Positions 1 through 36,045 of a stretch of DNA of 36,045 bases are shown one piece after another (positions within the stretch are counted from its first letter, which is position 1; each line of letters opens with the position of its first letter). Both the position numbers and the translations under genes were made by a program. The stretch comes from a virus, in IMG/VR virus record IMGVR_UViG_3300031965_000093, positions 1 to 36,045 of that record, one strand, 5' to 3'. A model generated the notes under the pieces. It saw only the letters and a list, made by a program, of their open reading frames with translations, was not told the origin of the DNA and did not search any database.

Positions 1-127
1 CCAGAATTTAAAACAGTCGCAGAAGCAATGGCGTGGAAAGGAAGTGATGACGAAAACATTATTAGCCCAGAAGATTGGAAAAATTGTATTCCACTTTTGG
101 ATGAGAGTTAATAACAAATAAATAATA
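1..127. repeat. Terminal overlap copy A, identical to 35919-36045. Bases 1-111 are the 3' end (TAA at 109-111) of the CDS 34647-36029.
   Basis: Both termini read ccagaatttaaaacagtcgc...gagagttaataacaaataaataata. I compared them base by base by eye. Confidence 0.9.
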
Positions 128-243
128 TGAAAGAAGAAATAAAAAGAATAAGAATAATGTTAGATATAGCTTTAATGGATAACAAAGAAATGTTAGAAGA
201 AAACATTAAGAATATTATAAATAAATTAAAACAAAAGAAATAA
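127..243 (+). CDS. Small hypothetical protein (38 aa, MKEEIKRIRIMLDIALMDNKEMLEENIKNIINKLKQKK)
   Basis: Below the ORF-track cutoff. ATG at 127 is preceded by the conserved junction string TAACAAATAAATAATATG, also found at 10579-10596. TAA at 241-243. Confidence 0.3.
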   Translation: MKEEIKRIRIMLDIALMDNKEMLEENIKNIINKLKQKK

Positions 244-272
244 TATTATAAGCTAATCAAATAAATAATATG
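234..272. repeat. 39-bp perfect direct repeat, copy 1 (copy 2 at 31674-31712)
   Basis: aaagaaataatattataagctaatcaaataaataatatg occurs at both sites. Here the terminal ATG opens only a 9-codon ORF. Confidence 0.85.
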
Positions 273-302
273 CAAACTATCCCCACATTATTAATTTAAT
301 AG

Positions 303-324
303 TTGCCAGTAATATGGTAACATA
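303..324 (+). promoter_or_regulatory. Promoter-like 22-nt element TTGCCAGTAATATGGTAACATA (paralogue at 33484-33505)
   Basis: 21/22 identical to the second copy. It starts with a -35-like hexamer, contains TGGTAACAT (extended -10-like), and ends 5 nt before the ATG at 330. Confidence 0.45.
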
Positions 325-329
325 AGAAT

Positions 330-578
330 ATGATTAAAAAAGATAAAATGTATTGTTTATCTGAAATGGTAGACGAAAAAATGTTTAATTGGATAAGCGA
401 TTATAAGTCTTATAGAAATTTAGTTGAAAAAGATTTTTTTAAAGAAAATATTTTACAGACGGAAACCACAGGTACAGGAGTTGGTAAAAGATATTACATA
501 AAAGGTCGAAATATTATTAAATTTATAAATAAATACGGCGATGGATTATCGCTAAGAAAAACCAATGAAAAAAAATAA
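330..578 (+). CDS. Hypothetical early protein (82 aa)
   Basis: ORF directly after the promoter-like element and overlapping the next gene start. No family motif recognised. An alternative start exists at M7 (348). Confidence 0.5.
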   Translation: MIKKDKMYCLSEMVDEKMFNWISDYKSYRNLVEKDFFKENILQTETTGTGVGKRYYIKGRNIIKFINKYGDGLSLRKTNEKK

Positions 579-1314
579 ACCAAAAATTAGAGAACATAAA
601 GAGATTCAAGTTTCAGAACCGAGAGAGATAACACAAGTAGAAACTTTTATATCTCAAGCGATCGCAAACAACGTCCCAGTTGAAACAATGGAAAAATTGC
701 TTGCTATGAGAAAAGAATTAAAGCAAGAAAGAGCAAAGGAATTATTTGATGAGTCTATGTCGGGATTTCAGGGAGAATGTCCTATTATTAAGAAAGGAAA
801 AGACGGAGGTAAAACAAAAGGAGGAATGGTTGCTTATAGATATGCCCCTCTTGATTCAATAGTAAGGCAAACTAAAGACTTGATTAAAAAACACGGATTT
901 AGTTATTCAATACAAACTCAAACAGGGGAAGGTAAGGTATCAGTAACCTGTAAAGTAAAACATGTTGCTGGGCATAGTGAAGAAAGCTCGGTTGAAGTAC
1001 CTTTGGGGGCAAATACAGGTATAATGTCTAGCTCTCAAGTGGTTGCTTCTGCATTAACTTTTGCTAAGAGATATGCTTTCAGTAATGCTTTCGGAATACT
1101 AACAAGCGATGATGATGATGATGCAAACGAAACCAAAAAAGCTGATAAAAAAGTTTATTCAAATGCTGAAAAACTTTATGGAGTTATTGTTAAGGAAGAA
1201 GATCTCGATAAACTAATCGAGTATTCAGAAAAAATTAAAGTTTCAGAACTTTACAACAAAGAAGAAAAGAAAATGTTACAAGACTTAATAACAAGTAAAA
1301 TAGACCATGATTAA
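565..1314 (+). CDS. erf: ERF-family single-strand annealing protein
   Basis: Motifs VAYRYAPLDSIV, HGFSYSIQT and ALTFAKRYAFSNAFGIL followed by DDDDD. This layout is typical of the ERF superfamily, and the gene is adjacent to an exonuclease. Confidence 0.8.
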   Translation: MKKNKPKIREHKEIQVSEPREITQVETFISQAIANNVPVETMEKLLAMRKELKQERAKELFDESMSGFQGECPIIKKGKDGGKTKGGMVAYRYAPLDSIVRQTKDLIKKHGFSYSIQTQTGEGKVSVTCKVKHVAGHSEESSVEVPLGANTGIMSSSQVVASALTFAKRYAFSNAFGILTSDDDDDANETKKADKKVYSNAEKLYGVIVKEEDLDKLIEYSEKIKVSELYNKEEKKMLQDLITSKIDHD

Positions 1315-1927
1315 AATTCACGATGTAGATCAAAGATCGACTGAATGGTTTGATCTAAGAAAAAAATACCCTCTAACAGCCAGCAAAGGATTAGCAATAG
1401 CAACTAATGGTTCTGGGCTTGAAACTCTTTGTTGGGAATCAGTTGTTAAAAGAATGTCTTTAAATGATGAATTTTCTTATACTAACGACAATACGGAAAG
1501 AGGAAATGAACTAGAGCAAGATGCTTTAGCCGTTTACGAGCTAGAAACAGGCAACACGGTTGGAATAATCGGATTTATAACTGATGAAGATATTTCAAAA
1601 GTCGGTGGTGCAAGTCCTGATGGCTGGATAGGAGAAGACGGTAATTTAGAAATAAAATGTCCGAGTGATGTTAAGTTTCTAAAACTTCTCGCTGAATACA
1701 AACAAACAGGAACTGTTAAAGTAGAAAGTGGGTACTATAACCAAATGCAAATGCAAATGCTATTCGGTAATAGAAAGTGGACTGATTATGTAATGTTTAA
1801 CCCAAACTTTAAAGAAAATATAATCATCGTCAGAGTATTAACAGACCCAGTTACTTTTGAAAAAATAAAAATCGGACTAAAAAAAGGTGAAGAAATTATC
1901 AACGAAATTGAGAATAAATTAAAATAA
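1307..1927 (+). CDS. YqaJ-like (lambda-exonuclease fold, PD-(D/E)XK) recombination exonuclease
   Basis: N-terminal QRSTEWFDLRKKYPLTASK, then ASPDG...LEIKCP (D...E-x-K). It overlaps the annealase gene. Confidence 0.85.
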   Translation: MIKIHDVDQRSTEWFDLRKKYPLTASKGLAIATNGSGLETLCWESVVKRMSLNDEFSYTNDNTERGNELEQDALAVYELETGNTVGIIGFITDEDISKVGGASPDGWIGEDGNLEIKCPSDVKFLKLLAEYKQTGTVKVESGYYNQMQMQMLFGNRKWTDYVMFNPNFKENIIIVRVLTDPVTFEKIKIGLKKGEEIINEIENKLK

Positions 1928-1929
1928 TT

Positions 1930-2820
1930 ATGTCAGAAGAAATTAAATTAAATGAGGAAGATGTAACCAATGCAGTCGCAACTATATCGAAGTTTGATGA
2001 GATGAAATTATCTATATTAGAAATGGTATCAAAATATACTGCTATCAAATGCGATGATATTAAAAAAGCAGAGCAGATTATTGAAGCGACTAAAGGTAAA
2101 AAGGAGTTAAGAAAATTTGAGATTGATAATATAGAAAAGCCCGGGAAAGGAGCTAGAGATATATTTACTCAAGTTAATCGAGTTATTATGGCAGGTCAAA
2201 AAGAATTACTTGCTATAACAAACCCAGAAGTAGAAAGACTAGAGGCATTCATAAAGGAAGCAGATGATTTTAAAATCAAAGAAGAACGAAGACAATTACT
2301 TCCTTGGAGAAAAGAACAAATTTCTAAAATTGGTGATAAGGAATATATCACAAAAGATAGTAGATTTTATCTTGGCGATGATTACGAAACTGAATTGGCT
2401 TTGCTAGAAATGGACAACGATAAATTTACCGAATATCTTACTGGAAGACAAGAAAACAAAATTCAAGAAGACAAAAGACAGGCAGATTTAAAAGAAGCCG
2501 AAGAAAGAGGAAGAAAAGAAGCCGAAGAAAAAGCCAAAGCTGATGCAGAGGCAGAAAAAATAAAAGCAGAAAAAGAAAAAGAAGAAGCAATTACAAAAGT
2601 AAAACAAGAAGCAGAAGATCAGAAAAGAAAAGAGAAGGAAGACAACGAAAGAAAGGAAAAAGAAGCAAAAGAAGAAGAAGAAAAACTTTCTAAGAAAAAG
2701 AAATACCAAAAGTTCCTTGCTGATAATGGATATACAGAAGAAAACAAAGATGATTTTATTGCAAAAGATTTAGGCGATACGGTTGTCCTTTACAAAAAAG
2801 TTGGAGAGTTTAAAAAATAA
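1930..2820 (+). CDS. Hypothetical protein with a long Lys/Glu-rich coiled-coil segment
   Basis: 296-aa ORF. The purine-rich tract at about 2460-2700 encodes KEAEERGRKEAEEKAKADAEAEKIKAEKEKEE... No catalytic motif seen. Confidence 0.6.
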   Translation: MSEEIKLNEEDVTNAVATISKFDEMKLSILEMVSKYTAIKCDDIKKAEQIIEATKGKKELRKFEIDNIEKPGKGARDIFTQVNRVIMAGQKELLAITNPEVERLEAFIKEADDFKIKEERRQLLPWRKEQISKIGDKEYITKDSRFYLGDDYETELALLEMDNDKFTEYLTGRQENKIQEDKRQADLKEAEERGRKEAEEKAKADAEAEKIKAEKEKEEAITKVKQEAEDQKRKEKEDNERKEKEAKEEEEKLSKKKKYQKFLADNGYTEENKDDFIAKDLGDTVVLYKKVGEFKK

Positions 2821-3149
2821 TGAGAAAAATATCAAGTAAGGTAAAAAAAGAATTAGAAATAGAACCTGATGTTTGTGCTAGAGAAGAAGACGGTGATTGT
2901 GATGGTAGGATAACTTGGGAGCATACCATTATCTTTGCAGGCAGACAATTAGATAAGACTTGGGCGATTATTAAACTTTGTGAATACCACCATTCTGTAA
3001 ATAAATATCAGGATGGTGGAGATTTACAAAAAGATAAAAATGTTTGGATAGCTCTAAACAGGGCAACTGATGAAGAACTAACAGAAATAAGCAAAGCCAT
3101 AGATTATATAGAACTACGAAAAAGATTAAATGAAAAATACAATAATTAA
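2820..3149 (+). CDS. Cys/His-rich small protein, possible HNH/zinc-finger type nuclease
   Basis: C-x8-C-x-G-x4-W-E-H ... C-E-Y-H-H spacing (CAREEDGDCDGRITWEH...LCEYHHSV). The assignment is tentative. Confidence 0.35.
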   Translation: MRKISSKVKKELEIEPDVCAREEDGDCDGRITWEHTIIFAGRQLDKTWAIIKLCEYHHSVNKYQDGGDLQKDKNVWIALNRATDEELTEISKAIDYIELRKRLNEKYNN

Positions 3150-3492
3150 AATGCCAATACCCGAAAAGATTTCTTTAAATGTTGCTTTACGGAAAAATAA
3201 ATTTTGGCTAAATAGAAAAAAAGATTTGTATTATAAATATGTTCTTGCTCACTTGAGAAATTTAAAAATAAAACCTATCAATGAAAACCTATACCCGATT
3301 GATTTAATTTTTGTGTATACATTCAAAGGTAAAACTCTCGACACAACAAACTGCGGATTTATGTCTAAATTGATTGAAGACGGGTTTAGAGATTCAGGGT
3401 TTCTAAAAAACGATGATTTAAGATATGTAGAATCATCAAAAAACATTGTTAAAAAAGGTAAAATTGATGAGGTAAAAATAATTATAAAATGA
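3130..3492 (+). CDS. rusA: RusA-like Holliday-junction resolvase
   Basis: LDTTNCGFMSKLIEDGFRDSGFLKNDDLRYV matches the RusA D-x-D-N...K...D...DD pattern. The size (about 115 aa) fits. An alternative start exists at 3151. Confidence 0.55.
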   Translation: MKNTIIKMPIPEKISLNVALRKNKFWLNRKKDLYYKYVLAHLRNLKIKPINENLYPIDLIFVYTFKGKTLDTTNCGFMSKLIEDGFRDSGFLKNDDLRYVESSKNIVKKGKIDEVKIIIK

Positions 3493-4064
3493 AAACCCAA
3501 TTATTCGCACAAAAAAAGGGATATAAAATAATTCAAGATGACCATTTAAAAATGGATTTAGTGGAATGGCCAGACGGAACAGTAATAATGAAACCATACG
3601 AAAAAGAAAGTATGGAAGAAAGAAGATTTTTTGAAGGTCCATTAAAACAATACTGGTTTCTCCAAATTGGTATTGGAAATCACGAAACCTATGTTGATGC
3701 AAGAGAAGAAATGAAAGAACAGTTTAACACAGGATATAGGAGAGATAAGAATGGAGAATTAAAAACATACGGTAAAAGTACCAAAGGTCTATCAAATAAG
3801 GGTTTTAGAGAGTTTCTAGGGCGTATAGAGAGATATTTCGAGGAGAATGGATACATATACCCAAACAGCGAAGATTATAACAGGTGGGTCAATTCTGCCC
3901 CTCTCAAGGGGGAATTATACCCGAGGATAATACCGTTAGTTAGAAATTACATCATAATGTTAAATGAGGTCGATAAAGAAAAATACAAAAAATGGGTGAA
4001 AATAAATAATAAATTAATTCAAAATTGTATTAATCAATCTAAAAAATATGGAAAAATTAATTAA
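3489..4064 (+). CDS. Hypothetical protein (191 aa)
   Basis: Long ORF with an ATGA-type overlap with rusA. No family recognised. Confidence 0.6.
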   Translation: MKTQLFAQKKGYKIIQDDHLKMDLVEWPDGTVIMKPYEKESMEERRFFEGPLKQYWFLQIGIGNHETYVDAREEMKEQFNTGYRRDKNGELKTYGKSTKGLSNKGFREFLGRIERYFEENGYIYPNSEDYNRWVNSAPLKGELYPRIIPLVRNYIIMLNEVDKEKYKKWVKINNKLIQNCINQSKKYGKIN

Positions 4065-4281
4065 TAAACCAACTCAGTGTGACAAGATTTTAAAAGTACT
4101 AGAAGATAATACAGGAGAATGGGTAAATGGTAGATATTTTGTCCAGACTATGATGATAAGCCAATACCACGCAAGAATATTTGAGTTACAAGATAAAGGT
4201 TACAACATAGAATCCAGTGAATTTAAAGATGATTTTGGTTTCAAATCATACCGCTTAAAACCATCAGAAACTTTATTTTGA
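4048..4281 (+). CDS. Small putative winged-helix DNA-binding protein
   Basis: 77 aa. KILKVLEDNTGEWVNGRYF...ISQYHARIFELQDKGYNIES resembles a wHTH layout. Weak call. Confidence 0.35.
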   Translation: MEKLINKPTQCDKILKVLEDNTGEWVNGRYFVQTMMISQYHARIFELQDKGYNIESSEFKDDFGFKSYRLKPSETLF

Positions 4282-4373
4282 GTTATGCACATTTTAAAGT
4301 TAAATTATAAAATTTATAAAGTATAATATTAGCAATGCGAAATAAAAACAATTACAAATTAATAAAATTGTTG

Positions 4374-4453
4374 CCAAAAAAGGTATCATCGTTGCTGATT
4401 AAATTCAGGAAGTTTGTTTTTAGCTTCAAGCACAACGATGATACCTTTTTTGG
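4374..4453. terminator. Perfect 21-bp inverted repeat (4374-4394 / 4433-4453) with a 38-nt loop and A6/T6 flanks. Bidirectional terminator-like, or an origin/cruciform element.
   Basis: ccaaaaaaggtatcatcgttg ... caacgatgataccttttttgg. It lies in the 184-bp intergenic gap just upstream of the replisome-organiser gene. Confidence 0.55.
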
Positions 4454-4465
4454 TTATAAAAAAAT

Positions 4466-5176
4466 ATGAAAACTGCAATTATTAAAACCGATTTTTGGAA
4501 AGATGATAAAATCCCTGATTTAAATTCAGATACAAAGTTGCTTTATTTATGCCTCCTAACTAATCCTGATAGAAATACATCCCCAGCTTTTAAATGTAGT
4601 GACAGGATGCTTTCTGCATACACAGGATATAACAAAGATTTGATAAATATTTGCAGAAATCAATTAATAGAAAAAAAATTAATTATTTACATCAATGGTT
4701 ACTATATTTTGAATCATCAAGACTATGTTGAGCCAAAAAAAGGTAAATTGACAAAAGTAATATTAGATAAATATTTAGATGAATTACCTGAAAATATAAG
4801 GGTTAAAGCTCAAGAGATGCTCAAGAGTGGCTCTAGAGGAACTCTAGAGTATATATATAAAGATAAAGATATATATAATAATAAAGATATAAATAAGAAT
4901 AAAAACTATGAACAAAACTTCGAAAAATTTTATTCAGAATATCCAAACAAAAAATCAAAACAAAAAGCAAGAGAGAAATTCATTAAATTAAAAGTTGATG
5001 GGGAATTGATGGAAATGATAATGTCTGCTCTACGAAAACAAAAAAATACAGAACAGTGGTTAAAAGATAACGGTAAATTCATCCCACATCCAACTACTTG
5101 GTTAAATCAAGCAAGGTGGGAAGATGAGGTCGAAGATGTAAATGATTTTATTAAAAATAATACAGTAGCTTTTTAA
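4466..5176 (+). CDS. DnaD/replisome-organiser-like replication protein
   Basis: The N-terminus (IKTDFWKDDKI...LLYLCLLTNPD) and the C-terminus (FEKFYSEYPNKKSKQKAREKF...IPHPTTWLNQARWEDE) are typical of phage replisome organiser/DnaD-like proteins. Confidence 0.5.
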   Translation: MKTAIIKTDFWKDDKIPDLNSDTKLLYLCLLTNPDRNTSPAFKCSDRMLSAYTGYNKDLINICRNQLIEKKLIIYINGYYILNHQDYVEPKKGKLTKVILDKYLDELPENIRVKAQEMLKSGSRGTLEYIYKDKDIYNNKDINKNKNYEQNFEKFYSEYPNKKSKQKAREKFIKLKVDGELMEMIMSALRKQKNTEQWLKDNGKFIPHPTTWLNQARWEDEVEDVNDFIKNNTVAF

Positions 5177-5177
5177 T

Positions 5178-5771
5178 ATGTCAATTAAAATAATTTTAAA
5201 AGGTTTTATAAAAATTCAAGGAGTTGGCGGATGGACAGAAGTTGATATTGATTCTTTAAAACGATTTGAATTTGATAGAAATAATAATTACGAAAAAATA
5301 AAAAATAAAGATGTTGTGTTCGGAAAAATAGGAACTGAAACATATCGTAGAGTAAATGAATCGAGAATCTTGGATGCAAAATTTGAAAATGAAAAAGTAG
5401 AAATTGAAAATAAATATAGTAATGATCATGTAAATCAAATTAGAATAGATTATAAAAAATATTGGATTGAAAGAGTTAAATTATCACACACACAAAAAGC
5501 AGAAAATTTAACAATATTTAATTTTATTTATAAAATAGTTTTCGATGGGAAAGAACCAACACCGGAAGAAAAAAAAGAAGCAATAAAAATACAGACATCT
5601 TTTTTCAAAGAAAATAATACAAGGATAACACCGAATCCAACAATTTTTAGAAAAATGTTTCCGAAAGATATGCCATTGAATATTTGGAAATCAGCAGGGT
5701 TTAAATTGATTGAAAAAGTAATTATTTCAGATAAAGTGCAATGTCGTTATTATCAAAATGTAAATAACTAA
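5178..5771 (+). CDS. Hypothetical protein (197 aa)
   Basis: Long ORF one base after the preceding stop. No family recognised. Confidence 0.6.
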   Translation: MSIKIILKGFIKIQGVGGWTEVDIDSLKRFEFDRNNNYEKIKNKDVVFGKIGTETYRRVNESRILDAKFENEKVEIENKYSNDHVNQIRIDYKKYWIERVKLSHTQKAENLTIFNFIYKIVFDGKEPTPEEKKEAIKIQTSFFKENNTRITPNPTIFRKMFPKDMPLNIWKSAGFKLIEKVIISDKVQCRYYQNVNN

Positions 5772-5833
5772 TAAGAAAAATTATTAATTTAAAAAATATC
5801 CACATTTTGCAGGTTAAAAAATAATCAAAAAAA

Positions 5834-5842
5834 TGTTATAAT
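5834..5842 (+). promoter_or_regulatory. Extended -10 promoter element TGTTATAAT
   Basis: Perfect TGnTATAAT in an intergenic gap. The same 9-mer, also preceded by TTAAAAAATAA, recurs at 33365-33373. Confidence 0.5.
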
Positions 5843-5858
5843 GTATAAAAATAAACCA

Positions 5859-6095
5859 ATGGAAAATATAGATAAAATAGAAAAAATATTGTTAGCAAGT
5901 GATATTCTCTTTTCAAGAAAAGAAGATTTGATAACGATTGAATACAAAGAATGTAATAATTTCAATGAATTATTAAATTTAATAGGGTCTTTTATCTTGA
6001 ATGGTTTTTCTATAACAACAAACGGTAAAATAGAAAAAGATTTTAGTTTAAAAATAAACAACAAATTATTAATTAAATGGTACTACAATGAATAA
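5859..6095 (+). CDS. Hypothetical small protein, first gene of the glycan island
   Basis: The track ORF starts at 5841, but that ATG overlaps the -10 box. The in-frame ATG at 5859 (MENIDKIEK...) is more plausible. It overlaps the next gene by 8 nt. Confidence 0.45.
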   Translation: MENIDKIEKILLASDILFSRKEDLITIEYKECNNFNELLNLIGSFILNGFSITTNGKIEKDFSLKINNKLLIKWYYNE

Positions 6096-7203
6096 AAAAG
6101 TTTTAATTTTGGGAAGCTCTGGTTATATAGGAAATGCTCTTTTTGAATATTTACAAAATAAAGGATATGAAGTTAAGGGTGTTGATAATCAAATGAGAGA
6201 AAAAAATGTTGAATCAATCGGATCTAAGTCTATAACAAATAAAAAATATTTTCCTTTTCATCTTTTGGATATTGTAGAAGATAAAGATGATTTTAATTTG
6301 CTTATAAAAACATTTAAACCTGATGTAATTGTAAATCTAGCACACCAACCATCTGCTCCTTTTTCAATGATTGATTCTAAACACGCAATGGAAACTCAAA
6401 AAAATAATATTTTAGGGACTCTAAGTGTTTTATATGCCATAAAAGAGTATTGCCCTGATGCACATTTAATCCAACTAGGAACAGAGGGTGAATATTCTGC
6501 TGATTTATGGGATGGGAAAAAAATACCAGAGGGGAGCATAATGAAAGTATTTTTACCGAAAGAAAATATTGAATTTGACCAAGATAATTATGATGAGTGG
6601 GAAATCCCAACACCTCGCTACGGGGGAAGTTTCTACCACTTCTCAAAAATATATTCAGATTACAACATAGATTACGCTTGCAAACTTTGGGGAATAAAAG
6701 CAACAAATATTCAACAAGGAGTAATTTATTCTCACAGGTATAACACTAGACTTGATGTAGATAACTGGTTTGGAACAATAATTAATCGTTTTGTTGCACA
6801 GGCCGTATTGGGTATGCCATTAACAGTTTACGGAACAGGAGGACAAACAAGAGGATTTATTTGTTTACAAAACTCTCTTGAAGCCATTGAATTATTTATT
6901 GAAAACCCTGCCGACAAAGGAGAATTTAGAGTAATACACCAATCCACGGAGTCTTTGAATGTAATGGATATTGCAAAAATGATTCAGGAAAAAACTGGAT
7001 GTGAAATAAAATGTATTGAAAATCCTAGGATGGAAAAAGATAAAAATAATTTCACTTTTGACACTAGCACACTTGATAACCTAGGATTAAAACGTATTAA
7101 ATTTGAAGATGAGTTGCCTCATTTAATTAAAGTAATGGAAGAAAATAAAAATAATATTATCAAGGATGCTTTATCAATAGAAACATTAACAAAATGGAAA
7201 TAA
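6088..7203 (+). CDS. SQD1/SqdB/Agl3-like extended SDR (UDP-sulfoquinovose synthase homologue)
   Basis: GSSGYIGN Rossmann motif, VDNQMRE...SIGSKSIT, QPSAPFSMID, GTEGEYS, SFYHFSK (Y-H-x-x-K), WGIKATNIQQGVIYS, PLTVYGTGGQTRGF, GEFRV. These line up closely with plant SQD1 as I recall it. Confidence 0.8.
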   Translation: MNKKVLILGSSGYIGNALFEYLQNKGYEVKGVDNQMREKNVESIGSKSITNKKYFPFHLLDIVEDKDDFNLLIKTFKPDVIVNLAHQPSAPFSMIDSKHAMETQKNNILGTLSVLYAIKEYCPDAHLIQLGTEGEYSADLWDGKKIPEGSIMKVFLPKENIEFDQDNYDEWEIPTPRYGGSFYHFSKIYSDYNIDYACKLWGIKATNIQQGVIYSHRYNTRLDVDNWFGTIINRFVAQAVLGMPLTVYGTGGQTRGFICLQNSLEAIELFIENPADKGEFRVIHQSTESLNVMDIAKMIQEKTGCEIKCIENPRMEKDKNNFTFDTSTLDNLGLKRIKFEDELPHLIKVMEENKNNIIKDALSIETLTKWK

Positions 7204-7207
7204 AATT

Positions 7208-7780
7208 ATGAACGAAAAATATTGGCCAGAGTTTTATAAGAATAAAGAAATAAATAAACCTAGCGAATTTGCATTTTTTTGTTTCATGAATTTTTTAATC
7301 AAAAGAGAATACGACAATATCAGATTATTAGAAGTAGGGGCTGGGGATGGTAGGGATACAAAATTATTTTCACGGCACATTGAAGATTTGACAGTTATTG
7401 AACCAAACAATGAAAATGTAGAAAATATAGGTTGTATGTACCATAAAAAAAAATTTGAAAATTTTGAAAAAATATATCATGGGGTTAGATTTGATTATAT
7501 TTATGCACGGTGGTTTTTACATGCTGTATCGAAAGATGTTGAAGATAAATTAATCGATTTCGCCATAAAAAATAATTCGATTATAATGCTCGAATTTAGA
7601 ATTATAGGAGATAAACCTGATTATACCCACGAAAGAAGATTGATTGATTTAGAAAAGTTTATAAAAAAATTATTAGATAAAGGATTTGTTATAAAACATT
7701 TAGAAAAAGGAAAGGGGTTATCTAAGGTCGGAGATAATGACCCTTTATTAGCAAGAGTAATAGCAGAATACAATGGTTAA
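7208..7780 (+). CDS. Class I SAM-dependent methyltransferase
   Basis: Motif I LLEVGAGDGRDTKLF followed by an acidic loop VIEP. 190 aa. Confidence 0.6.
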   Translation: MNEKYWPEFYKNKEINKPSEFAFFCFMNFLIKREYDNIRLLEVGAGDGRDTKLFSRHIEDLTVIEPNNENVENIGCMYHKKKFENFEKIYHGVRFDYIYARWFLHAVSKDVEDKLIDFAIKNNSIIMLEFRIIGDKPDYTHERRLIDLEKFIKKLLDKGFVIKHLEKGKGLSKVGDNDPLLARVIAEYNG

Positions 7781-8327
7781 ACTAGAGCATATAAAAGAAA
7801 ATATAAGAGATGCAAAAGAGATAGCCGAAAAATTAAACTTCCCTATTATTCTTGATGGTGGTTCGCTCCTCGGAGCATACAGAGATAAGGGAGTTATCAA
7901 AGGCGATGAGGATGATGTTGATTTTGCCGTGCCTTATGAAGTGGCAGAATTTAAAATGTTGCAGATAATTAAAGAATTTGAAGAAAGAGGTTTTGAATTG
8001 TTTAGATTAAGACCGACTGTTATGACTTTCAAAAGAAATGAAACCAAGATTGATTTGCTTTTTTATAAATGGAGTGAAGATTGGGGTTGTAATTATTTAA
8101 CTCTTTATCACGATAAAAAACCTTTTGCTTTGATCGTTCCAGCAGGATACTGGCTTGATTTGTCAGAGATAGAATTTTTAGGCATTAAATTAAAATGCCC
8201 CAAAGAGATAGAAAGGTATCTTGAATGGAGATTCGGGGACTGGAGAACACCTGTATTAAGACCAAACTTTGGATTCCAAAGTTATTTAGAAAATGATTAT
8301 AACAAAGAACTTACACAATGTCTTTAA
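7773..8327 (+). CDS. LicD/fukutin-like nucleotidyltransferase-fold phosphotransferase
   Basis: ILDGGSLLGAYRDKGVIKGDEDDVDFAV matches the LicD G-x-LLGA-x-R...DDD-x-D signature. 8-nt overlap with the upstream gene. Confidence 0.55.
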   Translation: MVKLEHIKENIRDAKEIAEKLNFPIILDGGSLLGAYRDKGVIKGDEDDVDFAVPYEVAEFKMLQIIKEFEERGFELFRLRPTVMTFKRNETKIDLLFYKWSEDWGCNYLTLYHDKKPFALIVPAGYWLDLSEIEFLGIKLKCPKEIERYLEWRFGDWRTPVLRPNFGFQSYLENDYNKELTQCL

Positions 8328-9124
8328 TTAAAAAAGACAAAAAAATAGCAGTAATACTTCACACAACTTTCACTCGCTTTGAATATGCAAAAAAGACGAT
8401 AGAGAGTTTTATAAAAGACAAAAGATTTGTCCTTTATGTGTCCGATACAGGAGCAATAACACCTGAAAAACTAGATTATTACAGGGAGTTAGAGAAGAAA
8501 GGACACTATACTTTTATGACTGGTTGGGACACTTCACCTGCTATAACTAGAAATTTTTTAGTTGATAACGTAGAAGAAGATTATATATTTAAGATTGATG
8601 ATGATTTTGAATTTAACGACAAAGATGTAAAAGTCGCAGAGATAATAAAATTGCTAGACGAAAATCAAAATCTTGGTTTAGTTGGGATGTCAGTAGTAAG
8701 TGCAAAGGTAAAATCAAAATTTGTTTTCCATGCAGAAAGATTAACTGATAGTAAACAAGGAGATTTTATGAAACTAGATCCGATTGATTTAGAAAAAGTT
8801 AAAGAAAATATTTATTGTGATGTTACACCTGATTGCTGGATTGCCAAAAGAGAGATATTTCCTGATTGTAATTGGGACGAAAGATACCATGTTAGCGAAG
8901 GACTACACACAGATTTCTTTTTACACATTAAATTCAATACAACGTGGCGAGTAATGTATAAACCAGATAGCATAATGTATACTTTTAAATATGATGGCAA
9001 ATTTGATATATCAGAAAATAAAGGAAGTTTTTATAATCGCAAAAGATTTAGAAAAGTAAAAAATTTAGAAAATTTTAGTAGAAAATGGAGATTAAGAAAA
9101 GAAAATCCTATAAATCGTTGGTAA
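8318..9124 (+). CDS. GT-A fold (GT2-like) glycosyltransferase, paralogue of 11287-12066
   Basis: IAVILHTTFTRFEYAKKTIESF, FKIDDDFEF (DxD), VGM, HTDFFLHIKFNTTWRVMYKPD. The same motif order is found in 11287-12066. Confidence 0.55.
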   Translation: MSLIKKDKKIAVILHTTFTRFEYAKKTIESFIKDKRFVLYVSDTGAITPEKLDYYRELEKKGHYTFMTGWDTSPAITRNFLVDNVEEDYIFKIDDDFEFNDKDVKVAEIIKLLDENQNLGLVGMSVVSAKVKSKFVFHAERLTDSKQGDFMKLDPIDLEKVKENIYCDVTPDCWIAKREIFPDCNWDERYHVSEGLHTDFFLHIKFNTTWRVMYKPDSIMYTFKYDGKFDISENKGSFYNRKRFRKVKNLENFSRKWRLRKENPINRW

Positions 9125-9125
9125 T

Positions 9126-9866
9126 ATGATAAGTGGAAATAGAAAAAAAGAATATAACAAAGGTTTAATAACTGTCGCAACAGGAGAGTATAACGAATTT
9201 ATACCAAGTATGATTAAATCTGCAAAGGAATATTTCCATTGCCATTTTTATATCTTTACAGACAAACCTGAAATGTATGAGCATTTTAGCGATATAACAA
9301 TAGTAAAAATTGAGCATTATGGTTGGCCTAAAATGCCCTTGTTAAGATTTGAATTATTGCATAAAAATATAGATTTATTTAAAGAAAGTTATCTATTTCT
9401 TATTGATTCAGAAGCAATTTTTGAGAAACCAATTACACAGGCAATATTAGGGTATAGAGTGGCAACGCTCCACAGGAATATAACTCGTTTAAGAGATGAA
9501 TTTAATTATGAAACAAGACAAGAAAGCACAGCTTTTGTAGGAAAACACGAAGGGGAAAAATATTATGCTTGTGGTTTTGTTGGAGGACAAAAAAGAGAAT
9601 TTAAAAGAATGTGCAAAGTAATTTCTGAAAATATACGGACAGATATAAATAATGGTATCCGTGCAATTTGGGGTGACGAAAGCCATTTAAATAGATATTT
9701 GATAGATAATAGACCTGACGTTGTTTTACCGCCAAATTATATGTGTCCATCTACAAACTCATATTTTATACCTTTCATAAAACACAGAGATAAACAATTT
9801 AAAAGAGTAAACAAAGAAGACACAAAAAATTATTTAATAGTTAATAAAGAAGATTATAATTTATGA
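9126..9866 (+). CDS. GT6-family (ABO / alpha-1,3-Gal(NAc) transferase-like) glycosyltransferase
   Basis: ITVATGEYNEFIPSMIKSAKEYF, FYIFTDKPE, WPKMPLLRFE, FLIDSEAIF (in place of DVD), YACGFVGG, AIWGDESHLNRYL, LPPNYMCP. The motifs are collinear with vertebrate/bacterial GT6 enzymes. Confidence 0.75.
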   Translation: MISGNRKKEYNKGLITVATGEYNEFIPSMIKSAKEYFHCHFYIFTDKPEMYEHFSDITIVKIEHYGWPKMPLLRFELLHKNIDLFKESYLFLIDSEAIFEKPITQAILGYRVATLHRNITRLRDEFNYETRQESTAFVGKHEGEKYYACGFVGGQKREFKRMCKVISENIRTDINNGIRAIWGDESHLNRYLIDNRPDVVLPPNYMCPSTNSYFIPFIKHRDKQFKRVNKEDTKNYLIVNKEDYNL

Positions 9867-10588
9867 AAATACTTATAACAGGATCGGAGGGTTATATAGG
9901 ATCTCGTCTAAAAAAGAAAATACAAGATTTAGGAATCGGGGAATTATTTTTAATTGATTTGAAAAAAGGTAATGATTTAATGACTGCTAAACTTCCTGAT
10001 GTAGATATTGTCTTTCATCTATCAGCACAATCCGGTGCAATTCCATCAATAGAAAATCCAATTTGGGATGCTAGGACAAATATTTTGACGACGATAAGAT
10101 TGGCAGAACACTATAAAGGAAAAGCAAAAATAATTTATACAACATCAGGCGGAGCAAAAGACCCTGAAAGTCCGTATGGTTTGAGCAAAAAAGTTGGAGA
10201 AGAATATTTAAAAATGATACATAACAATACAGTAATTTGTCGCCTATCTTCTATTTATGGAGGAAAAGATAGGGGCGTGGTCGATAATTTTATAAGAGAT
10301 GAAGTTCCTACAGTTTTTGGAGATGGTTCTGCTGTTAGAGATTTTGTCCATGTTGACGATATTATTGAAGGACTAATAAAAGCAATGGATTGGGAAGCCG
10401 TAGAATATGAAATGGGTAGTGGCATAGGAACTTCTGTAAAGGAAATTGCTGACGCTACTGGAAAACAAATACAATATTTACCAGTAAGAAAAGGAGAAAA
10501 ACAAGAAGCAATTTTGCAAAACACAACACCTAATTGGAAACCAGAAATCGAAGTCTTATTTTATATTAAAAGTTTAACTAACAAATAA
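9863..10588 (+). CDS. Short NAD-dependent sugar epimerase/dehydratase (GalE-like SDR)
   Basis: ILITGSEGYIGSRL glycine-rich motif and YGLSKKVGE (YxxxK). ATGA overlap with the GT6 gene. Confidence 0.7.
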   Translation: MKILITGSEGYIGSRLKKKIQDLGIGELFLIDLKKGNDLMTAKLPDVDIVFHLSAQSGAIPSIENPIWDARTNILTTIRLAEHYKGKAKIIYTTSGGAKDPESPYGLSKKVGEEYLKMIHNNTVICRLSSIYGGKDRGVVDNFIRDEVPTVFGDGSAVRDFVHVDDIIEGLIKAMDWEAVEYEMGSGIGTSVKEIADATGKQIQYLPVRKGEKQEAILQNTTPNWKPEIEVLFYIKSLTNK

Positions 10589-10593
10589 ATAAT

Positions 10594-10773
10594 ATGAGAG
10601 TTAAACCAGAAATAAAAGAAACAGAAAACTTTGGAAAAATCGTCAGAATTAGTGATGTTGAAGGTTTCGGCGATTGGTTAAGGGGACAAACAATACCCTT
10701 TTTAGAAAATGATGAAAATCCTGAAGATTGGGCTTATTATGGGGATTATTTAAATTTTATTGATAAAAATTAA
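10594..10773 (+). CDS. Small hypothetical protein (59 aa, MRVKPEIKETENFGKIVRISDVEGFGDWLRGQTIPFLENDENPEDWAYYGDYLNFIDKN)
   Basis: One codon below the track cutoff. The start is embedded in the conserved TAACAAATAAATAATATG junction. Confidence 0.5.
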   Translation: MRVKPEIKETENFGKIVRISDVEGFGDWLRGQTIPFLENDENPEDWAYYGDYLNFIDKN

Positions 10774-10789
10774 CTAACTAATAAATAAT

Positions 10790-10954
10790 ATGAAAGAAAA
10801 AATAAAAGAATCCGAAATTAGTACTTCTCTTATAGAGATTAACTTGAAGTATTCCGAGTGGCAGAATATGTATACATTCGGTCGCTGGTTTAATATGAGG
10901 ATTTTTAGCTTTATATTTCCAACTGTATTAAAAATAAACATTACAAGGGATTAA
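10790..10954 (+). CDS. Small hypothetical protein (54 aa)
   Basis: The ATG is preceded by AAATAATATG. It fills the gap between neighbouring ORFs. No motif seen. Confidence 0.3.
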   Translation: MKEKIKESEISTSLIEINLKYSEWQNMYTFGRWFNMRIFSFIFPTVLKINITRD

Positions 10955-10968
10955 GTAAATAATTAAAT

Positions 10969-11196
10969 ATGAAAATAAAAGCAACATTAGAAAAAGTAAA
11001 CGAAGCATTAAATAAAATTAAAGAAGTTGGAAATATAGCAGTTAATGGTTCGGAAGGGAGTTTTTCAGCAAAAGGAGTTGAGGGGCGATTTTCTTTTGAC
11101 CAAGAAAACGAAATACTAACTGTAGTTATTGATGATAAACCTTGGTTAGCTTCTGATTCTATGATTGAAAGTGAAATTAAAAAGTTTTTTAATTAA
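10969..11196 (+). CDS. Small hypothetical protein (75 aa)
   Basis: Track ORF in the gene-dense + strand context. Confidence 0.5.
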   Translation: MKIKATLEKVNEALNKIKEVGNIAVNGSEGSFSAKGVEGRFSFDQENEILTVVIDDKPWLASDSMIESEIKKFFN

Positions 11197-11197
11197 C

Positions 11198-11260
11198 TTT
11201 GAGTCCCAAATTACTCAAAAAATTTACTGGTTGAAATAATCGTGGGGTGAAATTCCCCAC
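11198..11260 (+). terminator. Two tandem hairpins (tttgagt/actcaaa at 11198-11219; gtgggg/ccccac at 11242-11260), weak terminator or RNA-processing site
   Basis: Stems of 7 and 6 bp in a 90-bp intergenic gap. Neither has a clean T-run. Confidence 0.3.
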
Positions 11261-11286
11261 ATATTTAAAATTAAACATTTTAAACT

Positions 11287-12066
11287 ATGAAAAATAAATT
11301 AGACATACTAATAACAACATTTTTAAGAAATGATAAACTCGCAAATCTAGTATCATCAATCCCTGAAAAATATAAAGAAAGAATTTTAATTGGAGATCAA
11401 AACGAAATAAAAAATAATCAATATTGGGATAATCTTATTTATTTACCATATAACTGCGGACTGTCAGTCGCAAGAAATGAATTAGTCAGAGCAACCGAAA
11501 AAGAATTTGTTTTAATTTTAGAAGATGATTTTGAATTTACACACGAAACTAACATAGAGAAAATGATAGAACTTATGTCTATTTCGCCTGAAATTGGCAT
11601 TGTAGGGGGTAGAGTGCAACAAAACGATATAGATATACCATTTGAGTTTATACCAACCATAGAGGACGGAATTTTGTACCACAAAGACGATGGTAACGAT
11701 TGGAAAATTCACAATGGTATAATATATAAAGAAACAGGTTGTTGTCTTAATTTTATGCTTGTCCGTAGAGAAGTTTTTAAAGATGTAAGGTGGGACGAAA
11801 AATTAAAATTGCGAGAGCATGTTGATTTCTTTTTGAGACTAAAAAATACAAAATGGAAAGTATTATTTACTCCCGATGTAAAGATAAAAGATGCAAAGAC
11901 TAGACCGAGTGAAGAATACAAAAGAATTAAAAAAGAAAATCAAGATTTATCACTTCCTTATTTATTTGAAAAGCACATTATCCACAAAATTATATACAAA
12001 AACGGTTTTACTTATGAAATAAAAAATGGTATTATTAGTCATTATAAAAGCCCCATAAATAATTAA
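11287..12066 (+). CDS. GT-A fold (GT2-like) glycosyltransferase, paralogue of 8318-9124
   Basis: LDILITTFLRNDKLANLVSSI, LILEDDFEF (DxD), VGG, HVDFFLRLKNTKWKVLFTPD. Confidence 0.55.
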   Translation: MKNKLDILITTFLRNDKLANLVSSIPEKYKERILIGDQNEIKNNQYWDNLIYLPYNCGLSVARNELVRATEKEFVLILEDDFEFTHETNIEKMIELMSISPEIGIVGGRVQQNDIDIPFEFIPTIEDGILYHKDDGNDWKIHNGIIYKETGCCLNFMLVRREVFKDVRWDEKLKLREHVDFFLRLKNTKWKVLFTPDVKIKDAKTRPSEEYKRIKKENQDLSLPYLFEKHIIHKIIYKNGFTYEIKNGIISHYKSPINN

Positions 12067-12070
12067 AATT

Positions 12071-12520
12071 ATGAATATAAACCAAGCATTAATAGACCAA
12101 TTAAATAAACTCGTTTCAGAGGCAGATTCTATTCAAGATGAATTAAGTAAAAAGATAACTGAATCAAAGGAAGCTGGGAAAGAAAACTATATTGAAGTCA
12201 TGAGAGATGATGGAAAATTAAAAGAAGTTAAGGAAAGCGACCTATGGACAGAATACTTCTATTTAGGAGATAACGCAAAAAATCAGAGAGAAGTACTCCA
12301 AAAGAAATATCCTGAAGTTTTTTCTCTAGGTAATGAATTGGAAACAAGGATGAAGCTTTTGGAAACTTTTATTGCAGAAAATCTAGGATTTAGAGGAAGC
12401 ATAAGAATATCTGATATCGTTAACTTAACTTTTGCAGTTTCAGATTTTAGAGTGAAACAATATATTGAAGAAAACAAAAAATCTATAAAGGACAAAAAGA
12501 AAGATAAAGGACAAAAGTAA
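12071..12520 (+). CDS. Hypothetical protein (149 aa) with a Lys-rich tail
   Basis: Track ORF. No family recognised. Confidence 0.55.
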   Translation: MNINQALIDQLNKLVSEADSIQDELSKKITESKEAGKENYIEVMRDDGKLKEVKESDLWTEYFYLGDNAKNQREVLQKKYPEVFSLGNELETRMKLLETFIAENLGFRGSIRISDIVNLTFAVSDFRVKQYIEENKKSIKDKKKDKGQK

Positions 12521-12729
12521 AGGGCACTCCCCCTACAATTACATCTATTGACATAGTATTAGACCTATTCGGTGGAAGTGGAAGCACTCTAATAGCTTGT
12601 GAGAAAACAAACAGAATATGCTATATGAGCGAACTAGACCCAAAATATGCAGATACGATATGTGAGCGATGGTGTGAATATACGGGGAATAGAGATATAA
12701 TTAAAAATGGTGAAAAAATAACATGGTAG
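12508..12729 (+). pseudogene. C-terminal remnant of an N6/N4 DNA methyltransferase (ParB-methylase type)
   Basis: The frame is open from 12508 with no start codon and reads ...IVLDLFGGSGSTLIACEKTNRICYMSELDPKYADTICERWCEYTGNRDIIKNGEKITW*. This is the SAM-binding FxGSGST block, but no catalytic (D/N)PPY part lies upstream. Confidence 0.75.
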
Positions 12730-13292
12730 AAGAAATTAAAAAAGAATTAACACCTAAGCAAAAAACGCTTATAAAAAAGCCAGAAGAAAGACAAACTGGC
12801 AAGGAAGAACCTTATGCTTACACAATAACAGATAAAGTTTTTGGTAAATTTAAGGTATTAAATACAGCAAATGCATGGTGGCAAGATGAGAGAAAAGTTA
12901 AAGATTTAATTCAGGCTTATAAAATTGATGCTACTCACAAAGAATCGTGTGCTTATGCTGGAATTTCTATAAAACAATTAGAGTATTTTAATAAGATACA
13001 CAAAGACTTTTCAGGCATAATTGATGCTTGTAGGCAGATGCCTTGTTTAACCGCAAGAAAAACACTCGTTGAATCGTTAGACAAAGACCCAAACAAAGCA
13101 CTAGAATATCTAAAACATAAAAGACGAGATGAGTTTTCAACTAGAACAGAAAATATAAATACAGAAAAAAGTTTAATTGACGAGCAAGAAGAAAGATTAA
13201 AAAAATTAGAGCAAGAATTAAGAGAAGATGTTAAAACCACAACTGAAACAACTAAATCCGAGACGAAAGAAATATATCCTCCATCTTGTTAG
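12723..13292 (+). CDS. terS: Terminase small subunit
   Basis: The position is immediately upstream of terL. HTH-like CAYAGISIKQLEYFNKIHKDF and ALEYLKHKRRDEF are typical of small terminases. Confidence 0.6.
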   Translation: MVEEIKKELTPKQKTLIKKPEERQTGKEEPYAYTITDKVFGKFKVLNTANAWWQDERKVKDLIQAYKIDATHKESCAYAGISIKQLEYFNKIHKDFSGIIDACRQMPCLTARKTLVESLDKDPNKALEYLKHKRRDEFSTRTENINTEKSLIDEQEERLKKLEQELREDVKTTTETTKSETKEIYPPSC

Positions 13293-14652
13293 TCATTTTG
13301 AAATTGATGGTAAAAAAGGTGACGAGGTTATAACAGAGGGGCAACTAGTAATTGTCCATGATTTAGTATTCAGAGATAATAAAAGAGAACAAATAATCTG
13401 TTCAACTCAATATGGGAAATCACTTTGGGTTGCTATCGCTTGTGTATGGATTGCTTGTATTCAAGGAGAAATAGTATCAGTAATCGCTCCGAATAAAGAA
13501 AAGGCTAAAATTATAATGCGTTACTTTATTCAGCATATAGGAGATGACCAAAAGTTTTTTAATAAATTAGAAAAAGACAGTAGATTAGACAGGTTAAGGC
13601 AAGAGGAAAGTAAAGAAAGAATTATTCTAAAAAATGGTGGTGGTATATTCGTTGTTTCTTCACAAGAAAGAAATTCAAGTAAAAGTATTGAATCGGCTAT
13701 GGGACTTGGAGCAAGAATAGTAATTGGTGATGAATATAATTTAACATCAGATAATACAGAAGCAACAATATTCCGTATGATTGCTGGTAAAGGTAAAGAT
13801 GCTTTCTATTGCAAGATAGGAAACCCTTTTTATTCTAATCCGCCATATACCCACTTTTTAGATAGTTGGAATAATCCAAATTACGAAAAAGTTTTTATTG
13901 ATTATAAACAAGGATTAAAGGAAGGCAGATATTCAGAAGATTTTATTGAAGAAGCAAAAAGAAAGCCTTTGTTTGATGTTTTGTTTGGTTGTGAGTTTCC
14001 ACCTCTGGATGTTATAGATGAAAAAGGATTTAGGCCATTATTTATAGGAGATATAAAATACGGAATGAATCCAAGTCTTTTGAAAGAATTGATTGAAAAA
14101 GAAATTGAGAAAAAAGGAGAGTTAAAAATACCTGTTAAATTAGGATGTGATATTGGAGGCGGTGGGGATAAGAATGTATTCACTGCTCGTTGGGGTAAAT
14201 TTGCCTCTGTGGTGGCTGAAAACAAGTCAAACGACACAATGACTAATGTTGCAGAAATACAACGCTGTATGGAAGAATATCACATTAAAGACACCGATAT
14301 AAATGTTGACGATATTGGTATTGGTAGAGGGGTAGTAGATAGATGCCACGAATTAGGAATAAATGTAAATGGAGTAAGTGCCGGAGAAAAAGCAACAGAC
14401 CAAGAAACATTTACAAACAGAAAAGCCGAGATGTGTTGGGATATGAAATTATGGCTTGAAGATGAAAATAGCAGAATAGACGAAAGACCTGAATGGGAGC
14501 AAGTAAAATGGTTAAGATATAAAGTAAATTCAGAGAAGCGAGTTCAAATAGAAAGTAAAGATGATTTAAAAAAGAGAACACATAAATCACCGGACTACGC
14601 AGAAAGTCTATATTTGACATTTGTGGATAACTCATTTGTTGGTTTTATTTAG
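13228..14652 (+). CDS. terL: Terminase large subunit
   Basis: Walker A-like STQYGKS and Walker B IVIGDE. Nuclease-domain motifs GCDIGGGGDKNVFTARWG, VDDIGIGRGVVDRCHELG and SPDYAESLYL. Confidence 0.9.
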   Translation: MLKPQLKQLNPRRKKYILHLVSHFEIDGKKGDEVITEGQLVIVHDLVFRDNKREQIICSTQYGKSLWVAIACVWIACIQGEIVSVIAPNKEKAKIIMRYFIQHIGDDQKFFNKLEKDSRLDRLRQEESKERIILKNGGGIFVVSSQERNSSKSIESAMGLGARIVIGDEYNLTSDNTEATIFRMIAGKGKDAFYCKIGNPFYSNPPYTHFLDSWNNPNYEKVFIDYKQGLKEGRYSEDFIEEAKRKPLFDVLFGCEFPPLDVIDEKGFRPLFIGDIKYGMNPSLLKELIEKEIEKKGELKIPVKLGCDIGGGGDKNVFTARWGKFASVVAENKSNDTMTNVAEIQRCMEEYHIKDTDINVDDIGIGRGVVDRCHELGINVNGVSAGEKATDQETFTNRKAEMCWDMKLWLEDENSRIDERPEWEQVKWLRYKVNSEKRVQIESKDDLKKRTHKSPDYAESLYLTFVDNSFVGFI

Positions 14653-14669
14653 AATGTTGTATTATTAAT

Positions 14670-14876
14670 ATGAAAGAAATTATGTCTCCAAAAGAAATAA
14701 ATAATATTAAATTAAAAGAAGCCGATACTAATATTGAAAAAAGAATTTTAGGTATTATTGACGATGAAGTCGAAAGGATAGATTATGGAAAAATTATTTT
14801 AGAAATAACAGTTAGTGCCAGCAAAATTAAAAATATTAAAGTTGTTGAAAAGTCAAAGAGTTATCAATTTGACTAA
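14670..14876 (+). CDS. Hypothetical small protein (68 aa)
   Basis: Track ORF between terL and the portal gene. Confidence 0.5.
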   Translation: MKEIMSPKEINNIKLKEADTNIEKRILGIIDDEVERIDYGKIILEITVSASKIKNIKVVEKSKSYQFD

Positions 14877-14903
14877 TTTCTACAATATGCAATAATTTTA
14901 TTA

Positions 14904-14928
14904 AATCCAAATGGAAAAACCAAAGGAT
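14904..14928 (+). promoter_or_regulatory. Conserved 25-nt element AATCCnnnTGGAAAAACCAAnGGAT, copy 1 (copy 2 at 26613-26637)
   Basis: aatccaaatggaaaaaccaaaggat versus aatcctagtggaaaaaccaacggat. Nested inverted repeats ATCC/GGAT and TGG/CCA. It sits 12 nt upstream of the portal ATG. Confidence 0.5.
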
Positions 14929-14939
14929 ACATTTAGCTA

Positions 14940-16961
14940 ATGTATCTTTTTATGTTTGAAAAACTACAAAAAACTTTAAAATCAAATACAGCCAACATCA
15001 AAGACTTTATATCAAAGAAGTCTTATAGTTATTCTGGCTTAATGTCTAACTTTAACTCTACTAATCTAAATTGGGGAGTAAATGAATTTATAAGTGCATA
15101 CAAAACAAGTCTTTATTTTAATAAGACTATTGATAAACGAGCTGAGAAAGTCGGTGAAATTCAATTTAAATTATTCAAAGGAGATAAAGAAATAACAGAA
15201 CACGAAGTGTTAAATATCCTTGCAAAACCAAACAAGTTTCATTCGGGAAATGAGTTTTTTTCTTTGTATCAGAAATATAAAGATTTAACAGGAGAAGTAT
15301 TTATTTTAAAAAAATCAGATAGCGACATATTTAAAGGAGATAAAGTAAAAGAATTATATTTGCTACCTCCACAAAGTATGAAAGTAAATTGGAGTGAAGA
15401 CGGAGAAATTGAAACCTTTGAATACAACCGGGGACAAGGTGGGACTGTAACTTATTTGCCAGAACAGATTATTTACGATTTTAGACCTGACCCAGCAAAT
15501 CCTATAAAACCATTAAGCCTAGCACAAGCAGGAATTAGAGCTATTGATACAGAAACACAGATTGATGAATACCAAGCCAATATTTTGAGAAATGGTGGAA
15601 AGGTAGAGGGAATATTTAAATTTAAAACACCTAACCTTAACAAGAAACAAGCGGAGGAATTAAAGGATAGTTATAAATCACAAGTATCTGGTGCTAAGAA
15701 ATCAGGCTTACCTTTATTTATGGGTGGAGATATGGAATACCAAAATACAGGACTAAGCCCCTCTGAATTGTCATACCTAGAATCAAAGAAAATCACTCTT
15801 GAAGATATTTTAATAATGACAGGAGTTCCGAAAGCAATTCTGGGTTCTTTTGATGAGATTAAATTTGATAATGCAGAAGCGAGCATTAGAATATTCTTAG
15901 CAGAAACTATCAATCCTTTGTTAAAGGCAATAGTAAATTCTTTGAATGAAGATAGTCTAATCCCTAATGATTTAGAATTGACCTATGTTGACCCAACACC
16001 TGCAAATATTGAAAGAAATTTAAAAATTGCAGAAAACGGAATTAAATATAGATATATAACTATAAACGAAGCAAGAGAAATAACAGGTCTTGAACCGATT
16101 GATAACGGTGATGAAATACCACAAGAGCCAATACAACAGCAACCTGTAACAAATAATAATTTTATAGTAAACAACGACAAAGAAAAGCTGGTTAGTAAAA
16201 AGAATATAGATGAAGAAGAAATTGTTCTACATCCTATGGCAAAAAGAGAAGCAAGAGAAAAACTATGGGATAGAGTAACAAAGAATATTGAAGAAGATGG
16301 AAGTGAATTTAAAACAATTATTGAAAGATATTTTAGAGATCAGAGAGATAGGGTTATTGAAAAAGTAGACCCGATTAAAAGTTTTAAAAAGGGTTTATTA
16401 GATGAAGTTTTTAATCAAGAATTAGAAATAAAATTAGGAGTAGAAACATTTCTGCCTTTCTTGACTACATTGCTTTCAAAATACGGACAAGATGCTATGG
16501 AAACAGCAGGGAGTAAATACAATTTCCATATAACAGGTAATATCGCTAGTTTCCTAGATAAAAAAGTAAATGTATTCGCAAGACAAATAAATGAAACAAC
16601 ATTTAAGAAATTAAAATCAGAATTTGAAGAAAGTTTTAATCAACAAGAAACTAGACCTGAATTAGTAAAAAGAATAAGACAAACTTACGGAGATATTACT
16701 AATTCAAGGGCAGAAACAATAGCAAGGACAGAAGTTCAAGGTGTTTCACAATATTCAAGATTAGAAGGATATAAACAAGCAGGATTAGAAACTAAAATTT
16801 GGGTTTGGTCAGCAGGAATTAAGGGAGGAGTAAGGGATAATCATCAGTCAATGGATGGCGATGAAGTTCCGATCAATCAGGTATTCTCAAATGGTTTGAA
16901 TCAACCAGCAGACCCTAATGGTCCAGCAGGAGAAGTAATTAACTGCATGTGCATTATATAA
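14940..16961 (+). CDS. Portal protein (HK97-family-like) fused to a C-terminal MuF/SPP1 gp7-like minor head domain
   Basis: Portal-like core (...QANILRNGGKVEGIF..., GLPLFMGGDMEYQNTGLSPSEL, TGVPKAILG). The C-terminus carries RAETIARTEVQGV...VRDNHQSMDGDEVP...GEVINCMC, the MuF signature. Confidence 0.8.
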   Translation: MYLFMFEKLQKTLKSNTANIKDFISKKSYSYSGLMSNFNSTNLNWGVNEFISAYKTSLYFNKTIDKRAEKVGEIQFKLFKGDKEITEHEVLNILAKPNKFHSGNEFFSLYQKYKDLTGEVFILKKSDSDIFKGDKVKELYLLPPQSMKVNWSEDGEIETFEYNRGQGGTVTYLPEQIIYDFRPDPANPIKPLSLAQAGIRAIDTETQIDEYQANILRNGGKVEGIFKFKTPNLNKKQAEELKDSYKSQVSGAKKSGLPLFMGGDMEYQNTGLSPSELSYLESKKITLEDILIMTGVPKAILGSFDEIKFDNAEASIRIFLAETINPLLKAIVNSLNEDSLIPNDLELTYVDPTPANIERNLKIAENGIKYRYITINEAREITGLEPIDNGDEIPQEPIQQQPVTNNNFIVNNDKEKLVSKKNIDEEEIVLHPMAKREAREKLWDRVTKNIEEDGSEFKTIIERYFRDQRDRVIEKVDPIKSFKKGLLDEVFNQELEIKLGVETFLPFLTTLLSKYGQDAMETAGSKYNFHITGNIASFLDKKVNVFARQINETTFKKLKSEFEESFNQQETRPELVKRIRQTYGDITNSRAETIARTEVQGVSQYSRLEGYKQAGLETKIWVWSAGIKGGVRDNHQSMDGDEVPINQVFSNGLNQPADPNGPAGEVINCMCII

Positions 16962-16997
16962 ATATGAGGAGTCATTAATAATTATTAATTTATAAAT

Positions 16998-18065
16998 ATG
17001 AAGAAATACGAAATATTTGGAGTAGAAATAAAAACAGTAAATGAGGAAAAAGGAACTCTCGAAGCTGTTTTTTCTACTCAAAACGAGGACAGACACGGAG
17101 ATGTCGTCATGCAAGATGGCTGGGACTTAAAAAATTTTAAAAAGAACCCTGTTATTTTGAACAGCCATAACTATGGAGATGCAACCGAAGTAATCGGTAA
17201 AGCAATCAATCCGAAAGTAGTTGATGGAAAATTAGAAGGTAAAATTGAATTTGCTGTTAATCAAAGTGAAAAAGCAAAAACTATTTTCAATCTTTACGCT
17301 GGTGGTTTTCTTAAAGCTTTCTCCGTTGGTTTTATTCCGCTTGAATTTGACGAAAAGGATTATTCAAAAATCACAAAAGCAGAATTATTAGAAGTTAGTG
17401 CTGTATCAGTGCCAGCAAATGCTATGGCTCTTGCTAAAGCAAAAGGTATTGATGTAAGCGTTTTAGAAAAAGAAAATGAATCAAACACAAATAATGAGGA
17501 TGAAAAAGATAATGGGGAAATTACCAAGGACAAAGGCGACAGTGGTAAAGATGAACGGAAAAAAGATAATGAAACCATTGAGCCAAACAAAAGAGTATCA
17601 AGCCGTGCAAAAGAGTTTGAAAACTGGGAAGATGCGGACAACGAAGTAAGACTCAAATTGAGAGATATAGACCATTTCAATGAAGGAACTTTTGAAAAGA
17701 TTACATATAAAGCAATTTCTCCTGTAATTAATGGAATTGTTGCTCTACCTATCGGAGAAACAAGGAAAGTATTACAAATGCTTATATTTCCAAAGATTGA
17801 AGGGTGGACATTGGATGATGCAAAGAAATACTGGTCTGTAAATCAAGAAGACATTATAAACTGGAAGAAATCTCTCGCTAGAAAATTAGATAAAAAAGAA
17901 TTTGTTAAATTTGCAGAAAAGACAGAAAGACAAGAAGAGAATTTATTGAAAGTTGCCAAATCAGTTATTGACGAAATGAATAAAGACCCTGAAATGAAGA
18001 AATTTGAAAGAAATAGAAAAATTAATCAAGCAGTTAGAAATTTACTGAAAGCAAAAGAACTTTAA
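16998..18065 (+). CDS. HK97-type prohead serine protease with a ~190-aa charged C-terminal extension (scaffold-like)
   Basis: EAVFSTQNEDRHGDVV, NSHNY...VIGKA, AFSVGFIPLEF, EVSAVSVPANAMA. The C-terminal half is D/E/K-rich. Confidence 0.8.
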   Translation: MKKYEIFGVEIKTVNEEKGTLEAVFSTQNEDRHGDVVMQDGWDLKNFKKNPVILNSHNYGDATEVIGKAINPKVVDGKLEGKIEFAVNQSEKAKTIFNLYAGGFLKAFSVGFIPLEFDEKDYSKITKAELLEVSAVSVPANAMALAKAKGIDVSVLEKENESNTNNEDEKDNGEITKDKGDSGKDERKKDNETIEPNKRVSSRAKEFENWEDADNEVRLKLRDIDHFNEGTFEKITYKAISPVINGIVALPIGETRKVLQMLIFPKIEGWTLDDAKKYWSVNQEDIINWKKSLARKLDKKEFVKFAEKTERQEENLLKVAKSVIDEMNKDPEMKKFERNRKINQAVRNLLKAKEL

Positions 18066-18152
18066 CAATTATTAAGAGATGATATGTGCATATATTATAA
18101 GGTCGTATAACCCTCGGCACGAGGCATCTAAAAAACATTAAAAACTTAATTA

Positions 18153-18172
18153 AATTAAAAAAATATTATGGA
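18153..18172 (+). promoter_or_regulatory. Shared 20-nt translation-initiation region AATTAAAAAAATATTATGGA (also at 21501-21520)
   Basis: Identical 20-mers span the start codons of the capsid and tail-tube genes. There is no SD-like purine core. Confidence 0.6.
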
Positions 18173-19496
18173 CGAATTAAAAAAATTGATTGCAAAACTT
18201 TTGAAAAAGGGATTTGCGACTGCTTCTGAAAAGAAAGCAGTTAGAGATATAGTAAAGGAACTTGACGGAGATGAGAATGAAGAAGTAGTGGAAGAAGTTG
18301 AAAAAGTTGAGAATTTGCCAGAGGAAGAAGAAACTCCTGATGATACAGAAGTTGAGAAAGGTTTGAAGAAACTTTTGTCAAAAGCTGTTAAGGAAGTTTC
18401 TGAAGATGTGAAGTCAGAAGTATCTGCTCATGTCAGAAAAGAACTTGCTAAAATCAAGCAAGGAGATGGTGTTTACCAAAATGATGTTAAAGAAGCGAGA
18501 AAAGGTATCAATCAAAAAATGGTTGGTATGTGTAAGTCTTTGTTTAGCGGAAACGAAGTAGCAATGAAAGATTTAACAACTGATGCAACAGGTAGCCCAT
18601 ACGGTGGATATACAGTTGATACAGAATTGTCTGCAGAAATTAGACATCTTATTACTGAATACGGAGTAGCATCAAGAGAGATGAATGCTTTGCAACTTTC
18701 AAAGCATAACTACAAGGCAAATAACCTTGCAACAGACGTTGTTACTTATTGGGTAGATGAAGCAGGTTCAATTAAATCATCACAAGCTGTTCTAGGACAA
18801 GGAACACTTGATTTGAACAAGATTGCAACAATCGTTTCATTTACAAGTGAGTTGCTTGAAGATTCTGAAATTGACTGGGTATCATTCATCGGAGGTAGAG
18901 TAGCCGAAGCAATGGCAGAAATGGAAGACGAAGCATTCTTTAATGGAGATGGAACATCAACATACGGATCATTCACAGGTCTATTGAATAACACTTCTGT
19001 AAACGAAGTTGTAATGACAGGAACAACATTTGCATCACTTGATGCTGATGATTTGATTGATATGGTTGATTCTACACCATCAGGAGCATTAGCAAATGCT
19101 AAGTTCTACATGAACAGAACAATTATGTCACTTGTTAGAAAGTTGAAAGATAGTAATAACGATTACATCTATCAAAGACCTTCAGAGAGTGGTCCAGCTA
19201 CAATTTGGGGTTACCCAGTAGTATTGGTTGAGGTTATGCCTACAACTAGCGATACTGCGGCTGACACTTCATTAATCCTATTTGGAGATTTGAAGAAAGC
19301 TTGTATCTACGGATTCAAAGGAGGTATCAAGGCTGATATATTCCGTTCAGGTTCTGTTAGAAATTCAGGTGATTCAGCTGATGTTAACTTGATTACAACT
19401 GACAGAGAAGCTATCAGATGGACAAGGAGAGTTGGTTACTTGGCTATTTTGCCAACTGCTGTAACTAAACTTACAACTGCAACGGCTAGTGCGTAG
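18168..19496 (+). CDS. Major capsid protein, HK97 fold, with an N-terminal delta-like domain
   Basis: GGYTVDTELSAEIRHLITEYGVASREM, VTYWVDEAGSIKSS, SFTSELLEDSEIDW, EDEAFFNGDGT. It directly follows the protease. Confidence 0.9.
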   Translation: MDELKKLIAKLLKKGFATASEKKAVRDIVKELDGDENEEVVEEVEKVENLPEEEETPDDTEVEKGLKKLLSKAVKEVSEDVKSEVSAHVRKELAKIKQGDGVYQNDVKEARKGINQKMVGMCKSLFSGNEVAMKDLTTDATGSPYGGYTVDTELSAEIRHLITEYGVASREMNALQLSKHNYKANNLATDVVTYWVDEAGSIKSSQAVLGQGTLDLNKIATIVSFTSELLEDSEIDWVSFIGGRVAEAMAEMEDEAFFNGDGTSTYGSFTGLLNNTSVNEVVMTGTTFASLDADDLIDMVDSTPSGALANAKFYMNRTIMSLVRKLKDSNNDYIYQRPSESGPATIWGYPVVLVEVMPTTSDTAADTSLILFGDLKKACIYGFKGGIKADIFRSGSVRNSGDSADVNLITTDREAIRWTRRVGYLAILPTAVTKLTTATASA

Positions 19497-19514
19497 TCTT
19501 ATAGTGGGGATTAC

Positions 19515-19531
19515 ATCGTAGTCCCTACGAT
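19515..19531 (+). other. Hairpin atcgtag-tcc-ctacgat downstream of the capsid gene
   Basis: 7-bp stem with a 3-nt loop and no T-run. Possibly an mRNA-stabilising or attenuating structure. Confidence 0.3.
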
Positions 19532-19546
19532 TAAGCCTAAGAAAAT

Positions 19547-19684
19547 ATGTATAAATATATTTATAAAAATAGAATAACAGGACAAAAAGTATATTCAAAC
19601 AAAAAATTAAATTTGCAATTTTTAGATTTGGTTAAAGAATTTAGAGATGGAAAATTAAAAGCTAATGAAATAATGAAAAAATAA
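19547..19684 (+). CDS. Small hypothetical ORF (45 aa, MYKYIYKNRITGQKVYSNKKLNLQFLDLVKEFRDGKLKANEIMKK)
   Basis: It fills the capsid/connector gap and ends 1 nt before the next ATG. Below the track cutoff. Confidence 0.3.
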   Translation: MYKYIYKNRITGQKVYSNKKLNLQFLDLVKEFRDGKLKANEIMKK

Positions 19685-19685
19685 T

Positions 19686-20294
19686 ATGGCTAAAAAAGGA
19701 TATACAACAGAATTAAAAATTGAGAGTTTCCTGAACACAACAATAACTACAGGTGCAGTTGATGATTATATTGAAGCATCAGAAAATATTATTGATAACA
19801 TTACTGGAAGAAACTTTATTGCTGATACAGTGGCTATCGCTAGAAAATATGATGGAAACGAAAGCCAAGACCTAGTCATTGATGATTGTGTAGAAATAAC
19901 AAAGGTAGAATTAGGAAGTAATTATTATGGAGATAGTTATTCAGAGATTTCAGATGGTGGAAGTGATGGATATTATCTGTTTCCTACCAATTATTCGGCT
20001 CTAGGCTATCCAATTAATAAAATACACCTTAGGAGTCGTATTTGGATAAAAGGTCTCGCAAATCACAGAATTACGGCAAAATGGGGGTATTCTGCAAGCG
20101 TTCCTGCTGATATCCAGTTTGCAACTACTATCCTAGCGAGCTTGATGTATAAATATGGGCGGTCTGGTGCAGTTGGAGGAGTAAAGAGCGAGAAGATAGG
20201 AGAATATGCAGTTACTTATGGAACAGCAGAAGAATTGGATAATTTGAAAAAGGTTGATGCGATTCTTAATCAATATAAAAAATACGAATTATGA
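19686..20294 (+). CDS. Head-tail connector (gp6-like) protein
   Basis: The position is right after the capsid gene. The N-terminus (YTTELKIESFLN...DDYIEASENIIDNITGRNF) resembles the connector/DNA-packaging family. Confidence 0.5.
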   Translation: MAKKGYTTELKIESFLNTTITTGAVDDYIEASENIIDNITGRNFIADTVAIARKYDGNESQDLVIDDCVEITKVELGSNYYGDSYSEISDGGSDGYYLFPTNYSALGYPINKIHLRSRIWIKGLANHRITAKWGYSASVPADIQFATTILASLMYKYGRSGAVGGVKSEKIGEYAVTYGTAEELDNLKKVDAILNQYKKYEL

Positions 20295-20593
20295 TAAGTG
20301 ATTTTTTTACAACAACATTTACCGTAACGAGAATGATTTGGAGTGGTGATAGCTCTGCCGAAGCTTCACAAGGAACTTTCTCAGGCCATATACAACAAGC
20401 AGAACCTGAATTGGCACAAAGTCTTGGATACGCATTTACTAGAACATTTAAAGTCTGGTGTGCGGTTGATACAGATGTTGAAGACGGGGATACACTAACG
20501 GTTGGAAATAATACATATTCAGTAAGAGCAAACAAGGTTTTGCAAGTAGGAGAAAATCAACATTTACAATTAATAATTGAAAAAGATGAGTAA
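20291..20593 (+). CDS. Head closure / head-tail adaptor protein
   Basis: Size of 100 aa, synteny, and a GDTLTV...YSVRA-type C-terminus. ATGA overlap with the upstream gene. Confidence 0.5.
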   Translation: MISDFFTTTFTVTRMIWSGDSSAEASQGTFSGHIQQAEPELAQSLGYAFTRTFKVWCAVDTDVEDGDTLTVGNNTYSVRANKVLQVGENQHLQLIIEKDE

Positions 20594-21038
20594 ATTTGGA
20601 ATAAAACAGATAGGATTTAAGGAATTAGAAAGGGCTATAAAAAGAAACCCAAAAGCAGTTGCTAGTGAAACAAAAAAATTTTTGACAAAAGGTATTGCTT
20701 TATATAACAGAACGATTGTCGGTAGTCCTTGGAAAGTAAATCAATCTGGTGGTGGTGTCCCAGTAGCGACATTAGAAAGTGCTGGTTATACAGGTGGACA
20801 AACAAAGCAATCTATAATTGTTGATACTTCTAAAAGATTTGAGGCAAGCATATACCCTGATCTGAAAATATTTAGAAAAACATGGAAAGGACTAACATAC
20901 CCTGAATTAGTCCATCAAGGAACTAGAAGAATGAAAAAAAGACCTTGGTTAGACTTCGCCAGAGAGAAAAATAAACGCAAGATAGGTAGTTTAGCAAGAG
21001 AATTATTAGCAAATATCACAAAAGATTTAGCAAGATAA
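20577..21038 (+). CDS. HK97 gp10-family tail-completion protein
   Basis: VHQGTRRMKKRPWLDFA is typical of the gp10 family. Synteny supports the call. Confidence 0.6.
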   Translation: MKKMSKFGIKQIGFKELERAIKRNPKAVASETKKFLTKGIALYNRTIVGSPWKVNQSGGGVPVATLESAGYTGGQTKQSIIVDTSKRFEASIYPDLKIFRKTWKGLTYPELVHQGTRRMKKRPWLDFAREKNKRKIGSLARELLANITKDLAR

Positions 21039-21039
21039 C

Positions 21040-21471
21040 ATGACAACAACAATATACCCAACATTAATATCAAAAATAAGGACAGTGCTTGAAGCAGTGA
21101 CTAAAATTAAGGTTGTTTATGATTACCCTATTACAAAGATTACTCAATATCCTGCTTGTATATTTTTACCTAGTAGTTTTGAGAATAATAAAGAAACAAA
21201 TCAGGAAAATTTTAAAACATACACATTCAAACTTTATGTTGTTATTGGAACTAAGCAAACAACAATGGATAATGCTTGGTCGGTAGTAATGCCAAAGACT
21301 TTGGATGCGGTATTACAGGCATTAGATGAAGGTTGGGATTTTGATACGATTGCAGGGCATAGAGTATGGACGAATGTTGAAACTGGTTTATGGAGTGTAT
21401 CAGAAGAACAAGACGGATTACAGATTACGGCAGAAATTGATTTAACAGCTAAACTTCTGACAGCAAGTTAG
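21040..21471 (+). CDS. Tail terminator-like protein
   Basis: Assigned from synteny (the last gene before the tail tube) and size only. Confidence 0.35.
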   Translation: MTTTIYPTLISKIRTVLEAVTKIKVVYDYPITKITQYPACIFLPSSFENNKETNQENFKTYTFKLYVVIGTKQTTMDNAWSVVMPKTLDAVLQALDEGWDFDTIAGHRVWTNVETGLWSVSEEQDGLQITAEIDLTAKLLTAS

Positions 21472-21500
21472 AAGATTGGTAAATATTATTAGTAATTATT

Positions 21501-21520
21501 AATTAAAAAAATATTATGGA
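21501..21520 (+). promoter_or_regulatory. Shared 20-nt translation-initiation region, second copy
   Basis: Identical to 18153-18172. Confidence 0.6.
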
Positions 21521-22502
21521 AATTATAGGAAAAGAAATCGAGGTAGGATTCGGTGTAGAAGAAACCCGAGGAACTGCACAAGGAACGGCAGAAAAGTGGA
21601 TGAAGAAAGTAACCGCTAATGTCGTTGAAAGAGCAGAAAAGGTTACAGACGATGCTTCTCGTGGTCGTCTTGAAGATTCAGACGGTAGCCGAATAGTTAA
21701 AAAATGGGTCGAGGGAGACATTGAGGGTATCGTTCATGCAGATGCTATCGGATATATTCTTTATAATCTTTACGGTTCTGTTTCTTCATCAGTTGTTTTG
21801 GGGTCAGTTTATGACCACGTGTTCAATATAAGTAATGCAATACAGCATGCTTCACTTTCAGTATTTATGAAAGACGGAGGAGTGCAACAATTATCAATGT
21901 CTAACTGTATGGTTGGAACTTTCAATCTATCAGGTGCAGTTGATGATTATGTAAGATTTACAACATCTATCATGGGGTCATCAGCAACAGACAATTCAGA
22001 TACTCCAAGTTACGATACTGAATATGATTTTATTGGAAAAGATATTGAAGTAAAAATTGCCGATTCAGAAGCAGGATTATCAGGAGCAACAGCAATTAAA
22101 GCAAAGAGTGTTGATGTAACATTCGATCAGGGGTTAATTTCAGACCACATTGTTGGACAATATGCACCTGATGATGTGTATAACTCAATGATGAGTATTG
22201 AAGGAGAAATTACTTTGAATTTTGCAAATGAAACATATAAGGATTTGTATCTAGCAGATACATCAAAATATATGCAAATTAAAATTCAAGGTTCGGCTGA
22301 TATAGGAGGAGGAAGTAACCCAACAATTACATTGCTACTTAACAAGGTTCAATTCCAAGATTGGAATAGAAGCGGTGGTAACGATGAATTGGTTGCAGAA
22401 ACACTTTCATTCAAAGCGTTTTACAATGCAACAGACGGAAAGCAATCACAGTTGACATTGAGAAACTTGACAACTGAATACAGCTCGCCAATTAGTGCCT
22501 AA
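21516..22502 (+). CDS. Major tail (tube) protein
   Basis: The position is between the head-tail genes and the chaperone/tape measure. It shares the capsid-gene leader and is followed by a strong hairpin. Confidence 0.55.
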   Translation: MEIIGKEIEVGFGVEETRGTAQGTAEKWMKKVTANVVERAEKVTDDASRGRLEDSDGSRIVKKWVEGDIEGIVHADAIGYILYNLYGSVSSSVVLGSVYDHVFNISNAIQHASLSVFMKDGGVQQLSMSNCMVGTFNLSGAVDDYVRFTTSIMGSSATDNSDTPSYDTEYDFIGKDIEVKIADSEAGLSGATAIKAKSVDVTFDQGLISDHIVGQYAPDDVYNSMMSIEGEITLNFANETYKDLYLADTSKYMQIKIQGSADIGGGSNPTITLLLNKVQFQDWNRSGGNDELVAETLSFKAFYNATDGKQSQLTLRNLTTEYSSPISA

Positions 22503-22509
22503 GTAAAAA

Positions 22510-22529
22510 GCCCGTCCTTTCGGGCGGGC
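22510..22529. terminator. Intrinsic terminator hairpin (8-bp GC-rich stem, tttc loop). It is bidirectional, with a T5 run on the minus strand.
   Basis: gcccgtcc-tttc-gggcgggc is flanked by aaaaa on the + strand, which reads TTTTT after the hairpin on the - strand. It lies between the convergent tail-tube and TM2 genes. Confidence 0.8.
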
Positions 22530-22535
22530 GATTTA

Positions 22536-22733
22536 CTAAGAAGTTCTTTCAAAATATTCTTCTGGTTTGCTGAAATATATAAAAAATTCCATTAAAGCAA
22601 TTAAGCTTGGAATATATGTCCAGCAAAACAAAAGATATAAAAGACCTTGTAAGTTTTCTTTTAAATAAAACTTATGTACTCCTATACCTCCAAGAAAGAG
22701 GGTTAGTAGTATGACAGTGGTTTTTTTACTCAT
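22536..22733 (-). CDS. TM2-domain small membrane protein (moron)
   Basis: LGGIGVHKFYLKENLQGLLYLLF matches the TM2 domain (two TM helices). It is the only convincing minus-strand gene. Confidence 0.7.
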   Translation of the reverse strand: MSKKTTVILLTLFLGGIGVHKFYLKENLQGLLYLLFCWTYIPSLIALMEFFIYFSKPEEYFERTS

Positions 22734-22767
22734 AGTTTTTTATTAACTTATAATTACAAATAATACA

Positions 22768-23025
22768 ATGAATTTAAAAAAAATAAAACTACCAAGTGGA
22801 AAAGAAGTGGAACTTGTAGAATATGTTGAAGCAGGTATTGTTTTAGACTTGCCTAAACAGAGTGATAGAGTGGAGTTTCTACTTAAAAATCTAATAGTTT
22901 CTTTTGAGGGTTCTAAAGAAAATGTTTACGAAGGAATAAGAAAATTAAATCTTAAAGATTACAGAGATTTAGATAACGAACTAACTAAACTAATGGACAA
23001 CGAGGAGGAAGGTTTAAAAGTTTAA
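22768..23025 (+). CDS. Tail assembly chaperone (gpG-like)
   Basis: 85 aa and acidic at the C-terminus, immediately upstream of the tape measure. A slippery heptamer lies 2 codons before its stop. Confidence 0.65.
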   Translation: MNLKKIKLPSGKEVELVEYVEAGIVLDLPKQSDRVEFLLKNLIVSFEGSKENVYEGIRKLNLKDYRDLDNELTKLMDNEEEGLKV

Positions 23026-23225
23026 TTGACCCTTATACACAGTATTTTGCAGGAAAGGGTCGCCTGTCAGAAAGAATGAACATACTAGAAATATGTATAA
23101 TAATGGGATGGGATTATCAAACTTACAGGAAACAACCGAAATGGATGATAGATCATATAGTAGCAAGAAGTATAGGAGAGAATAGATTTATTAAATGGGA
23201 AAACAAAAAATATGGCAGAAAATAG
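22768..23225 (+). CDS. Predicted G-T-like frameshift fusion (22768..23019 joined in the -1 frame to 23019..23225)
   Basis: The -1 frame reads ...SLIDPYTQYFAGKGRLSERMNILEICIIMGWDYQTYRKQPKWMIDHIVARSIGENRFIKWENKKYGRK* with no stop and ends just inside the tape-measure start. Confidence 0.55.
23013..23019 (+). promoter_or_regulatory. -1 programmed ribosomal frameshift slippery site T_TTA_AAA
   Basis: It has X_XXY_YYZ geometry in the zero frame (ggT TTA AAA gtt taa). The -1 frame is open from here to TAG at 23223-23225. Confidence 0.65.
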
Positions 23226-25083
23226 AGATTTACAATTAGTTCTAAAATTAAAAGATGAAGCTTCAGGGAAGTTGAAAAAGTCAGCAGATAGTATGGTTAA
23301 AACTGGAGCAAAATTGTCTTTGGCTTTTTCTGTACCTCTTGGATTAGCTGTTAAGAGTTTTATCAATGTGGCTTCCGAAGCAGAAGAGACTCAAGCAAAG
23401 TTTAATACTGTTTTCAAAGGAATAGAATCAGATGTCAATAAATGGGCAGATGAATTTGCAAATAGTGTTGGTAGAGCTAATAAAGATATAAAGTCATTTA
23501 CAGCAGGCTTATCAGATGTATTAAAACCTATGGGGTTAAGTACGAAACAAGCTTCTGAAATGTCTAAAGAGATGGTTCAACTAGCTCTTGATGTGGCGTC
23601 TTTCAACAATAGACAAGATGCAGATGTTATCAGGGCTTTTACATCTGCTTTAACTGGAGAAAGAGAAAGTCTAAAAACTCTTGGTATTGTTATAAGTGAA
23701 GCAGATGTCCAACAAGAAGCTTATAATTCTGGTTTAGCTAGAGTTGGAGAAACATTATCTAAAACAGCAAAGGCACAGGCAACAATGAATCTTTTGTTTA
23801 AAAATTCAAAAGATGCACAAGGTGATTTATTAAGAACAAGTGATAGTTTCGCAAACAAAACAAAGGCTTTATCTGCACAAATAACTAACCTAAAAGAAAA
23901 ACTTGGAAATGAATTGCTACCTACTGCTGTTAAAATTGTTGACAAATTAAGTAAGATGACAGATTGGGCTTTTAAATTAGATGGTAATACAAAAGATTTA
24001 GTTAAATCATTCATAGTATTTGTAGGAGTATTAGGTCCGGTTAATTTAGCTCTCGGAGGAATGTTGAAGGTTGGATTACCTTTAATAGCTTTTACTAAAA
24101 GTTTAACTACTTCTGTTGTAGGTTTGAGAACAGCTTTATCATTAACAGGTGGAGTGCTTACTGTTTTTATTGCAAGTGCAACTGCTTTAGGGACATACTT
24201 AACTTCAAAGATAAATTCATCTTATGATGAAATAATAGGTAACCTAGAAAAAACAGGGAATCAAGCAGATGCTCTTAGGGAAAAACTTATTTCTGCAAGA
24301 AGCCCCATAAAAGATTTAACAGGAGAATTATCCGAAATGGGAAATGTATCTAAAGAAACAGCAGATAAGATTAAAAATCTTGAGAAAGAAATATCAAATA
24401 CAATAAAAGATGAATCTAATAACCAAGCAAAATACAAAACTGATTTAGCAGAAGCAATAATAGAACAAGAAGATAAGGTTGCAGAACTTACAAAGCAAGT
24501 AAAAGAAAAATCTGCAGAAGCTTCTAAGACAACAATAAATTCTCAAGCACAGGAGGAACTAGCTATATTGAAAGATAAACTAGCACAGGAGGAAACAGCT
24601 TTACAAACAGCTAAAGAACAGAAACTTGGAATACAGACAGAACTTACAGAAGCTAGAAGGAGAGCAGAGCTTACTGATTTTGAATTAAAAGTTGAAAATC
24701 TTAATAAACAAAGAGAATTAGACCAAAAACAATTTATAGAGAAATTGGCATTACAACAAGCAGAACTTACAGCTTTGAGGTCTGCTAATAAAGAGGTTGA
24801 GCAAGTGCAAAAAGATACGACAAAAGTCATAAATGATGAGTATGAAAAGAGGGCTGTCAAATCAGAGGAATCAGCACGGAGACAGATAAGAGCAAATGCA
24901 AGTGTTGTTGGTATATCTCAACTTCCCGGACTTCAAACAATCGCACCAAGAGAAACAAGATTACAAGGAGTAATAAGTGGAGGATTAAACGTAACAGTAA
25001 ACGGAGATGTTTCAGGGGAAGATCTAATAAGTAAAGTCGGAAATAGTATAATGAATCAATTAAGGGGTAATCAAAAACTATAA
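23212..25083 (+). CDS. Tape measure protein
   Basis: 623 aa with the N-terminal TMP motif region (FNTVFKGIESDVNKWADEFANSVGR...), central TM-like segments and a long coiled coil. Confidence 0.85.
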   Translation: MAENRDLQLVLKLKDEASGKLKKSADSMVKTGAKLSLAFSVPLGLAVKSFINVASEAEETQAKFNTVFKGIESDVNKWADEFANSVGRANKDIKSFTAGLSDVLKPMGLSTKQASEMSKEMVQLALDVASFNNRQDADVIRAFTSALTGERESLKTLGIVISEADVQQEAYNSGLARVGETLSKTAKAQATMNLLFKNSKDAQGDLLRTSDSFANKTKALSAQITNLKEKLGNELLPTAVKIVDKLSKMTDWAFKLDGNTKDLVKSFIVFVGVLGPVNLALGGMLKVGLPLIAFTKSLTTSVVGLRTALSLTGGVLTVFIASATALGTYLTSKINSSYDEIIGNLEKTGNQADALREKLISARSPIKDLTGELSEMGNVSKETADKIKNLEKEISNTIKDESNNQAKYKTDLAEAIIEQEDKVAELTKQVKEKSAEASKTTINSQAQEELAILKDKLAQEETALQTAKEQKLGIQTELTEARRRAELTDFELKVENLNKQRELDQKQFIEKLALQQAELTALRSANKEVEQVQKDTTKVINDEYEKRAVKSEESARRQIRANASVVGISQLPGLQTIAPRETRLQGVISGGLNVTVNGDVSGEDLISKVGNSIMNQLRGNQKL

Positions 25084-26576
25084 TGAGTATTACAGTAAAA
25101 ATAAATACAGTTGACAGGACAAGTAATATAAAATACGAATCTTTAAGTGTTGTTCAAAGACTTACATCTCAAGTAGATACTGCAAAATTTAAAATAATAA
25201 AAGCAGGAGATAAAACTTTTGTCCCATCTTATGATGATGATGTAGAAATTAAAGATGGTTCTACTATTATTTTTACAGGAAAGATAACTCAAATCGAAGA
25301 TGATTCATTTAGTCAGGCAGGGGGTGTTGTTTATAATGTTAGTTGTATAGATAACACTTACGAATTTGACAAAATACTAGCTTCTAAGACATACGAGGGG
25401 CAAACGATAGCATATATCATAGATGACATTGTAACCTCGTATGCAAGCGGTTTTACTTCAAATAATGCTACTTCTGATTTTGTAATAGAAAGAATTGTAT
25501 TTAACCAAGTGCCATTATCTACTTGCTTAAAAAGACTAGCAGATATTGTGCAATATGATTGGTATATTGATGTCGATAAAGATGTTCATTTTTTCCCAAA
25601 AGAAACAGAATCAGCACCTTTTGATTTAACGGATACAAACGGAAATTATGTTTATAAAACGCTAAAAAGAACAACTGATGGTTCTCAGGTAGTAAATAGG
25701 GTTAAAGTAAGAGGGGGAGAATATGAGGGCGATACTTATACAGATGAAATTGTTGTTAACGGTAACACATCAAAATCTTTTCAATTACCATATAAATTTG
25801 CTAATTTAACCATAAAATTAAATACAGTTTCTCAAAATATTGGTATTGATTTTATTGATGATTTTACGGTGGTTGATGTTTTATATAACTTCGCAGAGAA
25901 AACGATAAGATTTGAAAATCCTTTATCAGATTCGGATGTTATAGAATTTTCAGGTAACCCAAAAGTGCCAGTATTTGCTATTGCAGAAGACCCAACAAGT
26001 ATTGCAAGTTATGGAGTTATAGAAAAATTGCTAAGAGATAATAATATTAAGAGTAATGAAGTAGCTAGAAAAAGAGCCTCTGCTGAATTATATGCTTATG
26101 CCGAGCCAGTCGTTGATGCTCGTTTCTATACTTATCAAAGCGGATTAAATGTTGGAATGACAATAAATATCCAAAGTGATTTAAGGGGTGTAGATGAAAA
26201 TTTGATAATCAAAAAAATTGATTTTAAAATGATTGACCCTAATACATTTGGTTATCAGGTAGAATGTGTAAGCACAAAAAGACAAGATTTGATTGATTTG
26301 TTGCAGAAAATAATTGAACCAGAGCCAATGGATGCTGATGAAAGAGAGGTATCGGAACAGATATTTACAGACACAAAAGTTGTTGAGATAACAGAAGAAA
26401 TAACAAATGTAACGGCACAAGACGGAGACGAGGATATGGAAATTGCAGAGAATTATGTATTAGATCCATTCGGTGCAAATACAAATGCGATCTATGTTTT
26501 AGCACCATATACCCCATCAAGTCAGTTAGATACTAAAAGGGAAGGTCGTTTGGATATTTCAATGTTATTAACATAG
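25083..26576 (+). CDS. Tail tip/baseplate structural protein (distal tail/hub-like)
   Basis: 497 aa with an ATGA-type junction to the tape measure. Assigned by synteny only. Confidence 0.4.
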   Translation: MSITVKINTVDRTSNIKYESLSVVQRLTSQVDTAKFKIIKAGDKTFVPSYDDDVEIKDGSTIIFTGKITQIEDDSFSQAGGVVYNVSCIDNTYEFDKILASKTYEGQTIAYIIDDIVTSYASGFTSNNATSDFVIERIVFNQVPLSTCLKRLADIVQYDWYIDVDKDVHFFPKETESAPFDLTDTNGNYVYKTLKRTTDGSQVVNRVKVRGGEYEGDTYTDEIVVNGNTSKSFQLPYKFANLTIKLNTVSQNIGIDFIDDFTVVDVLYNFAEKTIRFENPLSDSDVIEFSGNPKVPVFAIAEDPTSIASYGVIEKLLRDNNIKSNEVARKRASAELYAYAEPVVDARFYTYQSGLNVGMTINIQSDLRGVDENLIIKKIDFKMIDPNTFGYQVECVSTKRQDLIDLLQKIIEPEPMDADEREVSEQIFTDTKVVEITEEITNVTAQDGDEDMEIAENYVLDPFGANTNAIYVLAPYTPSSQLDTKREGRLDISMLLT

Positions 26577-26612
26577 ACACAATAATTATTATTCGCTATA
26601 ATTTAATCAAAC

Positions 26613-26637
26613 AATCCTAGTGGAAAAACCAACGGAT
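26613..26637 (+). promoter_or_regulatory. Conserved 25-nt element, copy 2
   Basis: aatcctagtggaaaaaccaacggat lies in the 82-bp gap upstream of 26659. See 14904-14928. Confidence 0.5.
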
Positions 26638-26658
26638 TAGATTAAAAAACTAATTCAT

Positions 26659-27219
26659 ATGGAAAAAAACTCAAAAGAAAAATCAGGTGTAAAAGGAGAA
26701 TATACTTTTTTCTCCATTTCTGACTGGGTTAAAGAAAACTCAAAAGAAATTTCTCTATTAAGGGAATATATAAAAACAGGTAATAAAAATATTATAGAAA
26801 ATCTGAAAAAATCAGGTGCTATTTTAAATGTTCAAACAAAAACAAACCTAATCCCAACAACAGGGTTTAATGTTTTAACAAGATTACTTTCAGGAGATAC
26901 AACATATTCAGGAGAGGTTGATTATGGAGCTATTGGAACAGGAGTAAGTCCATCTTTTACGGTAGCTAGCACACAATTAGTTTCAGAACAATTTAGAAAA
27001 CAAGCATCTTCTCAAAGTTATGATGATAATATCGCTTATATTGATTGGTTTATTGCCAGTGGAGATGTAGCTGATGATACTTATACAGAATTTGGTGCAT
27101 TTATCGATGGCTCTGCGAGTGCAGATTCAGGTCAAGCTTGGTCGTTGCTTGCAACAGGGAACTGGATTAAGAGTGGTAGTATATTTATATCAGCAAAGTA
27201 TACTCTAACTAACGCATAA
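26659..27219 (+). CDS. Hypothetical virion/tail protein (186 aa)
   Basis: Track ORF in the tail module. No family recognised. Confidence 0.5.
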   Translation: MEKNSKEKSGVKGEYTFFSISDWVKENSKEISLLREYIKTGNKNIIENLKKSGAILNVQTKTNLIPTTGFNVLTRLLSGDTTYSGEVDYGAIGTGVSPSFTVASTQLVSEQFRKQASSQSYDDNIAYIDWFIASGDVADDTYTEFGAFIDGSASADSGQAWSLLATGNWIKSGSIFISAKYTLTNA

Positions 27220-27223
27220 CACT

Positions 27224-28330
27224 ATGAGTGAAATAAAACAAGATTGGTCTCCCGGAGACACATTAAATGCTAGCGATTTAAATTCAAACTTTGATCAATT
27301 ACAAAGTCGCTATAAAAAAGAATTTACCTCTGGTGAAGATATAACAAAAGGACAGGCTGTTTATTTAAAAGGAAACTCGGCTATTGATTTAGAATTATCA
27401 TCTAGTCAATATTTAAGTATTTCAGATGGTTCACAGACAGGATTAGATTTAAGTAGTGATTTTACTTTTGAATGTTGGATTAAGTTAGAACAGCTACCAA
27501 GTACAGCAGGTACTAACTTTTCTATTATAACTAAAAATAATGACTGGGATGCAGCAATAGACAGAGGTTTTCAATTTTGGATAAATTCTTCTGATATTTT
27601 AGGATGTTGGATAACTGGAATTACAACAACTCAATCATCATATTCAACAATGGATGAAGCTTTTGATGGTGATGATGTTGGTGTTTGGATACATCTTGCT
27701 GTTTCGTGGGATGCTTCTGCATCAGAATATGTATTTTATAAAAATGGAGTATTAAAGGGGGGTACATCAATTTCATCAACAGCAAATAATATAAGAAACT
27801 CTACTGGTTCATTTTTAATTGGTTCTACTTATGGTACTGGAGCAAATAAGTTTTTCTTTGATGGAATGATAGACGAAGTGAGAGTATGGAGTGATATTCG
27901 GACAATAACTGAGATAAACACAAATAAAGATGTTGAATTAATTGGGACAGAGGATAATTTGGTTGGTTATTGGAATTTTAATAATAATTTGTTAGATGTG
28001 ACTTCAAATAATAATGATTTAACAAATAATGGTTCAGCAGTGTTTAGTATTTTAGTTCCTTTCTCTACAGGAGATAAAATATTTAAAGCAAGTTCGGCTA
28101 ATATAAATACAAGTGATAATTTTATAGGATTTGCAGAAGAAACAACCTTAGCAGGAGTATCTACTAAAGTTGTTATTGGTGGTCTAGTTACAGGTTTAAC
28201 AGATATCATATTATCTCATTATTATCTAGCAGATACTGCTGGAACAATAGATACGACTGCTGGATCTGTAACAAGAAAAGTAGGTATAGGTATTTCAGAG
28301 ACAGAATTAATAATAACCAACATCTGGTAG
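27224..28330 (+). CDS. LamG/concanavalin-A-like lectin domain tail protein (receptor-binding candidate)
   Basis: DFTFECWIKLEQLPS, FSIITKNN, WIHLAVSWDASASEYVFYKNGVL, FFDGMIDEVRVWSD. This is the Laminin_G_3-type pattern. Confidence 0.7.
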   Translation: MSEIKQDWSPGDTLNASDLNSNFDQLQSRYKKEFTSGEDITKGQAVYLKGNSAIDLELSSSQYLSISDGSQTGLDLSSDFTFECWIKLEQLPSTAGTNFSIITKNNDWDAAIDRGFQFWINSSDILGCWITGITTTQSSYSTMDEAFDGDDVGVWIHLAVSWDASASEYVFYKNGVLKGGTSISSTANNIRNSTGSFLIGSTYGTGANKFFFDGMIDEVRVWSDIRTITEINTNKDVELIGTEDNLVGYWNFNNNLLDVTSNNNDLTNNGSAVFSILVPFSTGDKIFKASSANINTSDNFIGFAEETTLAGVSTKVVIGGLVTGLTDIILSHYYLADTAGTIDTTAGSVTRKVGIGISETELIITNIW

Positions 28331-28348
28331 CTTAGTCAATATTACAAT

Positions 28349-28630
28349 ATGAAAGAAACAAGATTTTACAAAAAGAAATTAACAGCAACGACAACACAGC
28401 AAAGTTTAAACTTTGAAGATTTAGGAGTGCGTCTGGCAAAATACAGTATTTTAAACTATGGAGACAACGAAGTTTATATCGAGCCAGATAATGATATTGA
28501 TAACGATAGTGTATTATTGCCGATTGGTTCTAATATAGATCTCGGCCCGGATAATCTTTCTTTACAATATAAATCAGTTTCGGGTGAATCTACATTATAT
28601 TTAACAGGAATTAAACACGTCAAATCTTAA
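28349..28630 (+). CDS. Hypothetical protein (93 aa)
   Basis: Track ORF in the tail module. Confidence 0.5.
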   Translation: MKETRFYKKKLTATTTQQSLNFEDLGVRLAKYSILNYGDNEVYIEPDNDIDNDSVLLPIGSNIDLGPDNLSLQYKSVSGESTLYLTGIKHVKS

Positions 28631-28631
28631 A

Positions 28632-29120
28632 ATGATAAATCTAGCAACAATTAAAAAATATGTAAATGATTTAATTATTAAGTTAGATGAGGTTATTACA
28701 GCTCTCGGTAATATAGAAATAGATACAGAAGGTATTGATTTAAACACTGACGAAATAGAAGGTAAACTTGATATCTTAAATGCTACAGATTTCTCAACCT
28801 CAGAAAAGCAAGATGATATTATTGCCAAATTGGCGGAAGTTATTGATACCCCTGAATTTTTCGAGGATACTTCTTTCGTCACTGGGGATAGCCCTGTAAC
28901 ACTTGACCTAAACACTGCTCTTGGAAGAAACGCCACACAAGGGTATATCATCAATGACGGAGCTGGCAATTTCACTGTGTCTTTCTCAACTGACGGAATA
29001 GCTTTCGGTGATGCGATTACAATGAAGAAAAATGAGATTTTAGAATTTGAAAAAATAAGCGTTGATTCTATAAAAATAACTTGGGTAAGCGACAGTGCTT
29101 ATCGTGTTTCAGTGATATGA
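28632..29120 (+). CDS. Hypothetical protein (162 aa)
   Basis: Track ORF. ATGA overlap with the fibre gene. Confidence 0.5.
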   Translation: MINLATIKKYVNDLIIKLDEVITALGNIEIDTEGIDLNTDEIEGKLDILNATDFSTSEKQDDIIAKLAEVIDTPEFFEDTSFVTGDSPVTLDLNTALGRNATQGYIINDGAGNFTVSFSTDGIAFGDAITMKKNEILEFEKISVDSIKITWVSDSAYRVSVI

Positions 29121-31291
29121 TAAAACTAAAAAAACAATTTATAGATGACCATTCACTGCTAGATAATCTTGCAGTAGATGACCACACCCAATACGCTCTC
29201 CTCGCAGGTAGGGCAGGTGGGCAGACTTTAATCGGGGGAACAGCTAGCGGAGAGAATCTCATATTGCAATCCACTTCTCACGCCACTAAAGGCAAAATCC
29301 TTTTTGGCACTTCGGCTTATGATGAGGTGAATAACAGGTTGGGGATTGGTGAAACAGCCCCAGGGGCACAACTTCAAGTCAATGCAGTCACTGCTTCAGT
29401 AATTGCTCAAATCATCAAAGGTGCAACATCTCAATCTGCTAACTTATCTGAATGGAGAAATTCAACAGGTACTGTTCTAACAAGAGTCTCACCAACAGGA
29501 ATAATCAGCTCTGGTAGCGGAGTTACTGATATTCTTAAACTTCAAGGAACTTCTGGAAATGGAACAGCGACAAGTCCAGCCATTCAATATCTAGTCGGAA
29601 ATAATGGGGCGACTATTGCAGGAACTTTTTTAAATAATGGAAATTTTGGCTTGGATACTGTTGCACCAAGTGAAATACTTTCTTTCGGAAATGCTCAAGC
29701 TAGGAAGATTTGGATTGAAACTACTGATTATAACACTGTCGGTAGGGAATTGACTGTTTCAGCTGGGAGTACCATAAATACTGACCCATCTGATGGTACT
29801 TTTAATTCTCTTAATCAAACAGTCCGTCAATGGTATGGTGTTGCTTCCGCACCTAACGGAGATATTTATGCTTGTGTTTATAATGGCGACATCTACATGC
29901 AGACTGGCGGAACAGGGGACTTTATAGCTTTAAGCCAAACAACTAGGGCATGGCAAGTAATAGCAGCTGCTCCAAATGGTGATGTTTATTGTGCTGATGC
30001 TGGTAGAGATATTTACAAACAAACTGGTGGCACAGGTAACTTTATCGCTCTTGGGCAAACTAATAGAAACTGGAAAGGATTAACAGTCAATCCAATTACA
30101 GGTGATGTTTATGCTTGTGTTCAGAATGGAGATATTTATATGCAAACCGCTGGGGCTGGTAATTTTAACGCTCTAAGCCAGACTGCTAGAAATTATTGGG
30201 GTATGGCTGTCAATCCGCTCACGGGTGATGTTTATGTTGGGGTGTATGGTGGTGATATTTATATGCAAACAGGTGGCACAGGTACTTTCAATGCTTTAGG
30301 GCAAACTAATAGAGCCTGGTTTGGATTAGGTTCTGACCCTAGTGGAAATATCTATGCAACTGTTGACGGAATAAATATATTTAAACAAACAGATGGAAGT
30401 GGTGCGTTTGTTTCTTTAAATCAAACAGCTAGACAGTGGTATGGTATCGCTGGTGCACCAAATGGTGATGTTTATGCTACAGTATGGAATAGTGGTAATA
30501 TTTATAGACTAAACGCTTTATCAGGTGGTACTGCAGACCTTGCAGGTGGAGACTTAATCCTTTCATCTGGACAAGGCAAAGGAACGGGCACAAGTACGGT
30601 TTATATAAAAACAGGAACGACTCTCACCACTGGCACATCACTGCAAACATTATCAAACAAGGTGGCTGTGTATGGAAATGGTAATACTCATTTATTATTA
30701 GACAATCAAAAACTTTTATTCGGTGCAGGGCAAGACGCTAGTATTCTTTATGACGGAACAGACTTACATATTGACTCAGCCTTAGTCGGAACTGGTATTA
30801 TTAGTTTAGATAGCGATACAAAACCCGTTGGTCGTTTAATTGTTCCTATGGGTGAAATAAACTATTTTGATACTACAGGAACAGCCATAACTATATCAAC
30901 TCAATCAGACGGCTCATCTAATATGGTGCTAGTCAATCCAACCACAGCTTTATCTTCGGGAGAATATGAATTTGATAATGGAGGGGGGAATACTGGCAGA
31001 TTAAGATACATAGGAGAAACAACGAAGATGTTCCACATTGCTTGTACAATTTCATTTTCACCAGCAACAGCAAATGATGAATTTGTTATCGGTATAGCTA
31101 AAAATGGAACTGTTATCAGTCAATCCAAAGTTATCAATATGGCGAGAGGTATCGGTGAAACCTCAAGCACTGCATTACACATTATGGCAGAATTGGCAAC
31201 TGACGATTATTTGGAATTATATGTCGGGAATCTTAGTACAACTGGAAACTTTACAATTAAAACAATTGCAATGTTTGCTATGGGATTATAA
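29117..31291 (+). CDS. Tail fibre with a conserved N-terminal anchor, six ~40-aa propeller-like repeats, and a C1q/TNF-like jelly-roll tip
   Basis: The track start at 29081 overlaps the upstream gene. The ATG at 29117 gives an ATGA junction (MIKLKKQF...). Motifs DDHTQYALLAGRAGGQTLIGGT, then the repeats, then a C-terminal FHIACTISF...IGIAKNG...LELYVGN...FAMG pattern. Confidence 0.75.
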   Translation: MIKLKKQFIDDHSLLDNLAVDDHTQYALLAGRAGGQTLIGGTASGENLILQSTSHATKGKILFGTSAYDEVNNRLGIGETAPGAQLQVNAVTASVIAQIIKGATSQSANLSEWRNSTGTVLTRVSPTGIISSGSGVTDILKLQGTSGNGTATSPAIQYLVGNNGATIAGTFLNNGNFGLDTVAPSEILSFGNAQARKIWIETTDYNTVGRELTVSAGSTINTDPSDGTFNSLNQTVRQWYGVASAPNGDIYACVYNGDIYMQTGGTGDFIALSQTTRAWQVIAAAPNGDVYCADAGRDIYKQTGGTGNFIALGQTNRNWKGLTVNPITGDVYACVQNGDIYMQTAGAGNFNALSQTARNYWGMAVNPLTGDVYVGVYGGDIYMQTGGTGTFNALGQTNRAWFGLGSDPSGNIYATVDGINIFKQTDGSGAFVSLNQTARQWYGIAGAPNGDVYATVWNSGNIYRLNALSGGTADLAGGDLILSSGQGKGTGTSTVYIKTGTTLTTGTSLQTLSNKVAVYGNGNTHLLLDNQKLLFGAGQDASILYDGTDLHIDSALVGTGIISLDSDTKPVGRLIVPMGEINYFDTTGTAITISTQSDGSSNMVLVNPTTALSSGEYEFDNGGGNTGRLRYIGETTKMFHIACTISFSPATANDEFVIGIAKNGTVISQSKVINMARGIGETSSTALHIMAELATDDYLELYVGNLSTTGNFTIKTIAMFAMGL
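29801..30529 (+). repeat. Six tandem ~120-bp coding repeats (consensus F-x-A-L-x-Q-T-x-R-x-W-x-G-[ILV]-A-x-x-P-x-G-D-[IV]-Y-A-x-V-x-x-G-D-I-Y-x-Q-T-G-G-T-G)
   Basis: Read from the translation: FNSLNQTVRQWYGVASAPNGDIYACVYNGDIYMQTGGTGD, followed by five further diverged copies. Confidence 0.8.
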
Positions 31292-31310
31292 ATTAATAAT
31301 AAAAAAATAT

Positions 31311-31637
31311 ATGGCGTTATTGAAAACAAAAATAATAGAAAGAGGGGAACAAGTAACTTACTGGCGATGGATACAACAAAATCGTTCTGACATAAATAAA
31401 GATTGTCATTATGTCTTAGGAGGCTGGAAAGATAAAGCAGAAAGAGATACTTACCCTCATCAACCAAGGATTCAGCAAAGCTTTAACTTTAATGGAGAGG
31501 AATATCCATTTTCAATCGAAGCCTTGAGTGAGGACGGAAAGAATGACTGCTGTATAGCTTACGAGAAAGTGAAAGAAAGCAAGCTGGATGAAGAAAAAAA
31601 TGAAACTAACTTTTTCGCTGATGCAGAAGACTGCTAA
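31311..31637 (+). CDS. Hypothetical protein (108 aa)
   Basis: The track ORF starts at 31104 inside the fibre gene. The in-frame ATG at 31311 (MALLKTKIIERG...) follows the fibre stop. Confidence 0.5.
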   Translation: MALLKTKIIERGEQVTYWRWIQQNRSDINKDCHYVLGGWKDKAERDTYPHQPRIQQSFNFNGEEYPFSIEALSEDGKNDCCIAYEKVKESKLDEEKNETNFFADAEDC

Positions 31638-31673
31638 AATATAAGTAGAATGAATAAATAAATTGAAACAGAC

Positions 31674-31712
31674 AAAGAAATAATATTATAAGCTAATCAA
31701 ATAAATAATATG
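31674..31712. repeat. 39-bp perfect direct repeat, copy 2
   Basis: Identical to 234-272. Here its terminal ATG is the start of 31710-31913. Confidence 0.85.
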
Positions 31713-31913
31713 GAAAAAGAATCACCAAAAGAAATAGAACTAAACGATTCAGAAATTGAAGCCTTACAAAATAAAAAGAGGAAAGCAAGAATTGAACTTT
31801 GCTCAAAAGAAATACAAGATGTTTTAGACAAGCACGAATGTGGTATCGAGGTTGAGGTTTTAATAGGAATAAATAAAATTGAACCTATCATTAAAGTTTT
31901 GAGTAAAAAATAG
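31710..31913 (+). CDS. Hypothetical small protein (67 aa)
   Basis: Track ORF. The start lies within the conserved AAATAATATG junction. Confidence 0.5.
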   Translation: MEKESPKEIELNDSEIEALQNKKRKARIELCSKEIQDVLDKHECGIEVEVLIGINKIEPIIKVLSKK

Positions 31914-31948
31914 AGTTTTAATAATTAAAATAAATTAACAATTAACAA

Positions 31949-32257
31949 ATGGAAGAAAAAAATTATCAAAAAGAAATAGATGAACATCACGATGAATTAA
32001 GAATGCGTGGAGATAGTGAAATTAAAAACCTAAGAGATAGGTTTGATAGACACTTAGAAATCTATGCTCAAAATGGCAAAGAATTGGCTGGATTAAAGGC
32101 TGAAGTTTCTGGTCTAAGGGAAGACATTAAAAGTGTAGCTGAAGGGATGATTTATAAAATAGAATTTAAACCTGTTCAGAGGTTTGTCTATGGAGTTGTT
32201 GCTCTAGCTTTGTCAACTATTTTTGTGGCATTATTTGCTTTAGTAATTAAATCTTAA
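31949..32257 (+). CDS. Tail-anchored membrane protein, XhlA-like/holin-associated (putative)
   Basis: N-terminal coiled coil plus a single C-terminal TM helix (FVYGVVALALSTIFVALFALVI). It lies directly upstream of the lysin. Confidence 0.35.
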   Translation: MEEKNYQKEIDEHHDELRMRGDSEIKNLRDRFDRHLEIYAQNGKELAGLKAEVSGLREDIKSVAEGMIYKIEFKPVQRFVYGVVALALSTIFVALFALVIKS

Positions 32258-32262
32258 AAATT

Positions 32263-33099
32263 ATGAAAATACATAAACAATACTCAACAGGAGCAAATAA
32301 ATCACCTTATGATATAAGAACATTTACTTATATACCAGATAAGGCTAACATAAAGGGAGGTAAAAAATGGGAAGAAATTGATATTGAAAATCAAAGGAGA
32401 GTCGGAATTTGTACTGGGATATCCGTTTCCATGCGTGCTAGAAAACATTTTGGTATTGATTTTTCAGATGACTTTCAATACTTAATGCAAAAAAGGTGGG
32501 AACAAAATTGGAACGAGGGTTCTTCAATCTTCGTGGCTTTAACTATTGGAAAAACTATTGGATTTCTACCACAAAGCGAATGGAAACACACGACTTTGGA
32601 AGACAGAGATTTACCTTATACAGAATACATAAAAAAACTTCAAGCGATACCAGAAGAAGAAATAAAAAGGTTATCATATATTGCTTCAAAATATAAAATA
32701 AAAGCCTATGCATCTATTCCAGTAACTCGTGATAATTTAGCAAATGCTATTGATGAACAAGGAGCTTTGCCAGTTAGATTTTCAGTAGGAAATGAATGGT
32801 GGACTGAACCTATTGAGCCATTAAGACCACCACAGAATGTTATAAGCGGACACGCAGTTAATCTAACTAATTATTATGGTGGTAGTTTTAGAATAGCAAA
32901 CTCTTGGGGGGTAAATTGGGCAGATAATGGAACAGCTTATTTTCTACTGTCGCAGTATCGTCCAACAGAAGCGTGGGGGGTTTGGTTTGCAGGTGTGCCT
33001 AAGGAAATTGAAGAACAAATTGAAAACAGGGCAACAATTATAGGGAAGATACTTGATTTATTACAACAAATTATTATTTTAGTCGCTAAATTGACTTAA
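32263..33099 (+). CDS. Papain-family (C1) cysteine peptidase, putative endolysin
   Basis: QRRVGIC (Q-x5-C spacing as in papain Q19/C25), SGHAVNL (His), and FRIANSWGVNWADNGTAYF (N-S-W-G...W...G). Confidence 0.65.
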   Translation: MKIHKQYSTGANKSPYDIRTFTYIPDKANIKGGKKWEEIDIENQRRVGICTGISVSMRARKHFGIDFSDDFQYLMQKRWEQNWNEGSSIFVALTIGKTIGFLPQSEWKHTTLEDRDLPYTEYIKKLQAIPEEEIKRLSYIASKYKIKAYASIPVTRDNLANAIDEQGALPVRFSVGNEWWTEPIEPLRPPQNVISGHAVNLTNYYGGSFRIANSWGVNWADNGTAYFLLSQYRPTEAWGVWFAGVPKEIEEQIENRATIIGKILDLLQQIIILVAKLT

Positions 33100-33135
33100 A
33101 ATTTGTTGAAAGTTTATTAGTTAATAAAATAGATT

Positions 33136-33312
33136 ATGAAAAAAATTTTAAAATCAAGAACCGTGTGGGTGATTGCGTTTATGTTTATTATGGGAGGTTT
33201 TCAAGCGATTGAAGTGACAATGACACCGCAAGTCTTTTTGTTTGTTCAAGGAGGATTATCACTTCTTGCAACTTATTTCAAGATAAACCCATCGCAAGAC
33301 TATACAAAATAA
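33136..33312 (+). CDS. Small two-TM membrane protein, holin candidate (58 aa)
   Basis: MKKILKSRTVWVIAFMFIMGGFQAIEVTMTPQVFLFVQGGLSLLATYFKINPSQDYTK. It has two hydrophobic helices and a charged C-terminus. It is below the track cutoff and adjacent to the lysin. Confidence 0.4.
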   Translation: MKKILKSRTVWVIAFMFIMGGFQAIEVTMTPQVFLFVQGGLSLLATYFKINPSQDYTK

Positions 33313-33364
33313 ATGTGTTATACTTCTAGCACTAATAATTTTTACAGATACTATTAAAAAATAA

Positions 33365-33373
33365 TGTTATAAT
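33365..33373 (+). promoter_or_regulatory. Extended -10 promoter element TGTTATAAT (second copy)
   Basis: Same 9-mer and upstream TTAAAAAATAA context as 5834-5842. It is intergenic. Confidence 0.45.
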
Positions 33374-33379
33374 ATTGTT

Positions 33380-33454
33380 GAGGGTTTATTGGTTTAGCCC
33401 TCTCTATATTTGCATCGATGCCACGAAGCCCCTGTATAGGGGTTTTTGTGTTTT
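33380..33454 (+). ncRNA. Candidate ~75-nt small RNA (promoter, hairpin, 10-bp palindrome, terminator)
   Basis: Hairpin at 33380-33402 (gagggtt/agccctc), palindrome GCATCGATGC at 33412-33421, terminator at 33426-33454. No ORF and not tRNA-like. Confidence 0.3.
33426..33454 (+). terminator. Rho-independent terminator
   Basis: aagcccct-gtat-aggggttt stem-loop followed by tttttgtgtttt. It marks the end of the late/lysis block. Confidence 0.75.
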
Positions 33455-33483
33455 AAAAGTTATTAACAGATTTTATTTGCTTG

Positions 33484-33505
33484 TTGACAGTAATATGGTA
33501 ACATA
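33484..33505 (+). promoter_or_regulatory. Promoter-like 22-nt element TTGACAGTAATATGGTAACATA with a consensus -35
   Basis: 21/22 identical to 303-324. It lies just downstream of the terminator and upstream of 33560. Confidence 0.5.
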
Positions 33506-33559
33506 TAACTAATGGTCGAATTAAAAACCAATTTAAAATAAATTTTATTAAAGAAAATC

Positions 33560-34051
33560 ATGAAAAACGAAATATTAAATATTTTTGAACCAACCGAACA
33601 AATAAGAAGTTGGAAAAGAACCAAAAAAGAAAACAACACATCATTATATATTTTTCTTTCGGTCATAGTGTTATATTTTTTGTTTGGATATTGCCAAAGT
33701 GTTTTCGGAACGATTAGATATGTTGCCGAAGCTGAAGAAGAAAACTTTTACACAATGCAAGCAAGCATAACAGCATACAGCGAATTAGACAGTTGCCACA
33801 ATAAAAATTGCGAGATGGCTAGCACGAAGAGAGCCTATGTAGGAGCTATTGCTTGCCCTCGTGAAATATCCTTAGAAACAAAAGTAATAGTCAAAGGAAC
33901 TACTTACACTTGCGAAGACCGAACAGCAAAATGGGTAGAAGAAAAATACCCAAACACCTTTGACATTTTCTTTGGATATGGCGAAGAAGCCCACATCAAA
34001 GCATTAGAATTTGGAAGACAAAATTTATTAGTTAAGATTTTAAATAAATAA
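33560..34051 (+). CDS. Membrane-anchored 3D-domain (YuiC/MltA C-terminal-like) cell-wall protein
   Basis: N-terminal TM helix (LYIFLSVIVLYFLFGY), then ITAYS...MAST...GAIACPREISLETKVIV...YTCEDRTAK...FDIFFG...FGRQNLLVKIL. Confidence 0.6.
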   Translation: MKNEILNIFEPTEQIRSWKRTKKENNTSLYIFLSVIVLYFLFGYCQSVFGTIRYVAEAEEENFYTMQASITAYSELDSCHNKNCEMASTKRAYVGAIACPREISLETKVIVKGTTYTCEDRTAKWVEEKYPNTFDIFFGYGEEAHIKALEFGRQNLLVKILNK

Positions 34052-34055
34052 AATA

Positions 34056-34292
34056 ATGGAAAACTTAACCAACAAAATAGAAGATTTAAAACTACTAGCA
34101 GATTATTGTGGATTATCATTTTCTGGGATAAATGAAGATGGTTATCCTGAATTTACTGGAACATCAAAACAACAATCAGATTTCGAAGCAATTAAAGATA
34201 ACGAGGTCTATCAAGATGACGAAGGTTTTTATATTGAAACAGAAGATGAAGGTGAAAATCAATTTATTATAAGTAAAATTTATATCAACTAA
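34056..34292 (+). CDS. Highly acidic small protein (78 aa)
   Basis: By hand count, 19 D/E versus 5 K/R, for example YQDDEGFYIETEDEGENQF. Confidence 0.55.
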   Translation: MENLTNKIEDLKLLADYCGLSFSGINEDGYPEFTGTSKQQSDFEAIKDNEVYQDDEGFYIETEDEGENQFIISKIYIN

Positions 34293-34303
34293 CAATAAAT
34301 AAT

Positions 34304-34654
34304 ATGAAATATAAAAGAAATGGAGACCATTATCTCCACCCAATAGAAAACTTACCAAAAGGATTAACAAAAATAGAACATAAAAAAAATTTCGTCTTCG
34401 GAACAGGCGAAGCAAGTAATCATTATCATACCATTGTCTCTGATAGAGTAGATGATTTTGACATTTATCAGGACGAGAAAGGAAGATATTATTTTGTAGT
34501 AAAAACTGACGATGTAAAATGCGGACACTTTGAAGGTAATTCAAATAAAACAGCCGACCACGAAACTATTCCATTACAAAAGAAAATTTATAAGCAAGTT
34601 CTTGAAAGGGAGTTAGATTTTTCAACAGCTATTGAAAGAAATGTAATTGACTAA
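34304..34654 (+). CDS. Hypothetical protein (116 aa) with a GEASNHYH motif
   Basis: Track ORF. The start lies in the AAATAATATG junction. The family is not recognised with confidence. Confidence 0.55.
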   Translation: MKYKRNGDHYLHPIENLPKGLTKIEHKKNFVFGTGEASNHYHTIVSDRVDDFDIYQDEKGRYYFVVKTDDVKCGHFEGNSNKTADHETIPLQKKIYKQVLERELDFSTAIERNVID

Positions 34655-36029
34655 AAATATGATTACAAAATTAAACACAAAACAAGAACAAGCAATTCAA
34701 CCGTTTGTTAAAAAATGGACCGATAGAATTTTAAGGACGGAACAAACAGACGAAGAAATTAAAGAAAACGTTAAAAATATTTATCGTATTGCTGGTTTAC
34801 AAGAACCAAAAGAAGTATGGATAATGGATAGTATGCTTGGTGTTCAGTATGCTTGTAATTTTTTAAACCAAAACATCCACGAAAACATCCACCAGAAAAT
34901 GAAACAGAACATCTTCCAGAACATCAAACGGAACATCTACCGGAACATCCTCCAGAACATCGACCAGAACATCAAACAGAACATCTACCGGAACATCGGC
35001 CAGAACATCGGCCAGAACATCGCCCAGAACATCGTCCAGACCATCGGCCAGAAAATCCTCGAGAACATCCGCCAGAACATCGACCAGAACATCAAACAGA
35101 AAATCCTCGAGAACATCGACCAGAACATCAAACAGAACATCAAACGGAACATCTACCGGAACATCCTCCAGAACATCGACCAGAACATCGACCAGAACAT
35201 CAAACAGAACATCAAACAGAAAATCCTCGAGAACATCTACCAGAACATCTACCAGAACATCGACCAGAACATCAAACAGAACATCAAACAGAAAATGAAA
35301 CAGAACATCTTCCAGAACATCAACCCGTTAGATTATTTTATCACTTCGTGGAATGAAGCTTCTTGGCTACAATGGTATGTTTATCAATTATTCTATTTCG
35401 AAATAGGACTTCTAAAAGAAGATAAATATTCAAAATTATTGAGAGGTTATATCAATAATGTTATAGATATATGGTCAGTTGTCTACTTTGATGAAATTTC
35501 TATTGTTTCCCGAAAACCAAAAATTAAACAAAATCAAGACCAAAGACTACATTCAACAAATTCACCAGCAGTATCGTTTATTGATGGATATGAGTTGTTT
35601 TATATCAACGGAATTAGTTTTGAAAAAGAACTTTGGGAAAAAATAACTTCAAAAAAAATAACATTCAAAGAAGTGTTGGATATTGCAGATGTGGACCAAA
35701 GAAATCAAGCACTTATGTTTGTAGGTGATGAAGAGAGAGATAAATGGCTGGAATATGTAAAAGCAGAAATAATTGATACTTACGAAAAACAAACAATTAA
35801 CGGAAATCCTGTTTATTATAAACTCTACAAAATCCCGAAAAATGAAATATTTTCAACCGATGTATATGCAATGTGGTATACCTGTCCGAGTACTAATAAA
35901 CAGAATTTCAGCCGTGTCCCAGAATTTAAAACAGTCGCAGAAGCAATGGCGTGGAAAGGAAGTGATGACGAAAACATTATTAGCCCAGAAGATTGGAAAA
36001 ATTGTATTCCACTTTTGGATGAGAGTTAA
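34647..36029 (+). CDS. Tetrapeptide-repeat protein: a 74-aa N-terminal domain, 38 x (Q-N-I-x), and a ~235-aa C-terminal domain
   Basis: Translation is uninterrupted through the array. The flanking domains are non-repetitive (N-terminal LNTKQEQAIQPFVKKWTDRIL..., C-terminal ...LHSTNSPAVSFIDGYELFYINGISF...). Confidence 0.8.
   Translation: MTKNMITKLNTKQEQAIQPFVKKWTDRILRTEQTDEEIKENVKNIYRIAGLQEPKEVWIMDSMLGVQYACNFLNQNIHENIHQKMKQNIFQNIKRNIYRNILQNIDQNIKQNIYRNIGQNIGQNIAQNIVQTIGQKILENIRQNIDQNIKQKILENIDQNIKQNIKRNIYRNILQNIDQNIDQNIKQNIKQKILENIYQNIYQNIDQNIKQNIKQKMKQNIFQNINPLDYFITSWNEASWLQWYVYQLFYFEIGLLKEDKYSKLLRGYINNVIDIWSVVYFDEISIVSRKPKIKQNQDQRLHSTNSPAVSFIDGYELFYINGISFEKELWEKITSKKITFKEVLDIADVDQRNQALMFVGDEERDKWLEYVKAEIIDTYEKQTINGNPVYYKLYKIPKNEIFSTDVYAMWYTCPSTNKQNFSRVPEFKTVAEAMAWKGSDDENIISPEDWKNCIPLLDES
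34869..35324 (+). repeat. 38 tandem 12-bp units, consensus C(A/G)GAACATCNNN
   Basis: Units were enumerated by hand from 34869 (caaaacatccac) to 35313 (cagaacatcaac). Internal higher-order duplications are 34917-34973 = 35133-35189 and 34893-34927 = 35289-35323. Confidence 0.95.
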
Positions 36030-36045
36030 TAACAAATAAATAATA
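35919..36045. repeat. Terminal overlap copy B (identical to 1-127)
   Basis: See the first feature. Confidence 0.9.

Follow-up and report, generated by a model that had tools for sequence, protein, structure and literature searches.

Phage-encoded glycosyltransferases glycosylate the capsids of mycobacteriophages (PMC12363180, PMC11256854, both citing Freeman 2023). In the work of Freeman et al. (2023) as cited in these two papers, small sets of soluble phage GT-A enzymes decorate capsid and tail proteins in the cytoplasm in Che8, Corndog and Myrna, with an O-methyltransferase in some phages and with no lipid carrier, flippase or ligase involved. Phage-borne GT-A enzymes also alter surface glycans, as do Staphylococcus aureus TarP and the three-component Gtr systems. 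Prophage-encoded TarP exemplifies the wall teichoic acid (WTA) glycosyltransferases that have a GT-A fold, are soluble and lack TM helices. GT6 genes were previously known in cyanomyoviruses and in two uncultured phage genomes of ~640 kb. UDP-sulfoquinovose (UDP-SQ) synthase, i.e. SQD1 in plants and SqdB in bacteria, feeds sulfolipid synthesis in most organisms, while Agl3 (Sulfolobus N-glycan) is a precedent for sulfoquinovose entering a protein-linked glycan and not a lipid. A viral UDP-SQ synthase has been treated as an auxiliary metabolic gene (AMG) in a Mu-like virus (PMC7785012). Literature searches returned no description of the cassette reported here, and the one mention of a viral UDP-SQ synthase that was followed up is the AMG just cited, consistent with an earlier note on this DNA that knew of no description of the enzyme combination.

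Genome and layout of the glycan block

The window, i.e. the whole 36,045-nt stretch of DNA analyzed, holds a complete circular genome of 35,918 bp with a 127-bp terminal direct repeat, and the join between its end and its start is also present in an independent ENA contig. The glycan block spans positions 5841-12066 on the plus strand (6.2 kb, ~17% of the circular genome; Table 1). Four of the junctions between enzyme genes overlap by 4-10 nt, and the remainder are gaps of 1-5 nt. None of the seven enzyme genes is shortened compared with its orthologues, catalytic residues are retained in all of them, and the GC of the cassette equals that of the remaining genome. This layout bears out the earlier note, which had described a tightly packed plus-strand block of glycan enzymes filling about one sixth of the genome. 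The absence of obvious TM helices from the island proteins, also proposed there, agrees with a maximal Kyte-Doolittle 19-mer value of at most 1.21, against more than 2 for the lysis genes and the TMP. A Pfam or PHROGs scan of ~45 ORFs, covering all but ~10 short ones (44-153 aa) that are too small for an integrase, yielded no integrase, repressor, initiating phosphoglycosyltransferase, flippase, polymerase or ligase. Within this scope the genome was rightly said to have neither integrase nor repressor and the island no export or ligation genes, and with membrane, export and lysogeny functions absent the block is indeed unlike classical prophage O-antigen conversion.

Table 1. Features of the glycan block and its borders (positions in the window).
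Feature	Position	Strand	Basis or remark
Promoter-like site TTAAAA-17 nt-TG-TATAAT	5814..5842	+	Consensus match only; in 69-nt gap after replication module
orf84, 84 aa	5841..6095	+	No family match; 78 aa if start is 5859 (public gene call)
SQD1/SqdB/Agl3-type UDP-sulfoquinovose synthase homologue, 371 aa	6088..7203	+	Profile and PDB matches
Putative SAM-dependent methyltransferase, 190 aa, accessory	7208..7780	+	Weak Methyltransf_23 match
LicD-family phosphotransferase, 184 aa, accessory	7773..8327	+	PF04991
GTa, GT-A fold glycosyltransferase, 268 aa, DDDFEF motif	8318..9124	+	PF00535
GT6-family retaining glycosyltransferase, 246 aa	9126..9866	+	PF03414
Short GalE-like SDR, 241 aa, putative UDP-hexose or UDP-HexNAc 4-epimerase	9863..10588	+	PF01370
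Three small ORFs, 59/54/75 aa	10594..11196 (10594-10773, 10790-10954, 10969-11196)	+	Predicted ORFs only; not conserved in L002
G+C-rich hairpin CGTGGGGTGAAATTCCCCACA	11241..11261	+	Within 90-nt gap before GTb
GTb, core GT-A glycosyltransferase, 259 aa, EDDFEF motif, B4GALNT1 (GT12)-like	11287..12066	+	PF00535, AF2/Foldseek
p149, conserved helical protein following the glycan genes	12071..12520	+	Conservation across family contigs

The perfect extended -10 element noted earlier in front of the block is present as TGTTATAAT at 5834-5842, with TTAAAA 17 nt upstream. It carries little weight, since it overlaps the ATG at 5841 and the density of such sites in this AT-rich region is no higher than in shuffled sequences (64 observed versus 54 +/- 7.6). 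In relatives, the position of orf84 is taken by a non-homologous ORF of 110-118 aa. The three small ORFs, the first two of which are preceded by the 21-mer AACTAACNAATAAATAATATG, have no counterpart in the closest relative, L002, and the hairpin CGTGGGGTGAAATTCCCCACA may separate the accessory genes from a GTb-p149 core. For p149, family and structure searches gave no match; a model built from the single sequence shows a helix, a beta-hairpin and a second helix, in that order.

Enzyme assignments

Profile searches backed the earlier sugar-enzyme calls for the SQD1-like, LicD, GT6, GalE-like and both GT-A proteins, whereas the methyltransferase match was weak. The SQD1-like protein aligned over its full length with the NCBIfam UDP-sulfoquinovose synthase family (E 2.5e-100), the second-ranked family being far weaker (E 7.8e-17), at a score of 336 bits that lies below the equivalog cut-off of 575. 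It matched plant SQD1 in the PDB (1qrr, E 7.6e-66) with aligned GTxGEY and YHxSK motifs, and residues T132, Y183, H184 and K187 are invariant across 25 relatives. A PAPS reductase adjoins the SQD1 orthologue in the phage contig L007, lies two genes downstream of it in L192 and is also found next to or near SQD1 at the cellular locus L015; being a sulfite source, it supports genuine sulfosugar synthesis. The window itself contains no sulfite-generating gene.

The methyltransferase scored 25.4 bits against Methyltransf_23 (E 1.3e-5), below the cut-off of 27, with a GxGxG motif; it is 61% conserved in L002 and also found in L011 and L192. LicD scored 41 bits against PF04991 (cut-off 22.6), with a readable GSLLGAYR...DEDDVDF motif, and is 69% identical in L002. 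Its top NCBIfam match was the Mycoplasma glycolipid cholinephosphotransferase Mf1. In L089, and by HMM assignment also in L090, a LicD homologue and a cytidylyltransferase are neighbours.

GTa and GTb are paralogous (26% identity, E 2e-17) and scored 28.9 and 35 bits, respectively, against PF00535 (cut-off for GTa 23.3). The AF2 model of GTb (pLDDT 90) had human B4GALNT1 as its top Foldseek match (TM 0.72, E 2e-17), which was also the best sequence match (E 6.9e-11, identity 23-24%). This likeness points to, without proving, a beta-1,4-HexNAc transferase that acts on a glycan. The GT6 protein matched PF03414 (E 8.5e-35) and BoGT6a (4ayj, E 4.7e-31) and retains the catalytic Glu (WGDESHLNRY), with D-S-E at the DXD position; its predicted donor-pocket residues, YYACGFVGG, resemble those of the GalNAc-using GTA/BoGT6a. 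The SDR matched PF01370 (E 1.2e-20) and Thermotoga GalE (4zrm, E 1.8e-21), keeps YxxxK and is held at 241-248 aa among relatives.

Distribution and gene order among relatives

The gene order SQD1-(MT-LicD)-GTa-GT6-SDR-GTb-p149-TerS recurs in L002/L104, L011, L005, L007 and L192. Across these five phage contigs GC ranges from 0.28 to 0.48 and protein identities from 25 to 78%, and an order kept over such divergence speaks for an old cassette that selection maintains. The MCP delimits a large family of uncultured siphoviruses of ~34-38 kb. A GTa/GTb-type transferase lies directly upstream of p149 (a 130-165 aa gene) and the terminase in 28 of the 30 informative family contigs, and p149 is missing where the transferase is missing. 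These family contigs span a GC of 0.29-0.53, suggesting diverse hosts. The accessory genes vary among relatives and include SQD1, which is not part of the core, PAPS reductase, LicD, cytidylyltransferase, G3P dehydrogenase, a TagF-like enzyme and pyruvyl transferase; the theme common to these swappable genes is anionic decoration. Judged by sequence comparison, the cassette is conserved, modular and at a fixed position in the family, with a near-universal core of a GTb-type transferase and p149. It is neither a one-off nor a recent capture.

Relatives of the SQD1-like protein that are encoded on uncultured contigs of short length (~30-60 kb), of which the inspected ones were phage, are 46-63% identical to it, and the best cellular homologues inspected reach at most 43%. 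The earlier note had considered that the block might sit in host polysaccharide loci; of the 80 top SQD1 matches drawn from 185,579 species genomes, none lay in a cellular polysaccharide locus carrying it. An unrelated family, the SU10-like phages L003, L193 and L194, has an SQD1 of the same clade (~50% identity). Embedded in the structural module, with the major capsid gene on one side and the adaptor gene on the other, their glycan island encodes a TPR-fused glycosyltransferase of 757-788 aa together with a sulfotransferase or APS kinase, TPR being a protein-recognition module.

The slot that holds the cassette is a general hot spot for accessory genes. A remnant of a ParB-N6/N4 methyltransferase gene, intact in L002 and L090, follows at 12553-12699; in L192 an inserted C5 methylase gene separates SDR from GTb; and downstream of the cassette lie SAM synthetase and C5 methylase genes in L007 and Mom in L184.

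Proposed function and alternatives

The cassette is very probably a functional glycan-building module. Sequence comparison establishes which genes it has, their catalytic motifs, how well they are conserved, their synteny and their spread through the family; the substrates, the sequence of steps and most of all the acceptor are inferred in the following pathway, which would run in the cytoplasm of the infected cell. The SQD1-like enzyme would convert host UDP-glucose and sulfite to UDP-sulfoquinovose, and the GalE-like SDR would supply UDP-Gal or UDP-GalNAc. A soluble trio, i.e. the B4GALNT1-like GTb as family-wide core enzyme, its paralogue GTa and GT6, would build a short oligosaccharide, to which LicD would attach a phospho-alcohol taken from a host CDP-donor and which the methyltransferase would cap. 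The product would be an anionic, variable glycan, and the putative acceptors are capsid, tail tube or fibre proteins, modified before or during assembly as in Che8, Corndog and Myrna. The phage particle would thereby be coated with negatively charged glycan. A near-core transferase over a GC of 0.29-0.53, always abutting packaging and structural genes, fits such a phage-intrinsic acceptor. The SU10-like island within a structural module, with its TPR-fused transferase, also speaks for this reading, as do the lack of TM proteins in the island and, among the scanned ORFs, of a flippase, lipid-carrier primase or lysogeny module. The Ser/Thr-rich C-termini of the MCP and tail tube lend virion glycosylation no support, because they are conserved with or without the transferase. 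Several points speak against it. The accessory enzymes of relatives are of kinds usually met in pathways for wall teichoic acid or secondary cell wall polymers, and the nearest relatives of both GTb and GT6 use glycan acceptors and not peptides. The SQD1 score is below the cut-off, the window has no gene for making sulfite, and GTb shows no sequence similarity to mycobacteriophage genes at E<=1e-5. The full statement, a vertically maintained modular glycan cassette with virion proteins as the most likely acceptor, is put forward tentatively.

The same enzymes could instead modify lipid-linked precursors of a host wall glycopolymer at the cytoplasmic face, the altered polymer (teichoic-acid-like, secondary cell wall polymer or S-layer glycan) being displayed by a host exporter; superinfection would then be blocked, or progeny kept from sticking to infected cells and debris. 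This we hold to be somewhat less likely. The window and its relatives together hold several families of the teichoic-acid or secondary cell wall polymer type (LicD, TagF-like PF04464, pyruvyl transferase PF04230, CTP_transf_like, GpsA-like), GT6 and the B4GALNT1-like GTb are glycan-extending enzymes, and the turnover of accessory genes could track host-glycan diversity. In a Paceibacterales MAG an SQD1-like gene lies within a Wzx-type surface-glycan locus, which makes it possible that cells in these habitats carry sulfoquinovose on their surface. Nor do the missing TM segments argue against envelope remodelling, since TarP-type WTA enzymes are soluble. However, no lysogeny module was found in the scan, leaving no lysogen to benefit from an envelope change, and the island has no flippase, GtrA/GtrC-type or lipid-carrier enzyme. 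The near-core transferase would require a single conserved acceptor across that GC span, the SU10-like island lies inside a structural module and adjoins the TPR-fused transferase, and 17% of a 36-kb genome is a high cost for exclusion. Virion glycosylation and host-envelope remodelling, both put forward in the earlier note, thus remain the leading readings and are inseparable by sequence alone, with context tilting modestly to the virion.

It is improbable that the cassette acts like a classical AMG, its product being a sulfoglycolipid or else a free or secreted glycoconjugate by which the membrane or sulfur metabolism of the host is reprogrammed. The usual sulfolipid role of SQD1, the match of LicD to Mf1 and the AMG treatment of the viral UDP-SQ synthase would fit, but a GT4 SQD2/SqdX-type sulfolipid synthase is absent, SQD1 is accessory, and three glycosyltransferases with an epimerase point to an oligosaccharide and not a lipid head group. 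Still less likely is glycosylation of modified phage-DNA bases in evasion of restriction or defence, a reading absent from the earlier note, despite the DNA-modification genes that always lie beside the cassette and a GTb homologue in L118 with a sub-threshold TET-associated-GT match (19.5 bits versus 27.5). The window and the listed relatives yielded no hydroxymethylase, thymidylate-synthase-like enzyme or TET/JBP dioxygenase, so that a base would have no acceptor hydroxyl; GT6, the GT12-like transferase, LicD, the TagF-like enzyme and pyruvyl transferase jointly imply an oligosaccharide far above known DNA-sugar size; and the neighbouring genes share a hot spot. Finally, passive, recently captured and decaying host cargo, as the methyltransferase remnant and unconserved small ORFs might suggest, is scarcely credible and contradicted by the seven intact enzyme genes, the synteny at 25-78% protein identity, the matching GC and the lack of a cellular locus with the block among the 80 top SQD1 matches.

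Comparison with known systems

Virion glycosylation is established for mycobacteriophages, while the window system is known from its genes. Unlike the mycobacteriophage sets, the window cassette would make its own donors (SQD1-like, GalE-like SDR) and adds LicD and GT6; its genes lie just upstream of the terminase and not at the right end of the genome, and tblastn found no mycobacteriophage gene similar to GTb at E<=1e-5. The SQD1-like enzyme shares with SQD1, SqdB and Agl3 full-length homology, the Thr/Tyr-His/Lys catalytic set and, in its relatives, an associated sulfite source, but falls below the equivalog cut-off, is encoded by a tailed phage and lacks an SQD2/SqdX partner. With Bacteroides ovatus BoGT6a and the GT6 of cyanophage P-SSM2, the window GT6 has in common a compact catalytic domain of ~245 aa, the conserved Glu and no TM stem; its metal site reads D-S-E, versus NXN in BoGT6a and DVD in mammals, and its gene is embedded in a multi-enzyme cassette of a 36-kb siphovirus. 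GTb corresponds to the catalytic domain only of human B4GALNT1 (GT12, GM2/GD2 synthase). Compared with TarP and Gtr, the window has seven enzymes instead of one to three and no integrase, repressor or GtrA/GtrC-type membrane proteins among the scanned ORFs, and whereas those systems are morons of individual prophages, the present cassette is near-core in its phage family.

Genome organization

An exact 127-bp direct repeat at the ends (positions 1-127 identical to 35919-36045), typical of circular assembly with a k = 127 overlap, together with the presence of the end-to-start junction in an independent ENA contig (L001), indicates that the window is a complete, circularly closed genome with a unique length of 35,918 bp. 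All genes are situated on the plus strand, the GC content is about 0.31, and annotation with PHROGs and Pfam revealed a siphovirus layout. No tRNA genes were found in the window. The earlier note had described an island devoid of flippase, polymerase and ligase genes in a genome devoid of integrase and repressor, and a PHROGs/Pfam scan of about 45 ORFs, with about 10 short ORFs (44-153 aa) outside the scan, likewise gave no integrase, repressor, flippase, lipid-carrier transferase, polymerase or ligase. The tightly packed enzyme block described there, hereafter the island or cassette, was also recovered: it spans 5841-12066 (about 17% of the genome), its genes overlapping at four junctions and otherwise being 1-5 nt apart, and its proteins are devoid of predicted TM helices (no hydrophobic 19-mer above 1.21, Kyte-Doolittle). 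An extended -10 promoter proposed ahead of the island was discarded as evidence.

Features of the phage genome, with the matches on which their annotation rests
Feature	Position	Strand	Support or remark
Replication module (Erf, YqaJ, RusA, DnaD-like)	565-5176	+	PHROGs/Pfam
SQD1-like gene	6088-7203	+	NCBIfam UDP-sulfoquinovose synthase, end to end, E 2.5e-100
Methyltransferase (MT)	7208-7780	+	Weak profile support; conserved in relatives
LicD	7773-8327	+	PF04991, 41.1 bits (gathering 22.6), in two stretches
GTa	8318-9124	+	Paralogue of GTb, 26% identical
GT6	9126-9866	+	PF03414, E 8.5e-35; BoGT6a, E 4.7e-31
Short SDR (241 aa)	9863-10588	+	Gly-rich NAD motif, YxxxK; nearest structure Thermotoga GalE, E 1.8e-21
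GTb	11287-12066	+	GT-A enzyme; best sequence match human B4GALNT1, E 6.9e-11
p149 (conserved gene)	12071-12520	+	
ParB-N6/N4 DNA methyltransferase remnant (last 49 codons)	12553-12699	+	Between p149 and TerS; 71% identity, E 2e-18
Terminase	13228	+	PHROGs/Pfam
Portal	14940	+	PHROGs/Pfam
Protease	16998	+	PHROGs/Pfam
HK97-type capsid	18168-19496	+	PHROGs/Pfam
Tail tube	21516-22502	+	PHROGs/Pfam
Tape measure	23212	+	PHROGs/Pfam
Tail, LamG and fibre genes	to 31291	+	PHROGs/Pfam
Tail-fibre gene (736 aa)	29081-31291	+	
Lysis genes with TM segments	31.9-34 kb (candidate region 31949-34051)	+	
Repeat protein (460 aa)	34647-36029	+	

The ParB-type methyltransferase fragment is a deletion remnant, as the gene is intact at the equivalent position in the related contigs L002 (396 aa) and L090 (446 aa). 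The 21-mer AACTAACNAATAAATAATATG occurs within the island at 10576-10596 and 10772-10792, and outside it at 109-129 with two mismatches; four matches were observed against 0.01 expected by chance. Two consecutive small ORFs have their start codon at the end of this element, which thereby flanks a 59-aa ORF; it may serve as a translational or transcriptional signal that they share, or may mark a junction where a module was inserted. The small ORFs of the island and the other unknowns had no PADLOC match.

Outside the island, the tail-fibre protein contains about seven repeats of about 44 aa (..NGDIYA.V.NGDIYMQTGGTG.F.AL.QT.R.W..), beta-propeller-like in look, and is 64% identical to a fragment in contig L105. 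Its gene, with a GC content of 0.40, lies in the only GC-elevated stretch of the genome, which suggests an exchanged receptor-binding module. The candidate lysis region encodes a 102-aa tail-anchored coiled-coil protein, a 278-aa papain-like peptidase with an amphipathic C-terminus, a strongly hydrophobic 58-aa holin-like protein, possibly with a two-TM segment, and a 163-aa protein with a signal anchor, which by eye resembles a 3D/RlpA-type domain with no Pfam support at E<=0.01. The 460-aa protein, whose gene is flanked by the lysis genes and the recombination module, combines about 170 residues of degenerate QNI(x)QNI heptad-like repeats with a subsequent weak DUF6745 match (E 3e-5); a homologous fragment is found in contig L094.

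Enzymes of the island

The proposed sulfosugar synthase stood up well, its match to UDP-sulfoquinovose (UDP-SQ) synthase being far better than to any other SDR family. Residues 3-371 cover profile positions 1-384, with the next SDR family at E 7.8e-17, and the Arabidopsis SQD1 structures were matched at E 7.6e-66, the next structure at 9.5e-16. The NCBIfam score of 336 bits lies below the equivalog cut-off of 575 bits, so that the protein is callable as a homologue or subfamily member, not automatically as an equivalog. The catalytic Thr, Tyr and Lys, and the SQD1-specific His beside the Tyr, align (GTEGEY/FYHFSK vs GTMGEY/FYHLSK), and T132, Y183, H184 and K187 are invariant across 25 relatives. 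Neither a sulfite-supply gene nor a sulfoquinovosyl transferase was found in the window, and no GT4 SQD2/SqdX in the window or any locus examined. A PAPS reductase adjoins the SQD1 orthologue in the related contig L007, is two genes off in L192, and lies nearby in the cellular locus L015, i.e. the linkage is seen in three independent contexts. Among 50,697 GenBank phages, tblastn with SQD1 gave only generic SDRs at <=27% identity, besides one 31% match at 32% coverage, and megablast with the island gave no match. A single-protein SQD1 scan of IMG/VR was also without a match; alignment-based scans were required. A viral UDP-SQ synthase has been mentioned as a speculative AMG (PMC7785012).

The LicD, GT6, GT-A and GalE-like assignments are likewise backed by profile or structure matches, while the SAM methyltransferase has a weak family match and is conserved in relatives. 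LicD has the N-terminal nucleotidyltransferase-like motif (GSLLGAYR...DEDDVD). GT6 scores 120.5 bits with PF03414 (gathering 25) and keeps the catalytic Glu (E303 of human GTA), WGDESHLNRY aligning with WHDESHLNKY. The metal-site motif of this family is DXD in mammalian and NXN in bacterial enzymes; here it is D-S-E, and together with an NCBIfam Gltr_6 score of 143.5 bits (cut-off 250) this marks a divergent GT6. Judging from alignments, the putative donor-pocket residues YYACGFVGG resemble those of GalNAc-using enzymes. For GTb, an AF2 model (pLDDT 90.4) gave human B4GALNT1 as the top Foldseek match (E 2e-17, TM 0.72), with polypeptide GalNAc-transferases as runners-up (E 1.8e-10). A word-indexed protein search with GTb returned only 9 proteins; no homology to Che8 gp110/Corndog gp38 was detected, and tblastn against the 50,697 phage records matched Salinibacter phages only.

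The cassette in related phages

Searching with the SQD1-like protein yielded some 90 cluster representatives (46-63% identity), many of them from contigs of about 33-46 kb. In several that were inspected, the gene order recurred with variations. L002/L104 (35.5 kb, GC 0.29) have SQD1-MT-LicD-GTa-GT6-SDR-GTb-p149, followed by ParB-DNA methylase, TerS, TerL and portal; L011, a 37-kb contig mis-binned as Planctomycetia, shares this gene set; L005 is without MT and LicD; L007 (GC 0.475) has the PAPS reductase directly after SQD1 in place of MT-LicD; and L192 reads SQD1-HNH-PAPS reductase-MT-LicD-GTa-GT6-GT-SDR-C5 methylase-GTb. The cassette proteins of relatives are 25-78% identical to those of the window over a GC range of 0.28-0.48, and the window's cassette has the GC content of its own genome. 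We conclude that the cassette is of long standing and has been maintained intact; the divergences are large enough to saturate synonymous sites.

The earlier note had raised, as a refuting outcome, a passive capture of the block from polysaccharide loci of the host; this was not borne out. In 185,579 species-representative genomes, SQD1 matches above 43% were confined to short or phage-sized contigs (best 80 matches), whereas cellular homologues, inspected or listed (Nitrososphaeria, Solirubrobacterales), have identities of 34-43%.

DNA-modification genes lie in or just after the islands of relatives (L192 16198-17370, L007 15549-19373, L184 4323-5093), namely a C5 methylase between SDR and GTb, SAM synthetase, ParB-methylases and Mom. 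The glycan slot is either a general accessory-gene hot spot or functionally tied to DNA modification.

A family-wide core

Relatives of the capsid protein (MCP) number more than 500 at E<=1e-20; the best 120 are 54-66% identical, many of them on contigs of 34-38 kb. Family loci were taken from IMG/VR with GTb and MCP alignments, and their ORFs classified by HMMs built from the window proteins and homologues. The census rests on some 30 distinct informative contigs (n=30), i.e. those with p149 and enough upstream DNA, and a GTa/GTb-type transferase was found directly upstream of p149 in 28 of the 30. One exception (L184) instead has a TagF-like glycerophosphotransferase, a pyruvyl transferase and a methyltransferase ahead of p149, and the other (L171) has nothing in the 1.9 kb upstream. 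Three contigs with TerS and without p149 (L158, L168, L183) also lack the transferase. Accessory genes vary between phages of the family, e.g. LicD with a cytidylyltransferase and a fused GT2-GTb (L089), a methyltransferase directly upstream with a LicD homologue further up (L090), glycerol-3-phosphate dehydrogenase (L118), or GTa-GT6-SDR without SQD1 (L096). With a near-universal transferase and varying accessory genes, the stretch that separates the replication module from p149/TerS is thus a hypervariable glycan island. The recurring chemistry is added negative charge, as sulfonate, phosphodiester or pyruvate ketal. p149 itself had no match in Pfam, PHROGs, PADLOC, PDB (by sequence) or Foldseek; its single-sequence model has a prefoldin-like helix-hairpin-helix topology, non-significant.

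SQD1 of the window's clade (about 50% identity) was also found in a second family, the SU10-like podovirus contigs L003, L193 and L194 (31-43 kb), where sulfate is the added charge. Their glycan island of 9-12 kb lies between the major capsid and head-tail adaptor genes. Its first gene encodes a protein of 757-788 aa, which contains GT2 and (faintly) GT4 domains in L193 and L194, and has TPR matches in L003 only. The island also holds a DegT aminotransferase, an acetyl-/formyl-transferase, GT1, GT2, and a sulfotransferase or APS kinase. A TPR-fused transferase amid a structural operon would be the strongest context evidence available for protein (virion) glycosylation; as this is a different phage family, it supports the window by analogy only. 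Additional MT-GT2-GT9 genes are found amid the tail genes of L193.

Host

Shine-Dalgarno (GGAGG-like) motifs are practically absent from the 20 nt upstream of 53 window ORFs, where the sequence is A/T-rich (e.g. TAAATAAT and AAAAATATT). This points to SD-independent initiation in the host, with Firmicutes an unlikely candidate. The MAG labels of related contigs are inconsistent (Shapirobacteria, Fermentibacteria, Planctomycetia, Gammaproteobacteria, Saccharibacteria, Dojkabacteria), with CPR lineages recurring. Labels and SD absence hint at CPR/Patescibacteria or another non-SD lineage. In a Paceibacterales MAG (JBHIEB010000005; L015 8042-13391), a cellular-looking surface-glycan locus has an SQD1-like gene (40% identity) together with a cytidylyltransferase-PAPS reductase fusion, a radical-SAM/B12 enzyme, a methyltransferase, NeuB, a CMP-sugar transferase-like gene and a Wzx-type flippase, so CPR bacteria may display sulfoquinovose-containing glycans.

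Proposed pathway and acceptor

The enzymes are intact, their motifs conserved, the gene order syntenic, and SQD1 is linked to PAPS reductase in the three contexts named above. As predicted from sequence, the SQD1-like enzyme would convert UDP-Glc and sulfite to UDP-SQ, the short SDR would provide UDP-Gal or UDP-GalNAc, and GTb (core), GTa and GT6 would assemble a short oligosaccharide. LicD may transfer a phospho-alcohol from a host CDP-donor, with CDP-choline, CDP-glycerol and CDP-ribitol as candidates; relatives encoding their own cytidylyltransferase and glycerol-3-phosphate dehydrogenase suggest glycerol phosphate. The methyltransferase would cap the product, and all steps would be cytoplasmic, on a soluble or peripherally bound acceptor.

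The virion is our tentative choice of acceptor, held with somewhat less than even confidence. It is favoured by the near-core status of the transferase across a composition range suggesting diverse hosts, by the fixed position beside packaging and structural genes, by the SU10-like analogy, by the absence of lysogeny and export machinery among the ORFs scanned, and by the mycobacteriophage precedent (PMC12363180, PMC11256854). The C-termini of capsid and tail tube (TKLTTAxASA; NLT..Y; Ser/Thr-rich) were considered as a glycosylation signature and rejected; they are conserved whether or not the transferase is seen, and hence uninformative. Alternatively, a wall polymer of the host envelope may be modified, a possibility that we regard as real though doubtful: the enzyme families are those of teichoic-acid/secondary cell wall polymer decoration, GT6 and GTb have relatives that extend glycans, TarP exemplifies the established precedent of soluble wall teichoic acid transferases, and the Paceibacterales SQD1-like gene lies in a Wzx-type locus. 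Another acceptor, or an AMG role, is improbable. Glycosylation of DNA, in line with which the island always adjoins DNA methylases or Mom, is less probable still, given that no dCMP/dUMP hydroxymethylase or TET/JBP domain was found in the window or in the precomputed Pfam lists of relatives, and that a TAGT match occurred in one relative only, below threshold. That the island is decaying cargo is hardly credible.

Building on the virion as acceptor, we propose, as a speculation more likely wrong than right, that this widespread, uncultured family of ~36-kb phages cloaks its virions with an anionic glycan akin to teichoic acid. Sulfonate (sulfoquinovose), phospho-alcohol, pyruvate and methyl groups would be swapped, by way of a hypervariable island, onto a core that the B4GALNT1-like transferase lays down together with p149. 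As part of that proposal, the island would be the viral counterpart of an O-antigen locus.

Implications

With hundreds of metagenomic capsid relatives and a glycosyltransferase beside the packaging genes in most sampled members, the family points to a much larger, unsampled case of glycosylation, and would diversify the attached sugar chemistry as bacteria do their O-antigens. If the virion is the acceptor, shielding by glycans or adhesion through them would count as a general strategy of phages beyond Actinobacteria, and sulfonated sugars would join viral glycobiology; the cloaking proposal, if true, would give the first sulfoquinovose-containing glycoconjugate on a bacterial virus. If the host wall is the acceptor, an apparently non-temperate phage would carry a multi-enzyme envelope-remodelling programme. 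The cassette also connects viral genes with sulfoquinovose cycling, and its compact soluble enzymes (predicted UDP-SQ synthase, minimal GalE, non-DXD GT6, bacterial-type GT12-like enzyme) are of possible use in glycoengineering.

Comparison with known systems

Phage-encoded glycosylation is known in a few cultured systems, namely mycobacteriophage capsids, T-even DNA and prophage conversion of the host surface. Mycobacteriophage virion glycosylation is the closest in working principle, with no detectable sequence homology. Prophage serotype or teichoic-acid conversion differs in that integrase, repressor, GtrA and GtrC were not found among the about 45 window ORFs scanned, in agreement with the initial view that this is not classical seroconversion. 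In contrast to phages that glycosylate their DNA (T4 alpha/beta-GT, TET-associated GT), no hydroxymethyl-pyrimidine pathway or match to a DNA GT family was found in the window. GT6 genes were already known from cyanomyoviruses and two uncultured phage genomes of about 640 kb. Full-text literature searches gave no description of the cassette or of the family's glycan island, consistent with the suggestion that the combination is previously undescribed. The new features are the sulfosugar synthase, the GT12-like core enzyme, its partner p149, and hypervariability across a whole family.

Follow-up and report, generated by a model that had tools for sequence, protein, structure and literature searches.

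The window analysed here, the whole 36,045-nucleotide stretch of viral DNA in IMG/VR record IMGVR_UViG_3300031965_000093, is the complete genome of an uncultivated phage. It encodes a protein in which 38 consecutive tetrapeptide units separate two globular domains, and sequence comparison assigns this protein to the DUF6745 (PF20530) family. Our favoured reading, which we hold tentatively, is that the protein is part of a conflict module tuned by recombination, probably in counter-defence, a role that we infer from analogy. The first-pass annotation had regarded an anti-defence role as plausible, and a concrete precedent for such a role is provided by mycobacteriophage Tweety gp54 (PMC2884959, PMC9262239, PMC8549241).

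The gene occupies 34659..36029 on the plus strand and encodes 456 amino acids, as read from the open reading frame and its translation and as given identically by the public gene call P0001, which starts at the ATG at 34659, 4 nt downstream of the stop codon of the upstream gene. An earlier span of 34647-36029 holds insofar as the plus-strand frame does contain an alternative TTG start at 34647, which would yield 460 amino acids; the start at that position was not adopted by the public call. The first ~70 residues (34659..34868, plus strand) form a globular domain delimited by the AlphaFold2 model, alignment A1 and a profile, and they are modelled at a pLDDT of ~76-92 as two helices and a strand, together with the first part of a helix that runs on into the array. 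This domain has no Pfam model; it carries a pattern common to the family (LTxEQE...KW...Y..GL..P...DSP, from alignment A1), and its profile matches most related loci, including gp174 of Microcystis phage Ma-LMM01. The array follows at 34869..35324, and behind it a C-terminal globular region of 234 aa (35325..36026, plus strand; pLDDT ~76-93) contains the motifs RLH..SPAV.F.DGY..FYINGI and DVDQRNQ.

Within the C-terminal region, a DUF6745-like domain was located at ~35487-35957 (plus strand) by PF20530 and phrog_31813 matches, homologues and Foldseek. The PF20530 match of the window protein itself (E 3.2e-5, 23.7 bits) falls below the gathering cut-off of 27, the phrog_31813 match reaches E 3e-11, and the best viral Foldseek match is the DUF6745 protein of Microcystis phage LMM01 (E 4e-14). 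The family's core motif, RLH...PA...DG...Y..NG[IV], is present as RLHSTNSPAVSFIDGYELFYINGI, with L297, H298 and D309 near-invariant and G318 invariant, and the C-terminal motif quoted by the first-pass annotation was found as SPAVSFIDGYELFYINGI, which is this conserved DUF6745 core. The flanking domains had been called ordinary; that description does not fit a DUF6745 domain or a full-length model that lacks a match among solved structures (Foldseek against the PDB, nothing below E 0.08). HMMER against PDB sequences gave low-complexity noise only, and NCBIfam returned nothing meaningful for the window protein or its partner.

The family is large and consistent in build. A profile made from alignment A1 matches 14,746 clusters at E<=1e-3 and 3,990 at E<=1e-30, PF20530 is carried by 19 of 21 homologues (25-62% identity), and 158 of the 166 members examined (95%) combine the N-terminal domain, an array, counted when it held at least 5 units, and the DUF6745 domain. 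Array length in the family ranges from 0 to 69 units, with a median of 21. Because the family comprises ~14,700 clusters, the suggested novelty of a protein without a homologous family is gone, and the proposed database search for the domain pair with variable repeat number has recovered exactly such a family, with 0-69 units and copy-number alleles. Bacterial relatives with x-Q-V-x runs and the same C-terminal motif, as the first-pass annotation had suggested, were likewise found (GQVx in L022, SQVx in L023, and DQV, SQV or AQV in many representatives). Members occur in phages and prophages of many bacterial phyla; we found no paper describing the family, which has no assigned function. Members without repeats occur (Ma-LMM01 gp174, P0009 and P0018), so the core function does not need an array. 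Ma-LMM01 gp174 shares the N-terminal domain, the homologous C-terminal domain (E 2e-27 with the C-terminal profile built from A1; 54 bits for gp174 itself on PF20530) and a partner gene, gp175, directly upstream; it differs in that a non-repetitive linker of ~80 aa replaces the array.

That partner is the second conserved part of the locus. The gene directly upstream in the window (34304..34654, plus strand) encodes 116 aa with 46-47% identity to the direct neighbours of the family gene in L001 and L004, and its homologues (P0024-P0031) share seven invariant histidines, including those in the motif GEASNHYH. In 23 loci, that of Ma-LMM01 gp175 among them, a profile search found the partner adjoining the family gene and encoded on the same strand. 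AlphaFold2 models the partner as all beta (pLDDT 78); in Foldseek against the PDB this model matched nothing below E 0.87, and there was no PDB sequence match either.

The wider setting is one of early-type genes. A 127-nt direct repeat at the window's ends (35919..36045, equal to window 1-127, by sequence comparison) indicates a circular assembly of 35,918 bp, which puts the gene directly upstream of genes for an ERF-type single-strand annealing protein (565-1314, plus strand; PF04404, E 6e-21) and a YqaJ-type exonuclease (1307-1927, plus strand; PF09588, E 1e-16), both assignments agreeing with PHROG. The circular junction is confirmed by an independent contig (L031), and the circular map that had placed the gene just upstream of recombination genes is thus borne out. 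Elsewhere, the module neighbours a DNA polymerase and a uracil-DNA glycosylase (Ma-LMM01), UvrD and a methyltransferase (L009), and an HTH regulator and a Rad52-type protein (a Shinella contig); the module keeps the company of early, replication or recombination genes. A terminator-like hairpin, a consensus match with a 9-pair stem and then a T-rich tail, lies at 33425..33446 (plus strand) and precedes the gene block 33560-36029. A TTGACA promoter had been reported upstream, but no TTGACA-N15-19-TANNNT site lies near the gene, and promoter-like sites number 24, about as many as chance alone predicts (21.6). GC skew drops to about zero over the last 2 kb of the window. Megablast with 20 kb of the window against isolated phages gave no match, and the large terminase subunit has only ~32% identity to isolates.

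The array itself follows a strict grammar in both peptide and DNA. At 34867-35325, Tandem Repeats Finder counts 38.2 copies of a 12-nt period (80% matches, 0% indels) and also detects a higher-order period of 72 nt; codon-by-codon reading gives 38 units spanning residues 75 to 226 on the plus strand, with the unit CAG AAC ATC NNC (or AAA), that is, [Q/R/E]-[N/K/T]-[I/M]-x. Position 1 is Q in 29, R in 5 and E in 4 units, position 2 is N in 32, K in 5 and T in 1, position 3 is I in 36 and M in 2, and position 4 holds 11 different residues (K, D, Y, L, G, H, F, N, A, V and R); the strict period of four, the 38 Q-N-I-x units and the residue preferences noticed at first reading are therefore all confirmed. 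Within the unit, nucleotides 10 and 11 have entropies of 1.97 and 1.35 bits, against 0-0.56 bits for nucleotides 1-9. The codons CAG, AAC and ATC are rare genome-wide (CAA accounts for 83%, AAT for 73% and ATC for 13% in the genome), and a 13-unit stretch of the array has a GC content of 0.50 against 0.32 in the remainder of the window.

In the 14 family arrays analysed, 8-10 of the 12 unit nucleotides are nearly invariant, synonymous sites included, and the first two bases of codon 4 are hypervariable. When these 14 genes are taken together with Tweety gp54, entropy is about 0 bits at most unit positions, third codon positions included; in codon 4, it is 0.8-2 bits at the first base and usually ~1 bit or more (range 0.2-1.8) at the second, and array GC exceeds locus GC in 14 of the 15. 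The invariance of synonymous sites could arise by homogenisation alone. Pooled position-4 residues are dominated by R (880), G (699), W (676) and E (329), which interconvert by single-base changes of NGG or GAG codons; a reading of the W and G residues as a GW/WG 'Argonaute hook' was rejected, G and W never being adjacent in the arrays. Of the 158 arrays, 139 have V, I or L at position 3. Unit DNA is unrelated between homologues, yet the peptide grammar of polar, polar, V/I/L and variable residue is kept, as in CAGAACATC, TCTAACATC, GATGCTGTA and GGCCAGGTG. The degenerate, no longer homogenised arrays of P0161 and P0132 still have hydrophobic power at exactly 4.0 residues, and because the period outlasts homogenisation, period 4 is structural, beyond slippage alone. 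A protein-database search with the array alone gave 2 matches, such queries being suppressed by bias filters.

Relatives carry natural copy-number alleles, as judged from short-read metagenome assemblies. L001 and L032 are 100% identical over 5,082 + 10,868 nt (15.9 kb). They differ solely in an indel of exactly 10 units (120 nt) whose borders are marked by a 54-nt internal direct repeat, and the longer allele is present in three samples. P0011 and P0012 likewise have identical flanks with 31 and 9 units, respectively. The window phage is known from one allele, and copy-number change was seen in its relatives only.

The closest functional parallel is Tweety gp54, the only protein of this build that has been studied. 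Unique N- and C-terminal regions surround 40-48 tetrapeptide repeats in gp54, and its 12-bp unit has invariant third positions, variable first and second codon positions, a high GC content and a copy number that differs among relatives (PMC2884959); Che8 gp57 and PMC gp51 belong with it to phrog_3416. Defence-escape mutants are reported to gain or lose gp54 repeats, which tunes counter-defence against Phrann gp29/gp30 or MichelleMyBell prophage defences (PMC9262239, PMC8549241); the mechanism is described as obscure (PMC8549241). The window protein shares with gp54 a central array between unique ends (38 units, preceded by an N-terminal domain of 70 aa and followed by a C-terminal region of 234 aa), invariant third codon positions with variation at the first and second positions of the same two codons, an array GC above that of the genome, a copy number that varies among close relatives (here in family members, not in the window phage) and a place among early, non-structural genes. 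The gp54 unit, S/Y-A-A-[G/W/Q], lies in the same register and is close to family arrays of the S-A-V-x and D-A-V-x types, and our entropy and GC computation on gp54 itself (L005) gave a profile like that of the family arrays.

Homology between the two proteins was not detected. Hhalign of A1 against gp54 gave a probability of 0.07% with unrelated flanks, tblastn with gp54 found Mycobacterium and Gordonia phages only, and the window protein had no match to phrog_3416. Unlike the family proteins, gp54 has no Pfam domain and no DUF6745, its C-terminal region is much shorter, its position 3 is Ala where DUF6745 family arrays have I, V or L, and the partner profile has no match in its locus (L005). 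Counter-defence has been demonstrated for gp54 alone, and for DUF6745 proteins it is an analogy.

Reshuffled near-identical repeats that differ in their specificity codons have parallels in TALE-type arrays and in the variable regions of Bordetella phages BPP-1 and BMP-1, where the unit is 34 aa or 8 aa rather than the 4 aa seen here; Pham et al. 2007 already likened gp54 to VR2 of Bordetella phage BMP-1 (PMC2884959). Retroelement-based mutagenesis (DGR) was set aside, no reverse-transcriptase-like open reading frame having been noticed among the proteins looked at, and no template repeat in the window.

We propose a model whereby a phage accessory protein of three parts, an N-terminal domain and DUF6745 flanking a fast-evolving array, would act together with the adjacent small, His-rich beta protein. 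The array would be a contingency region altered by recombination or slippage, its near-identical 12-bp units allowing easy gain, loss and reshuffling. Selection would hold the polar-polar-hydrophobic scaffold and diversify position 4 and, more weakly, position 1, so that the variation would be adaptive. By analogy with gp54, shifts in the number and order of units may retune either the spacing and orientation of the end domains or the exposed surface of the array, and the retuned protein would engage a host or prophage defence protein. The most likely role would be a conflict function, counter-defence or another, that is tunable and expressed together with the early and recombination genes. 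The putative target is a defence system. Against this reading, no experiment or sequence homology ties DUF6745 proteins to defence, and PADLOC gave low-complexity matches only, with nothing meaningful for the window protein or its partner.

The same evidence admits a broader formulation, conceivable though unlikely, in which the array is a general hypervariable phage module whose one variable residue per unit comes mostly from the R/G/W/E set linked by single-base changes, with reshuffling by recombination between 12-bp units. On a period-4 fold not seen before, it would offer a programmable surface for binding, or a ruler; it would have been recruited independently by at least two unrelated families (DUF6745 and that of Tweety gp54), and in DUF6745 would neutralise host immunity together with the His-rich partner.

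How the array folds bears on a structural alternative, rather unlikely in our view, in which the array of a homotrimer forms a rod, a triple-stranded beta-helix like that of gp5C, with each octapeptide strand built from two tetrapeptides. The length of such a rod would be tunable (each unit adding ~2.4 A and 60 degrees by our own estimate from published gp5C geometry), and the rod would serve as a rigid spacer or as a fibre or spike of the virion, with the HxH-bearing partner as its cap or tip. A period-4 helix and such a trimeric beta-helix are the candidate folds, the latter being an addition to the helix and the solenoid between which the first-pass annotation had left the choice. AlphaFold2 models the array as a helix at a pLDDT of only ~50, which counts weakly against the rod because monomer AlphaFold2 cannot model an intertwined trimer, and Chou-Fasman values over 132 arrays are nearly equal (P(alpha) 1.00, P(beta) 1.05). 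Position 3 favours beta-branched residues, V and I being dominant and T occupying this position in the array of L008. The array also weakly matches the gp5 beta-helix (PF22178, E 0.02; phrog_430, E 2e-4 on the repeat only), tblastn matches to KVP40-like gp5 reach down to E 6e-6, and a tract of Vibrio phage 6E35.1a gp5, ...VDQNVNQTVHQNVTQEVDGNVSQTVHQNVTQQVDQNVTQTV..., follows the same Q-[N/T]-V-x grammar inside the part of that protein which can be aligned to the solved T4-type gp5 beta-helix (9f4a, 1k28; E 7e-60). The likeness to the T4-type gp5 C-terminal beta-helix (PDB 1K28, 9F4A) applies especially to the 6E35.1a and KVP40-like versions, and in a gp5-like fold the variable residue would face outward. 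However, the PF22178 match (15.5 bits) is far under its cut-off of 30.9 and low-complexity repeats inflate such scores, the canonical gp5 octapeptide (VxGxxxxx) has a Gly at the kink that the arrays lack, and the arrays have no 8-residue superperiod, the lag-2 autocorrelation of position 4 not being positive. Only position 4 varies more than position 1, which would point inward in such a beta-helix and yet is often occupied by Asp; the composition of degenerate arrays, with much E, K, R and L, is helix-like; and the gene sits in an early or replication context rather than a tail or baseplate module, its product being devoid of the OB-fold and lysozyme domains of gp5. An hhalign match to Vibrio phage gp5 was spurious (14 columns outside the array) and was disregarded.

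Pentapeptide repeats, with the consensus A[D/N]LXX, form the Rfr quadrilateral beta-helix. They resemble the arrays in their sequence of small or polar, Asn/Asp, hydrophobic and variable residues and in being long and uninterrupted; the arrays were nevertheless rejected as members of that family, their period being 4 (12 nt) rather than 5 and no Pfam Pentapeptide match appearing even at E<=1. A superperiod of 4 units per coil is not detectable in the arrays. More generally, no lag corresponding to 3, 4, 5 or 6 units per coil stood out in the position-4 order of 86 arrays, a result that is uninformative if all units are equivalent and that gives no support to a solenoid with distinct faces. Position-4 order across the 86 arrays looks random.

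Selection on the array, as our conflict-module model supposes, could be dispensed with if the array were a neutral, slippage-prone linker, a tolerated spacer of drifting length with function confined to the end domains and the partner. This we consider improbable. It would account for the array-less members (Ma-LMM01 gp174, P0009 and P0018), for lengths of 0 to 69 units, for the apparently random order of position 4 and for indels between internal direct repeats, as simple slippage or recombination predicts. Against it, the array is retained in 95% of the members examined, its scaffold grammar survives wholly different unit DNA, every gene tested concentrates variation on the non-synonymous sites of one codon, and the exact period-4 hydrophobic pattern persists in degenerate arrays; in Tweety, moreover, repeat number has a phenotype (PMC9262239).

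A repeat acting as DNA or RNA, be it as part of an origin, as a hotspot of recombination or as an iteron-like array bound by a protein, with the peptide as a by-product, is very improbable. Invariant synonymous sites, the use of the genome's rarest codons, the raised GC of the 13-unit stretch, the near-zero GC skew of the window's last 2 kb and the adjoining ERF and exonuclease genes would all fit such an element, but the unit DNA of homologues is unrelated while the peptide grammar is conserved, the arrays never break or shift the reading frame, the middle of the would-be binding site holds the two most variable nucleotides, and degenerate arrays without a DNA repeat still hold the peptide period. 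The suspicion, raised with the first description, that the array was collapsed or expanded in assembly or that the frame is interrupted in the true genome is scarcely credible, for although the DNA comes from a short-read metagenome assembly, a setting in which tandem repeats are prone to error, all 77-mers of the array are unique, its longest internal exact repeat is 57 nt, a contig from another assembler (L031, an ENA MEGAHIT contig) is 100% identical over 3,371 nt that include the entire array and the circular junction, and thousands of relatives have the same architecture; the array stands.

For years, Tweety gp54 was an isolated curiosity, a counter-defence protein whose specificity is retuned by the gain and loss of repeats. 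The logic of its array, with a scaffold grammar, a hypervariable codon, invariant synonymous sites, raised GC and copy-number alleles, is here a hallmark of a huge uncharacterised family, and DUF6745 proteins also bring a conserved two-gene context. If the analogy underlying our model holds, the family would constitute a large untapped class of evolvable anti-defence (or exclusion) proteins and would offer many non-mycobacterial systems in which the mechanism and the period-4 fold could be solved. If it does not, DUF6745 is still among the larger domains of unknown function, with a clear diversifying, recombination-driven signature that needs explanation.

The array gene of the window, on the plus strand, opens with an ATG at 34659, 4 nt past the stop of the upstream gene and with an in-frame TTG at 34647, and ends at 36029. 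Read codon by codon, it holds 38 units at 34869-35324, which bears out the Q-N-I-x run described in the first-pass annotation: position 1 is Q in 29 units, R in five and E in four; position 2 is N in 32, K in five and T in one; position 3 is I in 36 and M in two; and position 4 takes eleven residue types. Tandem Repeats Finder counts 38.2 copies of a 12-nt period at 0% indels and also detects a higher-order period of 72 nt. The unit DNA is CAG AAC ATC NNC, or AAA replacing NNC, and there are next to no real synonymous differences between units; within codon 4, entropy is 1.97 bits at the first base and 1.35 bits at the second, and across the nine bases of codons 1-3 it stays within 0-0.56 bits. 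The array is built from the minority codons of its genome (elsewhere CAA stands at 83%, AAT at 73% and ATC at only 13%), and the GC content of a 13-unit stretch is 0.50, against 0.32 in the rest of the window.

The C-terminal 230 aa of the product match Pfam DUF6745 with an E value of 3e-5 (23.7 bits, slightly under the 27-bit cut-off) and phrog_31813 with 3e-11. Homologues make membership of DUF6745 secure: PF20530 is present in 19 of 21 relatives, and gp174 of Microcystis phage Ma-LMM01, retrieved with a profile of the C-terminal region, itself scores 54 bits on PF20530; the best Foldseek match in a viral library is likewise the Ma-LMM01 DUF6745 protein (E 4e-14). A family profile searched against 1.84 billion cluster representatives found 14,746 clusters at E<=1e-3, a weakest tier that the repeat may partly drive, 10,004 at E<=1e-10 and 3,990 at E<=1e-30. 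Related loci lie on contigs, many of them phage-sized, whose assignments include Patescibacteria, Chloroflexi, Proteobacteria, Actinobacteria and Nitrospira, among others. An array of at least five units is present in 158 of 166 family proteins (median 21, maximum 69 units). The dominant residue is V (95 arrays), I (23) or L (21) at position 3, with T in one member (L008), N, Q, S or A at position 2, and D, S, A, Q or N at position 1; at position 4, pooled across all units, the dominant residues are R (880), G (699), W (676), E (329) and D (182). The tentative mention in the first-pass annotation of x-Q-V-x proteins sharing the C-terminal motif was right, as shown by relatives with GQVx (L022) and SQVx (L023) units. 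Our literature search for DUF6745 or PF20530 found no paper mentioning either.

In two family proteins, P0132 (604 aa) and P0161 (635 aa), the entire series of N-terminal domain, linker and DUF6745 occurs twice, head to tail, within a single polypeptide. Although their arrays are degenerate and the DNA repeat is gone, hydrophobicity in three of the four linkers still has its spectral peak at exactly 4.0 residues (power 160, 83 and 93, against at most 15 at 3.6-3.67); the period is thus kept by selection. Given the periodicities that coiled coils are known to tolerate, a strict i, i+4 hydrophobic stripe is incompatible with a canonical one. AlphaFold2, run on a 22-sequence alignment, confidently modelled the N-terminal domain (pLDDT ~76-92) and C-terminal region (~76-93) and drew the array as a pair of long helices with a pLDDT of just ~50; Foldseek of this model against the PDB returned nothing below E 0.08. 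The array might instead be a trimeric beta-helical structural rod, and weak matches to the gp5 needle point that way (PF22178, E 0.02; phrog_430, E 2e-4; tblastn to KVP40-like gp5, down to E 6e-6). In Vibrio phage 6E35.1a gp5, the tract DQNVNQTVHQNVTQEVDGNVSQTVHQNVTQQVDQNVTQTV shares the Q-[N/T]-V-x grammar and falls within a segment that aligns to the T4-type triple-stranded beta-helix of solved structure (E 7e-60), which makes such a rod physically plausible. In this gp5 (L030, 52-1317), the C-terminal beta-helix of the T4-type central spike has ~14 consecutive period-4 units, Q/G-[N/T/E/Q/H]-V-x, so that each canonical octapeptide equals two near-equivalent tetrapeptides. Against the rod, the arrays lack an 8-residue superperiod, position 1 varies and is often Asp, the degenerate arrays have an E/K/R/L-rich, helix-like composition, and the gene context is non-structural; as an account of the protein, a structural rod is unlikely. 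Propensity scales gave no decision between the two folds, and we lean slightly towards a helix.

Copy-number alleles were found among family members. The contigs L001 (38,307 bp, SPAdes) and L032 (38,273 bp, MEGAHIT), which come from different samples, show 100% identity for 5,082 nt on the upstream side and 10,868 nt on the downstream side, and their sole difference is a precise 120-nt (10-unit) indel with ends within a 54-nt internal direct repeat; the longer allele was seen in three samples. Similarly, the family proteins P0011 and P0012 carry 31 and 9 units, respectively, between flanks (350 aa) that do not differ. Such alleles beside identical flanks make the array the fastest-changing locus of these genomes, and it changes through recombination or slippage between internal repeats. 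That the array is a neutral linker is improbable; it is probably a selected, hypervariable contingency region.

We compared unit grammar across 15 genes, 14 from the family plus gp54 of mycobacteriophage Tweety. In all 15, most positions of the 12-nt unit, among them every or almost every third codon position, carry ~0 bits. Codon 4 carries 0.8-2 bits at its first base and usually ~1 bit or more (range 0.2-1.8) at its second, and the second base of codon 1 often has 0.7-1.0 bit. Within each codon-4 set the codons lie one step apart, as in AGG/TGG/GGG/GAG or GGT/CGT/GAT, and array GC exceeds that of its own locus in 14 of the 15 genes. Because the choice of register itself put the most variable amino-acid column at position 4, only two results are non-trivial: third positions are spared variation, and a hydrophobic residue always directly precedes the variable one. 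The unit DNA of different homologues is unrelated (CAGAACATC, TCTAACATC, GATGCTGTA, GGCCAGGTG), and thus the conserved feature is a peptide grammar rather than a DNA motif; action of the array as a DNA-level element is very improbable. An assembly artefact, which the first-pass annotation had raised against itself, is scarcely credible, as the longest exact internal repeat is 57 nt, all 77-mers are unique, and an independent MEGAHIT k141 contig (L031, from the separate assembly ENA ERZ27256875) shows 100% identity across 3,371 nt that include the array and circular junction.

Tweety gp54 has unique N- and C-termini enclosing 48 tetrapeptide repeats, encoded by a 12-bp unit with invariant third and varying first and second codon positions and marked by a GC spike; copy number differs among Tweety (48), Che8 (26) and PMC (15), and Pham et al. 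(2007) concluded that there was selection for variation (PMC2884959). According to reviews of Dedrick et al. (2017), mutants that escape defence have gained or lost gp54 repeats, and these changes tune the protein against the prophage defences of Phrann (gp29/gp30) or MichelleMyBell by a mechanism those accounts call obscure (PMC9262239, PMC8549241). In the register of the DUF6745 arrays, gp54 units (L005) read S/Y-A-A-[G/W/Q], and the nucleotide entropy profile matches. In contrast, the flanks of gp54 are unrelated to those of the window family (hhalign probability 0.07%); gp54 is without a Pfam domain, belongs to phrog_3416, has relatives only in Mycobacterium and Gordonia phages, and lacks the partner gene described below. 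The window protein is therefore gp54-like in every testable sequence-level respect, yet outside the gp54 family.

Positions 1-127 of the window are identical to 35919-36045, and this terminal direct repeat indicates a circular assembly and a complete phage genome of 35,918 bp unique length; the circular junction was confirmed by the independent contig L031. The plus strand holds all long ORFs, GC is ~31%, and no tRNA genes were found in the window. Megablast against isolated phages gave no match and the large terminase subunit is only ~32% identical to isolates, so that, judged by sequence, the genome appears to have no close isolated phage. A sugar/polysaccharide-modification cluster at 6088-12066, unusually large for a 36-kb phage (two NAD-dependent epimerase/dehydratases, a methyltransferase, a LicD-family protein, two GT2 and one GT6 glycosyltransferases), could modify the host surface, phage DNA or virion. 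Other repetitive tracts are a 123-nt tandem repeat at 30006-30313 (2.5 copies, 70% match) within a 736-aa tail-fibre-like ORF (29081-31291) and a Lys/Glu-rich low-complexity tract of AAG/GAA repeats at 2490-2685, in an ORF (1930-2820) just 3' of the ERF and exonuclease genes.

A terminator-like hairpin (33425-33446), with a tail-fibre gene upstream, precedes the array-gene block. A search for the TTGACA promoter that the first-pass annotation placed upstream of this block found none, the sole detail of that observation left unconfirmed. The block begins immediately after the hairpin with a gene for a 163-aa protein (33560-34051), whose N-terminal segment is hydrophobic and which weakly matches PHROGs that have no assigned function (phrog_6631, E 4e-4), and continues with a 78-aa protein gene (34056-34292), the partner gene (34304-34654) and the array gene (34659-36029); two small ORFs, the ERF gene and then the YqaJ exonuclease gene follow on the circular map. 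The partner, directly upstream of the array gene, encodes a 116-aa protein in which seven His are invariant and which bears the motif GEASNHYH. In L001 and L004, the gene next to the family gene shares 46-47% identity with this partner, and an iterated profile found homologues in 23 loci, including L009, L011 and Ma-LMM01, where gp175 lies beside gp174; most loci without a match are truncated at the gene. Where both genes were scored, they share a strand, with the partner upstream or downstream at gaps of ~-54 to +50 nt. The two genes form a conserved module. The AlphaFold2 model of the partner is all-beta (pLDDT 78), and Foldseek and HMMER found no relative in the PDB. In relatives, the module is surrounded by small early, replication or recombination genes. 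In two related ~38-kb phages with the module, a Cpn60/GroEL-like chaperonin is encoded a few kb downstream of it (L001, 13488-15475; L004, 12452-13936), with a Cpn10-like gene also in L001.

Together, the initial observation is real and broader than the first-pass annotation supposed: the window protein brings different end domains and a dedicated partner to a known, poorly understood kind of phage protein. We tentatively propose an accessory conflict function for the module, with counter-defence as its likeliest form, and the best-supported mechanism would be a recombination-tuned array within such a module.

What the first reader, a model, noticed from the sequence alone, without database searches (positions are those of the whole stretch)
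34869..35324. The 12-bp array is written in GC-ending codons foreign to the genome, pointing to a DNA-level constraint or recent expansion
Inside the array Gln is CAG (37 of 38 first positions are CAG, CGG or GAG). Asn is AAC, Ile is ATC, and Asp/Tyr/Leu/Gly/Phe/His are GAC/TAC/CTC/GGC/TTC/CAC. The flanks of the same gene, and the rest of the genome, prefer CAA, AAT, ATT/ATA and GAT. The 9-nt core C(A/G)GAACATC is therefore conserved at synonymous sites 38 times, with an exact 12-bp phase. Long internal identities (57 nt at 34917-34973 = 35133-35189; 35 nt at 34893-34927 = 35289-35323) show ongoing unit and segment duplication. Three explanations are possible: (i) recent in-frame slippage expansion of a unit acquired from a GC-richer source, acting as a length-variable contingency locus; (ii) the repeats double as protein-binding iterons (origin, partition or packaging site); (iii) both. 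CTCGAG occurs wherever ...ATCCTC GAGAAC... units abut.
Basis: seen in the sequence. Interest (0 to 1): 0.65.

Follow-up and report, generated by a model that had tools for sequence, protein, structure and literature searches.

The report
Hypervariable tetrapeptide-repeat array in phage gene
The 12-bp array is the coding DNA for a fast-evolving (Gln-Asn-Ile-x)x38 linker in a phage protein of unknown function (DUF6745 family), and its odd codons are mainly the signature of one repeat unit being copied again and again, not of a protein-binding DNA site.

Summary
Window 34869-35324 holds 38 in-frame 12-bp units whose third codon positions are 88% G/C, against 22% in the genome and 23% in the flanks of the same gene.

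The array links a roughly 70-residue N-domain to a DUF6745 C-domain. About half of the 162 family proteins in hand (83) carry such a repeat linker at this place, with 6-60 units of types such as SNIx, DAVx, SQLx and QQVx.

Each array uses essentially one codon per conserved residue, but that codon differs between relatives. Array GC3 ranges from 0.00 to 0.98. The same Q-N-I peptide is also written CAA AAT ATC and CAA AAT ATT. No DNA motif is therefore conserved, and the iteron reading fails.

Variation within arrays sits at bases 1-2 of the x codon, with almost no synonymous variation. This fits concerted evolution plus diversification of x.

Arrays change faster than anything else. Two phage genomes with no mismatch over about 15.5 kb differ only by a 120-bp, 10-unit indel bounded by a 54-nt direct repeat.

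A modest family-wide excess of G/C-ending codons (P about 4e-5) and the capsid gene's preference for NNC suggest that translational selection contributes.

Verdict: a hypervariable coding minisatellite. Protein function is unknown.

The parts
34659..36029 (+). DUF6745-family gene (456 aa from ATG 34659; the open frame starts at TTG 34647). Architecture: N-domain, tetrapeptide array, C-domain. Its last 111 nt are repeated at window 1-111 because the contig is circular.
   Evidence: ORF. Homologues P0002-P0016 share the same architecture. Pfam PF20530 E 3.2e-5; phrog_31813 E 3e-11. Terminal overlap.
34659..34868 (+). N-terminal helical domain (about 70 aa) with genome-typical codons (GC3 0.19).
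   Evidence: AF2 pLDDT is 77-91.
34869..35324 (+). 38 tandem 12-bp units, consensus CAG AAC ATC NNC, encoding (Q/R/E)-N-I-x. GC3 is 0.88. The x slot holds K11, D6, Y5, L5, G3, H2, F2, A, V, R and N.
35325..36026 (+). C-terminal DUF6745 domain (234 aa), genome-typical codons (GC3 0.24). The family has 1,488 clusters at 50% identity.
   Evidence: AF2 pLDDT is 80-94. Best BFVD match is the DUF6745 protein of Microcystis phage Ma-LMM01, E 1.2e-15.
34917..34973 (+). 57-nt block (K-RNIY-RNIL-QNID-QNI) duplicated exactly at 35133-35189: a multi-unit segmental duplication.
   Evidence: only 0.2% of unit-order shuffles reach 57 nt.
35133..35189 (+). Second copy of the 57-nt block.
34893..34927 (+). 35-nt block (QKMK-QNIF-QNI) repeated exactly at 35289-35323, so the same motif sits near both ends of the array.
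35289..35323 (+). Second copy of the 35-nt block.
34869..34892 (+). Edge units 1-2 (CAA AAC ATC CAC, GAA AAC ATC CAC). They are the only units with the genome-typical CAA/GAA and are probably older, un-homogenised copies.
   Evidence: The interpretation as older copies is an inference.
34304..34654 (+). 116-aa ORF directly upstream, syntenic with DUF6745 genes in relatives. Possible partner; function unknown.
   Evidence: 115-116-aa ORF upstream in L072, L088 and L091-L094. tblastx 44-46% identity. No family hit.
565..1927 (+). Erf-like single-strand annealing protein (565-1314) and YqaJ-like exonuclease (1307-1927), about 600 nt downstream of the gene on the circular map. Context only: plausible (inferred) catalysts of recombination between short repeats.
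   Evidence: PHROG and Pfam hits. Circularity.

Best explanation
The array is a coding minisatellite. It forms the repeat linker of a phage early-region protein whose N-domain and DUF6745 C-domain are joined, in about half of the family proteins in hand, by a run of period-4 peptide units of the form [semi-variable]-[N/Q/S/A]-[I/V/L]-[hypervariable x].

The array evolves by replication slippage and unequal recombination between units. The phage's own Erf/YqaJ annealing system may help; that step is inferred. Units are continually lost, duplicated and copied over one another, which is concerted evolution. All units therefore descend from a very recent founder unit and share its synonymous bases. 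Here the founder was CAG AAC ATC NNC.

Purifying selection keeps the N-I core. New amino acids at x arise by single-base changes at codon positions 1-2 and are retained. The result is many x variants (NAC, NGC, NTC, and AAA derived from AAC) with no synonymous variation.

The 'foreign' GC-ending codons are thus mainly a founder effect multiplied 38 times. There is probably a secondary push from translational selection for C-ending Asn, Ile, Asp and Tyr codons in a stretch that reuses the same codons every fourth position.

The DNA repeat has no function as a binding site. What is selected is the peptide repeat, its length and its x residues. The rapid turnover and the W/R/G/E/Y/D-rich x positions in the family suggest a variable interaction surface or adjustable spacer engaged in phage-host conflict. 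That last step is inference, and the protein's function is unknown.
For: 1. The repeat is conserved at protein level. All 15 first homologues, about 40 of 50 viral loci and 83 of 162 family proteins carry period-4 arrays at the same place.

2. Each array uses one codon per conserved slot, but the codon differs between lineages. Examples: L004 GCT GTT 28/28; L029 GCG GTC 48/48; L034 CAG GTC 50/50; L014 CAA CTT 38/38. Array GC3 runs from 0.00 to 0.98.

3. There is a whole-array synonymous switch between moderately diverged relatives (77% C-domain DNA identity). L072 is all ATC and L075 is all ATT.

4. Across 43 arrays, within-array nucleotide diversity is 0.56 and 0.33 at x-codon positions 1 and 2. 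It is 0.07-0.12 (median 0) at every third position. There are 293 extra amino-acid types against 53 extra synonymous codon types; for the window array the figures are 14 against 1.

5. Every variant unit in the window is one mutational step from the consensus: CGG and GAG from CAG, AAA and ACC from AAC, ATG from ATC.

6. Block duplications are present in the window.

7. Arrays are the fastest-changing locus.
- L088 and L091: 0 mismatches in 4.7 kb upstream, 9.9 kb downstream and the gene flanks. The only difference is a 120-bp indel bounded by a 54-nt direct repeat.
- L092 and L093: 1 mismatch in 1,044 nt of gene flanks, but 31 against 9 units.
- L036 and L037: 25 against 35 units, in a different order.

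8. A translational component is plausible.
- Consensus array codons are G/C-ending more often than local usage predicts: 66 observed against 46.6 expected, P = 4e-5, over 27 clusters.
- Seven of eight NI-type clusters use ATC.
- In this genome the major-head gene has the highest NNC share (0.41 against 0.24), ATC at 0.41 against 0.12, and no CAG.

9. Erf and YqaJ recombination genes lie about 600 nt downstream.
Against: - No close relative of this particular phage exists in the databases; the best is 54% identical. Copy-number variation is therefore shown for relatives, not for this genome.
- All comparisons rest on metagenome assemblies. An assembler could collapse a repeat. Against this, the long and short forms were each recovered in independent samples, and internal repeats are shorter than the k-mers used.
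- A founder effect alone gives only about 1e-3 for four G/C-ending slots at genome usage. The ATC preference across NI-type arrays also argues that something beyond drift acts on synonymous sites, so a DNA- or codon-level force is not fully excluded.
- CAG, CGG and CTC are not preferred codons here, so translational selection cannot explain the whole pattern.
- Diversifying selection at x is inferred from the excess of non-synonymous variation. Focused hypermutation would look the same.
- The structure of the array is unresolved: AF2 pLDDT is 31-48.
Confidence: 0.8

Rival explanations
1. Synonymous sites in the array are under direct selection. Candidates are translational speed or accuracy at heavily reused Asn/Ile codons, avoidance of AT-only self-complementary AATATT units and A-runs, or GC-biased repair during frequent intra-array recombination. 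On this view selection, not descent, is the main reason for the GC-ending codons.
For: - Family-wide excess of G/C-ending consensus codons: 66 against 46.6 expected, P = 4e-5. In AT-rich loci the figures are 31 against 17.3.
- ATC is used in 7 of 8 independent NI-type clusters, although ATC is only 5-28% of Ile codons locally.
- The capsid gene prefers NNC and ATC.
- Recoding the array with genome-preferred codons gives a more structured RNA, -65.5 against -40.4 kcal/mol.
Against: - Many arrays in AT-rich genomes are AT-ending: L092 GC3 0.00, L004 0.00, L014 0.22, L002 0.22.
- The x2 slot shows no enrichment: 8 observed against 11.6 expected.
- The observed RNA energy is not extreme among synonymous recodings; 43-59% of them are as unstructured.
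- CAG, CGG and CTC are non-preferred codons here.
- L072 to L075 switched all units to ATT.
- Overall this is best seen as a contributor, not the main cause.
Confidence: 0.3
2. A dedicated diversification mechanism targets the x codon. This could be focused hypermutation or recombinase-driven cassette shuffling, making the array a programmed variable binding surface analogous to DGR targets.
For: - Diversity is concentrated at 2-3 specific bases per 12-nt unit across 43 arrays.
- The x set in most relatives is the mutational neighbourhood NGG plus GAG, giving R, G, W and E.
- In the window the set is NNC, a codon class from which no stop can arise by changes at positions 1-2.
- Unit order is fully scrambled between near-identical genes L036 and L037.
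- A recombinase pair lies next to the gene.
Against: - There is no second (template) copy of the array anywhere in the circular genome.
- The adenines of the AAC ATC core are invariant, unlike adenine-directed DGR mutagenesis.
- Identical arrays were recovered from different samples: L073 = L074 at 99% flank identity, and L078 = L079.
- Selection plus ordinary slippage explains the data without a new mechanism.
Confidence: 0.1
3. The array, or its founder unit, was imported by recombination from a GC-richer relative.
For: - L077 (locus GC 0.41) carries the identical CAG AAC ATC core.
- DUF6745 genes are mosaic: P0163 and P0166 share about 95% identity over the last roughly 125 aa only.
- L036 and L037 share the gene but not its flanks.
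Against: - The x codons differ: NGG in L077, NNC here.
- The edge units keep CAA and GAA.
- AAC ATC arrays are the norm in equally AT-rich relatives: L072, L081, L088, L036.
- The exact DNA array was not found in IMG/VR; 21 hits were all 2-unit chance matches in unrelated genes.
Confidence: 0.07
4. The repeats double as protein-binding iterons for an origin, partition or packaging site.
For: Only the regular 12-bp phasing and the strong local composition anomaly.
Against: - The DNA unit is not conserved between relatives, while the peptide period is.
- The array always lies inside an intact ORF, and all variation is non-synonymous.
- Some family members have a non-repetitive linker at the same place.
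- There is no GC-skew inflection.
- The motif is absent elsewhere in the genome.
- A 12-bp spacing is out of phase with the DNA helix (own knowledge).
Confidence: 0.03

Closest known systems
Pfam DUF6745 (PF20530) / PHROG 31813 proteins, e.g. gp174 of Microcystis phage Ma-LMM01
   Same: Homologous C-terminal domain and N-terminal helical domain. Located in the early / DNA-metabolism region of tailed phages. Best structural match E 1.2e-15.
   Different: Ma-LMM01 and the MaMV phages have a non-repetitive linker of about 70 aa where this protein has 38 tetrapeptide units. No function is known for any member, and no paper in the searched library mentions the family.
Central (NANP)n repeat of the Plasmodium falciparum circumsporozoite protein (own knowledge; not tested here)
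   Same: 12-bp units encoding a tetrapeptide, about 40 copies. Length polymorphism by slipped-strand mispairing or unequal exchange. Repeat homogeneity with a dearth of silent variation.
   Different: It is a eukaryotic surface antigen under immune selection and has no sequence relationship to this protein. Its units vary little in sequence, whereas here one position per unit is hypervariable.
In-frame coding tandem repeats of bacterial surface proteins (staphylococcal Ser-Asp repeat regions, streptococcal M and alpha-C proteins) and collagen-like Gly-X-Y repeats of phage tail fibres (own knowledge)
   Same: Copy-number variation by recombination or slippage. The repeats act as variable-length stalks or spacers between folded domains. 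Concerted evolution.
   Different: Those are exposed structural or adhesin proteins. This one is a non-structural early-region phage protein with a much shorter unit and a single hypervariable residue per unit.
Diversity-generating retroelement (DGR) variable regions
   Same: Variation is confined to the first two bases of particular codons with a fixed third base. NNC codons cannot mutate to stop codons at those positions. It occurs in a phage gene.
   Different: There is no template repeat, and the array is the only copy in the genome. Core adenines are invariant. The architecture is a tandem array rather than a C-type-lectin fold.
Pentapeptide-repeat proteins (PF00805)
   Same: The residue pattern [S/A/N/D]-[N/Q/D]-[L/I/V]-x resembles A(D/N)LXX with one residue missing. 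Both form long tandem arrays.
   Different: The period is 4, not 5. There is no Pfam match. AF2 predicts no beta-helix, only low-confidence helix or coil.

Membership tests
DUF6745 (PF20530) protein family | Significant match of the C-terminal domain to the family profile | tested here: inconclusive
   The direct Pfam hit is E 3.2e-5 at 23.8 bits, below the gathering score of 27.
DUF6745 (PF20530) protein family | Homology to accepted members by sequence and by fold | tested here: met
   Homologues at 46-59% identity carry precomputed PF20530 hits. phrog_31813 E 3e-11. Foldseek E 1.2e-15 to the Ma-LMM01 DUF6745 protein. 1,488 family clusters found by phmmer.
Coding minisatellite under concerted evolution | Head-to-tail units, in frame, within an intact ORF | tested here: met
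   38 units of 12 bp, all in frame 0.
Coding minisatellite under concerted evolution | Units within an array are more alike (including at synonymous sites) than arrays of related genomes | tested here: met
   One codon per slot within arrays, different codons between arrays. L072 is all ATC and L075 is all ATT.
Coding minisatellite under concerted evolution | Copy-number change between otherwise near-identical genomes, with junctions in direct repeats | tested here: met
   Shown in relatives: L088/L091 have a 120-bp indel with 54-nt junction homology; L092/L093 have 31 against 9 units; L036/L037. Not testable for this phage itself, which has no close relative.
Phase-variable contingency locus (simple-sequence repeat switch) | A repeat-number change shifts the frame or promoter spacing and turns expression on or off | tested here: not met
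   The unit is 12 bp (9 bp in one sub-branch), always a multiple of 3. All of the roughly 50 arrays with DNA in hand lie within an open reading frame continuous with the C-domain.
Iterons / origin, partition or packaging repeats | The DNA motif is conserved among related replicons | tested here: not met
   Units differ completely between relatives: CAGAACATC, TCAAACATC, GATGCTGTA, TCACAACTT and others.
Iterons / origin, partition or packaging repeats | Non-coding location next to an initiator or partition gene, with compositional signs of an origin | tested here: not met
   The array lies inside an ORF. GC skew is uniformly positive with no turning point. No motif copies occur elsewhere.
Iterons / origin, partition or packaging repeats | Specific binding by a replication or partition protein | not testable with these tools
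   Needs EMSA or ChIP.
Diversity-generating retroelement target | A template repeat near-identical to the variable region, plus a reverse transcriptase | tested here: not met
   No second copy of the array exists in the 35.9-kb circular genome. None of the roughly 30 ORFs scanned hit a reverse transcriptase, but not every ORF was scanned.
Diversity-generating retroelement target | Variation at adenine positions only | tested here: not met
   The adenines of CAG AAC ATC are essentially invariant, while the x codon varies at both of its first two bases.
Pentapeptide-repeat family | Five-residue period A(D/N)LXX and a match to PF00805 | tested here: not met
   The period is 4 and there is no PF00805 hit.

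The most novel reading that the evidence does not exclude
DUF6745 proteins may be a widespread, undescribed class of phage hypervariable proteins. On this reading the tetrapeptide array is a programmable interaction surface: one variable residue per unit, with unit number and order reshuffled by the phage's own annealing recombinase or by a focused mutational process. Phages would use it to track fast-evolving host targets or to escape defence recognition. It would be a recombination-based counterpart of DGRs.
Probability: 0.12. Interest if true: 0.85.

Novelty: new variant of a known kind. Interest (0 to 1): 0.5.

Why it matters
The codon anomaly itself has an ordinary population-genetic cause: repeat homogenisation. 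That removes the case for a cryptic origin or binding site.

Following it up exposed something less ordinary. A large phage protein family (at least 1,488 clusters at 50% identity) has a linker that is often a hypervariable coding minisatellite, and no literature on it was found in the library searched. The array can be the only difference between otherwise identical phage genomes. Its variation is almost purely amino-acid-changing at one residue per four.

Apart from tail fibres and DGR targets, such loci in phages are, to my knowledge, rarely described. They are natural candidates for host-phage conflict interfaces, markers for strain-level tracking of phages in metagenomes, and hotspots of assembly error.

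The case also cautions against treating repeated codons as independent evidence of constraint at synonymous sites.

Tried and rejected
- mRNA-structure avoidance. The array RNA folds at -40.4 kcal/mol, which is ordinary among synonymous recodings (mean -42; 43-59% are as weakly folded). Rejected as the cause.
- Exact DNA array elsewhere. CAGAACATCNNNCAGAACATC in IMG/VR gave 21 loci, all 2-unit chance matches in unrelated proteins.
- Phage tRNAs matching the array codons: none found.
- Rfam: no RNA family in 33000-36045.
- Fold assignment. The PDB Foldseek search gave nothing below E 0.05. AF2 leaves the array at pLDDT 31-48 in two models, so helix, coil and beta cannot be distinguished.
- Pfam CTD9, gp5 beta-helix, phrog_430 and PADLOC LeoBC hits lie entirely in the repeat and are sub-threshold. 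I treated them as low-complexity artefacts.
- Cultured-phage population test. The Ma-LMM01 / MaMV isolates carry DUF6745 without an array, so they say nothing about copy number.
- Host. The genome-contig scan gave only 2 MAG contigs labelled uncultured Gammaproteobacteria.
- Nucleotide search of the phage collection found no relative of this genome.
- Literature. No paper mentions DUF6745, and two repeat-related searches gave nothing relevant.
- The antisense ORF 34985-35152, (MFWx)n, is a by-product of the repeat.
Full report
**1. What is in the sequence**

Window 34869-35324 is a perfect-phase tandem array of 38 twelve-base units (TRF: period 12, 38.2 copies). Every unit is in frame with the ORF 34647/34659-36029 on the + strand. 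The units encode (Q/R/E)-(N/K/T)-(I/M)-x.

The codon anomaly is real.
- Third-position G+C is 0.88 in the array. It is 0.215 in 37 other ORFs and 0.19/0.24 in the N- and C-terminal parts of the same gene.
- In the array versus the genome: CAG 28/29 against 18%, AAC 33/33 against 27%, ATC 36/36 against 12%.
- Asp, Tyr, Leu, Gly, Phe and His are all C-ending in the array.
- The array also inverts the genome's strand bias. Its GC skew is about -0.35, against a uniform +0.2 elsewhere.

The 57-nt and 35-nt internal identities are exact. The 57-nt one is longer than in 99.8% of random unit orders. CTCGAG occurs three times, only in the array.

- 36, not 37, first codons are CAG, CGG or GAG.
- The exact 9-mer C(A/G)GAACATC occurs 27 times, not 38.
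- Lys is AAA in all 16 cases.

The contig is a circular assembly: 1-127 equals 35919-36045. The 127-nt overlap is longer than any repeat inside the array, so the unit order should be reliable.

**2. What the gene is**

The product (456 aa) has three parts: an N-terminal helical domain of about 70 residues, the 152-residue array, and a 234-residue C-domain.
- The C-domain matches Pfam DUF6745, but below the gathering score (E 3.2e-5, 23.8 bits against 27).
- It matches PHROG 31813 (E 3e-11).
- Its best structural match is the DUF6745 protein of Microcystis phage Ma-LMM01 (E 1.2e-15).
- Nothing in the PDB resembles it.
- phmmer finds 1,488 family clusters at 50% identity.
- No paper in the library mentions the family.

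The window is a 35.9-kb tailed-phage genome with all genes on one strand. Terminase, portal, major head, tape-measure and tail-fibre genes were identified.

On the circular map the DUF6745 gene lies after the presumed lysis region. It is about 600 nt upstream of an Erf-like annealing protein and a YqaJ-like exonuclease.

In relatives the gene sits among early and DNA-metabolism genes: YqaJ, VRR-NUC, PD-(D/E)XK, UvrD, methyltransferase and uracil-DNA glycosylase. A 115-116-aa ORF directly upstream is syntenic in several relatives.

**3. The repeat is a protein-level feature of the family**

All 15 first homologues have a period-4 repeat between the same two domains. So do about 40 of 50 viral loci and 83 of 162 family proteins.

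The units differ in sequence: SNIx, QNIx, NNIx, DAVx, SAVx, ASVx, SQLx, DQVx, QQVx, NNLx and TNLx. Arrays hold 6-60 units. One sub-branch has period-3 S-A-x arrays. Some members, including Ma-LMM01, have a non-repetitive linker instead.

The pattern is [semi-variable]-[N/Q/S/A]-[V/I/L]-[hypervariable]. Over 83 arrays the hypervariable slot is R 22%, G 20%, W 16%, E 11%, then D and Y.

AlphaFold models of this protein and of a short-array homologue give confident N- and C-domains (pLDDT 80-94). They leave the array at pLDDT 31-48, as a nominal helix or coil. Its structure is therefore unknown.

**4.

I obtained DNA for about 55 arrays. Within each array, every conserved residue is written with essentially one codon. 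Which codon is used differs from lineage to lineage.
- Val is GTT, GTC, GTA or GTG.
- Ala is GCT, GCG, GCA or GCC.
- Gln is CAA or CAG.
- Asn is AAT or AAC.
- Leu is CTT or CTG.

Array GC3 runs from 0.00 (L004 and L092, both in AT-rich genomes) to 0.98 (L077).

The same Q-N-I peptide is written in several ways.

| Locus | Codons for Q-N-I |
|---|---|
| L078 | CAA AAT ATC |
| L076 | CAA AAT/AAC ATT |
| L080, L081 | CAA AAC ATC |
| L077 and this window | CAG AAC ATC |

L072 and L075 are moderately diverged relatives (77% C-domain DNA identity). They differ by a synonymous change in every unit, all ATC against all ATT. That is concerted evolution in action.

Four further points agree with this.
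- CAGAACATC is absent outside the array.
- The exact DNA array is not found in IMG/VR.
- There is no skew inflection.
- There is no Rfam match.

**5. Pattern of variation**

I measured within-array nucleotide diversity across 43 arrays.
- It is 0.56 and 0.33 at positions 1 and 2 of the hypervariable codon.
- It is 0.32 at position 2 of the neighbouring semi-variable codon.
- It is 0.07-0.12 (median 0) at all third positions.

Summed over arrays, there are 293 extra amino-acid types against 53 extra synonymous codon types. For this window's array the figures are 14 against 1.

In the window, every variant is one step from CAG AAC ATC NNC:
- CGG and GAG from CAG
- AAA and ACC from AAC
- ATG from ATC
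- x = GAC, AAC, TAC, CAC, GGC, CGC, GCC, GTC, CTC, TTC, and AAA from AAC

The only internal departures from G/C endings are therefore amino-acid-changing. The two 5' edge units retain the genome-typical CAA and GAA. This is expected if edge units escape homogenisation and the interior descends from a founder that had acquired CAG.

In most relatives the x codon is NGG or GAG, so the shared third base is G. Here it is C.

The excess of non-synonymous over synonymous variation implies one of two things. Either selection retains new x residues in very young arrays, or mutation is focused on those bases. The data cannot separate these. I favour selection, because no template copy or other dedicated machinery is evident.

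**6. Rate of change**

- L088 and L091 are the same 38-kb phage assembled from two samples. They show 0 mismatches in 4.7 kb upstream, 9.9 kb downstream and the non-repeat parts of the gene. The only difference is a 120-bp, 10-unit in-frame indel bounded by a 54-nt direct repeat. After subtracting assumed assembler end-overlaps of 55 nt (SPAdes-style contig) and 141 nt (k141 contig), the contig lengths also differ by exactly 120. The long form was recovered identically in two further samples.
- L092 and L093 have 1 mismatch in 1,044 nt of gene flanks but 31 against 9 units. Each form was seen in at least two contigs.
- L036 and L037 have near-identical flanks. Their arrays have 25 and 35 units in a completely different order.
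- Conversely, L073 = L074 (about 99% identical over roughly 5.7 kb overall) and L078 = L079 have identical arrays. Change is therefore fast but not continuous.

For this window's phage itself no close relative exists; the best is 54% identical. Heterogeneity here is inferred, not shown.

**7. Is anything left to explain at synonymous sites?**

Treating the 152 codons as independent gives 10^-109, but the units are copies. The real sample is about four codon choices, with a joint probability of about 1e-3 under genome usage. That is unusual but not extraordinary.

I compared consensus array codons with local codon usage across 27 clusters at 60% identity.
- Overall there is a moderate excess of G/C endings: 66 observed against 46.6 expected, P = 4e-5. 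In AT-rich loci the figures are 31 against 17.3.
- The excess comes from the hydrophobic slot (19 against 10.2) and the x slot (23 against 12.7).
- The x2 slot shows none (8 against 11.6).
- NI-type arrays use ATC in 7 of 8 clusters.

In this genome the major-head gene has the highest share of C-ending NNY codons (0.41 against 0.24). Its ATC share is 0.41 against 0.12, and it has no CAG. AAC, ATC, GAC and TAC therefore look like translationally preferred codons, and CAG does not.

My conclusion is that descent explains the uniformity. Translational selection plausibly biases which founder succeeds for Asn and Ile. CAG, CGG and CTC are hitch-hikers.

The G ending of x codons in relatives may follow from the frequent Trp (TGG only) combined with single-step interconversion. 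That is an inference.

An mRNA-structure explanation found no support. Biased gene conversion and avoidance of AATATT or A-runs remain untested.

**8. Comparison with known systems**

The locus behaves like classical in-frame coding minisatellites. Examples are the (NANP)n repeat of the Plasmodium circumsporozoite protein, the repeat regions of Gram-positive surface proteins, and collagen-like repeats in phage fibres (own knowledge).

It is not a phase-variation switch, because the units are multiples of 3. It is not an iteron array. It is not a DGR target, because there is no template and the adenines are invariant. It is not a pentapeptide-repeat protein, because the period is 4.

It belongs to the DUF6745 family by homology and fold, although the direct Pfam score is just under threshold.

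The novel elements are the setting, the anatomy and the scale.
- Setting: a non-structural, early-region phage protein.
- Anatomy: one hypervariable residue per four, with a fixed third base.
- Scale: more than a thousand clusters, with no literature on the family found in the library searched.

**9. Verdict**

It is wrong on a foreign GC-rich origin and on iterons.

The best explanation is concerted evolution of a hypervariable coding minisatellite (confidence about 0.8), with a probable minor contribution from codon selection. The protein's function is unknown. A role as a variable interaction surface or spacer in phage-host conflict is an inference.

Interest is moderate. The codon puzzle is solved by ordinary means, but the family-wide hypervariable array deserves follow-up.

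Noticed in passing
window 1-127 and 35919-36045: Exact 127-nt terminal overlap. The contig is a circular (or circularly permuted) complete genome of 35,918 bp. The last 111 nt of the DUF6745 gene are therefore also present at the window start.
   Followed up: partly
window 112-144, 6220-6249, 10579-10611, 10775-10807; 234-276 and 31674-31716: A recurrent motif TAAC(A/T)AATAAATAATATG lies immediately before start codons, including two 43-nt copies that are 98% identical. It is probably a shared promoter or translation-initiation element without a Shine-Dalgarno sequence.
   Followed up: no
window 29858-30497 (inside ORF 29081-31291): Four to five diverged tandem copies of a 120-123-bp (about 41 aa) unit lie in the tail-fibre-like gene. 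This is a second, older coding repeat in the genome.
   Followed up: no
window 34304-34654: A 116-aa ORF directly upstream of the DUF6745 gene is conserved in the same position in relatives with both SNI-type and DAV-type arrays (L072, L088, L091-L094). It has no family match in Pfam, PHROGs, NCBIfam or PADLOC. It may be a functional partner.
   Followed up: partly
window 565-1927: Erf-like single-strand annealing protein and YqaJ-like exonuclease lie just downstream of the array gene on the circular map. A YqaJ gene also follows the homologue in L080.
   Followed up: partly
P0163 (L088) versus P0166 (L092): DUF6745 genes are mosaic. The last roughly 125 residues are about 95% identical between an SNI-array gene and a DAV-array gene whose N-domains share only about 20% identity. 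L036 and L037 share the gene at about 99% identity but not the surrounding DNA.
   Followed up: partly
P0188, P0189, P0036, P0039, P0047, P0050: A sub-branch of the family has period-3 arrays (S-A-x, Q-A-x, T-A-x; 9-bp units) at the same place. The x set is again R/G/W.
   Followed up: no
window 18168-19496: The major head protein gene has the highest share of C-ending NNY codons in the genome (0.41 against 0.24; ATC 0.41 against 0.12) and no CAG. This is a sign of translational codon preference in this phage-host pair.
   Followed up: partly
L088 13488-15475; L092 8452-9936; L093 2956-4434: Related 38-kb phages encode Cpn60 (GroEL-like) chaperonins. L088 also has a weak Cpn10 hit.
   Followed up: no
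window 34985-35152 (- strand): A 55-aa antisense ORF (MFWx)n runs through the array. It is a mechanical by-product of the repeat and not evidence of a gene.
   Followed up: yes
window 32263-33099: A 278-aa ORF before a 58-aa membrane-like ORF has only a sub-threshold papain-family (Peptidase_C1) hit. It may be an unusual endolysin or protease.
   Followed up: no
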